Assembly: GCA_038087875.1 (NCBI GenBank) | Contig: CM075995.1 | Span: 11,286,001 to 11,346,465, forward strand | DNA length: 60,465 nucleotides | Direction of reading: 5' to 3' | From: Malacoraja senta | Taxonomy: Eukaryota | In this document: piece after piece, positions 1 to 60,465 of the stretch | Numbering within the stretch: the first letter of the stretch is position 1 | Layout of the letters: each line of letters starts with the position of its first letter | Made by a program: the position numbers and the translations under genes | Notes under the pieces: generated by a model | What the model was told of the DNA's origin: nothing | Database searches by the model: none | Seen by the model: only the letters and a program-made list of their open reading frames with translations

Positions 1-109
1 TCTCTCGTTGGTTCCTCTACATGTTGGTTTAGATAACTATCCCGCATACATTCCAAGAAATCCTCTTCCTCAGCACCCCTGCCAATTTGATTCACCCAAT
101 CTATATGTA

Positions 110-780
110 ATAATAATAATAATAATAACTTTATTTATAAAGCACTTTATACAACTGCAGTTGCCACAAAATGCTGTATATGAGAACTCATGGACAAGAA
201 GTTATTACAAACCATTAAAAACCGTAAAACGAAGGACTATAAAACAGTAAAAATTAAAAGACATTAAAAGCACTAAAAACAGGAGCAATGTCTCAGCCAG
301 TGTCGAAACCCAGAGAATAAAAGTGAGTTTTTCAGGTGGATTTGAAGATGGACAGTGAGGGGGCCTGTCTGATGTGCAACGGCAAGGTGTTCCAGAGTGC
401 CGGAGCAGCAACAGAGAAGGCTCTATCCCCTCTGAGCTTCCGCTTAGACCTCGGTACCTCCAGGAGCAGCTGATCAGCTGACCTGAGGCACCGGGCAGGA
501 GCATATAGGTGGAGCAGCTCAGAGAGCTAAGGCAGGGCGAGCCCATTCAAAGATTTAAAAACAAATAAAAGAATTTTAAAATGAACTCGAAAGTGCACTG
601 GGAGCCAGTGAAGGGAGGCCAAAAATTGGCGTAATGTGCTCCCTCTTTTGAGTTCCGGTTAAAAGGCGAGCGGCTGCATTTTGGTCCAGCTGGAGACGAG
701 CCAATGAAGCTCGTGCGACTCCAGAGTAGAGTGCGTTACAGTAATCCAGCCTAGATGTAATAAAGGCATGGATTACTGTA
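110..780 (-). mobile_element. 5'-truncated L2-clade LINE 3' end
   Basis: ORF 576..797 HAFITSRLDYCNAL...QNAAARLLT...HITP is the L2 ORF2 C-terminus; (TAA)n tail at 108-128; ATGTA duplicated at 105-109 and 781-785. Confidence 0.85.
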
Positions 781-1514
781 ATGTAGATTGAAGTCACCCA
801 TCATAACTGTTTTGCCTTTGTTGCACGCATTTCTAATTTCCTGTTTGATGCCATCCCCAACTTCACTACTACTGCTAGGTGGCCTGTACACAACACCCAC
901 CAGCGTTTTCTGCCCCTTAGTGTTTCGCAGCTCTACCCATACCGATTCCACATCCTCCAAGCTAATGTCCTTCCTTTCCACTGCGTTAATCGCCTCTCTA
1001 ACCAGCAACGCTACCCCACCTCCTTTTCCTTTCTCTCTACCCCTCCTGAATATTGAATATCCCTGGATGTTCAGCTCCCAGCCTTGGTTACCCTGGAGCC
1101 ATGTCTCCGTGATCCCAACTATATCATAGTCATTAATAGCTATCAGCACATTCAACTCATCCACTTTATTACAAATGCTCCTTGCATTGAGACACAAAGC
1201 CTTCAGGCTTGTTTTTACAACACTCTTACCCCTTATACAATTATGTTGAAATGTGGCCCTTTTTGATTTTTGCCCTGGATTTGTCTGCCTGCCGCTTTTA
1301 CTTCTCACCTTGCTACCTATTGCTTCCGCCCGCATTTTACACCCCTCTGTTTCTCTGCTCACCCATTTAAGAACCCCACCACCTCTTATTCTCTGTTTAT
1401 TATTGTTTTCTTCTTTCCCCCCTACATGTTGGGTCTGAGTGCTTTCCTTCTCTGCCTCCTGCCTCACACACTGTCTAATAGCTTTCTCTATTTGAGTCCC
1501 TCCCCCCAACCATT

Positions 1515-2129
1515 CTAGTTTAAAGTCTCCCCAGTAGCCTTTGCAGATCTCCCCGCCAGGATATCGGTCCCCCTCAGGTTCAAGTGCAACCCATCCTTTT
1601 TGTACAGGTCGCACCTTCCACAAAAGAGGTCCCAATGATCCAGAAATTTGAATCCCTGCCCTCTGCACCAGTCCTTCAGCCACGCATTTATCCTCCACCT
1701 CGCTCCATTCCTACTCTCACTGTTGCGTGGCACAGGCAGTAATCCCGAGATTGTTAACTTTGCGGTCCTTCTCTTTAACTCCCCTCCTAACTCCCTAAAT
1801 TCTCCTTTCAGGACATCTTCTCTTTTTTTACCTATGTCATTGGTACCTATATGTACCACGACCTCGGGCTCCTCTCCCTGCCCTTTCAGGATATCTTGGA
1901 CACGTTGAGACACATCACAGACCCTGGCACCAGGGAGGCAAACTACCATCCGGGTCTCCCGACTGCGTCCACAGAATCGCCTGTCTGACCCCCTAACTAT
2001 AGAGTCCCCTATTAGTATTGCCCTCCTCTTCTTTTCCTTACGCTTCTGAGCAACAGGACCGGTCTCTGTACCGGAGGCCCGGCCACTGTCGCTACCCCCA
2101 GGTAGGCTGTCCCCCCCAACAGTGCTCAA
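1515..2129 (-). CDS. CR1 ORF1p C-terminal SGNH/esterase domain (fragment)
   Basis: IGDSIVR, CLPGA, VVVHIGTND and DGLHLN motifs. Confidence 0.8.
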   Translation of the reverse strand: MSTVGGDSLPGGSDSGRASGTETGPVAQKRKEKKRRAILIGDSIVRGSDRRFCGRSRETRMVVCLPGARVCDVSQRVQDILKGQGEEPEVVVHIGTNDIGKKREDVLKGEFRELGGELKRRTAKLTISGLLPVPRNSESRNGARWRINAWLKDWCRGQGFKFLDHWDLFCGRCDLYKKDGLHLNLRGTDILAGRSAKATGETLN

Positions 2130-2139
2130 ACAGGAGTAC

Positions 2140-2250
2140 TTGTTATGTTTTGCTGGATGATATTCTTGTTATGTTTTGATAACAAGAATGTTATCAAAAC
2201 ATATCATTTGCTGGATGATACACTTGTTATGTTTTGCTGGATGATATTCA
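2140..2250. repeat. Scrambled direct and inverted filler repeat at the CR1/Rex1 junction
   Basis: TTGTTATGTTTTG(CTGGATGATA) occurs three times, with inverted pieces (ATAACAAGAAT, TATCAAAACAT). Confidence 0.6.
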
Positions 2251-3212
2251 CCTCAAGGCTGCGTGCTCAGCCCCCTGCTGTACTCACTCTATACTCATGA
2301 CTGCGTAGCCGGACATAGTGCGAACTCCATCATCAAGTTCGCTGACGACACCACTGTTGTGGGACGTATCACTGATGGGGATGAGTCAGAGTATAGAAGA
2401 GAGATCGAGCAACTGTCCATATGGTGCCAGCACAATAACCTGGCCCTCAACACCAGCAAAACCAAGGAACTGGTTGTGGACTTTGGAAGGAGTAGGATGG
2501 GGACCCACAGTCCCGTTTATATCAACGGGTCGATGGTTGAAAGGGTCAAGAGCTTCAAATTCCTGGGCGTGCATATCTCTGAAGATCTTTCCTGGTCCGA
2601 GAACACTGATGCCATTATTAAGAAAGCACATCAGCGCCTCTACTTCCTGAGAAGATTACGGAGAGTCGGTTTGTCAAGAAGGACTCTCTCTAACTTCTAC
2701 AGGTGCGCAGTAGAGAGCATGCTGACTGGTTGCATCATGGCTTGGTTCGGCAACTTGAGCGCCCTGGAGAGGAAAAGACTACAAAAAGTAGTAAACACTG
2801 CCCAGTCCATCATCGGCTCTGACCTCCCTTCCATCGAGGGGATCTATCACAGTCGCTGCCTCAAAAAGGCTGGCAGTATCGTCAAGAACCCACACCATCC
2901 TGGCCACACACTCATCTCCCTACTACCTTCAGGTAGAAGGTACAGGAGCCTGAAGACTACAACAACCAGGTTCAGGAATAGCTACTTCCCCACAGCCATT
3001 AGGCTATTAAACCTGGCTCGGACAAAACACTGAACTTTATTAGCCAATTAACTGTTATTTGCACTTTATCAGTATATTGATTCATGTGTGTATATATTTA
3101 TAGAATGCCTTGCAGTCAATGCCTACTATGTTCTGTTGTGCTGAAGCAAAGCAAGAATTTCATTGTCCTATCAGGGACACATGACAATAAACTCACTTGA
3201 ACTTGAACTTGA
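2251..3212 (+). mobile_element. Rex1/Babar-clade LINE, 5'-truncated
   Basis: ORF 2263..3033 PQGCVLSPLLYSLYTHDC...KFADDTTVVG...QRLYFLRRL...LPSGRRYRS; 3' ATGACAATAAA followed by an (ACTTGA)n tail. Confidence 0.9.
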
Positions 3213-4462
3213 TTCTAATGCTGTATTTTGTTAAAATCACCTGTTTCAGCCTCAAACTGTATTTGAGATATTGGCATCCATCCAGTTAACTTTAAGTTGT
3301 TACCAAATAGACTTGTTGGTCATTGGGATTTACCTTTAACTATTAATTGGCCTATGACTCCGCCTTGTGGCACGAGATTGGAGTTAATAGAAACCTGTTA
3401 TTAAGCTGAATTCTATTCATCAAGAGTAATTGGCAATATAGTAGCTGTGATTCAGCTGTGCAAGTCGGGAACTGACATCTTGCAAAGTAGCAACCTCTCA
3501 TATGACATGTAGGTCATTGTTAACAGGCTTATGCTATGACCAGCTGAAGCTACCTAAGTCACAGTGATGAACAAACAGTATTCAGCATTGCTCCAGTAGT
3601 TTGGTCAGTCGAATTTCAGGTATTTTACAAACTGATGCTAAGGGCTCTAAAGTGGAAAGTTGCAAATGTCATCTCTAGTTTGGAGGTGGAGGAGATTTGC
3701 ATGAGTTGCGAATTCTTCAGTTATTGGTATCAACTAGCTATAGACACTAGATGCATCCCATAGGTAAAGGGCTATTGAGCGAATATACATAATCTACATG
3801 CTCAACTTCAAGTTGAGACAGTACGTGGTAGCATATGTTAGTCACATGGCAATCAAGTTAAAGTATCCTGTAATAATTTACCTAATCTCCTTTGCCACTG
3901 GTGTATCATCAAGTTCAGATCGATGACAACACAGAATAGGTGTTGGATCACAAAGTATTTATGAAACTATGGTTCAATGAAACACCGAATATCGACATGT
4001 TGGTTTCATGCTTATTCACTGATTACAAAAATATGTGGCATAACAGTGTTGAGAGATACATTCTCGCTACAAGAAGGAGGAATGTTCTTTTATGTCTTCC
4101 TCCATTTTGCCTCATCAGTCGGGTCTTGAAATAAAGCCAGCAAGATCTCGCTTTAGTTTTCATACTGTCTGACTGGCTATGCAGCCATGATTCCCGCTTC
4201 CGTCAGGCATAATAATACAAACATATACGGTTATTCTAAAAAACGAAAACTTTGCTGGTTCAAACTGTGGTTCAGGAAACCAGCCTCTGCATGATAAAAT
4301 CAATTTATTAACTTGCAGATTCTGAATAGACTGCTCTACGGCTCAGGTTGTCACATCAATCCAGGTATGTGCTCAATGCAGAGTGCAGCTATAGCACCAA
4401 AAAAGCAGTACATTTCCTATTCAGGAGGTAGGAAGCGGGTTTGTTTAAGTCCGTTTGGAGGT

Positions 4463-4521
4463 GGACTTGAAGGGCCGAGATGGCCTGTTTCCGTGCTGTT
4501 AAGGTTATGGTTATATGGTTA
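4463..4521 (+). mobile_element. Short CR1 3' terminal fragment
   Basis: GGACTTGAAGGGCCGAGATGGCCTGTTTCCGTGCTG plus (TATGGTTA)n tail, matching the CR1 end at 44845-44905. Confidence 0.75.
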
Positions 4522-4969
4522 CATTTAATATGGTACAGATTACTGACGTTTTCCAGTTCATTCTTAAATGGTCTTCTGACAATAATTGAGTTTAGGGCCA
4601 TTAACTGTGCGAAACGTGTCTTCCCATCATATTAGCTGCAGCACACAGGACCCACTCTGTCGGGTTTCAACCCCGGATATCGAGTTTGTAAACGATATCT
4701 TTAACACAAGTTCTTCCAGTACAAGTATAGGCAGTATGGGATATTGACATTGTGTTAATAATACGTCACCAGGGGCCAGCTACTTCCTTAGTCATGACAC
4801 CAGTATCAGCACAATGAGTGCAGACATTGCAAAAGCTGCGGCTAGATAGGATGGAAGTGGTTGCAGATGCCATTACGTTTTACATTTCTGGTCTACACAA
4901 GCAGAGCAGACCAGGGGTGACAGGGTTTAAGATCATATTTCGGCATACCCCACGGACTCACGTCTATGT

Positions 4970-5323
4970 GTGAGGGCACGCTTGCTATATTATAGCAAGG
5001 CCACCAGAACCCTAAGAGGTGTGGAATCAGCATTGTTTATTAGCCAGGAACAACCACACAAGAAAAAGTTGGGTCAGACTATTTCAAGGTGGCTGAAGCG
5101 GGTTATGGTTTATGCAGGTATTAACACTGACAATTTTACATCTCATTCCACCAGGGCGGCATCAACGTCAGCGGCCAGGGCAATGGATGTTCCCATTGAC
5201 CATATCCTCGCGGCGACAGGATGGTCAAGTGAATTGATTTTCAAAACATTTTTTACCATAGGCCGATTGCCGACCCGGGGCTATTTGCCCATTCTGTTTT
5301 GCGTCCACTTTAGCCTCCCCTGA
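4970..5323 (+). pseudogene. DIRS tyrosine recombinase C-terminal fragment
   Basis: H-S-T-R catalytic box, then ILAATGWSS..F; the frame is lost just before the expected catalytic Tyr. Confidence 0.8.
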
Positions 5324-5810
5324 GATAGAGGGGTTGCTATTGATTTTCTTTATTAACGTAAACCATTTAAATCAATGTCATGTGTAATGCATTGTTGATT
5401 ATTCACTCATCCTGAGTCAATCGATGCAGTGAGACGCCGGGATTTGAATCTATGGCATGAAATCACAGAGCTTTGAACTCTTCATGGAATCACACGTGAC
5501 TCCGAAGTAAAATAGTAAGATTAAACGAGAACTTACCAGTTTGAAGTCTGATCTTTATTTTATGAGGTGTTACGATGAGGGATTACGTGCCCTCCGCTCC
5601 CAACCCTCATAAAAGTCATCTGGTAGTTCTAGTCTTCTCTAAGTCTTACTATGTTACTTCGACTACTGTTATCTGTGATTTCACACCGCTGCTTTGAAGA
5701 TTGACACGCATGCGCACTGGCGGGGCTTCTTCACGTAATCCCTCATCGTAACTCCTCATAAAATAAAGATCAAACTTCAAACTGGTAAGTTCTCATTTAA
5801 TCTTACTATT

Positions 5811-6507
5811 CATTCCCATAGCTCCCTTGCAATCCCGCCGTGCTGCCTTGCTCCTCTTCTCTGCCCTCTGTGAAGCGTGCCTCATACGCTGCCTGGTTCT
5901 TAATGTCCTGGAGGTTCTGCAACCTCCTAATGTCTACTTCCAATTCTCTTTCTTCTTGCCTCACCCTTTCCTTCTCACGCTGTCCTCTCCTTTGTCTATA
6001 TTCCTTTATTTCCTCCTCATCCTCCAAAGTTGTGACTTCTCCCGCTATTTCCACTATTCCTTTTACCAAGGGGCATTGTTTTGCACCGTCCGGGCCGGGG
6101 TAGGGAGGGGGATACCCAAGGTCTTTTAAACTGGGATATAAGGTCAATCCTTTCTCCTGAATCCCCTGACCCTCGGACTGCTTCTCGGGCTCCCTCCCTA
6201 CTTCCTTGGTTGTGTTCCTTACCAGGTAAGCTCTCCTCAGTCTTTCTCCTTCTGTCCTAAACAAGTTACGCACATCTAATTCCTTTTCCCTTTTCTTTTT
6301 CCGTGTCTCCGTTTTATCTTTGGGTCTATAGTTTTTAATCAATACTTCCATTTCATGACACATGTTTATATCGAAAGTGCCTTCTTTGGGCCACTTTGTA
6401 GTCAACTTTTCCGTTCTTTTCCCCCACTTCTCAGAGTTCTTTTTAACATCTTCTTTGGCTACAGGGAACTTTTTACTTAATATTTCAACCGCAGTTAGCT
6501 TACTCAT
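5811..6507 (-). CDS. gag: Endogenous retrovirus Gag N-terminus (matrix and late domains), truncated
   Basis: ORF 5806..6507 has KWPKEGTFD (gamma/epsilon-like matrix motif) and LYPSL and PPPY late-domain motifs; it lies downstream of a PBS and LTR. Confidence 0.75.
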
Positions 6508-7155
6508 GGTGGTTGTCTTATTCAGTGCACTTTAATTAATACAGTCACAGTCCTTATTCGTCCTCTGTCCTTGTAGTCACTATATTACCTTATACTTTTC
6601 TTATTGCTATTCTACTTTCTGCTACTCTACAATATTCTACCAATGTGTAAACTGTTTCTGTTATCTACGTATCTCAAATTCGTATTTTGCCCGTACAAAC
6701 CCCTAGTCACCTAAGGCGGTATCCGCAAAATACTTTATTGTGCCCGTGCAAACCCCTGATCTCCAGGGTGGTATCCGAAGAATACCAAATCTGTTCAATC
6801 CCCTGCTCCCTCAGGGTGGTATCCACGAGGTCTCATTTATATTACACAGTACTGTACTTTCTTATCCCAACTATTGTTACTCACCACACTGCGCAGCCTT
6901 CTCGGACAATCCTCCAGATCTCCTTTTTAGAACAATTTAGTGCCAGATTCGTTGCATCAGAGAGGCCCTTTTGATCGACCAGACGCTTCTGTGTCCCCAG
7001 CGGCCCCCGTCTCAACAGGTTACTAGTCCAAATAAAGCGGAAAACCGCCTACCTTTTTTGCGGGTGGCCACACTTTTCCTGTTGTCCCGGGGAGCCCCCG
7101 TGGGGCTAGGAAGCACCCTTGGCTGGTCGTCCTTTACCGAACGGGCCTCTTTCCG

Positions 7156-7173
7156 ATCCTGCTGACTACGCCA
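7156..7173 (-). promoter_or_regulatory. Primer-binding site complementary to the tRNA-Ser 3' end
   Basis: Plus strand ATCCTGCTGACTACGCCA matches the vertebrate tRNA-Ser(AGA/UGA) 3' end ATCCTGCCGACTACG-CCA (17/18, from memory); it is 4 nt from the LTR end. Confidence 0.85.
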
Positions 7174-7735
7174 ATTTTATCGGTGTTACCTCAGAGTTGG
7201 ATAAGATGACACAGACACGAAGAATTCTTCGAGAAGTCAAAAAGCCTTTATTTGCAAACAACGGCTGGAACAATCAGGAAGCCTACCGCCCGACTGCTCA
7301 CACAATGCAGCGGCCAGCTCCTTTTTATTACAGGTTAAAGTCATATCTCTTCTACCATATCTAGCATAGACATATCCTCTTGTACCCATCGATCTTCTAT
7401 ACTGACACTATCTGCCCCGCCACCATTAACTTCCATTGTTGGTTCAGTCTTATCTCAATTCTTATATCTCTTCCCATATCTCTTCTTCTTTCGCTACCCT
7501 TATTTACTGTCTTGGTCTGTTCTAACTCATCTATCACCCTCTATTTCGCCACCCTTATCTCCAAGCTGTCACTCTAACTCACCTATCACCTTCTATTTCA
7601 CTACCCTTATCTCCCAGCTGCAACTCGTGACAGCCACACGGTTACAAAGGGTACATACCAGTTCTTAGTTTGAATCACTACGAATATGAAGATACAAATG
7701 AATTATTAAGAATACAAAGAAACAAAAGTAGAAAT

Positions 7736-10700
7736 AACCATATAACCATATAACCATTACAGCACGGAAACAGGCCATCTCGGCCCTTCAAGTCTGCGCC
7801 GAACACTTTTTTTTTCCTCCTACTTTCTTCCCCCTAGTCCCATCTACCTGCACTCAGACCATAACCCTCCATTCCTTTCCCGTCCATATACCCATCCACT
7901 CTATTTTTAAAGGATAAAATCAAACCTGCCTCCACCACTTCCACTGGAAGCTCATTCCACACAGGTACCACTCTCTGAGTAAAGAAGTTCCCCCTAATGT
8001 TCCCCCTAAACTTCTGTCCCTTGATTCTCAAGTCATGTCCCCTTGTTTGAATCTTCCCTACTCTCAATGAGAAAAGCTTATCCACGTCAACTCTGTCTAA
8101 CCTGCTCATCATTTTAAAGACCTCTATCAAGTCCCCCCTTAACCTTCTGCGCTCCAAAGAATAAAGACCTAACTTGTTCAACCTTTCTCTGTAAATTAGT
8201 TGCTGAAACCCAGGCAACATTCTAGTAAATCTCCTCTGTACTCTCTCTATTTTGTTGACATCCTTCCTATAATTAGGCGACCAAAATTGTACTCCATAAT
8301 CCAGAATTGGCCTCACCAATGCCTTGTACAATTTTAACATTACATCCCAACTTCTATATTCAATGCTCTGATTTATAAAGGCCAGCACACCAAAAGCTAT
8401 CTTTACCACCCTATTAATTTCTGCCCAAGTATTTTATAACAAAGAGAACCGGATTAAACAACAAACACTGGAAAGGGAAATAAAGCAACTAGATATAGAA
8501 AATGCGAGAATGCCATCTACGTTAAAACATAACAAAATTGCTGTACTGAAATATAAACTAAACAAAATGTATTCAGAACAAGTAATAAAACTTTATCAAC
8601 ATACTAAACAATTACATTTTGAGTTTGGAGACAAACCACAAAAACTATTAGCACGTCAGCTACGAAAAATGGAGGGGGAGAAAATAATTCATAAAATTAG
8701 AGCAGATACAGGAGAATTATTAAAATTGCCCAAGGATATAAACGAGAGATTTCTCCAATACTATCATAATCTTTACTCAACTAAAACTGTAGTACAACCA
8801 GAAGGAATAGCAGATTTTTTACAAAAATGTAATTTAAAAGGTTTAGATTCAAAAGATAGAGAATTATTAGAAGCGGAGATTACGATAAAAGATATTGAAG
8901 AGTCTATTGGATCTTTAAAAAATGGTAAAGCAGTAGGACCAGATGGTTTAGGCTCGGAATTCTATAAAAAATTTTATGATTTGCTTTCTCCACGTTTACA
9001 AAAGCTGTACGAACATATTTATACTCAACAGAAACTTCCAGATACCTTAAATGAATCTATAATAACACTTATTCCTAAAGCTGATAAGGATCCGGAAGAT
9101 CCAGGATCTTATAGAGCAATTGCACTTTTAAATACAGATCAGAAAATACTAACAAAAAATTTAGCGCACAGATTAAGTACAGTGATGAATAAACTAATAC
9201 ACCCTGACCAAACAGGTTTTATTCAGAAGCGGTATTCATATTACAATCTAAGAAGATTATTTAATATTATATATTCTAAGAGAAATATTACTGAAGATTT
9301 AGCAATAATCTCACTTGACGCTGAAAAAGCTTTTGATCAGGTGGAATGGCCCTATTTATTTCCGGTGATGGAAAAATTGCAGCTGGGCGAGAAATTTTGT
9401 GCATGGATAAAACTGTTATATACAAACCCTACGGCTAGAATATTAACAAACCAAAGGTTATCATCTAAATTTAACCTATCTAGAGGGTGTAGACAAGGAT
9501 GCCCGTTGTCTCCATTATTAATTGCGCTTGTTATAGAGCCACTCGCAGAAAGAGTCAGGACCCATCCGGAAATATATGGGTATAACACAAAGGATACAGT
9601 GAATAAAATTTCTTTATACGCAGATGATGTATTAATTTACATTACAAAACCAGAAATTAGTATTCCAAATTTATTAAAGCTAATAACCCAATTTGGTTCA
9701 CTCTCAGGATACAGAATAAATTGGAATAAAAGTGAAATTATGCCAATAAGGGAACATAATAAACATATAATACAACAATTTCCCTTTAAAATAGTAAATG
9801 AAAAATTTAAATACCTAGGCATTTATGTTACTAAGATATATACATCATTATTTAAAGCAAACTTTCCCCCATTACTGAATAAACTACATAAGAATATTCA
9901 GTATTGGAAAACACTTCCTATTTCAATGGTTGGCAAAATGAATGCCATAAAAATGATTTTCTTACCGCAAATATTATACCTTTTTCAAACAATTCCGATA
10001 TATTTGTCAAAAAACTTTTTTAAAAAGTTAGATTCCATTGTCAGTGACTTTATCTGGGATTATAAGAATCATAGGATAAGCAAAAAACATCTGTGCAAAT
10101 CAAAAATAAATGGAGGTTTGGTTTTACCAAACTTTTTGTTTTATTTTTGGGCAGTTAACATTAAAAATATGAATTTTTGGTTGGAAGAAATAGATCAACA
10201 ACCAGATTGGTTAAAAATGGAAAAGGAAGATTGCTCACCTTTTGAAATCGGCTCGATACTATTTGCTACTTCTAAATTAAATAAAAAAAATTATAGGGAA
10301 AATCCGATAATATATAGTACTATGCGAATTTGGAAACAATTAAAAAAGACATTAAAACTAGATAATTTATCACTTTTTCTTCCAATTGCGAATAACCCTT
10401 TGTTTAAGCCCTCATGGTTGGACAAAGGTTTCACACAATGGAAAAACTATGGAATTAAAAAGATGGCCTTTATAAGGAAGGCACTTTTCTTTCATTTCAG
10501 GAGTTGCAACAGATTTATGGACTTCAAGTAAATGATTTTTTCAGATATCTCCAACTTAGAGATTACGTAAAAGCAAATACTCTAAATTTTAGAATTAGAA
10601 ATTCAGAAATTTTTGACGACTGTTGGAATAAACATCCTAATACAGAAAAATTAATATCTTATATATATAATATTTTATTAGACAGCGATATCCCATTGAC

Positions 10701-11675
10701 GGACTTACACAGACAAACTTGGGAAAAAGAACTAAATCAAATAATAACGAAAGATACTTGGGAAGAAAGTTTACAACACATACATCAATGCCAGACATTC
10801 TCTAATACAATTCAAAGTAATACATAGGTTACATTATTCTAAAACAAAATTAAATAAAATCTTCCCACATATCTCACCAATATGTGATAAATGTCAACAT
10901 TTAGAAGCTAACTTATCTCATATGTTTGCAAATTGCATAAAAATTAAAAATTTCTGGGTAAATATTTTCACAATAATATCTAAAGTGACTAGCATTCAAT
11001 TGGACCCGGATCCAAAATTGATAATACTTGGAACATTAGAACTAAATCAAACATTTACAACAACTCAAAGAAACTTTATTGATTATAGTATAATAACTGG
11101 GAAAAAATTAATTCTAAAATTTTGGAAAGGCCCTATAACCCCCACAATTAAAATGTGGATTATAGAAATGACGGAGACCTTACACTTGGAAAGAATTAGA
11201 CTTGTCCTGTTGGACAAACAGGAACTATTCGTCGGAACATGGTCTCCCTTTATTGACTATTTAAAGGGTCAGAATGGTTCAGCACAGGAACCTGACTAAC
11301 ACCCGTGCCAAGGAATAGATGAAAGGTTATACTCTGAAATGTACGAATATATCTCGAATGAAGTTTTTTATCGTAGTAAATTATTCCATTCTTCTTTATT
11401 ATCTATTTTTATTTTATTTATTTATTTTTTGGGGTTTTTTTTTTTTTTGTTTGTTTTGTTTTTGCTTGTTTTTTTGTGGTTTTTTTCTTGTTTCTTCTCT
11501 TTTTTCTCTTTCTTTCTTTATTTCATCTATATCTTTTTAGTTCTATTTAGTTTTAAAAAAAAGAAAGAAAAAAGTATTGGAGACATTGTAATAATAATGG
11601 ACGATATTTGTAATTTAAAAATGTAAGACTGGTATCGATTTTAATATGATATGTATCTACCTCCAATAAAAAATA

Positions 11676-11714
<39 letters not shown>

Positions 11715-14150
11715 AACTATGCACAGTTATTCCTAGATCCCTCTATTCAACTGCATTTCTCAATTCGCTACCATTTACCATGTACGTCCTATTTTGATTT
11801 GTCCTGCCAAGATGTAGCACCTCACATTTATCAGCATTAAACTCCATCTGCCATCTTTTAGCCCACTCTTCCAAATGGCCTCAATCTCTCTGTAGACTTT
11901 GAAATTCTACTTCATTATCCACAACACCACCTATCTTAGTATCATCTGCATACTTACTAATCCAATTTTCCACACCATCATCCAGATCATTGATGTATAT
12001 GACAAACAACAGTGGACCCAACACAGACCCCTGAGGCACCCCACTAGTCACCGGCCTCCAACCTGACAAACAGCCATCCAGCATTACTCTCTGGCGTCTC
12101 CCATTCAGCCACTGTTGAATCCATCTTGCTACTCCACCATTAATACCCAACAATTGAATCTTCTTAACCAACCTTCCATGAGGAACCTTGTTAAAGGCCT
12201 TACTGAAGTCCATATAGACAACATCCACTGCTTTACCCTCATCAATTTCCCTAATTACCTCTTCGAAAAATTCAAGAAGATTAGTCAAACATGACCTTCC
12301 AGGCACAAATCCATGTTGACTGTTCCTAATCAGACCCTGCTTATCCAGATGCTTATTATCTCTTATCTCTAAGTATTCTTTCCATTAATTTGCCCACCAC
12401 TGATGTCAAACTAACAGGTCTATAATTGTTCGGTTTACTCTTAGAACCCTTTTTAAACAATGGAACAACATGCGCAGTACGTCAATCCTCTGGCACAATT
12501 CCCGTTTCTAATGACATTTGAAATATTTCTGTCATGGCCCCTGCTATTTCTACACTAACTTCCCTCAATGTCCTAGGGAATATCCTGTCAGGACCTGTTC
12601 AATATCTCCCCCATCTCTTTTGGCTCTGCAGATAGCTGTCCACTCTGACTCTCTAATGGACCAATTTTATTCCTTGTTATCCTTTTGCTATTAATATAGC
12701 TGTAGAAACACTTTGGATTTACTTTCACCTTACTTGCCAAAGCAACCTCATACCTTCTTTTAGCTTTTCTAATTTCTTTCTTAATATTCTTTTTACATTC
12801 TTTATACTCCTCAAGCCCCTCATTTACTCCATGCTGCCTATAATTATTGTAGATCTCTCTCTTTTTTCCAAACCGTGTCCAATTTCCCTTGAAAACCATG
12901 GCTCTTTCCAATTTTTACTATTTCCTTTCAACCGAACAGGGACATAAAGATTCTGCACTTAAAATTTCACCTTTAAATGTCCCCCATTTCTCTTCTACAT
13001 CCTTCCCATAAAACAACATGACCCAATTCACTCCTTTTAAATCCTTTCGCATCTCCTCAAAGTTAGCCTTTCTCCAATCAAACATCTCAACCCTAGGTCC
13101 AGTTCTGACCCTCTCCATAATTATATTGAAACTAATGGTATTGTAATCACTGGACCCGAAGTGCTCCCCAACGCCTACCTCCGCCACCTGCACTGTCTCA
13201 TTTCCTAACAGGAGGTCCAGCACTGTCCCTTCTCTAGTAGGTACCTCTATGTATTGCTGTAAAAAACTATCCTGCACACATTTTACAAACACCAAACCAT
13301 CCAGCCCTTTTACAGAATGTGTTTCCGAGTCTATGTGTGGAAAATTGAAATCTCCCACAATCACTACCTTGTGCTTACTACTAATTTCTGCTATCTCCTT
13401 ACATATTTGCTCTTCCAATTCTCGTTCCCCATTATGCGGTCTATAATACACCCCTATAAGTGTTGCTACACCTTTCCCATTTCTCAGATCCACCCAAATA
13501 GCCTCCCTAGATGAGCCCTCTAATCTATCCTGCCAAAGCACTGCTGTAATATCTTCCTTGAACAAGCAATGCAACACCCCCACCTCTTGCCCCTCCAATT
13601 CTATCACCCCTGAAGCAACGAAATCCTGGAATATTTAGTTTCCAATCACAGCCCTCCTGCAACCATGTTTCACTGATCGCCACAACATCATACTTCCAGG
13701 TGTCAATCCAGGCTCTAAGCTCATCCACCTTTCTTACAATGCTCCTAGCATTAAAATATACACATTTAAGAAACCCACCACCACTTATTCTCTGTTTATT
13801 ATCTTTTTCTTCTTTCTCCCCTACATTTTGGGTCCGAGTGCTTCCCTTCTCTGCCTCCTGCCTCCCACATTGTCTACTAGCTTTCTCTATTTGAGTCCCT
13901 CCCCCCCAACCGTTCTAGTTTGAAGTCTCCCCAGTAGCCTTTGCAAATCTCCCCGCCAGGATATTGGTCCCCCTCGGGTTCAAATGCAACCCGTTCTTTC
14001 TGTACAGGTCACACCTTCCCCAAAAGAGGTCCCAATGATCCAGAAATGTCAATCCCTGCCCGCTGCACCAGTTCCTCAGCCACGCATTTATCCTCCATCT
14101 CATTCCATTCCTACTCTCACTGTCGCGTGGCACAGGTAGTAATCCTGAGA
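7736..14150 (-). mobile_element. CR1 LINE ((TATGGTTA)n-tail subfamily), ORF1 3' part through 3' tail, split by an L1
   Basis: ORF pieces: EN (AISETWL, VGDFN), RT ([33 protein letters not shown]), C-terminus (GNFFTQRVV..WN.LP); tail at 7736-7757. Confidence 0.92.
8415..11710 (+). mobile_element. 5'-truncated L1-clade LINE with poly(A)
   Basis: ORF 8510..10531 has RT motifs (GPDG, SLDAEKAFD, RQGCPLSP, YADD); frameshifted C-terminal Cys-rich pieces; AATAAA at 11665; A30 at 11681-11710. Confidence 0.95.
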
Positions 14151-14458
14151 TTTTTAAATAATAGGATGTAATGTAATAATAGGATGTAATGTAATAGGAT
14201 TGTTAAATAATAGGACTGTTAAATAAGTAACTTGTTTACCAAAGGGTATTGAATAAATGATTTAATTAAATGACTAATAATAACATGAGTGTGCTGCTAA
14301 ATGACTAACAATCACGTGAGTATTAAGTAAAATAGCTGACGTCTGATTAAGTAAAGTAGCTGATGATGCTATGTGTGTATAATAAATAACAAATGTAGAG
14401 CTAGAGTTAGGATTAGGGTCAGTCTGTCAGTCTGTCAGTCATTCTGTCATTCAGTCTG

Positions 14459-14979
14459 TGTCATGGTTTTAAGACTCAAAGTTTGGATAAGATGACACAG
14501 ACACGGAGAATTCTTCAAGAAGACGAATGCCTTTATTTGCAAATAATCAGCTGGAACATTCAAAGACGGCACCACCTGCCCGTTCTCTAATTGCTCTCTG
14601 ATCTACAGAAACAAGCAGCTTTTTATTGCACTCTTTCAGCCTTATCTCTGCTACATTATCTTGCATGCTTGTACTCCTTTCACATCAATCTATCTTCAAT
14701 TCTAATATTCTCTGTCTTGCCACCATTATTTCAGACCTTGGTCCAGTTTTTACATTTCCTCTCTTATCTCTTCCTCTCTCGCCACCCTGAAATTCCAAAC
14801 TATTGCTTTTAATTTCCCAGCTATGTTTCAGCTGGAGCCAAGGTTAGACGACACCATTTTGTACTGTTACACACACCATTTTTCACTGTTACATATTAAC
14901 TTATGTTTAATACAAGGATATAAATGTAAAAATAAGTAACTTGTTTATAACTTAAAGTAACTTGTTTATAACTTCCATA
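14459..14979 (-). mobile_element. Solo LTR related to the ERV LTR at 7178-7735
   Basis: Shares TTGGATAAGATGACACAGACACG.AGAATTCTTC...GCCTTTATTTGCAAA with 7197-7257; flanked by TCTG at 14455-14458 and 14980-14983 (possible 4-bp TSD). Confidence 0.7.
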
Positions 14980-15972
14980 TCTGTCAGTCAGTCTGTCAGT
15001 CGGGCTTGTCGGTTGGGCTTGTCGGTAGGCCGATTAATGTTGTGAAGGATCGGTCGGGCTGTCGGGCCGCCTGTCTGTGGTGAGCGTTGGGCCGAGCATC
15101 TGCTGGGAGGTGAGGGTTGGGCCGAGTCTCCGCTGGGAGGTGAGGGTTGGGCTGGGCCTCCGGTGAGTGCTTCTCGGGCGGCGTGCAGGGCAATGCTGCT
15201 CCCCACCATCGCCAGAAGGGCATGCTGGCCGAGATGAACGCGCTGTGGGGCCACACGTACGGAGCCCGCAGCCGGTCCCAAAGCGGCTCCAGCTGCTGCC
15301 TTGGGCAGCTCCTGGAGGGGGGCGAGTTAGGTTTAAGCATGTTCCTGCCTTAGCCTACCCCCAGCCTGGCCCTGCCCCAGTCCCACTATGGCTGTGACCC
15401 CCACTCTGCACACTGGCACTCAGTGGGGTTCAGTAAACGGGGGAACCCAGAAGAACTGCCCTGACCTATTAATTAGGCTGGTTCATTCAAGACCCTGACC
15501 TATTAATGAGGCTGGGTCATTCTAGATTTGTTGATTTCTAGACACATTTTGAATGCTCGTCCCACAGCCTATTCTGTAAAACCTGCTTGTCATCTTTTGC
15601 AAAAGCTGTAAAGACAATGAGGATCATGGCTCCAGAGAGTCTGTGGCCTGGGAAGGGGTTGAATAGAGGTTGATGTCCAGATGGCCTATAATTGTTAATA
15701 TGTATGAGATTTTGCAGAAGGAGCAAGATGCTGTTGCAAATGCATGCTTGGGATTGGTTGGGGAAATGATGAGTTACAATAATGTTGCAGAGTCTTCCCG
15801 CTGCTAATTTTGATTGGTCCAGGAGAAGGGCCTTACCCAAGATGGTTAATTTACCTGGGAGAATGTTTCTTTACCTAACAGAATTGTTTACCCCTGTGTT
15901 GAAACTATGTTATGTGATATTTTATAATTGGGTTAGGGAACTGTCATTTAATGTATTCTGCAGCCCATATCG

Positions 15973-17829
15973 TAGGAATGTCACAAAACTTTGAGATTTT
16001 AAAAATCAAGCCTGTAATTTATCCCGTCAGATAAAGCATAAAAATAACTTTAATTGACACCTAATTCACTTTCATATCTTCAGTATTAAAACATTTATGG
16101 CCATTTTCATACTCGGAAATTTGCATCTTGTTCCCTATTGCTTTTCCATTGACTTAACACAAAAGCTGTGATCGAGGACAGTCAAAAGCCCATAACTTTC
16201 TTAAAAATTAAAAGAACTGAATGAAATTTGCAGTTATTATAGATTGAAGCATTCTGAAACAAATATAAAACATCTTACTTGGATGAACTGAAATTATAGT
16301 ATATAATTAGTTAGTTACCTAATTGTAGCTAATTACAAAATTGACTGTGGTGACGGAAATAGTAATAAACACCCAGACTGCCTTGAAAATTCAAAAATGT
16401 GATATTCCCAAGATCAGAACTTTAATATTATTGTATTATATCCTGTAAGTCCGTAACAGATAGGTAAATAAATTACAATTTCTAGCAATAGACCAAGTCT
16501 TTATGGAGAAGATCAGTTGCTAGCTGGTACATTGACATATCATAATCAGTAGCATCATAATACTCCTCAGATTGTAACCAATAAGCAACTCTGTACATCT
16601 TGTTTTTCCTCAACTTTTCAATGCTGGCATTGTAAACTACATGTTTTTGCTCTTCAAACCACGTATGACATGCCTTTCTGCCCACTGCTTTCCCATTAAG
16701 AATGTCCTGTAGATCATCACATTTGGAGTAGTCCAAATTCAGATAATCTCTGCGAATGCTGTCTGAATCAGTCTCTTTTGCTGGGCATTTGGATTGACAA
16801 TTTTGCATTTCTTCTTCGGAGACATCTGTTTAAAATGTAAAGGAAAAAAACCCACTGAACAGCGTTAACAGAAACAATTTATTGAAAAAAGGTAGAAATG
16901 ATAAAGTTAAACGCTAAAAGAAATAGTAAATACCTAACAAAAGATTCATATTCATCAGTTTCATCAAATCAATTAAATTCATCTAAATTCAATTACTAAA
17001 TCTAAACATCTATCCATTTCTTAAGAAAAGGCAAATTTTTTAAAATAGCCTAAGCATCCAAATAACAAACTAATCTCATTCACACAAGAATTCACAATAT
17101 AACATGATTTTAAAATCTCACTGTCATGAACTTATATGCCAAATGGAAGGAATTTAATGTTTAAGTCCCATAAATTAATCTAGAAACATCCACTCCCACT
17201 ATAATCAAAATTATTATTTTTTGCACAATACATGTGACTAAAATTGTTGTGGATATTTAGTATAAAAATATTGATTATAGATAGACAATTACACAAAATA
17301 TAGATGATTTAGATGCTCTTATGACATGATTGTCCAAAAAGAAAGAGAATTTTAATCATCTTGCAAGTGGGTGTTTCTGGAATGCGATCGATTGGAACAT
17401 TGCCGTTGCCGTGAATTTTAACCCCATATCGGCAGGCAAGACACTGCCAATTCGTATGGGGCCCAAATAACATTTTCGCAATGTAAAATTAGACTAAAGC
17501 CACCCCAAGAAGCAAAATTATATGTGAAACAAATGACTTACCCTTTGTTTTGTCCTGATATTGCGATCCGTCACGTTGAAGGTGTTGAGGGCATTCGAAG
17601 TCACTTTTTACTTTAATCCAACTATTAAATTGTCCAACGATTTAAAAAAAAAAACGGGAATGTAAGTCCGATCGATTTTTCTTCATCTAGCAGCCCGAGG
17701 AAATCCCTCTCAGACAAGCGATACAAACCTGCATTTTAATCCCGCCCCCCCCTCAAAGGCGTCAAAGTCGCGCACACAACCAGTGGCAGATCTGCAGCGC
17801 CACTGAAGATAGGTTTTGTAACATCGCTA
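15973..17829 (-). mobile_element. Unclassified TIR DNA transposon (TAG...CTA ends, 7-bp TSD), internally deleted
   Basis: 17-bp imperfect TIRs (TAGGAATGTCACAAAAC and GTTTTGTAACATCGCTA); TSD CATATCG at 15966-15972 and 17830-17836; a related copy is at 32747-33724. Confidence 0.85.
16482..16826 (-). pseudogene. Terminal exon remnant of the transposon-encoded protein
   Basis: Open frame (..VGRKACHTWFE..YRVAYW..LATDLLHKDL) preceded by a pyrimidine-rich acceptor (TTTACATTTTAAACAG) on the minus strand; absent from the shorter copy. Confidence 0.55.
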
Positions 17830-18104
17830 CATATCGATAATTGGCTTGTAGGGGTTGCCCAACTCCCCCCCCCCTCCCCCATGTATTTTTGCGCCAAGGG
17901 TCTGTAAAGGTATAAAAGAGGGGGGAAGCACATTGGGGTGTGCCGATCTTCTGGGGTGTATGTTCTATTTGCGCGAGGCTGTTGGGCTTGAGTAAATAGA
18001 GACAAGGATCGGACCCGCGGTATTGGATTAGGTATTGGTATTGTGTAATAAGAGAGAGTTGGATTTCCAGTGCTCGTATTTGGTGTTTGACTGAACCAGA
18101 CTAA

Positions 18105-18352
18105 AGGGCCAGTCCCACTTTCACGAACTAATTCACGACCTTTTTTACTCATGGACATTTTTCGTCATGTTGAAAAAACGCCCGACCTACATGATGCCAC
18201 GAGTACCTACGACTAGCATCACGACCTGCTACGACCTACCTACGACCTCCTACGACCTACCTACGACTTCCTATGACCTCGTGATGACCATGCTGCGAGT
18301 ATGAGTCAAGGGCAAACTCGGCAGATTAGATCGTGAAAGTGGGACAGGCCCT
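18105..18352. mobile_element. PIF/Harbinger-type MITE
   Basis: TIRs AGGGCCAGTCCCACTTTCACGA and TCGTGAAAGTGGGACAGGCCCT; TAA on both flanks; internal TACGACC repeats. Confidence 0.85.
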
Positions 18353-18649
18353 TAAGGGGGGTAAGTTTAAGACCGGAATTACACTGTTATTGTACCTAAC
18401 TCAACTACCACATCTGGCAACTTGTTCCATCTACCCACACCCCCTGTGTAAAATATTTGCACCTCAGGTTCCTATTACATCCTTCCTCTCTCATTTTAAA
18501 CCTATAACTCCAATGACTTATGAACGTGTGAAAGGGTGATCGTTGGTTTAGTTTAGGGTAGACAAAATTCTGGAGAAACTCAGCGGGTGAGGCAGCATCT
18601 ATGGAACGAAGGAAATAGGCAAAGGTTTGGGTCGAGACCCTTCTTGGTT

Positions 18650-18960
18650 TAGTTTAGTTTAGTTTAAAGATACACCCTTTCGCCCACCGGGTCTGCGCCG
18701 ACCAGCAATCCCCACACATCAACACCATCCTACACCCACTAGGGACAATTTTTACACTTACCAAGCCAATTAACCTGCAAACCTGTGCGTCTTTGCAGTG
18801 TGGGAAGAAACCGAAGATCTCGGATAAAACCCACGCAGGTCACGGGAGAACGCACAAAAACACCGCACTGACAGAACCCATAGTTGGGATCGAACCCAGG
18901 TGTCTGGCGCTGCATTGGCTGTAAGGCAACAACACTACCGCTGCATCACCCTGACCACCG
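18650..18960 (-). mobile_element. tRNA-derived SINE
   Basis: Minus strand reads GGTGATGCAGCGGTAG...GGGTTCGATCCC (A and B boxes), GGGTTTTATCCGAGATCTTCGGTTTC core and (AAACT)n tail; same family as 28400-28600 and 43490-43780. Confidence 0.75.
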
Positions 18961-19556
18961 TGTTGGTGTGAACTCAGTGGGATGAAGGGCCTTTCTCCGT
19001 GCTGTGTCTTTCATTTAATCAGCATCCACAGTCAGAGTCCAATGTCTACAATGGGGTGGAGGTGAATCAGATAGTACCCTAGATGATGGGAGGACTGTGA
19101 GGGTAATGGACAGATGGAGTTGATGGGGAGGGGGAATAAACTGGTTACAGAGGGCAGGGAGGTGGGGTTGGAAAGATGGGAGATGGGATAGGACCGTGGT
19201 AGATCAGGAGGGGACACCAGTGGAGGGAGGGAGTGAGGGTTACCTTAAATTGGAGAGTTCAGTGCTCTTGCTGTTTGCTTCTAGACTACCCAGATGTAAC
19301 CCGAGGTCCCACCCCAGTGGATTTTGTGTCCTCCATCACTTCCACCAGTAGCAGTGATCTCTGTCTCCCCTGGAATCGCTGCGCAGGTCTCTGGATGGAG
19401 GAGGTGTGACAGGTGTTACCCCCGACAGCGTCGGGTCAGAGAGCAGGATGAGCAGACTGGGGGGTCACGGGGAGAACAGTTCCTGTGAAAGGCGGTGCGC
19501 TGTAGTGCACGTGACAATAATAAACTAATACAAATGTGGTTTCCTCTATATCGCAG

Positions 19557-19610
19557 AATCCAATGCTGAGTGGGTAGTCATTTTACGGAGACCTGTGGTT
19601 TCTTATCACT
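19557..19610 (+). other. Candidate small exon (possibly a 5'UTR exon of the GPT2-like gene)
   Basis: CTAAT branch-like motif, TTCCTCTATATCGCAG acceptor and GTAAGT donor; no homology recognised. Confidence 0.3.
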
Positions 19611-19649
19611 GTAAGTCTCTGATCCATTTCCGCTCTGCCCCTATTATTG

Positions 19650-20330
19650 TTTCATTACTATTGTCATGTGTACCAAGATCCAGTGAAAACATGTTTATCA
19701 AGTCATATTGCACAATTAAGTACACTTGATACAATAAAGCCACACAAATGCAGCAGGTTGTGCAAAGAGAGAAATACCAGAGTGCACAATATAGTGTTAC
19801 AGCGTTATACTTCCAGAGAAAGTTTGTTCAAAAAAAGTGCCAGGCCCGGAATGAGGTAGGTTGGAAGATCAGGACAACATCCTAGCTTATGAGACACAAC
19901 AAACTGCAGAAGCTGGTTTACAAAACAAAAATGTCTGGAGGATGTTGCCTGACTCGCTGAGTTATTCCAGCACTTTGTGCTTTTTAGCTTATGGCAAGAC
20001 CGTTCAGCTGTCTCATAATAGCAGGGAAAAAGCTGTTCCTGAATCTAGTGGTTCCGTATTTTCAAGCTTTTGTAGCTTTGGCACAACGGTGGAGGGAATG
20101 ACTGCGATGTGAGTGGTCCTTGATTATGTTGGCTGCTTTCCTGAGGCCACATGAAGCGTAGATGGATTTGATGGTGGAGAGTCCGTGTGATGGATGTAGC
20201 CCAGTGTGATGGACTGGGCTACATCCACAACTCTGCAGTTTTGTCTAGTTGAGCAGTCACAGAGCTGTACAGCAGAGATACAGAAACTTTGACCCACCTT
20301 GGTGTAATGCAAGGGTGAAGTTGCAGCCAT
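19650..20330 (-). mobile_element. Degraded Rex1-like LINE fragments
   Basis: Minus-strand CRVVDVAQSIT...LPTI-like remnant and 3' ATGACAATA motif, similar to 2251-3212. Confidence 0.55.
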
Positions 20331-20689
20331 CGATGCTGAAACACGTGAGCTTCATTGTTCATTTGCCAGTTTATGCTGCTATTCATGGCGTAGTTTGTTT
20401 AATTGCTGCTTTAACTGAAGTATTCTATTACTTTTTTGTTGTTGCTTGATTGTTGCCATAATGTTGATTTAATAAATATTTGTGATTTAAATTTTATATT
20501 GTCTGAATATTCTTCCTTCATCTTTGATCCGAATGCTCGAAAACCTGTTAATATCCTGTTACACTTATCCATGCCGAGTTAGTTGGTATATTGCGCTAGA
20601 CCCATGTGCCTGCATTTGGCTTGTAACCTTCCAAGCCCCACTTAGCTACCTACCTATCTATCTACCTACCTACCTACCTACCTACCTAC

Positions 20690-21992
20690 CTTATATTAAA
20701 AATCTTCCCTTTGATCTTGTGTCTGTGTGTGCCAGGGTTGTGTCAGCTTTCTGTCAATCTCCTTAATTCCTATCTTCTTCAAAAACGCTAGGCCACAGCC
20801 TTCCCATTTTCACACATGCTACTGACATTTTTCCCGCGGACGCGATAAATATCTTACTGTCGCATTTCAACCTATATTTCCCAAGTTACTAATCTTTTAA
20901 AAACTGTTTAAAACAAAATAAAATTCTTGAAGCTCACGCATTTTGAAGAAAAAAATGTGGACTGACATCACAATCCACTCGCACGCTCCGGGCGCGAGGG
21001 GCGCTCCAGCCCGCTTGGCCCCGCTGGGATCCCTCGCCCTCAATACCTCGACTATCCCTCCCCCAACTCTACCTCCCTCTCTCTAGCCTCCTCCATCTCT
21101 GCCCCTCTCCCTCTCTACCCCCCTTCCCATCCCTCTATCCTCCCTCTCTACCCCCCTCACCTCCCTCTTCCTTTCTACCCCCCCCTCCGTCAACCCGCTC
21201 GGCCCCACTGGGACCCTCTCGGCTCCGCTCGTCCCGGCTTGTACCCGTTAAGCCCAGCTCCATCGGCTCCGCTGGAAGAGGTGAGGGAGGGATTGGGGGA
21301 GTGGAAGAGAGGAAAACAATCCTGGGGAGTTGAGGAGGGAGAGTGGGGGGATTGAGGGAGAGGAAGGGGTAGGGAGAATTCTTTCAAAAATCAACACCCT
21401 CTCATGCCCCCTCCATCTCTACCCTCCCTCCCCCTCTCTACCCTCTCCCTCTCTACTCCCTCACCTTCTCCCTCTCTACCCCCCTCCCTTTCAACCCCCC
21501 TTCCTCTCTATCCTCCCCCCACTTTAACCCCTCCCCCGACTCTACCTCCTTCGCTCTAACCCCCTCCCTCTCTGCCGCTCTCCCTCTCCACCCCCCTCCC
21601 CCTACCGCTACCCTCCCTCTCTACCCCTGACCTCCCTCTCCCTTTCTACCCCACCTCCCTCCCCCCTCCCTCTCTACCCCCCTCACCTTCTCCCTATCTA
21701 CCCCTTCCCCTCTCTCTCTGCCCCTTCCCTCTCCTTCTCTGCCCCTTTTCTCTCTAGCCTCCGTCTCTACCCCACATCCTCTCCCTCTCTACCCCCTCCC
21801 CCTCACTCTCTACCCCCCTCCCTCTCCCTTTCTACCCTCTCCCCCTCCCTCTCAACTCCCCTCACACTCTCCCTCTCTACCCCTTCTCCGTCCCTCTCTA
21901 CTCCCCTCCCTCTCCCTCTCTAGCTGCGTCTGTGCAGTTGGGGGCTATGCGTGAGTGGATAGGGCGGGGGATGGGGGAAAAGGAGCGAATGA
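20690..21992 (+). mobile_element. Putative non-autonomous Helitron-like repeat carrying a CT-rich minisatellite
   Basis: Starts after a (CTAC)n microsatellite; CCCTCTCTAC-rich array at 21050-21920; a possible separated 3' piece at ~23010-23135. Classification is tentative. Confidence 0.35.
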
Positions 21993-22199
21993 AAGCGTTA
22001 CTTGAAATTAAATAAATCAACGTTCAAATCGTGGGTTGTAAGCTGCCCAAGAGAAATAAAAGGTGCTGTTCCTCCAATTTGCATTTGGCCTCACACTGAC
22101 AGTGCAGCAGGCCTGGGACAAAAAGGTCAGTTTTGGAATGGGAAGGGGAGTTAATTCAATGACCTACTCCATTATAATACATTTGACATCAACGTCATC

Positions 22200-22420
22200 G
22201 TGTCTATCCCTCGCGGTCGATGAGTTCAAGATAACTTTGTTCGCCTGGTCCGCCGTTGAGGTCTTGTAGGTTGGATCGTTCTTAGTCTGGACCCTCATCC
22301 TCGACCTTACCGCCATGGGTGGCCCAACCAGAAGCTGGTGCTTCCGATGGCATCGCTCTCGGAATCATGGGGTCACGCAAGCCTCTTCACCACGACAAGG
22401 TAAACGATCTGAAGAGGTTG
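22200..22420 (-). mobile_element. RTE-like LINE 5' region fragment
   Basis: GACCTTACCGCCATGGGTGGCCC...CGCAAGCCTCTTCACCACGACAAGG resembles RTE 5' sequence (from memory). Confidence 0.4.
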
Positions 22421-23139
22421 ACATCAACATTACATTTGTAAAGGTCCCAGAACCTGACTGCTGTTAGACAAAGCTCCCAGGTTTAATATATTTAGATGAA
22501 CAGTCTGCAGACTTCAGATTTGTGTCATGTATAAAACAAACAATGGAAAATCAGTTTGAAGAGAACCATAGACCAGGTTCCAGAATGTGAATGGAAGCAA
22601 TCAGATGGGGAACTGATCTCTTATACTACAAACCTTGCAGCACCATCCGCCTTTGACGCTGATGATTCCAAGTGCCCCATGCTCACTTTGTGCCAAAGCC
22701 ACTAATTTACGACAACATTTCAACATTGGATAGTTTTCAAATTGGAATTATTATATTGACTCCACAGGTCAATGTTCCTGATCAGTAAACTATGTGCTCG
22801 ATAGTGCAGGGAACCAGAGAGAGGTGTTCAAATCCCTCGAAGGCATCTGTGGGATTTAAATCTAACTAACAAAATCAATCTGAAGAAGGGTCTTGATCCA
22901 AAATGTCACTTCTCTATGTATTCCAGAGATGCTGCCTGACCCACTGAGTTGCAACACCTTGTGTCTGTTTTGGTAAACCAGCATCTGCACTTCCTTCTGT
23001 ATTTCTCTTAATTAAATATTAATTAATATTAATTATAATATTAATACAATATCAAGGGGGGGGTTAGTGTGTGTGTGACGATGCAGGCCGCCACCCCCCC
23101 CCTCTCCCCGAGGGGATGGGACCCTCTTGGTCTATTGTC

Positions 23140-23660
23140 TATTAAAAGTCGTAATTGCTTCCGCTTCTCCAGACTCATTCCAGATACGGACTACCTTCTG
23201 AGTGAAAAAGGTTGCTCCTGATGTCCCTTTTAAGTCTCTCCCCTCTCACCTTAACCCTCCACCCTCTAGTTTTAGAATCCTCTACTCTGGGGAATAGACT
23301 GTGAGCGTTCACTTTATCCATGCCCCTCATGATCTTGTACACCTCAATAAGATCACCATCAGCCTCCCATGCTCCACAAGAAAAAAATCCCAGCCTAACC
23401 AACCTCTTCCTATGTCGAAAGCCCCACAAACCAAAGTAACATCCTGGTGATTCTCTTCTGCACCTTTTCTAACTTAATAACATCCTTCCTGTAGCTGGGT
23501 GATCAGAGCTGTACATACCACCCCATGTGTGGTCTCACCAACTTGTACAGTACAACTGCATCATGATGTCCCAACTGTTGTACTCAATACCCTTCCCAAC
23601 GAAGGCAAGCATGCCAAGCGCTTTCTTCACAACCCTGTCCACTTTACTCACCACTCTCAC
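23140..23660 (-). mobile_element. Degraded CR1 3' fragment
   Basis: GDLIEVYKIMRGMDKV-like translation. Confidence 0.75.
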
Positions 23661-24888
23661 GAAACCGTTGCCCTGCATTCCCAAATAAATCCTCCTTCCT
23701 TGCTTCCCATGACTCTCCCAAACCAGAAAAACTCAAAAACAGTCCGATATCCAACATTCCTGCGACTGACCTGAAACATTGACTCTGTTCCTCTCTCCGC
23801 AGATGCCGCCTTACCTGCCTGTGTTTCTGGCATTCCTTGTTTTTGTCTCAGTCATCCTTTGTCTGCAGTGTTTTGCTTTTAGTTAATGGCGCCAACCTTG
23901 TTAATGTTTCACTGATCTGCAAGTCACTGTTAATCCATGCGCAGTGTTCTGTGAAGGCATTAATGTCCAAAGTTGTTGAGGCAGCAACTTGTTTGATTTC
24001 AGCATCAGAAATTCCTGGAAATGTTCTAATTAAACAATGATTTCAGCAGGACACAAGCCCTAACAGCCTCTGCTGGTGATTCTGCCCCAGAGCCTCCCAA
24101 CACCACCTGCCCCAGGCCTTCTGTTCCCATAGTCATACAGTAGGGAAAGAGGCAACTCGGCCCAACTGCTCCATGCCAACCGAGATGCCATGCCATCTAA
24201 GCTCGTCCCATTTGCCTGCATTTGGCCTATATCCCCCTAATTCTTTCCTATCCATGTAGTTGTCTCTCATGAACTATTCCAGGTCCCTTTTGACACAACC
24301 CTTCCCAAATTCCTCCTGTTCTGAACAATCCCTGATCGAAGTCAGCATGGTTTTGTACGAGGGATGTCGTGTCTCACAAATCTGATTGATTTTTTTGTGG
24401 AAGGGACCAAAAAAGTCGATGAGGGCAGGGCTGTAGATGTTGTGTACATGGATTTCAGTAAGGTGTTTGACAGGGTTCCGCATGGTAGACTGCTCTGCAA
24501 GGTTAGATCGCATGGGATCCAAGGAGAGATGACTGAATGGATAGCAAATTGGCTCCTTGGAAAGAAGCACAGGTTGCTTAATGGACTGGAAGCATGTGAC
24601 TAGTGGTGTGCCTCAGGGTTTTTTGCTGGGCCTGTTACTGTTTGTCATCTACTGTATATCAATGATTTGGATGAGAACATACAGGGCAAGATTAGCAAGT
24701 TTGCTGATGTTACAAAAGTGGGTAGTTTTGCAGATAGTGAAGATGATTGTGAAAGATCGCAGCAGATTGGTTCTGTGAGCAAGCATAAACTGGATGGGTT
24801 GAGTGGCCTCCTTCTCACATCATGTGGAAACAGGTGGCAGCACTGTGGACTGTCGATTACTTTGTAACCAATTTGGTCTTTGCCCCAG

Positions 24889-25015
24889 GGTCGACCATCA
24901 AGGCCAGTAAATCATTATCGCCGGACTTCGTGGTGAGAATGTTGCTGAGACGGCCAAAGTTGCACATGTCACTGGACATCCTTCCCTCCAGGCCACAGTG
25001 CAGAGGGGTCTTCCA
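24889..25015 (+). pseudogene. Truncated copy 1 of the GPT2-like ATG exon
   Basis: Same acceptor and ATG (24939) as 42522+; homology stops at GGTCTTCCA, followed by CR1 sequence. Confidence 0.8.
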
Positions 25016-25164
25016 GAGGGGTAGTGTTGTAGAGCAGAGGGATCTAGGAGTACAGGTGTATGATTCCTTGAAGGTCGAGTCGCTGGTAGATAAGGTGGTC
25101 AAAAAGGTTTTTGGCACTTTGGCCTTCATCAGTCAGAGTATTGAGTATAGAAGTTGGGAGGTCA

Positions 25165-25367
25165 TAATGTGTAGGAAAGAATTGCAGGCTGGTTCAAATC
25201 GAAGGTAGACACAAAGGGCATGAGTAACTGAGCGGGACAGGTAGCATCTATGGAGAGAAGGAATGGATGACATTTCAGGTTGAGACCCTCTCGACCTGAA
25301 ACGTCACCCATTATTTCTCTCCAGAAATGCTGCCTGTCCCGCTCAGTTACTCCAGCATTTTGTGTCT
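25165..25367. mobile_element. Inverted pair of Penelope-like terminal fragments
   Basis: ~80-bp fold-back arms centred near 25287; TSD AGTTGGGAGGTCA at 25152-25164 and 25368-25380; duplicated at ~40250-40442. Confidence 0.6.
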
Positions 25368-27498
25368 AGTTGGGAGGTCAAGTTGCAGTTGTGTAAGACG
25401 TTGGTGAGACGACATTTAGAATATTGTGTTCAGTTCTGGGCACCATGTTATAGGAAAGATATTGTCAAGCTAGAAAGGGTTCAGAAAAGATTGACGAGGA
25501 TGTTGCCAGGACGAGAGGGTGTGAGCTATTGGGAGAGGGTGAGTAGGCTGGGTCTCTATTCCTTGGAGCGCAGGAGGATGAGGGGTGATCTTATAGAGGT
25601 GTATAAAATCATGAGAGGAATAGATTGGGTAGATGCACAGAGTCTTTTGCCCAGAGTAGGGGAATCGAGGATCAGAGGACATAGGGTCAAGGTGAAGGGG
25701 AAAAGATTTAATAGGAATCTGAGGGGTAACTTTTTGACACAAAGGGTGCTGGGTGTATGGAACAAGCTGCCAGAGTAGGTTGTTGATGTAGCTGTCTAAC
25801 GTTTAAGAAACAGTTAGACAGCTACATGGATAGGACAGGTTTGGCAGGATATGGAACAAGCGCAGGCAGGTGGGACTAGTGCACCTGGGACATGTTGGCA
25901 GGTTTGGCCAAAGGGCCTGTTTCCACACTATATCACTGCGACTCTATGATCACACCAACGTCACTAATTCCTCAGGCAATGAAGGAAGCTTGGCATGTCT
26001 TCAATGACTTTCACCAATTTCTACAGGTGTACCTGTCAGAAAGCAACATGTCAGGATGCATCACAGCTCTGCCCTAGAAATTGCAGAGAGTTGTGGATGT
26101 CGCCCAGCCCATTACACAGACCAGACTCCCCACCATTGACTGCATCTACACCACGCTGCTTCTGGAGAGCAGCCAACATAATCAAGAACCACTCACATTC
26201 CCTCTTCTCCCTCTCCAGACAGGCAGAAGAAACAAAAGCTTGAAAGCACATACTACCAGATTCAGGATAATCTTCCACGCTGTTATCAGACAACTGAAAG
26301 TTCCCACATAAACTAGAGTGCTGTCCCGATCTCCCAACCTACTTCATTGAAGATCTTGCACCTTTCCTCTGTAACTCTAACACTATAATACATATTCTGC
26401 ATTCTGGTATTTCTCTCCTTTCACTATTTGTTGTACTTGTTTGTGGCTTGAATGTACTCATGTACAGTATGATTTGACTGGATAGCTCACAGACAAAGCT
26501 TTTCACTGTAACTGGTATTAATACCAATACCAAGTGATCTCAATGTTCAGGATATCTTTATTTGCACACATTCTCCACAGATTTTCAGTCTTCTGTCTCG
26601 AGTGGGGGTAGAAATTGAACTCAGTACCCTCTGTAAATGTGGCACTGGCACTGATACTGGCACTGATTTGCTGCTTGTGAAACTTGTAGTGTGAAAAGTG
26701 CGAGAGAGTTTAATCTATCACACTGTTCACACAGTCTACCCTATCTGTGCCTCATAATTTTAAATCGTTTTCTCACGTCTCCCAATAGCCTCTGACATTC
26801 CAGAGAAAACAATTCAAATTTATCCAATCTCTCCCCGCAGTTAATACTGTTTAATCCAGACAGCATTCCCGTAACCCTTTTCTGGTCCCTCTCTAAAGCC
26901 TCCACATCCTTTTTATCATCCAGCCAGCATTCCCGTAACCCTTTTCTGATCCCTCTCTAAAGCCTCCACATCCTTTTTATAATGGAACAACTAGAACTGC
27001 ACACAATACACCAAATGCGGTCTATTGTGTTGCCACTTTCAGGGAATTATGGACTTGGACCCCAAGATCTCTCTGTACATCAATGCTGTTAAGGTCTTGC
27101 CACTAATTGTATATTTTCCACTAACATTTAAGATCCCAAAGTGCAACACCTCACACTTGCTCGGATTATACTCCATCTGCCTTTTCTCTGTCCATGTCTG
27201 TAACTGGTCTATATCCTACTGTATGATTTGACTACCCAAAGACATGTTGGCTGTTGTCGAATGCCGCTGGTGTGTGGACAATTTGTGGGGAGAATTAATT
27301 GTTGGGAATATTGGTAGGGAAATGGATTAGTTCTGTGAGCAAGCATAAACTGGATGGGTTGAGTGGCCTCCTTCTCACATCATGTGGAAACAGGTGGCAG
27401 CACTGTGGACTGTCGATTACTTTGTAACCAGTTTGTTCTTTGCCCCAGGGTCGACCATCAAGGCCAGTAAATCATTATCGCCGGACTTCGTGGTGAGA

Positions 27499-27702
27499 AT
27501 GTTGCTGAGACGGCCAAAGTTGCACATGTCACTGGACCTCCTTCCCTCCTGGCCACAGTGCAGAGGGGTCTTCCACCTGGGGAAGACATCTGAACTGAAA
27601 GCCGCAAGGGGGACCTGGCAGTGGCGAGGGTTCGCTGTGTTCACTCCCTTCACAGCACGACTGCTTCAGAAAGGCACGGAGATGAGGCAGGAACGGCAGC
27701 AG
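27499..27702 (+). pseudogene. Duplicated GPT2-like ATG exon (copy 2) with a 21-nt in-frame deletion; splice sites intact
   Basis: Acceptor CAG|27449, ATG at 27499, donor CAG|GTGAGT after 27702; lacks CTGCGCCTGGAGATGGAGCAC relative to 42572-42796. Confidence 0.75.
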
Positions 27703-28399
27703 GTGAGTGAGCTCCCCCCCTCCCCCCCTGCCCCTCCTCCCCCATTACACCCCCCCACCCGTCCCACCCATCAGGAGACAGCTTCCCAATCGGGACATGA
27801 GTGGCCATCGGAATGGGCATGTTGATCACCTGCTGGTGGGAGGACAGTTTGAGCCTGATGGGCCAGAAGTCAGTCATATAGGATGAAAACAGGCTCTTCG
27901 GCACAACATCCCTGCTGAGCAGGATGCCCAATTTAAGTTTGCCTCATTTGCCTGCGTTTGACCCATATCCAAGAGTATCAAGTGTTCAATTGTCATATGT
28001 ATCAAAAACAAAACAATGAAATTCTTACTTGCAACAACTGGTCTGTAAACACAATACTCAGAGATTACACAATAAGCAAAAAAAGGTCAATAAATTCCAA
28101 AAAGCCTGAAGTCCCTTAACCTTTCCTATCATGTACCTGTCGAAAAGTTTTAAAAATGTTGTAGTATGCTTCAACTAGTTCTTCTGGCAGCTTGTTCCAG
28201 ATAAAAAACTTACCCCTCAGATTCTTTCCCCTCTAATCTTTCATCTATGACCTCTGGGTTCTTCATTCCCCTACCCTGCATAAAAGACTCTGTGCATTCA
28301 CCCTATCTATTCCACTCATAATTTCATACACCTCTCTAAGATCATCCCTCAGCCTCCTGCACTCCAAACAATAATGTCCTCACCTGATTCACAGTAGCA

Positions 28400-28600
28400 G
28401 CACAGTGGCGCAACAGTACAGTTGCTGTCTTACAGTGCCAGAGACCTGGCTTCGATCCTGACTACAAGTGGTGTCTGTACAAAGTTTGGAAGTTCTCCCT
28501 GTGAGCATGGGTAGGATATATCTAGTGTATGGGTGATTACTGGTCATGGACTCAGTGGGCCAAAGGGTCTGTTACCACGCTGTATCTCTAAACTAAACTG
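28400..28600 (+). mobile_element. tRNA-derived SINE (internally deleted; fuller copy at 43490-43780)
   Basis: GCACAGTGGCGCA...GGCTTCGATCCTG head and CTAAACTAAAC tail. Confidence 0.7.
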
Positions 28601-30438
28601 TCCAATCTGTCCAATACCGCTTGGGCAGTTTGCACCCAGCGGTATGAACATTGACTTCTCTAATTTCAGGTGGTCCTTACTTTCTACTCCCCATCTCAGC
28701 TCTCCCACAGCCCTCTGGCTCCACCTCTTCCTTGCTTCCTCCCCCACCCCGTAACCCTTTTCTGGTCCCTCTCTAAAGCCTCCGCATCCTTTTTTATCAT
28801 CCAGACAGCATTCCCGTAACCCTTTTCTGATCCCTCTCTTTTTTTTATTTTTTTTATTTTTATTTATTAGAAGTACATTACATTACAACCAATTACACTA
28901 GTACTCATCGCCTATATCTTATTACAATTAATGTACTCCGTTTGTTTCCTACACTATTAAAGGGAAAGGATGAGATTGAGAGAAAGAAGAAAGTGAAGGA
29001 AAAAAGTGAAAGTGTAAAAAACGTGACAACAAAAAACAAAAACAAAAAACAAAGACCCTATAAGAAAGAAATTAAAAACATAAAGAAAGAGTTAAGAAAT
29101 AGACCCTAAAAAAGAAGAAAAAAGAGAAAGAGGGAAAAGAGAAAAACAAAAACTTTTTTGTAAGCATCACGCAAATGGGACATACCAACTCTCCAGCTTT
29201 CTCCCCCCTTACCTGACCTCAGTATTTTTTTTTGTACTTTCGCACCCTATACTTGTAATCATTCTATAAATGCAGACCACGTCAGGTGGAAGTGATCTGG
29301 TTTACCTGCTAGGAGGAGTCTTATCTCTTCTAGGTGTAATGTTTCGAACATATTTGAAATCCACATGTTTATAGTTGGTATTGAAGCGTTTTTCCAGAAT
29401 TTTAGGATTAACTTTTTTCCAGTTATTAACCCATAGTCTATTCATTTCTTTTGGAACACATTTTGTTCTGGACTATCTTCCGTTGTTCCGAAGATAATCC
29501 ATTCTGCTTTGGGTATCAGTTTAATTTTAAATAATTTTGTAAAGATTTCAAAAATTTCGATCCAAAATTTTTGAATTTTTGTACAGAAAACAAACGAGTG
29601 CGCTATAGTAGCTTCTTGAGATTGACATTTATCACAAATTGATGATACATTTGGGAAATTTTTATTGATTTTAGTTTTAGAATAATATAATCTATGTAAA
29701 ATATTAAATTGTATTAAAGTGTGTCTTACATTAATCGAACATTTATGCACGTTTAATAAATGTTCATTCCACCTTTCCTTTGAGATTTTAATAGCTAATT
29801 CTTGTTCCCAGTCTCTTCTAATACCTTCCGTAGATGGTATTTCTACATTTAAGATAATATTATACAAATATGATATTAAGTTTGCTGATTTAGCTTTTAT
29901 CTACATTGCTTCATCCAATACATCTGTTGAGGTATTATGATGATCTTTTGTATATTTTTTCAAATAGTCACATATTTGAAAATATTTAAAATATTGATTA
30001 TTTCCGAGTTTTATATTTTATTTGTAATTGTTGGAATGATAGTAATTTTCCAGTTTCGTACAAGTCACCGAACGTTTTAATTCCTAGTCTATCCCATTGT
30101 ATGAAAGATTTGTCTGTAATAGAGGGATTAAATGAAGGGTTATTAATTATGGGAGATAAAAGCGATAAATTTCTTAATTTTAAATTTTGTTTTATTTGTT
30201 TCCAAGTTCTGATTGTGCAATGTATAATTGGGTTTTTGTTATAATTTATGTTATTTATGTTATTCAGTTTCATTGGTGAGAGAAGGATCGCTCCAATGTT
30301 TCCAGAGGAGCAGTCCTCTCTCTCCATTACAATCCAGTCCACTTGCTGGGCAGAGTTGTCCATCAGTTGAATCATATTTTTAATATTTACTGACCAATAG
30401 TAATACATGAAGTTAGGGAGTGCTAAGCCCCCTAATAC

Positions 30439-31270
30439 ATGGACATCCGGTGGCGCTGGTGCTAGCTGCCTCCGCCTTCAGTCCGGTATCTTTTTGTTTT
30501 TTTGTTATGTTTGAAGAACGTTTTTTGTGTTTTTTTTGTCTTTATTTGGGGGGAAGAGGGTACGGTAAGGGGGATACCGTCCTTCAGTCGCTTCCTGGAG
30601 AGGACGCGACTATTTTTCGAGTCGCGTCCTCGCCCCCCCCCCGCGGCCTACCTACTGGATTGGCGCGGCCTTCCCTGCCGGGACCGACCATAGCTCCAGC
30701 AGCAGCGGCGCAGCGTTGGATACATTGCGGGGCGGGCGATGCCTTACCGGGGATCGCCGTCTGGAGCTCCGGAGTGCTGGGCCTGCTGCACCGACATCGC
30801 GGAGCTGTGGTTCGCGGAGCTCCCAACGCGGGCGGCGCTGACCACCATTGCGGAGTCCTGCCACTCCGCCCGGCTCAGCCTGTGGACTTCCTGAGCCGTG
30901 GACTCCGGTGGGAGGTGGCTGATTTGGAGGTCCGGGCCGCTGAGGATGTTCTCCGCCGGGGTTCCACCGTTCCCGGCGAGAGGGCCTGAGCATCGGGCCG
31001 CGACTGCGGGTGCTCGAGAGGCCCCGACTACGGGTGAACATCTGGGAAGATCGGCGGGGAGGCTGGCTGGACTATGGTACCTTCCTTAACTTTGGTGCCG
31101 CTGTGGGGTTATGTTGTGTCGTGGACTTCTGTCTATGTGCTTTTTTATTTATTATTTTTTATTGATTTATTATTTATTTTTATGATACATGACTGTAAGG
31201 AAAATCCATTTCGTTGTCTCTTATGAGATAATGACAATAAATTGAATACAAAACAAAACAACAAAAAAAA
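30439..31270 (+). mobile_element. Non-coding CpG-rich retroposon inserted in L1 ORF2
   Basis: L1 sequence rejoins across it; 3' CATTTCGTTGTC...ATGACAATAAA and an (AAAAC)n/A tail; no convincing ORF. Confidence 0.7.
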
Positions 31271-32746
31271 CTTTAGCTTTGTTCAAGTGTGTTCTTTGTA
31301 TTCTATGTGATTTATAGTCCCATATAAAATTCGTACTGTCTGAATCCAGTTTAAAAAAAAACTTCTTTGGTAGGTATATAGGAATCGATTGAAATAGGTA
31401 TAAAATTTGTGGTAAGAAGATCATTTTTATTGCATTTATTCGGCCTATTAAAGACATCGGGAGCGTTTTCCAAAATTTAATTAGTGTATTTATTTTATTA
31501 AGTAAAGGATCAAAATTTGCTTTAAACATGCCTTGATATGTTCTAGTGATTTCGATTCCCAAGTATTTAAATTTTTCTGTAGCTATTTTAAAAGGGAATT
31601 TTAAAAGAGGTGTTGAGTCTTTCGGTTTTATTGACATAATTTCACTTTTATTCCAATTTATTCTATATCCAGAAAAGGATCCAAAATCCTCAATTAAGTT
31701 TAATATATTTGGTATAGTAATTTGACGTTTTGTAATGTACAATAATATATCATCCGCGTATAAAGATATTTTATTATTTGAATATTTAGTATTATACCCA
31801 TGGATATCTGGATGTGTTCTAATTTTTTCTGCTAACGGTTCAATTATGAGAGCAAACAACTGTGGTGATAATGAGCATCCTTGTCTATTTCCCCTTGATA
31901 GTTGAAATTTCGAGGAAAATATGTTATTAGTTAATATTCTAGCTGTAGGTTTATTGTATAATAGTTTAATCCATAAAATAAAATTCTCTCCCAGTTGGAA
32001 TTTTTGTAATACTTTATCCATATAATTCCATTCTACTTGGTCAAATGCTTTTTCAGCGTCCAACGAAATGATTGATAATTCTTGTTCTTCAGAATTATGT
32101 GAATGCATTATATTGAGTAGACGTCTCATATTATTAGATGAATATCTTTTAGGGATAAACCCCGTCTGATCTGGGTTTATTAGTTTACTAATATATTTAC
32201 TTAATCTTCTACCTAGTGTTTTCGCCAATATTTTTTGAGCTGTGTTTAACAATGCTATAGCTCTGTATGAACCCGGTTCTTCTATATCTTTGTCTTTTTT
32301 AAGTATTAGTGTGATCGTTGATTCAGCTAGTGTATCAGGTAATATTTGTTTTTTAAAAGCATATTGGTACATTTTTTGTAATCGTGGTATAATTTTGTCA
32401 TAGAAGCTTTTATAAAATTCATTAGTAAATACATCAGAACCTGGTGTTTTTCCATTCTTTAATGAGTTTATTGTATCTTCTAATTCCTTAATTGAGATTT
32501 GTGCTCCCAATTCCTCTTGTTCCTTCAACTCTAACTTTGGAAGATTACAATTATCCAAAAACTCTGTAATTTTATTGGAGTCAGTTGTCGTTTTAGATGT
32601 ATACAAATTCTCATAAAATTGCGCAAATCTTTTATTAATATCCTTCGTTATGGTTAATAATTCCCCTCTATCTGATTTAATCATTGGGATCGTATGTTCT
32701 TTTTCTCGTTTTTTAGCTGGCGAGCCAAAAGTTAATGCGGTTTATC

Positions 32747-33724
32747 TAGCAATGTTACAAAATTTTGAGATTTTAAAAATAAAGTCTGCAATTTATCCCA
32801 TCAGATAAGGCATAAAAAGAAGTTTAATTTGACACTTAATTCACTTTCATATCTTCAGTATTAAAAAAGTTATGGCCATTATCATACTCAGAAATTAGCA
32901 TCTAGTTCCCTATTGCTTTTCCATTGACTTAACACAAAAGCTGTGATCGAGGACAGTTAAAAGCCCATAACTTTCTTAAAAATTATGATAACTGAAAGAA
33001 ATTTTCAGGTATTATAGATTGAAGCATTCTGAAACAAATATGAAACAATCTTACTTCGAAGACATGAAAGTAAAGCATATAATTAGTTAGTTACCTAATT
33101 GTAGCTAATTACAAAATTCAATTACTAGATCTAAACATCTATCAATTTCTTAAGAATAGATTAACATTTTTAAATAGCCTAAGTGTCCAAATAACATTCA
33201 CACAATAATTCACAATATAACATAATTTTTAAATCTAATTTTCATGAATTTACAGGCCAAATGGAAGGAATTGAATGTTTAATACCTGTAAATTAATGGG
33301 GATTTAATTCATCTTGCGAGTGAGGATTACTGGAACGTGATCTTTTGGAACGTTGATTTGCGGTGAATTTAACCCCGTATTGGCATGAAAAATACTGCCG
33401 TTAATTTGGGGAATAAAATCACCGTGTCGCATGACAAAATGTGAATTAAAGGCTTCTTAAGAAATTATTGGCGTTGACGCTTCAGGAGCTGCTTTTAAAA
33501 TTACTGTAGCGCTGACATTGACGATTTAATAAATTAAAAAATTCACAAAACGCCAGTAGGAACGATTTTGTCGGCCAAGGCTTGTACTCCAACAAAATAT
33601 TCCCAGGACAAGGGAGGAGAAACCCGCGTTTTAACCCCGCCCCCCCCTTAAAGGCGCCATAATCGCGCACACGGCCAGTGGCAGAATTACAGCGCGACTG
33701 AAGGTAAGTTTTGTAACATACCTA
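32747..33724 (-). mobile_element. Non-autonomous TAG...CTA DNA transposon, 7-bp TSD (second copy)
   Basis: TIRs TAGCAATGTTACAAAA and TTTTGTAACATACCTA; TSD GTTTATC at 32740-32746 and 33725-33731; removing it restores the L1 reading FGDKP. Confidence 0.9.
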
Positions 33725-33881
33725 GTTTATCCCCAAATTCAAAGTGCTCTTGTTTTGTAATTTGAAAAAGTCTTATAAGTTTGGCTAATAGTTTATTTAA
33801 TTTAAATTTCAAAATTATTATTTTATTATGTTTATCTATTGATGGATCTTTAGCATTATCTATATCCATTTGTCTAATAAG

Positions 33882-34235
33882 TGTAACGGGGATAGCTTGG
33901 ACCCGATAAGCAGCACAGAATCAGGCAGGTATAGTTGGTACTGAACTTTATTCCGATACTGGAACACAGGAATGGGTACACCATACTCACACAGAGACTC
34001 AGGATTGAGCGAGGGTTCCGAAGAGGGGCTGGCAGGTTCGAATCCTTGTAGGCAGTCGGGAAATCGCTGGAGAGTCTTGCATGAATGCTGAGAACAATCT
34101 GGCACTGTGGGAACGGTGAGGAGAGTCTATATACCAGATTAATTGGTGATCAGAGGCAACTGAGTGCCACAGGTGAGGAGAGTTGGGCTGATGAGAGGGG
34201 AGTGGCAGGCAGGCAGGAGAGGGCAGACTTTGACA
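33882..34235 (-). repeat. Gypsy 3' LTR
   Basis: TGTAA...TGACA termini; minus-strand purine tract GAGGGGGGGGG adjacent at ~34239-34250; AATAAA and TATA motifs on the minus strand. Confidence 0.85.
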
Positions 34236-36948
34236 GAACCCCCCCCCTCAAGGGACGGCTCCTGACGTCCCAAAACAAAAGGAAAAAAAAAAACCCACAA
34301 TAAAGAAAATAAACCCAATCCCACGCAGGGTTGGGTGGGAGGAGGGGGGACCGGAGGAGGGCTAATATTCGTCCGAGACATCCATGTCCGCATCCTCCTC
34401 CATAGCATCAGAGGAAAGCTCCGTCTCGTCGTCACTGGGTGCCTCAGACGGAAGAGGGGCAGAGTCTCAGGGGCGGCGATCCCTCTAGGAGTGGCGGACT
34501 TGGACGGCTGGTCGGGATGACGCCGGTGAAACTCCCTGATGAGGGAGGCGTCCAGGATGTGTCGAGCAGGAACCCAGGACCTCTCCTCTGGACCGTAACC
34601 CTCCCAATCGACCAGGTATTGGAGACCCCTCCCGCGACGGCGGGAGCGCAGGAGGCGGTGCACCGTAAAGGCGGGGCCTCCATTGATGAGACGAGGAGGT
34701 GGAGGAGGGACTGCGGGGACCAGGGAGCTCTCCCGGACTGGCTTTACTCTGGACACGTGGAACGTAGGATGGACCCGCATGGAACGAGGCAACTTGAGCC
34801 TCACAGCCACTGGGTTGATGACCTTCTGGATCTCAAAGGGACCGATGAACTTGGGTGCCAACTTCTTGGACTCCACCCTCAAGGGAAGGTCCCGGGTCGA
34901 CAGCCACACCCTCTGGCCCGCGAGGTAGGTGGGGGCCTGGGTGCGGTGACGGTTGGCAGTCGTGGCGTAACGGGCCACGGAGTGGAGAAGAGCTTCCCTG
35001 GCTTGGGTCCACGTCCCGCGGCAGCGACAAATGAAGGCCTGGACGGACGGGCAGGAAACCTCTTTCTCCAGCGCCGGGAACAGTGGAGGCTGGAACCCGT
35101 AGGCACACTGGAAAGGGGAGAGCCCAGTGGCCGAGCTTGTCAGGGTGTTGTGGGCGTACTCCACCCACAACAACTGCTGGGACCAGGAGGAGGGATGCTT
35201 GGACACCATACACCGCAGCGCCGTCTCCATCTCCTGATTCTTCCTTTCAGTTTGGCCGTTGGACTGGGGATGAAATCCGGACGTCAGACTCACGGTGGCC
35301 CCCACAAGCGTGCAGAACTCCCTCCAGAACACAGAGGCAAACTGGGGTCCTCGGTCGGAGACCACATCGACGGGGAGACCATGGAGCCTGAAGACGTGGA
35401 GTAACATGAGCTCGGCAGTTTCCTTGGCTGACGGAAGCTTGAGACATCTTGCTAAATCTATCGACCACGGTCAGGATGGTGGTGTGAGCCCTGGATGGGG
35501 GCAGGCCGGTAACGAAGTCCAGGGAGATGTGGGACCATGGTTGATGGGGTACAGGCAGTGGAAGCAGATGACCCGCAGGAGCTTGGTGTGAGACCTTGTG
35601 CTGGTTGCAAACGGGACAGGCGTTGACAGACTCCCGAGTGTCCTCCTCCAGCGATGCCCACCAGAACCTCCGTAGCACCATCTCCTTGGTCCGCTGAATG
35701 CCGGGATGACAGGTGAGTCGAGAGCTGTGGGCCCACTGAAGGACGTCGGACCGCAGGGCAGAAACCACAAACAGGCGATCAGGAGGGCATGCGCTGGGTC
35801 CCGGCTGGTTCTCCAAGGCCGCCTTGACCCTCTCCTCCACCTCCCAGGTGAGGGAGGCAACCCTGTGCGAGGACGAGAGGATGGTCTTGGGGCCAGAGGC
35901 AGACTCCTCCTTCGCCAAGAACTGTCGAAAGAGGGCATCGGGCTTCACGTTGCGGGACCCAGGACAGTAGGAGAGGGAGTCAAGGCGACCCCTAGGAGGA
36001 GCGGAACCAGGTAGGAGGTCTATGGCGCAGTCATAGGGCCGATGAGGAGGAAGGGAGGTGGCCCTAGACTTGCTAAAAACCTCCCCAAAGTCATGGTACT
36101 CGGCTGGGACCCCCGTCAGATCCGGAGCAGCACTGGAGCAGGTGGCCGGTTGAGGAGCTGAGGCTTCAGGCACACTTGGTGGCAGGAAGGGCTCCAACCC
36201 AAGACGACCCCCGTCCTCCAGTCGATGTTGGGGTTGTGTCGCCGAAGCCAGGGGTAACCCAGGATGAGGGAAAAACGGGGAGACTGGAGGATGTGTAACT
36301 GGATGGTCTCATGGTGGTTACCTGACAGGAGCATGCGCACTGGGACCGTCCGGTGAGAAACAGTCCCCAGGCGATGGCCGTCGAGGGCGTCGGCGGGAAC
36401 AGGTTCAGGCAGGGGAACACAACTGATGCCTAGCTGGTGGGCTAGTTGCTTGTCCATAAGATTAATGTCACAACCAGAGTCTATGAAGGTGGCGAGGGTG
36501 TGAGGACCATCAGACAACAGCAGACGGGCATGACAAAGAGGGCGTCGGACAGAGGAAAGTTCAGAGGTTCGACGTTCCCGTTCCTCGGGGGTGAGACTGG
36601 TGCGACCCACCTGCATGGGTTCGGGTTGCCTCGACGGTTGCCCCAACGAGGGTAGTCCAGTCTCCGGAGGAAAACGAGCTGGGGTGGAAAGCTGGCGGTC
36701 CGCCGGTCCCTGTTGCCTCTCCCGACGTCTCGCCAGGATGCGTCGGTCCAGACGGGTTGTTAGCTCGATAAGCCCATCCAGAGAAGAAGGAAGGACGTGG
36801 GACACCAACTCATCCTTGATATAGTCATTCAAGCCCAGCAAGAAAGCGTCACACTGGGCCGGGGCGTTCCAAGCACTCTCCCGGACCCTGGTGCGAAAGT
36901 CGATGGCGAAGTCAGCGACGCTCTGGTTCCCCTGGCTCAACCCCAGCA
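33882..36948 (-). mobile_element. Chromodomain-bearing Ty3/Gypsy (Sushi-like) LTR retrotransposon, RT/RNase H deleted, 5' end lost
   Basis: Gag C-terminus (EPMQVG), protease (FIDSG), integrase ([32 protein letters not shown]), chromodomain ([15 protein letters not shown]); PPT followed by the 3' LTR TG...CA at 33882-34235. Confidence 0.92.
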
Positions 36949-38195
36949 TATATTTACCAAGGTAATTGGAGTATCATGAATTTCTCCATTAACTATTAAG
37001 TATCTCCCTTCAATGTCTGTTATGGTATTCTTTGCTTTGAATGGTATACCTTTTCTAATAATGATTGACGTACCTCTAGATTTCGAAGTAAATGAAGAAT
37101 GGTATATTTGACCTATCCATTTCGCCCTCAACCTAGCTTGATCATGAGATTTTAGATGAGTTTCTTGTAAGAAGATAATGTCAGAATTGTACAGTTTCAG
37201 CTGAGCTAGTATCTTACGCCTTTTAATAGGTTCGTTAATACCTCTTATATTCCAACTACAGAATGAGACTCCTCCTAGGTTCTTTTGTTTAACATCTTGC
37301 ATTTTGAATAATTATAGCACCTTTAAATCTTGTGGTGCGTCCATATCCCAGGTCTTTGGGTATTGGGGGAACCTTTGAATTTCAAAGTTTTGTTGGCATA
37401 TCCCTTTTACGCTTATCACTAAACACAAAACACAAACATGTGAATTTATGTGATAATTTAAAAAAAATTAAAAAAGTGAAAATACAGTGTCTAAAATAGT
37501 CAACACTGTAACAAGTGGCCCACCTGTAGGTGGGAGAAAACATTGTTTCGACTTCCATTGTTGGTGTTAAACAAATAACTCCGCTCTCTTGGTTAATCAT
37601 AACATATTAGAACGGGGCCTCACATTCAGATATATAATACAATTTTATCCTATATATTTCATTATAACATATCATATATATATCGCAATTTTAGCTACTA
37701 ATTATTAAACAAGTGATTTTAGCTTCAATAATAGTCAACTGTTGGTTGAAGGGGTTAACGAGACGCGCCCCTGGACCTAAGCCAGGTGCTCGTTTCTCAT
37801 CCCCTCCTCCCAGTTATAGATAAGGTTTGAATTTAGTAAAAATTTATATTAGTTTTGTTAGTTCGTTATTTTTTATTTTTATTAGCGTCCGTACCTATTC
37901 TAATCTAACATAGATAACTTGTTAAATTGTTAGGTTGTTAATAGGATCAATTCTTACAATTGGATTTAATATTGTAGTCTATTAAACAAATAATGCTCTG
38001 GTACATTCCATTCACTTCAGTTCAGTTGTTTACTAGTTTTGAACAGAGAGTGTCCTTGATTCGAAATTCCATAGATAACAGTCTAGCCATCCTAAACAAA
38101 ACACTGCTTGGAATGGTTCTAATCTGCCTAACCTCCATTAACTGTGGAATTCTAGTTTAAAAAATAAATAAATAATTAATTCATACTACTAATTT

Positions 38196-39277
38196 CTATT
38201 TTTCAACGATGCTCTGGGCATATTTGTACGCATCCTCAGGTTTTACAAATGACTTTTCAGAACCATTAAAAGAAATACGCATTTTGGCTGGATAAAAAAC
38301 ACCGTATCTGACACCTTGTTTCCCTCTTAAAAGCTCTTTAGCCTTCCCGAATTGATTTCTCTTTTGCACAATTTCATACGGATAGTCCCTGAATATTTTG
38401 ATAATGTCATTGTCCAACCGTAGCTGCACTCCGTATTTGATTTTGCTCATCACATCTTCCAGTTCTAAAATGTCCCGAAATTTCACAATAATATGTCATG
38501 GGTGGGCTTTTCCAGCTTGAGATCTCGGTTTAAATCTTGGAACACGATGAGCCACTTCAATTTTCGGTTCTTTGGAAAGATTAAGCAGATGTTTAAGTAA
38601 GTCCATGGCAAACTCACGAACGTCCTTTCCCTCAGCTCCCTCTGAGACTCGAAAAATTCTCAAATTCTAGCGTCTAGAGCGAGCTTCCAGGTCCAGGCAT
38701 TTGTCTGAGGCTTTCCCCAGTTGAGTCATCATCTGTACTGAAGTTTGCTCATATTCTTGCTTCCTTTGATCATGTTCTTGCCTCATTTTCACCATGTCTT
38801 CACCATATTTTTCTCCAATTCCGTAATTGTGAGCATACTTGCAGCTACAGTTTCAAGCACAGCCGTGAACCTGTGTGTAGTAATTTTTTCCATCTTATCC
38901 ATTCTCCCCGATAGTCCATCTTTCACATCATCAATTCGTTTATTTATAGTGTCAAGTGAATCAATCACCTTCTGATTACCAGCATCAATAGCCTTCTGAT
39001 TACCAGCATTCGAATCCTGCAACATCTTTTCGATTTTTTCCATCATTTTTCCCATCAGAGTTTTATTTTCATCCAAAATTTCATCTTTCATATCTTTCAC
39101 TGATTTCTTCAAATCATCAAATTCTTTGTCCTTACCCGACTCTGTGTTAGATCTTGTATCCATTTTTGCAGCCACTTCAGGAACTTCAGAGGTAACTTCT
39201 CCTTCAGGCTTCTTCTGGTTTTTCAGCAGCTTTTTCACTGTTCTCTGAGGGCTCTTGGCTGGAGACAGTTTACTCAT
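38196..39277 (-). pseudogene. L1 ORF1 (coiled coil, RRM, CTD), frameshifted
   Basis: Coiled-coil N-terminus, LEARSRR*NLRI remnant, IKIFRDY...YPAKMRI C-terminal motifs. Confidence 0.85.
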
Positions 39278-39973
39278 TTAAAAGTCTTTAAGCCACCGTT
39301 TGAAACATCGCGCTTACTGATGACATCATCAGCCCGGTGACCAGAAGCTCCGGTAAGGTTTTTAATTCAATCCTGACTTATGGACCCGTTTTTACATGAA
39401 AAATCGCGAAATTTTTCGAGAGCGGAGCTAGGTGCACGTCTGTTAATCTAACATGGCGCCACCGGAAGTCCTGATCCCTCTCTAAAGCCTCCACATCCTT
39501 TTTATAATGGGGCAACTAGAACTGCACACAATACACCAAATGCGGCCTATTGTGTTGCCACTTTCAGGGAATTATGGACTTGGACCCCAAGATCTCTCTG
39601 TACATCAATGCTGTTAAGGTCTTGCCACTAATTGTATATTTTCCACTAACATTTAAGATCCCAAAGTGCAACACCTCACACTTGCTCGGATTATACTCCA
39701 TCTGCCTTTTCTCTGTCCATGTCTGTAGCTGGTCTATATCCTACTGTATAATTTGACTATCCAAAGACATGTTGGCTGTTGTCGAATGCCGCTGGAGTGT
39801 GGACAATTTGTGGGGAGAATTAATTGTTGGGAATATTGGTTGGGAAATGGATTGGTTCTGTGAGCAAGCATAAACTGGATGGGTTGAGTGGCCTCCTTCT
39901 CACATCATGTGGAAACAGGTGGAAGCACTGTGGACTGTCGATTACTTTGTAACCAGTTTGTTCTTTGCCCCAG

Positions 39974-40100
39974 GGTCGACCATCAAGGCCAGTAAATCAT
40001 TATCGCCGGACTTCGTGGTGAGAATGTTGCTGAGACGGCCAAAGTTGCACATGTCTCTGGACCTCCTTCCCTCCAGGCCACAGTGCAGAGGGGTCTTCCA
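39974..40100 (+). pseudogene. Truncated copy 3 of the GPT2-like ATG exon
   Basis: Acceptor and ATG (40024) present; same CR1 junction as copy 1. Confidence 0.8.
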
Positions 40101-42571
40101 GAGGGGTAGTGTTGTAGAGCAGAGGGATCTAGGAGTACAGGTGTATGATTCCTTGAAGGTCGAGTCGCTGGTAGATAAGGTGGTCAAAAAGGTTTTGGGC
40201 ACTTTGGCCTTCATCAGTCAGCGTATTGAGTATAGAAGTTGGGAGGTCATAATGTGTAGGAAAGAATTGCAGGCTGGTTCAAATCAAAGGTAGACACAAA
40301 AGGCATGAGTAACTGAGCGGGACAGGTAGCATCTATGGAGATAAGGAATGGAAGACATTTCAGGTTGAGACCCGCTCGACCTGAAACGTCACCCATTATT
40401 TCTCTCCAGAAATGCTGTCAGTTACTCCAGCATTTTGTGTCTAGTTGGGAGGGCATGTTGCAGTTGTGTAAGACGTTGGTGAGACGACATTTAAAATATT
40501 GTGTTCAGTTCTGGGCACCATGTTATAGGAAAGATTTTGTCAAGCTAGAAAGGGTTCAGAAAAGATTGACGAGGATGTTGCCAGGACGAGAGGGTGTGAG
40601 CTATTGGGAGAGGTTGAGTAGGCTGGGTCTCTATTCCTTGGAGCGCAGGAGGATGAGGGGTGATCTTATAGAGGTGTATAAAATCATGAGAGGAATAGAT
40701 TGGGTAGATGCACAGAGTCTTTTGCCCAGAGTAGGGGAATCGAGGATCAGAGGACATAGGGTCAAGGTGAAGGGGAAAAGATTTAATAGGAATCCGAGGG
40801 GTAACTTTTTGACACAAAGGGTGCTGGGTGTATGGAACAAGCTGCCAGAGTAGGTTGTTGAGGTTGGGACTATCTAACGTTTAAGAAACAGTTAGACAGC
40901 TACATGGATAGGACAGGTTTGGCGGGATATGGAACAAGCGCAGGCAGGTGGGACTAGTGCAGCTGGGACATGTTGGCAGGTTTGGCCGAAGGGCCTGTTT
41001 CCACACTATATCACTGCGACTCTATGATCACACCAACGCCACTAATTCCTCAGGCAATGAAGGAAGCTTGGCATGTCTTCAATGACTTTCACCAATTTCT
41101 ACAGGTGTACCTGTCAGAAAGCAACATGTCAGGATGCATCACAGCTCTGCCCTAGAAATTGCAGAGAGTTGTGGATGTCGCCCAGCCCATTACACAGACC
41201 AGACTCCCCACCATTGACTGCATCTACACCACGCTGCTTCTGGAGAGCAGCCAACATAATCAAGAACCACTCACATTCCCTCTTCTCCCTCTCCAGACAG
41301 GCAGAAGAAACAAAAGCTTGAAAGCACATACTACCAGATTCAGGATAATCTTCCATGCTGTTATCAGACAACTGAAAGTTTCCACATAAACTAGAGTGCT
41401 GTCCCGATCTCCCAACCTACTTCATTGAAGATCTTGCACCTTTCCTCTGTAACTCTAACACTATAATACATATTCTGCATTCTGGTATTTCTCTCCTTTC
41501 ACTATTTGTTGTACTTGTTTGTGGCTTGAATGTACTCATGTACAGTATGATTTGACTGGATAGCTCACAGACAAAGCTTTTCACTGTAACTGGTATTAAT
41601 ACCAATACCAAGTGATCTCAATGTTCAGGATATCTTTATTTGCACACATTCTCCACAGATTTTCAGTCTTCTGTCTCGAGTGGGGGTAGAAATTGAACTC
41701 AGTACCCTCTGTAAATGTGGTCCGGATACTGGCACTGATTTGCTGCTTGTGAAACTTGTAGTGTGAAAAGTGTGAAAGAGTTTAATCTATCACACTGTTC
41801 ACACAGTCTACCCTATCTGTGCCTCTCATAATTTTAAATCGTTCTCTCACGTCTCCCAATATCCTCTGACATTCCAGAGAAAACAATTCAAATTCATCCA
41901 ATCTCTCCCCGCAGTTAATACTGTTTAATCCAGACAGCATTCCCGTAACCCTTTTCTGGTCCCTCTCTAAAGCCTCCACATCTTTTTATCATCCAGCCAG
42001 CATTCCCGTAACCCTTTTCTGATCCCTCTCTAAAGCCTCCACATCCTTTTTATAATGGAACAACTAGAACTGCACACAATACACCAAATGCGGTCTATTG
42101 TGTTGCCACTTTCAGGGAATTATGGACTTGGACCCCAAGATTTCTCTGTACATCAATGCTGTTAAGGTCTTGCCACTAATTGTATATTTTCCACTAACAT
42201 TTAAGATCCCAAAGTGCAACACCTCACACTTGCTCGGATTATACTCCATCTGCCTTTTCTCTGTCCATGTCTGTAACTGGTCTATATCCTACTGTATAAT
42301 TTGACTACCCAAAGACATGTTGGCTGTTGTCGAATGCCGCTGGTGTGTGGACAATTTGTGGGGAGAATTATTTGTTGGGAATATTGGTAGGGAAATGGAT
42401 CGGTTCTGTGAGCAAGCATAAACTGGATGGGTTGAGTGGCCTCCTTCTCACATCATGTGGAAACAGGTGGCAGCACTGTGGACTGTCGATTACTTTGTAA
42501 CCAGTTTGGTCTTTGCCCCAGGGTCGACCATCAAGGCCAGTAAATCATTATCGCCGGACTTCGTGGTGAGA

Positions 42572-42796
42572 ATGTTGCTGAGACGGCCAAAGTTGCACAT
42601 GTCACTGGACCTCCTTCCCTCCTGGCCACAGTGCAGAGGGGTCTTCCACCTGGGGAAGACATCTGAACTGAAAGCCGCAAGGGGGACCTGGCAGTGGCGA
42701 GGGTTCGCTGTGTTCCTGCGCCTGGAGATGGAGCACACTCCCTTCACAGCACGACTGCTTCAGAAAGGCACGGAGATGAGGCAGGAACGGCAGCAG
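42572..42796 (+). CDS. GPT2: Alanine aminotransferase 2-like, first coding exon (exon starts ~42522)
   Basis: Acceptor TTTGCCCCAG|, ATG at 42572, phase-0 donor CAG|GTGAGT; C-terminal EMEHTPFTARLLQKGTEMRQERQQ aligns loosely with GPT2 [23 protein letters not shown]; Arg-rich N-terminus resembles a mitochondrial presequence. Confidence 0.7.
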
Positions 42797-44440
42797 GTGA
42801 GTGAGCTCCCCCCCTCCCCCCTGCCCCTCCTCCCCCATTACACCCCCCCACCCGTCCCACCCATCAGGAGACAGCTTCCCAATCGGGACATGAGTGGCCA
42901 TCGGAATGGGCATGTTGATCACCTGCTGGTGGGAGGACAGTTTGAGCCTGATGGGCCAGAAGTCAGTCATATAGGATGAAAACAGGCTCTTCGGCACAAC
43001 GTCCCTGCTGAGCAGGATGCCCAATTTAAGTTTGCCTCATTTGCCTGCGTTTGACCCATATCCAAGAGTATCAAGTGTTCAATTGTCATATGTATCAAAA
43101 ACAAAACAATGAAATTCTTACTTGCAACAACTGGTCTGTAAACACAATACTCAGAGATTACACAATAAGCAAAAAAAGGTCAATAAATTCAAAAATGCCT
43201 GAAGTCCCTAAACCTTTCCTATCATGTACCTGTCGAAAAGTTTTAAAAATGTTGTAGTATGCTTCAACTAGTTCTTCTGGCAGCTTGTTCCAGATAAAAA
43301 ACTTAACCCTCAGATTCTTTCCCCTCTAATCTTTAATCCATGACCTCTGGGTTCTTCATTCCCCTACCCTGCATAAAAGACTCTGTGCATTCACCCTATC
43401 TATTCCACTCATAATTTCATACACCTCTCTAAGATCATCCCTCAGCCTCCTGCACTCCAAACAATAATGTCCTCACCTGATTCACAGTAGCAGCACAGTG
43501 GCGCAACAGTACAGTTGCTGTCTTACAGTGCCAGAGACCTGGCTTCGATCCTGACTACAAGTGGTGTCTGTACAAAGTTTGCAAGTTCTCCCTGTGAGCA
43601 TGGGTTTTCCCCGGGAGTTCCGGTTTCCTCCCACATTCCAAAGATGTGCAAGTTTATAGTTAAATTGACTTCCATAAATTGTTCCTCATGTGTAGGATAT
43701 ATCTAGTGTATGGGTGATTACTGGTCATGGACTCAGTGGGCCAAAGGGTCTGTTACCACGCTGTATCTCTAAACTAAACTGTCCAATCTGTCCAATACCG
43801 CTTGGGCAGTTTGCACCCCAGCGGTATGAACATTGACTTCTCTAATTTCAGGTGGTCCTTACTTTCTCCTCCCCTTCTCAGCTCTCCCACAGCCCTCTGG
43901 CTCCACCTCTTCCTTGCTTCCTCCCCCACTCCCCCACCCCCCCACCCCCCACCCCCCCCCTCACATCAGTCGGAGGAAAGGTTTCAACCCGAAACGTTGC
44001 CTATTTCCTTCGCTCCATAGATGCTGCCTCACCCGCTGAGTTTCTCCAGCATTTTTGTCTACCTTCTGTCCAATCTATAGCTCAGGATCTTGAAACTTGG
44101 CAACATCCTTGTAAATCTCTCTGTGCCCTTTCCAGCTCAATAGCATCTTTCCTATTGCAGGGTGACCAAAACTGAACACAATATCCCAGGTGCAGTCTCC
44201 CAACATTTTCTGATACTAGCTCTGCTCAAGGAAGACTTCACCCACAGCTCCTACCATGGAAAGGCCTGGTATAGAGTCATAGTGAATGCGTGCAGAATCA
44301 GGCCTATCAGCTCCATGCTGACCACCGTGCCTACCTACACTAATCAGATATGTCTGTATTAATTCCAGATCCCTCTCAAATGTTGTAACTCTTTCCGCTT
44401 CCATCACCTCCTCCAGCAGCTCCAGATACCAACCACTGTG

Positions 44441-44906
44441 TTCTTTATTCTTTGGAGCGCAGAAGGTTAAGAGGGGACTTGATAGAGGTCTTTAAAATTA
44501 TGAGCGGGTTAGACAGAGTGGACGTGGATAAGCTTTTCCCATTGAGAGTAGGGAAGATTCAAACAAGGGGACATGACTTGAGAATTAAGGGACAGAAGTT
44601 TAGGGGGAACATTAGGGGGAACTTCTTTACTCAGAGAGTGGTAGCTGTGTGGAATGAGCTTCCAGTGGAAGTGGTGGAGGCAGGTTCGATGTTATCCTTT
44701 AAAAATAGATTGGATGGGTATATGGACGGGAAAGGAATGGAGGGTTATGGTCTGAGTGCAGGTAGATGGGACTAGGGGGAAGTATTTTATTTTTAATTAA
44801 AAAAAAAAAAAAATTAAAAAAAAAAAAATTTAAATGTTCGGCACGGACTTGAAGGGCCGAGATGGCCTGTTTCCGTGCTGTTATGGTTATATGGTTATAT
44901 GGTTAT
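44441..44906 (+). mobile_element. 5'-truncated CR1 3' end
   Basis: ERRRLRGDLIEVFK...GRWD* followed by a (TATGGTTA)n tail. Confidence 0.9.
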
Positions 44907-45444
44907 AAATCTATCCTCAGATCTCATTTAAACCTCCTATCTCTCACCTTAAACCTTTCAAAATGCAGCCCTTGAACTTTTTATCTGCACTTTCTGTGTA
45001 AATATAACACTATAATGCTGTAACTCTGCTCTCTGGCACTTTTCTCTTTGCACTACCTGTTGTACTTGGGTATGGCTTGATTGTACACATGCTTGTTATG
45101 CTTTGACCGGGTGGCATGCAAGCAAAGTTTCCCACTGTATCTTGGTATAGGTGACAATAATAACCAATATTTGTAGCAATTTCAACAGTGATAGCAATAC
45201 TGATACGACGATGGGCTGCTAAGGGCCAAATGCTGCACCCCTAGTCCTGGCCCCCTCCCTGAGCCTCTCTGCCCCTCTGGCCAGTGACCTGGGGGTATTT
45301 ATCTGCTAGTCTCTGTCCTCCAGCCCCACTGTCTGCCTAGAGCACAGAGGCCAATGCAGAGCATCACAATCCTACCACCGGGGCAGCAGCTCGACGGGCC
45401 GAGTGGCACAGCGGCCAATCCATGACTAACCTTTCTTCATGCAG

Positions 45445-45534
45445 TCCCAAGGTTGGAGGTCGACCGTCCCAGAGGTCGTGGGGCTCGGAGATGTCCAGGG
45501 CGCCGGGCAACAGCCAATCACCTTCCTGCGACAG
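45445..45534 (+). CDS. GPT2: Alanine aminotransferase 2-like, coding exon 2 (90 bp)
   Basis: GACTAAC branch point, CAG acceptor, CAG|GTAAGG donor; SQGWRSTVPEVVGLGDVQGAGQQPITFLRQ versus GPT2 ...NIGDAQAMGQQPITFLRQ. Confidence 0.9.
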
Positions 45535-46456
45535 GTAAGGTCAAGGGTCAATACCGTGGTGGGGAGAAGCAAAGTCCCGCAGGTGCGGGGAATCCGTAAA
45601 CAATGGCAGGATCCACTGGGATGGACCGGGCTTGATAGATCTTCAGATATTTGTGGGATCGAGGGACTGGAGGAATGGATTGCTGGGATCTTGCTGACTG
45701 ACCAGATAGCTTTGACGGGCTGAATGGGCTTGACTCACTCCTAGTCCTTTTGTTCTGGTTTCAGTTCCCATCTGGACAGCTGAGGGCATTGAATACAGAA
45801 GGGTGCAGCTCAAGAATAGGCCCTTCGGTCCACAATATCCATGCCGAACATGATACCAAGTTAACCTTATCTCATCTGCCTGCACATGATCCATATCCCT
45901 CCATTTCCATCTGCCTATTTAAAAGCCTCTTAAGCACCACTATTATATCTGCCTCCACCCTCACTCCTGGCAGTGCTCCTCTAATCTTAAACTATACACT
46001 CTAGTCTTTGACTTTTCTACCCTGGGGAAAACAATGTAAGTGTGTCCAACCTCTCCTTATAGCTAATACCCTCTAATAGAAACATAGAATAGAAAATAGG
46101 TGCAGGAGGAGGCCATTTGACCCTTCATTGTGATCATGGCTGATCATCCACAATCAGTATCCCGTGCCTGCCTTCTCCCCATATCCCTCAATCCAGGCAT
46201 CATTCTGGTAAACCTCCTCTGCACCCTCTCCAAAGCCTCTTCGCCCTTCAGGACGACAAGAACTGCACACAACATATGTTGATACACCCTTTTCCAGTTG
46301 ATCTAGCCATTCAACCCTCGACATCCCCTCTCTGGGAGTTCCTGGTATGGAGCATGAGCAGGGGGTAAGAGCTGTTACTTGTTGAGGGTGTGGGTGGCGG
46401 GGGGCAGGGGTGAAGAGTGCCGGTCCGGGAACTCAAAGCCCCTCTCCTTGCCACAG

Positions 46457-46565
46457 GTTACCGCCATCAGCACCTACCCAAGACTGCTCGATCACCCAGC
46501 CCTGCCCCTCGACGCCAAGCAGAGGGCTCGAGAAATCCTGGCCAACTGTGCGGGCAATAGCATTG
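46457..46565 (+). CDS. GPT2: Alanine aminotransferase 2-like, coding exon 3 (109 bp)
   Basis: CCACAG acceptor, G|GTGGGT donor; [36 protein letters not shown](G) versus GPT2 [37 protein letters not shown]. Confidence 0.92.
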
Positions 46566-46609
46566 GTGGGTGTCGGTGATAGGGTGAGGATGGCGACTGG
46601 TGGAAGGAA

Positions 46610-46985
46610 GGAAAATGAGGGAGAGAGGGGAATGTGGGTGTGGGGGAGGGATAGGAGGGGGGAGGTAGAGGAAGAGGGAGGGAGAAGAGGGAGGGAGAAG
46701 GGGAGGGAGGGAGAGGAGGAGGGAGGGAGGATGGAGGGCGCAGGGGAGGAGGGAGTGAGAAGAGGAGAGGAGAGAGGCAGATGAGGAGGGAAGGAGAGGA
46801 GGGACGAGGAAGAGGGAGGGAGGAGGAGGGAGTGAGCGGAGGAGGTGAAGGGATGGAGAGGAGGAGGGATGACAGAAAAGAGGAGGGAGGGAGAGAAGGA
46901 GGGAGGGCGGGAGGGACAATGGAGGGAGAGGAGGGAATGAGTGAGGGGAGGAGGAGGAGGAGGGAGAGGTGGAGGGAGAGAGGAT
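46610..46985 (+). repeat. Polypurine (GA-rich) low-complexity tract
   Basis: Nearly all G and A; source of spurious Pro/Ser/Leu-rich ORFs. Confidence 0.9.
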
Positions 46986-47744
46986 AAGTTACTACGTCCA
47001 ACACAATGGATGTCACGGTTCCATGAGACCATCCTATCAACAGCCCTGAGCCCTGGGCATGTGCTAACCTAGAACACATAACAGGCCCTTCCGCTTGCAA
47101 TCCCCATGCAGAGCATAATGCCAAGTAACTATACCTCCCATAATCTTAGAACATAAAACAGTAGGTAACAGGTTCTTCAACCTAGAATGTCGGTGTTGAA
47201 CATGATGCCAAGATAAACCAATCTCCTCTGCCTACACGTGATCCATATCCCTCCATTCCCTGCATATCCATGTGCCTATCTGAAAGCATTTTAAACACCA
47301 CTACTGTATCTGCCTCCACCACTGTCCCTGGCGGTGCATTCTAAGCAACCACCACTCGCTATGGAAAAAAACACCTTTGCCTCTCAAAATACTTTTATCA
47401 AGTCTCCCCTCAACATTCGACACTTCAGAGAAAACAATCCAAGTTAATCCAACCTCTCCTTACATCTAATACTTTCTAAACCAAGCAGCATCCTGGAAAA
47501 CTGCTTCTGCACCCTTTCCAAAATCTCCGCATCTTTCCAGTAATGGGGCAACCAGAACTGCATGCAATACACCATATGCAGCCTGACCAAGGTCAGTAAA
47601 ACCACATCATGATTTTGTGACTCTTCTACCCGATGCCCCCACCAATGAAGGCAAGCATACCATTTCCACCCTGGGAATGAGGTTCACACTGTCCATCATT
47701 TTGTAAACTTCTATCAGGTCTCCCCTCAACATCCACAGCTCCAG

Positions 47745-50700
47745 AGAAACATAGAAACATAGAAACATAGAAATTAGGTGCAGGAGTAGGCCATTCGGCC
47801 CTTCAAGCCTGCACCGCCATTCAATATGATCATGGCTGATCATCCAACTCAGTATCCCGTACCTGCCTTCTCTCCATACCCTCTGATCCCTTTAGCCACA
47901 AGGGCCACATCTAACTCCCTCTTAAATATAGCCAATTAACTGGCCTCGACTACCCTCTGTGGCAGAGAGTTCCAGAGATTCACCATTCTCTGTGTGAAAA
48001 AAGTTCTTCTCATCTCGGTTTTAAAGGATTTCCCCCTTATCCTTAAGCTGTGACCCCTTGTCCTGGACTTCCCCAACATCGGGAGCAATCTTCCTGCATC
48101 TAGCCTGTCCAACCCCTTAAGAATTTTGTAAGTTTCTATAAGATCCCCTCTCAATCTCCTAAATTCTAGAGGGTATAAACCAAGTCTATCCAGTCTTTCT
48201 TCATAAGACAGTCCTGACATCCCAGGAATCAGTCTGGTGAACCTTCTCTGCACTCCCTCTATGGCAACAATGTCCTTCCTCAGATTTGGAGACCAAAACT
48301 GTACACAATACTCCAGGTGTGGTCTCACCAAGACCCTGTACAACTGCAGTAGAACCTCCCTGCTCCTATACTCAAATCCTTTTGCTATGAAAGCTAACAT
48401 ACCATTCGCTTTCTTCACTGCTTGCTGCACCTGCATGCCTACTTTCAATGACTGGTGTACCATGACACCCAGGTCTCGCTGCATCTCCCCTTTTCCTAGT
48501 CGGCCACCATTTAGATAATAGTCTGCTTTCCTGTTTTTGCCACCAAAATGGATAACCTCACATTTATCCACATTATACTGCATCTGCCAAACATTTGCCC
48601 ACTCACCCAGCCTATCCAAGTCACCTTGCAGTCTCCTAGCATCCTCCTCACAGCTAACACTGCCCCCCCAGCTTAGTGTCATCTGCAAACTTGGAGATAT
48701 TGCCTTCAAATCCCTCATCCAGATCATTAATATATATTGTAAATAGCTGGGGTCCCAGCACTGAGCCTTGCGGTACCCCACTAGTCACTGCCTGCCATTG
48801 TGCCTGCCGTTTACTCCCACTCTTTGCTTCCTGTTTGCCAGCCAGTTCTCTATCCACATCAATACTGAACCCCCAATGCCATGTGCTTTAAGTTTGTATA
48901 CTAATCTCTTATGTGGGACCTTGTCGAAAGCCTTCTGGAAGTCCAGATACAACACATCCACTGGTTCTCCCCTATCCACGCTACTAGTTACATCCTCGAA
49001 AAATTCTATAAGATTCGTCAGACATGATTCACCTTTCGTAAATCCATGCTGACTTTGTCCAATGATTTCACCACTTTCCAAATGTGCTGCTATCCCATCT
49101 TTAATAACTGACTCTAGCAGTTTCCCCACTATCGATGTTAGACTAACTGGTCTGTAATTCCCCGTTTTCTCTCTCCCTCCCTTCTTAAAAAGTGGGGTTA
49201 CGTTTGCTACCCGCCAATCCTCAGGAACTACTCCAGAATCTAAAGAGTTTTGAAAGATTATTACTAATGCATCCACTATTTCTGGAGCTACTTCCTTAAG
49301 TACTCTGGGATGCAGCCTATCTGGCCCTGGGGATTTATCGGCCTTTAATCCATTCAATTTACCCAACACCACTTCCCGACTAACCTGGATTTCACTCAAT
49401 TCCTCCGGTCCCCTGCTATTTCCGGCAGATTATTTATGTCTTCCTTAGTGAAGACGGAACCAAAGTAATTATTCAATTGGTCCGCCATATCCTTGTTCCC
49501 CATGATCAACTCACCTGTTTCTGACTGCAAGGGACCTACATTTGTTTTAACTAATCTCTTTCTTTTCACATATCTATAAAACCCTTTGCAGTAAATTTTT
49601 ATGTTCCCTGCCAGTTTTCTTTCATAATCTATTTTTCCTTTCCTAATTAAGCCCTTTGTCCTCCTCTGCTGGTCTCTGAATTTCTCCCAGTCCTCCGGTA
49701 TGCTGCTTTTTCTGGCTAATTTGTACGCATCATCCTTCGCTTTGATACCATCCCTGATTTCCCTTGTTATCCACGGATGCACAACCTTCCCTGATTTATT
49801 CTTTTGCCAAACTGGGATGAACAATTTTTGTAGTTCATCCATGCAGTCTTTAAATGTCTTCCATTGCATATCCACCGTCAACCCTTTTAGAATTAATTGC
49901 CGGTCAATCTTGGCCAATTCACGTCTCATACCCTCAAAGTTACCTTTCTTTAAGTTCAGAACCATTAAAATATCTTTATACGCGGATGATATATTATTGT
50001 ATATTACAAAACCTCAAATCACTATACCAAATATATTAAATTTAATTGAAGACTTCGGATCTTTTTCTGGATATAGAATAAATTGGAATAAAAGTGAAAT
50101 TATGTCAATAAAACCGAAAGATTCAACACATCTTTTAAAATTCCCTTTTAAAATAGCTACAGAAAAATTTAAATATTTGGGAATCGAAATTACCAGAACA
50201 TATCAAGGTATGTTCAGGGCAAATTTTGACCCCCTACTTAATAAACTGAATACATTAATTAAATTCTGGAAAACGCTCCCGATGTCTTTAATAGGCCGAA
50301 TAAACGCAATAAAAATGATCTTTTTACCACAAATTTTATACCTATTTCAATCAATTCCTATATACTTACCTAAGAAGTTTTTTAAAAAACTCGACTCAGA
50401 TATCACTAATTTTATATGGGACTATAAATCACATAGAATACAAAAAACCCATCTGAATAAACCTAAAGTATTGGGGGGTCTAGCACTACCTAATTTTATG
50501 TATTATTATTGGTCAGTAAATATTAAAAACATGATTCAACTGATGGATAACTCCGCCCAGCAAGTAGACTGGATTGTAATGGAGAAAGAGGATTGCTCCT
50601 CTAGAAACATTGGAGCGATCCTCCTCTCTCCAATGAAATTGAATAACATAAACTATAATAAGAACCCAATTATTCATAGTACAATCCGTATTTGGAAACA

Positions 50701-53700
50701 AATAAAACAAAATTTAAAATTAAGAAACTTATCACTTTTATTACCTATAGTCAATAACCCTTCGTTTAGTCCTTCTATTATAGATAAAGCTTATACACAA
50801 TGGGATAGACTAGGAATTAAAACGCTTGGTGACTTGTATGAAACTGGAAAATTACTTTCATTTCAACAATTACAAATAAAATATAAACTCGGAAATAATC
50901 AATATTTTAAATACTTTCAAATATGCGACTATTTGAAAAAATATACAAAAGATCATCATAATAACCCAGCAGATGTACTGGACGAGGCAATGCAGATAAA
51001 AGCGGAATCAGCAAACTTAATATCATATTTGTATAATATTATCTTAAATGCACAAATACCATCTACGGAGGATATCAGAAGAGACTGGGAACAAGAGTTA
51101 GCTATTAAAATTTCAAAGGAAAGTTGGAATGAATACTTATTAAAAGTGCATAAATGCTCGATTAATGTAAGACACACTTTAATACAATTTAAAATTTTAC
51201 ATAGATTATATTATTCGAAAACTAAAATTCATAAAATGTTCCCAAACGTATCATCTATTTGTGATAAATGTCAATCCCAAGAAGCAACTATAGCGCACTC
51301 ATTTGTCTTCTGTACAAAAATTCAAAAATTTTGGAATGAAATTTTTGAAATCTTTACAAAGTTATTTAAAACAAGACTGATACCCAAAGCAGAATGGATT
51401 ATCTTCGGAATAACGGAAGATGATCCAGAACTAAATGTGTTTCAAAATAAATTAATGGACTATGGGTTAATAACTGGAAAAAAGCTAATTCTAAAATTTT
51501 GGAAGAAGGCTCCAATACCAACTATAAATATGTGGATTTCAAATATGTTTGAAACATTACACCTTGAAGAGATAAGACTCCTCCTAGCAGGTAAACCAGA
51601 TCACTTCCACCTGATGTGGTCTGCATTTATAGAATTATTACAAACATAGGGTGCAAAAGTACTTTAAAAAAAATAAAAAATTGAGGTCAGGTAAGGGGGG
51701 GTGATAGTTGAAGAGTTGGTATGTCCTATTTACGTGATGCTCAAAAAAAAAAAAAAAACATTTGTTTCTCTTTTTTTCTCTTTCTCTTTTCTTTTCTTAG
51801 GGCCTATTTCTTAACTCTTTTTCTTTTTGTTTTAATTTCGCTCTTATAGGGTCTTCGTCCTTTTTTGTTGTTACATTTTCTACACTTTTCTACACTTGCA
51901 CTTTTTCCTTCACTTTCTTCTCTCTTTCAATCTTTTCTTTTTCTAGTGTAAAAAAATAAATAAAGGAGTACATTAATTGTAAGAAGATATAAATGACGAG
52001 TATTAATGTATGTGGTTGTAATGTAATGTACTTCTAATAAATAAAAATTAAAAAAAAAATAAAAAAATAAAAACAAATAAAAAAAAATTAATTGCCGGTC
52101 AATCTTGGCCAATTCACGTCTCATACCCTCAAAGTTACCTTTCTTTAAGTTCAGAACCATTGTTTCTGAATTAACAATGTCACTCTCCATCCTAATGAAG
52201 AACTCAACCATATTATGGTCATCTTGCCCAAGGGGGCACGTACAACAAGACTGCTAACTAACCCTTCCTCATTACTCAATACCCAGTCTAAAATAGCCTG
52301 CTCTCACGTTGGTTCCTCTACATGTTGATTTAGATAACTATCCCGCATACATTCCAAGAAATCCTCTTCCTCAGCACCCCTGCCAATTTGATTCACCCAA
52401 TCTATATGTAGATTGAAGTCACCCATTATAACTGTTATGCCTTTGTCGCACGCATTTCTAATTTCCTGTTTGATACCATCTCCAACTTCACTACTACTGT
52501 TAGGTGGCCTGTACACAACACCCACCAGTGTTTTCTGCCCCTTAGTGTTTCGCAGCTCTACCCATACCGATTCCACATCCTCGAAACTAATGTCCTTCCT
52601 TTCCATTGCGTTAATCTCCTCTCTAATCAGCAATGCTACCCCACCTCCTTTTCCTTTCTCTCTATCCCTCCTGAATATTGAATATCCCTGGATGTTCAGC
52701 TCCCAACCTTGGTCACCCTGGAGCCATGTCTCCGTGATCCCAACTATATCATAGTCATTAATAGCTATCTGCACATTCAACTCATCCACCTTATTACGAA
52801 TGCTCCTTGCATTGAGACACAAAGCCTTCAGGCTTGTTTCTACAACACTCTTACCCCTTATACAATTATGTTGAAAAGTGGCCCTTTTTGATTTTTGCCC
52901 TGGATTTGTCTGCCTGCCACTTTTACTTTTCACCTTGCTACCTATTGCTTCTACCCTCATTTTACACCCCTCTGTCTCTACGCTCGCACATTTAAGAAAC
53001 CCTTTCCCTTTAACTCCATCCTCCACTATCCCATTCGACACCCCACCCCCTTATTCAGTTTAAAACCACCCGTGTAGCAGTGGCAAACCTGCCTGCCAGA
53101 ATGCTGGTCCCACACCTGTTAAGATGCAATCCGTCCCTTTTGTACAGTTCCCCCCTTACCCCAAAACAGATCCCAGTGATCTAAGAATCTAAATCCCTGC
53201 CCCGTGCACCAGTTCCTCAGCCACATATTCAGGTCCCGTATCTCCCTGTTCCTGCTCTCGCCCAGCACGAGGAACTAGAAGCAAACCGGAGATAACAACC
53301 CTGGAGGTCCTGCTTTTCAGCATTTTTTCGAGCTCTCTAAAGTCACGCTGCAGAATATTCATCCCCTTCTTTCCGACATCGTTTGTGCCGACATGCACTA
53401 CCACTTCCGGATGTTCACCTTCGCCCTTGAGGATTTTCTGCACTCTGTCCGTGACATCCTGGATCCTGGCACCAGGAAGGCAGCACACCATCCTCGCATC
53501 CCGTCTGTTGCCGCAGAAACCCCTGTCCGTACTTCTCACAATGGAGTCTCCCACTACAATGGCGTTGCCTGCCTTAGGCCTTTTTGGTTTTGGCTCAACA
53601 GCCCTATTCGCATCGCAAGCCAGTCCGCCGCTCAGTGTTAAAACGTCTTCTGTCCCAACAACTTCTAAGCGGGTGAACCTGTTCAGAAGAGGTACAACAC

Positions 53701-54240
53701 CCGGGGACGTTTGCATTCCATGCTTCCCTCCCTTTCTCACCGTCTCCCACCTTGTCTCTTCCAGTACCTTAGGTGTAACAATCGTACTGTAGGACTTGTC
53801 GAGGAACGACTCCGTTTCTCGGACGAACCGGAGGTCATCCACTTACTTCTCCAGTTCCCCAACACGGCCCTTCAGGAGCTCTACCTGGATGCACTTCTCG
53901 CATTTGTAGCAGCCAGAGGCACCAGCGGTGTCCTTGACCTCCCACATACTGCAAGCATCGCACTGAATCAGCTTGCCTGACATCTCCTTCTTTCGTCTCT
54001 ACCTCTCCAGCGTATTGCATGGTCTCCTCTCCGAAGACTCTCGAGCCAATGACTCACACTTTACTCACAGGGCACCTCCCTCACAAGGGCACCTCCCTCA
54101 CAAGGCCGCTCCCTCACTGCCACTCGCTAAGAGCCGTCTTGCTTAAATTGACGGATAAATTGCCTGATTTACCAATTTACAAACCAAATTCCTCAGTTAT
54201 CAACTGTTTTCCTGGCACTGACTCACTTCTCTCCTCCCAT
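47745..54240 (-). mobile_element. Near-full-length CR1 LINE ((TTTCTATG)n-tail subfamily) in a GPT2-like intron, split by an L1
   Basis: Tail at 47745-47771; ORF2 pieces at 47936-49965 and 52304-53041; ORF1 with Cys cluster and esterase at 53189-54000; 5'UTR to ~54240. Confidence 0.93.
49967..52085 (+). mobile_element. 5'-truncated L1, same family as 28840-39470
   Basis: Open ORF2 from KISLYADD to the stop at 51649, including CDKC...HSFVFC; AATAAA and A-rich tail; flanked by a 76-bp direct repeat. Confidence 0.95.
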
Positions 54241-54713
54241 TCGGGCTAGAGCCAATCAGTCGTATCTCTTGCTAATCTCCTGCTGCTGTTGCTCCCAAAT
54301 CTACAGCAGTTCTGAGTAAAGTCTGCCTGTGCTTGGCTTCTACTTTTCAACAAAGACAATCAAAGTTTGCCCCTCTCCTTGTGGAAGACCCATCTCTGAT
54401 GCCGCGGTGCATTTCTGCAGCTCACTGGGTATAAGTTACCACTGCTGGTAACCTGCAGCTGATAATGTGGACCCAGCTAGATTTATTCCCTCTGCTGGTT
54501 CACCATTACCACTCTGCTGGCTCTGATCTCAAGAATCCTCGTTAGGTTTATTAAAGCAGATTTTACGTTCTTTAAACCATTGCCTTCACCCTCCACATTA
54601 AAAAGTCCCTATTCCCACATCCAGCAGGATGGACAGTGTGAGCTGATGGCAGTATCATGTGTAAAGAGGAGGGGTGGTCTCGGGCAGAGCACTGACTTCT
54701 CTCTGCATTTCAG

Positions 54714-54847
54714 GTGCTTACGGGGAGTCGGAAGGGATCGGTGCTGTCAGACGCTCAGTGGCCCAATACCTGGAGCAGCGAGATGCAGGTGTCCCAGCGG
54801 ATCCGAGCAACGTTTACCTGGTGAACGGGACATCAAATGCCATGAGT
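54714..54847 (+). CDS. GPT2: Alanine aminotransferase 2-like, coding exon 4 (134 bp)
   Basis: CTGAC branch point, TTTCAG acceptor, phase 1 matches the previous exon; (G)AYGESEGIGAVRRSVAQYLEQRDAGVPADPSNVYLVNGTSNAMS versus GPT2 [44 protein letters not shown]; weak GTACAT donor. Confidence 0.9.
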
Positions 54848-55304
54848 GTACATAACAGCAGGGAATGTTCCAAACAGGGGCAGCAGGAGAAACCTTTCAG
54901 CCCCTCAACAGTCACACAGCAAAGAAACAGGCCCTTCAGCCCAACCCCTCCATGCTGACCAAGAAACCCCCATGAATTTCCTCCCATTCACCTACATTCA
55001 GTCCGTATTCCCCTAAACCTTTCCTATCCATGTACCTGTCCAATTGTCTTTTAAATGTTTAATCGGGGCACTGCAGAAGGTTTACAAAAGAAGACAGAAT
55101 GTCGGAGTAGCTCAGCTAAGATCTGGCAGCTGGTTTCACATACCCACCTCCTCTCTGTGGAAAGGTTGCCCCTCAGCTTAAGGGGAAATCTTTCCCCTCT
55201 CACCTTAAACCAATGCCCTCCAGTTCTTGATTCCCCTATCCTGGGTAAAAGATTGCATTTATCCCTATCCCTCACATGATCTTATTTGTCTATATACCCC
55301 TCAG

Positions 55305-55590
55305 GTCATTTAAGACTGAGGTGAGAAAAAACCTTTTCACCCAGAGAGTTGTGAATTTATGGAATTCCCTGCCACAGAGGGCAGTGGAGGCCAAATCACT
55401 GGATGGATTTAAGAGAGAGTTAGATAGAGCTCGAGGGGCTAGTGGAGTCAAGGGATATGGGGAGAAGGCAGGCACAAGGTTATTGATAGGGGACGATCAG
55501 CCATGATCATAATGAATGGCAGTGCTGGCTCGAAGGGCCGAATGGCCTTCTCCTGCACCTATTTTCTATGTTTCTATGTTTCTATGTTTC
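55305..55590 (+). mobile_element. CR1 3' fragment with (TTTCTATG)n tail, inside an older CR1 remnant
   Basis: FTQRVVNLWNSLP and a tail at 55562-55590. Confidence 0.85.
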
Positions 55591-55866
55591 AGCCTCCTGC
55601 GCTCAAAGTCCTAGACTGCCCAACCTCTCCCGATAGCTCAGGTCCTCGAATCCTGGCAATTCCTTTGTAAATCTTCTCTGCTCTTACTCCTCAGGTCCTC
55701 TTTAAAGCACCGTCCCTCATCCTCAAGCTTTGCTCCTTTTTAAAAAACACCAACACAATGGGATAAAAGACTTCTACCCTAACTCAAAATGTTATAATGT
55801 AGAACAGAACAGCGCAGGCTGCTCAACCCACAATGTCCATGCCAAACATGAGACCAAGCTAAATTA

Positions 55867-58800
55867 ATAACCATATAACCATATAAAAATTTCAGCATGG
55901 AAACAGGCCATCTCGGCCCCTCTGCCGAACACTTTTTCTCCCCTAGTCCCATCTACCTGCACTCAGACCATAACCCTCCTTTCCTTTCTCGTCCATATAC
56001 CCATCCAATCTATTTTTAAATGATAAAATCGAACCTGCCTCCATCACTTCCACTGGAAGCGCATTCCACACATCTACCACTCTCTGAGTAAAGAAGTTCC
56101 CCCTAATGTTACCCCTAAAATTCTTTCCCTTAAATCTCATGTCCTTTTGTTTGAATCTTCCCTCCTCTCAACAGGAAAACCTTACCACGTCAAATCTGTC
56201 TATCCCTCTATCATTTTAAAGACCTCTATCAAGTCCCCCCTTAACCTTCTGCACTCCAAAGAATAAAGACCTAACTTGTTCAGCCTTTCTCTGTAATTTA
56301 GTTGCTGAAACCCAGGCAACATACTCGTAAATCTCCTCTGTACTCTCTCTATTTTGTTGACATCCTTCCTATAATTAGGCGACCAAAATTGTACTCCATA
56401 CTCCAGAATTGGCCTCACCAATGCCTTGTACAATTTTAACATTACATCCCAACTTCTATACTCAATGCTCTGATTTATAAAGGCCAGCACACCAAATGCT
56501 TTCTTTACCACCCTATCTACATGAGATTCCACCTTCAGGGAACTATGCACAGTTATTCCGAGATCCCTCTGTTCAACTGCATTCCTCAATTCGCTACCAT
56601 TTACCATGTACGTCCTATTTTGATTTGTCCTGCCAAGATGTAGCACCTCACCTTTATCAGCATTAAACTCCATCTGCCATCTTTCAGCCCACTCTTCCAA
56701 ATGGCCTAAATCTCTCTGTAGACTTTGAAAATCTACTTCATTATCCACAACACCACCTATTTTAGTATCATCTGCATACTTACTAATCCAATTTACCACA
56801 CCATCATCCAGATCATTGATGTACATGACAAACAACAGTGGACCCAACACAGACCCCTGAGGCACCCCACTAGTCACCGGCCTCCAACCTGACAAACAGC
56901 CATCCACCATTACTCTCTGGCATCTCCCATTCAGCCACTGTTGAATCCATCTTGCTACTCCACCATTAATACCCAACAATTGAAACTGCTAAACCAACCT
57001 TCCATGAGGAACCTTGTCAAAGGCCTTACTGAAGTCCATATAGACAACATCCACTGCTTTACCCTCATCAATTTCCCTAGTAACCTCTTCATAAAATTCA
57101 AGAAGGTTAGTCAAACATAACCTTCTAGGCACAAATCCATGTTGACTGTTCTTAATCAGACCCTGTTTATCCAGATGCTTATATATATTATCCCTAAGTA
57201 TCCTTTCTATTAATTTGCCCACAACTGACGTCAAACTAACAGGTCTATAATTGCTAGGTTTACTCTTAGAACCCTTTTTACACAATGGAACAACATGCGC
57301 AGTGCGCCAATCCTCCGGAGCTATTCCCGTTTCTAATGACATTTGAAATATTTCTGTCATAGCCCCTGCTATTTCTACACTAACTTCCCTCAATGTCCTA
57401 GGAAATATCCTGTCAGGACCTGGAGACTTATCCGTTTTCATATTTTTCAAACGTGTCCACACTTCCTCTTCTTTGAATCTCATCGTTTCCATTGCTACTC
57501 TGCTCGTTACCATTACCTCACATAATTCAATATCCTTCTCCTTGGTGAATACCGAAGAAAATAAATTGTTCAATATCTCCCCCATCTCTTTTGGCTCCTC
57601 AGATAGCTGTCCACCCTGACTCTCTAATGGACCAATTTTATTCCTTGTTATCCTTTTGCTATTAATATAGCTGTAGAAACCCTTTGGGTTTACTTACCCC
57701 TTACTTGCCAAAGCAACCTCATATCTTCTTTTAGCTTTTCTAATTTCTTTCTTAATATTATTTTTAAATTCTTTATACTCCTGCAGCACCTCATTTACTC
57801 CACGCCGCCTATAATTATTGTAGATCTCTCTCTTTTTCCGAACCAAGTGTCCAATTTCCCTTGAAAACCATAGCTCTTTCCAATTTTTACTATTTCCTTT
57901 CAACCGAACAGGGACATAAAGATTCTGTACTCTTGAAAATTTCACCTTTAAATGTCCTCCATTTCTGCCTAGTCCAAGAATCAACTATAGCACATTCTTT
58001 TGTCTTTTGTATAAAAATTCAAAAATTTTGGAATGAAACTTTTGAAATTTTCTCTAATTATTTAAAATAAAATGAAACCGAATGCAGAACTGATTATTTT
58101 TTGAAAAACAGAAGCAAGTTTGGAGCTGACTGCGTTTCAAAGGAGTTTTCTTAGTTATGGTTTATTAACGGCAAAAAAACTGATATTGAAATTTTGGAAA
58201 AATGCCCCTACGCCAACAATAAAAATGTGGGACTTCTAATATGTCGGAATTGTTACATTTAGAAGATATGAGATTCTCCTAGCATGTAAACAAGACCAAT
58301 TGCAAAAGATTTGGTCGCCATATATCGACTTATTACAAACATAGGGTGCAACAAAATGTTGATAATAAATGGTTTTAGGACCTGGCGAGGGGTGAGTAAA
58401 GATAAGAAGTAGGTGCATCCCTTTCATATTGTCCTATCTTATTTTCTTTTTTCTCTTTTTTCTTTTCTTCTTTAACTACTTCTTGTGGTTTAGGTTCATA
58501 AGAGTGTTCCTGGACCACTTTCATTCACTCACTGACTATCTTTGCTAGCTCTTTCAATCCTTTTTTCTATTAAAGTTGAAAAACAGAAGTGGTACAAGAA
58601 TTGTATAAAATTATGTTATGTTATTGCAGATAACTGTAATGTAAAATACTTCTAATAAAAAAAAAAAAATAAAAAAAAATGTCCTCTTCTACATCCTTCC
58701 CATAAAACACCATGTCCCAATTCACTCCTTTTAAATCCTTTTGCATCTCCTCAAAGTTAGCCTTTCTCCAGTCAAAAATCTCAACCTTAGGTCCAGTTCT

Positions 58801-59000
58801 GACCCTCTCCATAATTATATTGAAACTAATGGTATTGTGATCACTGGACCCAAAGTGCTCCCCAACGCATACCTCCGCCACCTGCCCTGTCTCATTTCTT
58901 AACAGGTCCAGCACTGCCCCTTCTCTTGTAGGTACCTCTATGTATTGCTGCAAAAAACTATCCTGCACACATTTTACAAACTCCAAACCATCCAGCCTTT
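55867..59000 (-). mobile_element. CR1 LINE ORF2 ((TATGGTTA)n-tail subfamily), split by an L1 fragment
   Basis: ORFs at 55943-57984 and 58621-58986 closely match the element at 7736-14150. Confidence 0.92.
57967..58677 (+). mobile_element. Short 5'-truncated L1 3' end
   Basis: QESTIAHSFVFCIKIQKFW remnant, T-rich 3'UTR, AATAAA and poly(A); AAATGTCCTC duplicated at 57950-57959 and 58677-58686. Confidence 0.85.
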
Positions 59001-59804
59001 TTAATCTCCGGCTTCACGTGATCCACATCCCTCCATATACACATGTCTATCTAAAAGCCGCTTAAATGCCATTTCTTGTATCTGCCTCCACCACCAGGCC
59101 TGGCGGTGGGTTCCAGGCATTCAGCACCCTGTGCTCATCTCCCTTAGACTGTACCCCTCTCACCTTGAAGCTATGTCCTCTCGTCTGATATTTTGACCTT
59201 GGGGAAAGGATTGTGAACATCTACTCTCTCTATGCAGCTCATAGTTTTATAACGTTCCGTCATGTCTCCCTCAACTTCTATGAAAAGCCACATTTGCCCA
59301 ACCTCTCCTTATAGATAATAACCTCTAATTCAAGCATAATTTTGGTTAACCTTCACCATCTCAATTCCTCCTCAACCTTTCTGTAATGGGGCGACCAGAA
59401 CTGCACACAATACTCCAAATATGCCTAACCAAACCCCTATACAGAAGCATGATGACTTCCTGACTTTTATACCTAGTGGCCAGACCAATGAAGACAAGCA
59501 TACAATCCACCTTCTTTCCCATTCGATCTACTTGTCTTGCCACATCCAAGGGGTATGGACTTGGACCCAACATCAATGCTGTTAAGGGTCTTGTCATTAA
59601 CTGTATACTTTCTCTTTACATTAGACCTCCCAAAGTGCATCACCTCACACTTGCTCAGATTAAACTCGATTTGCCATCCCTCCACCCCTCTCTGTAAGTG
59701 ATCAAGATGCTTTCTACTGTGCATGTGTAGAAGTCTGTAAGTGACATTGGAGACTCCTGGGCGATTAGGAGAGGGCAGGGCTTGATCTGCAGGTGGATGC
59801 CTAA

Positions 59805-60465
59805 TGGGCCTGTCCCAATTAGGCGACTTTTTAGCCGACTACAGGAGACGATGCGGTCACCACATGGTCGCCACATGTTCGCGGTTGGTTGCCGGGGTGC
59901 CACCTGCATGGTCGTGAGTAGTTCCCTCAGACTCACAACAAGTCGTAACAGAATTCTGGTCACCGCTAATTTTTCAACATGTTGAAAAATTAGCGACGAT
60001 CAGAATTTTGACGCCATGGAGAGTAGCGAGAATTCTTGTGACGTAGGTGCAGTTGTAGTTGGTCGTCAGGAGGTCGTAGGTTGTCGTAGGTTGTTGTAGG
60101 TTGTTGCCGTTGCTGACCGGTGAATTTAATTGGCTCATTGGGAAAAAAACCGTAAACATTAGTTTTCAAAACCAAGGATAACCGACCGGTAATGTTAATG
60201 TCCGTCGAGCTTCACAGCCGTGTATCTCTGGCTTCTTAAAGGTTGTCTCCACTCCTACTTCACACCCTGTCTCCCCTTTTTCCCCCCTCTACCCCCTCTC
60301 CGCCCTCTTTTAAATGACTTAAGTAACCCCTCCCGTAAATTGTGCTTTCACCGTCTTAATTACAGCGCCAACCTTCCTGTTGGCTTTGCACCTTGTGAAT
60401 TTCACAGACAGCACTCCCCCGCTTCCCCTGTCCCCCGCCTGCATAACTTACTGGTGAAGGAAGCG
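59805..60465. mobile_element. Harbinger-type non-autonomous element (left part)
   Basis: TAA then TGGGCCTGTCCCA, like the TIR of 18105-18352; GTCGTAGG repeats; 32-bp palindrome at 59964-59995. Confidence 0.65.

Follow-up and report, generated by a model that had tools for sequence, protein, structure and literature searches.

Four exons of a third, divergent alanine aminotransferase-like gene in the skate Malacoraja senta, probably encoding a non-catalytic protein

The window analysed here, a stretch of 60,465 nt from Malacoraja senta (contig CM075995.1), carries on its plus strand four exons with AG/GT borders: exon A (42522..42796), exon B (45445..45534, 90 bp), exon C (46457..46565, 109 bp) and exon D (54714..54847, 134 bp). 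From a candidate ATG at 42572 they join into a stop-free run of 558 nt, or 186 codons, with phases 0, 0, 1, 0. The coding part of exon A (42572-42796) contributes 75 of these codons, and an AG at 42520-42521 suggests how far the exon extends 5′ of the ATG. Exon D by itself matches human ALT2 (3IHJ, E=2e-9) and the spliced product matches the Leucoraja erinacea protein XP_055522038.1, so the exons are not chance. The original prediction of four in-frame, stop-free exons, with the sizes 90, 109 and 134 bp that we take to be those of GPT2, is thus borne out by the borders, the 186 codons and both protein matches. Coding GC3 is 0.69, compared with 0.42-0.50 in the introns. The donors of exons A and B score 8/9 against the U1-complement consensus and that of exon C 5/9; the exon D donor is weak (4/9, which about 55% of the 3008 plus-strand GT sites of the window equal or exceed), and its read-through leads to a stop 37 codons into the intron. 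The intron between exons C and D (46566..54713, plus strand, 8148 bp) consists for the most part of LINE remnants, among them an antisense element with reverse transcriptase and endonuclease pieces that is broken by a sense-strand LINE 3′ fragment. Between 54848 and 60465, tblastn with four protein queries detected no further exon.

The motif changes noted at first sight (EHTPFTA, GLGD and NGTS in place of EYAVRG, NIGD and TGAS) are present as described, with refinements. Exon A, 81% identical to residues 1-78 of XP_055522038.1, encodes a basic low-confidence leader of about 56 residues and then a remodelled segment in place of the YAVRG motif, so that Tyr62 and Arg65 are replaced in the window product itself. 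Net charge (+4) and moment (0.38) of the leader lie within the range of GPT2 and GPT1 leaders, which is only suggestive of a mitochondrial leader. Exon B keeps Gly96 and QPITFLRQ and has lost Asn94 and Ile95; here, GLGD is partly a two-codon deletion relative to Leucoraja, where ILLGD stands, and the 5′ end of the exon carries two extra codons. Since these changes cancel, the 90-bp size of exon B is a coincidence. Exon C encodes a helical N-terminal segment without any difference from Leucoraja, and exon D keeps Tyr150, a phosphate ligand acting in trans, and Ser188. NGTS is a mild change, as canonical insect ALTs also show NG-S. PMC4094517 remarks that the Tyr15-type plug role may pass to other residues in human ALT2, and the function of Tyr62 and Arg65 is therefore less sure in vertebrates.

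The original prediction missed that exon A occurs four times in the window, three of the copies being damaged. The upstream whole copy (27449..27702, plus strand) has both splice sites intact and a 21-nt in-frame deletion, which removes seven codons where the remodelled YAVRG-equivalent segment begins; it shows no substitution in 254 nt, where the divergence of the flanks predicts 3.6 (p about 0.03 in a single post-hoc test). Two 5′ halves (24889..25015 and 39974..40100, both plus strand) keep acceptor and ATG and are truncated by repeat sequence at the same junction. A direct duplication of 3.7 kb comprises a first copy (24765..28512, plus strand) with one half and one whole exon A, and a second copy (39850..43605, plus strand) with the intact exon A. 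The two differ by 49 substitutions in 3730 aligned nt (1.3%) and seven indels, and the duplication may be real or an assembly artefact of two joined haplotypes. Splicing both whole copies of exon A together would result in a stop at codon 84.

The spliced product shares its start Met and 165 of 186 residues (88.7%) with XP_055522038.1, of which it spans residues 1-191 only. The remodelled N-terminus is common to both, the window sequence having three codons fewer in exon A and two fewer in exon B, and all indels comprise whole codons. XP_055522038.1 is automatically annotated as 'alanine aminotransferase 1-like', and this annotation is silent on missing catalytic residues. Compared with human ALT2, it reads SVSSG for STSKG, AKEGH for ADEVY and NPGIP for NPGNP, with HFR kept, and has Lys341 replaced by Ser, Asp299 by Lys, Tyr302 by His, Asn271 by Ile and Tyr216 by Gly. 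Residue roles were taken over from PMC4094517, according to which Lys341 forms the Schiff base, Asp299 contacts the pyridine N1, Tyr302 and Asn271 contact O3′, and Tyr216 stacks on the ring. The little-skate orthologue, lacking all five residues, should not be capable of transamination. As the lysine exon and the positions of the other four residues lie beyond the window, we infer the loss of Lys341 in M. senta from this 89%-identical relative.

The scaffold of the protein appears to be retained. XP_055522038.1 matches PF00155 with 53.5 bits (cut-off 19.7; window exon D alone reaches 12.9 bits, under the cut-off), and its AF2 model (pLDDT 84.8; residues 1-56 below 50) shows a predicted intact fold-type-I architecture, with 3IHJ as best structural match (Foldseek E=5.5e-47, TM 0.79/0.89) and a further match to 3TCM. 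Among near-invariant columns it is identical to GPT2 at 101/156, compared with 100/284 of the other columns (p=3e-9), a bias which indicates that the fold is under purifying selection. The differences between window and Leucoraja showed no measurable avoidance of conserved columns, in a comparison of low power (3/43 versus 8/87, p=0.48).

A phylogeny with GPT and GPT2, as had been proposed, places the window product inside an elasmobranch divergent subclade (support 100) and, in both trees that include it, as sister to XP_055522038.1 (support 100). This subclade belongs to a third ALT-like clade with members in sharks, rays, lungfish, amphibians, birds, reedfish, bowfin and teleosts. In a tree of 27 rows with long branches, in which the clade is not starred, the clade received a support of 89/98 and the elasmobranch subclade 100/99, the lungfish position being odd and the GPT1 subtree unresolved. 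The internal order largely follows the species tree, the clade was also recovered under a mixture model, and shark and ray members have six derived residues in common. The four window exons are almost certainly the first coding exons of the skate-type orthologue of this third jawed-vertebrate ALT-family gene, and the divergent clade probably had one origin across jawed vertebrates. The rate of the clade is 3.4-4.2 times that of GPT2 in all six species pairs, supporting the expectation of an intact-looking, fast-evolving paralogue with a remodelled substrate side.

Counted over 27 divergent proteins, one per species, the residues fall into distinct groups. Those of substrate recognition are nearly absent (R65 in 0/23, N94 and I95 in 0/26 each, Q215 in 0/27, Y62 in 1/21), those of cofactor chemistry are kept in part (Y216 in 6/27, Y302 in 13/27, N271 in 15/27, K341 in 16/27, D299 in 22/27), and a further set is nearly complete, namely most phosphate-binding residues (Y150, S338 and R350 in 26/27 each, S340 in 27/27) and the carboxylate R494 (24/27). 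Ser188, also a phosphate ligand, is found in 5/27, or 10/27 with Thr counted. The PLP lysine is thus absent from 11 of the 27, and 35 canonical proteins show no deviation at K341, D299, Y302, N271 or Y216. The state at 341 has changed between Lys and non-Lys at least four times on the tree. Lys341 is present in sharks and Mobula and absent in Narcine, Hemitrygon and Hypanus. Frogs (11/13), reedfish (10/11), and salmonids and pike (10/13) retain most active-site residues, including Lys341, Asp299 and Tyr302. Open reading frames reach the C-terminal end in gene models of nine elasmobranch species, sharks and rays alike, with local irregularities in Narcine, S. canicula and Mustelus. In Hemitrygon, Hypanus and S. 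torazame the locus has several RefSeq isoforms, and, given that the way RefSeq isoform models are built links multiple isoforms to transcript support, this suggests such support in these three species. Among sequencing runs listed as containing exon A of M. senta there were two entries, from one and the same study, and no RNA run, a result that bears on expression in neither direction.

The divergent gene has the fold, PF00155, Gly96, Tyr150, Arg350 and Arg494 in common with GPT2/ALT2 (human 3IHJ), and presumably its exon borders too. It differs in having only 41% identity and another chromosomal location, and the skate orthologue lacks Tyr62 and Arg65 in addition to the five cofactor residues. 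If the label 'GPT2-like' is read as descent it does not hold: a GPT2 orthologue is ruled out by the rejection of a grouping with elasmobranch GPT2 (AU p=0.00012), and the two genes lie on different contigs in all six elasmobranch species in which both are placed at chromosome scale. The nearest canonical group is GPT1 (SH-aLRT 93, quick tree), which comprises teleost gpt2l and the carpet-shark protein XP_072432598.1 and, unlike the divergent gene, retains every active-site motif. Both genes lie on one contig in Spea, Lissotriton and Albula, and in Phyllobates there is a fused gene model. The divergent gene probably arose by local duplication next to GPT (GPT1). Diagnostic columns between GPT1 and GPT2 are uninformative because the outgroups carry the GPT1 state, and sisterhood to GPT1 is unproven since the GPT1-like states of the divergent proteins are largely ancestral.

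These observations are best explained, in a reading we hold somewhat firmer than evenly balanced, by a third ALT-like paralogue that lost substrate residues, then cofactor residues, and was retained for a non-catalytic job. The ancestor of the clade would first have lost the residues recognising 2-oxoglutarate/glutamate (Tyr62, Arg65, Asn94, Ile95, Gln215), and with them it would no longer have been an ALT. Several lineages would then have lost the cofactor chemistry; in skates, the absence of Lys341, Asp299, Tyr302, Asn271 and Tyr216 would make transamination impossible. What would be retained is a folded protein with Tyr150, Ser338, Ser340, Arg350 and the alpha-carboxylate Arg494, of which Tyr150, together with Ser188, is present in the window and Ser340, Arg350 and Arg494 in the Leucoraja orthologue. 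With fold and phosphate/carboxylate pocket kept, the most likely job would be a non-catalytic one. It might be non-covalent binding of a phosphorylated B6 vitamer or a phospho-amino-acid, as buffer or sensor, or else pairing with an active GPT/GPT2 subunit, where Tyr150 would serve the partner's site in trans; any such specific ligand or partner role is tentative.

Judged from the residues, the divergent protein is very likely non-catalytic in M. senta, and the gene is likely still a functional one. The original prediction had left altered specificity or a non-catalytic role side by side; for skates the second is favoured over the first, given that the PLP lysine and four further cofactor residues are missing from the 89%-identical orthologue. 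Its suggested link to the urea metabolism of elasmobranchs is unsupported, as birds, amphibians and teleosts also have members of the clade; this distribution also rules out a skate-only or urea-linked novelty.

The strongest competitor, improbable but to be taken seriously, is a dispensable gene decaying under relaxed selection throughout, in M. senta perhaps already a pseudogene or mis-spliced. Leucoraja keeps 6/12 listed active-site positions and 97/153 other near-invariant ones (p=0.27), and per protein the loss at 13 listed positions is not significantly above that of the scaffold (1/28 rows below 0.05), so general relaxation fits equally. The high rate, the weak exon D donor with its read-through stop, the three damaged exon A copies among LINE and LTR insertions, and the lack of a mammalian member among the divergent matches listed (best 120 of 2232) point in the same direction. 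Against decay stand reading frames reaching the C-terminal end in nine elasmobranch species, the strong preference for near-invariant columns, 186 codons without stop or frameshift and with codon-sized indels, and the GC3 contrast to the introns.

Slightly less probable is that the clade unites, by long-branch attraction, GPT1 duplicates of separate origin which decayed in parallel; in rays and ground sharks the decayed gene could be GPT1 itself. The clade support and the odd lungfish would fit, as would the borderline test against a grouping with shark canonical GPT1, that is, an elasmobranch-only GPT1 duplicate (AU p=0.049). Among the matches listed (best 120 of 2232), canonical GPT1 was found in four carpet sharks, the divergent gene in nine other elasmobranch species, and both together in none; these absences are weak because shark GPT1 ranked only 119th. 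Recovery under the mixture model with an internal order like that of vertebrate phylogeny, loss of identical positions in all lineages, the six shared shark and ray residues, and the presence of both genes on one contig in amphibians and Albula argue for a single origin instead. The divergent gene may be GPT1 itself in rays and catsharks. The broader proposal of a degenerate elasmobranch GPT1, with sharks lacking GPT1, is ruled out, as carpet sharks carry the canonical gene.

An active aminotransferase with substrates other than 2-oxoglutarate/glutamate, in M. senta too, is very unlikely: retained Arg494, the near-complete sites of frogs, reedfish, salmonids and pike, and Lys341 in sharks and Mobula would probably suit the ancestor of the clade and its lysine-keeping lineages, but the nearest relative has Ser341, Lys299, His302, Ile271 and Gly216, the lysine is also missing in Narcine, Hemitrygon and Hypanus, and ALTs of only 26-44% likeness keep all these residues (PMC4094517).

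If the retained non-catalytic paralogue is real, the clade would offer a natural enzyme-to-pseudoenzyme series inside one orthologous group, from near-intact sites (frogs, salmonids, reedfish) through half-lost ones (sharks, Mobula) to dead ones (skate, Narcine, salamanders, elopomorphs), in which the route and what selection retains become directly testable. Vertebrate ALT is handled as a two-gene family, and databases label the third gene 'alanine aminotransferase 1/2-like' or 'alanine transaminase'. With 11 of 27 sampled members lacking the catalytic lysine, the ALT transcripts tallied in studies of fish, amphibian, bird and elasmobranch transcriptomes may include those of a non-enzyme. No description of a third ALT-like paralogue was found in the literature covered, most subscription journals and supplements lying outside it. 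The full picture is a doubtful one: an overlooked third jawed-vertebrate ALT gene about as old as the split of sharks and bony fishes, which lost glutamate/2-oxoglutarate recognition and then, repeatedly and independently, the lysine, retained its pocket for phosphate and carboxylate, and became in skates a non-catalytic sensor or store for B6 or phospho-amino-acids or a regulatory subunit of GPT/GPT2.

The third gene is a within-family variant whose function is a proposed one. Among pseudoenzymes of PLP pathways, the ODC-like antizyme inhibitor and plant PDX1.2 are enzyme paralogues retained as binding or regulatory partners; they differ from the divergent ALT protein in having other folds. 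Another parallel is Alt2 of Saccharomyces cerevisiae, a retained ALT paralogue which PMC5960717 describes as without alanine transaminase activity and of unknown function.

The four first coding exons of a divergent ALT-like gene, as given by the original prediction, were confirmed on the + strand of the window: exon A at 42522-42796 with its ATG at 42572, exon B at 45445-45534, exon C at 46457-46565 and exon D at 54714-54847. All are bordered by AG and GT, and splicing from the ATG yields 186 codons without a stop. Exon D matched human ALT2 (3IHJ, E=2e-9), and its one database hit among four candidates was the little skate (Leucoraja erinacea) protein XP_055522038.1 ('alanine aminotransferase 1-like', 522 aa). 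This closest orthologue shares the start methionine and 165 of 186 residues with the spliced product, whereas identity to canonical elasmobranch or mammalian GPT2 is only 39-41%. No exon after D was found within the window; the cofactor site, and roughly two thirds of the protein in all, are therefore known only via the orthologue. The donors of exons A, B, C and D fit 8, 8, 5 and 4 of 9 consensus positions. The score of the exon D donor (AGT/GTACAT, 54845-54853) is reached by about 55% of all 3008 GT sites on the + strand of the window, and intron read-through past this donor leads to a stop after 37 codons. An in-frame GT at 54820 scores higher.

Four copies of exon A are present in the window, all with acceptor and ATG. 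The additional ones, also on the + strand, are half copies at 24889 and 39974 and a whole copy (27449-27702) from which 21 nt are missing in frame. A pair of 3.7-kb direct repeats (24765-28512 and 39850-43605, +) contains one half and one whole exon A each; the two repeats diverge by 1.3% in substitutions (49 over 3730 nt), with 7 indels besides, and may represent a real recent duplication, gene conversion or an assembly artefact. The upstream whole exon A shows no substitution in 254 nt where 3.6 are expected, and splicing both whole copies together gives a stop at codon 84. The remainder of the window consists largely of LINE and LTR-retrotransposon remnants: Pfam matches were obtained in 11 of 13 long frames scanned, every one of mobile-element type, and no other host gene was seen in the window. 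Between the duplicated blocks lies a chromodomain-bearing LTR retrotransposon remnant (34139-36973, -) with protease, integrase, SH3 and chromo matches, apparently without an RT frame. Within the intron between exons C and D, an antisense LINE (47746-53900) is interrupted by a sense-strand LINE 3' fragment (~49966-52067), and the host sequence flanking this insert is repeated on either side. Other LINE reverse-transcriptase frames were detected at 8372-10531 (+), 31221-32741 (-), 2245-3033 (+) and 56200-57693 (-). Several related LINE copies have 87-95% identity in the window, which indicates recent activity.

For the active site, residue roles were taken from the published structure of AlaA from E. 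coli (PMC4094517) and carried over to GPT2 numbering by alignment, with an inferred 26-residue tag offset. In XP_055522038.1, Lys341 is replaced by Ser, Asp299 by Lys, Tyr302 by His, Asn271 by Ile and Tyr216 by Gly, and Tyr62 and Arg65 have no counterpart, a mapping that depends on a weak alignment segment; Gly96, Tyr150, Ser188, Ser340, Arg350 and Arg494 are retained. The window product keeps Gly96, Tyr150 and Ser188. With Arg65 lost in the window, and Lys341 plus four cofactor residues in the orthologue, the expectation of an altered or non-catalytic protein holds. Retention was counted in 27 divergent proteins, one per species, omitting isoforms, four fused models, a partial sturgeon model, a second Oncorhynchus protein and unnamed teleost-like rows. 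It amounts to 0/23 for R65, 0/26 for N94 and I95, 0/27 for Q215, 1/21 for Y62, 5/27 for S188, 6/27 for Y216, 13/27 for Y302, 15/27 for N271, 16/27 for K341, 22/27 for D299, 24/27 for R494, 26/27 for Y150, S338 and R350 and 27/27 for S340, against a median of 78% over 166 near-invariant positions; since the rows are related, these counts are descriptive only. The state of Lys341 changed at least four times on the tree, with varying replacements (S, N, R, C). Per protein, loss at the 13 listed positions was not significantly faster than at other near-invariant ones, which counts against a pseudoenzyme reading. However, according to PMC4094517, all of these active-site residues are conserved among true ALTs that share only 26-44% identity, and here they are lost at scaffold rate; catalysis is therefore not being protected in the divergent clade. 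In the bird members P0107, P0112 and P0114, Lys341 is kept and Arg494 and Tyr302 are lost, the reverse of the skate pattern.

Sequence, orthology and the residue loss in relatives are direct observations, and we consider that the window gene probably encodes a member of this clade that is maintained but non-catalytic. The clade ancestor would have lost glutamate/2-oxoglutarate recognition and, later and repeatedly, PLP chemistry would have disappeared; judged by its residues, the skate protein would not transaminate. A folded dimer might retain the phosphate and carboxylate pocket and hold a B6 vitamer or phospho-amino acid without a covalent bond; alternatively, the protein might pair with an active ALT, with Tyr150 serving the partner's site. 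That the gene is simply decaying is unlikely. Compared with GPT2, the gene evolves 3.4-4.2 times as fast in all six species pairs, yet near-invariant columns are kept far better than others (101/156 vs 100/284 in Leucoraja, p=3e-9); the same test between window and Leucoraja gave zero signal (3/43 vs 8/87). An AlphaFold2 model of XP_055522038.1 reached pLDDT 84.8, with residues 1-56 disordered and 3IHJ and 3TCM as closest structures; it is biased toward the canonical ALT fold because the 48-sequence alignment is rich in canonical ALTs. The basic N-terminal leader could, tentatively, be a mitochondrial signal; gene models of stingray and catshark start later than the skate leader.

Protein searches returned canonical GPT2, canonical GPT1 and the divergent 'ALT-like' proteins, the latter from rays, sharks, lungfish, frogs, salamanders, birds, reedfish, bowfin and teleosts, with no mammalian member among the matches listed. 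The presence of birds, amphibians and teleosts speaks against the supposed link to elasmobranch urea metabolism. The window protein adjoins Leucoraja in the elasmobranch divergent clade (FastTree, 121 rows; quick mixture-model tree, 33 rows). A careful tree of 27 rows, omitting the partial window row and a very long bird row, supported this clade with 100/99 and joined all 11 divergent rows with 89/98. Descent from GPT2, as originally predicted, does not stand: grouping with elasmobranch GPT2 was rejected (p=0.00012). Separate origins of the divergent genes are improbable; grouping with shark GPT1 was rejected just marginally (p=0.049) and the branches involved are long, but the branching order within the divergent clade largely mirrors the species tree. 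GPT2 and the divergent gene lie on different contigs in all six elasmobranchs in which the contigs of both are, by their length, of chromosome scale: Hypanus, Hemitrygon, two Mobula, Narcine and S. canicula (Mustelus, with its divergent copy on a 0.64-Mb scaffold, was omitted). GPT1 and the divergent gene share a contig in Spea, Lissotriton and Albula, but not in Chanos, Diretmus and O. masou, and one frog gene model fuses the N-terminal part of the divergent gene to GPT1, which implies adjacency. In the teleost models P0156, P0157 and P0158 (Knipowitschia, Diretmus, Pogonophryne), two tandem copies of the divergent gene are joined into one, which points to more local duplication in teleosts. 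Canonical GPT1 is present in carpet sharks: among the matches listed, four of these have only GPT1, nine rays, skates and ground sharks have only the divergent gene, and no elasmobranch has both, which may be a sampling effect. If rays do lack GPT1, GPT2 alone may supply their ALT activity.

On the features testable in the window gene, membership of both GPT2 and the active ALTs failed, and an active enzyme in Malacoraja senta is very unlikely. The gene is a real feature and a variant within a known family, and the divergent genes already carry automatic ALT-like annotation. A description of a third ALT paralogue was not found in the literature searched, which did not extend to subscription journals and supplements, and the available part of a family-wide aminotransferase survey names just human AlaAT1 and AlaAT2 (10.1101/2024.03.19.585368). 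As read from its residues, the window gene would at best be an ALT scaffold minus ALT chemistry. For comparison, yeast Alt2 is an inactive ALT paralogue in which, according to PMC5960717, the catalytic residues are kept.
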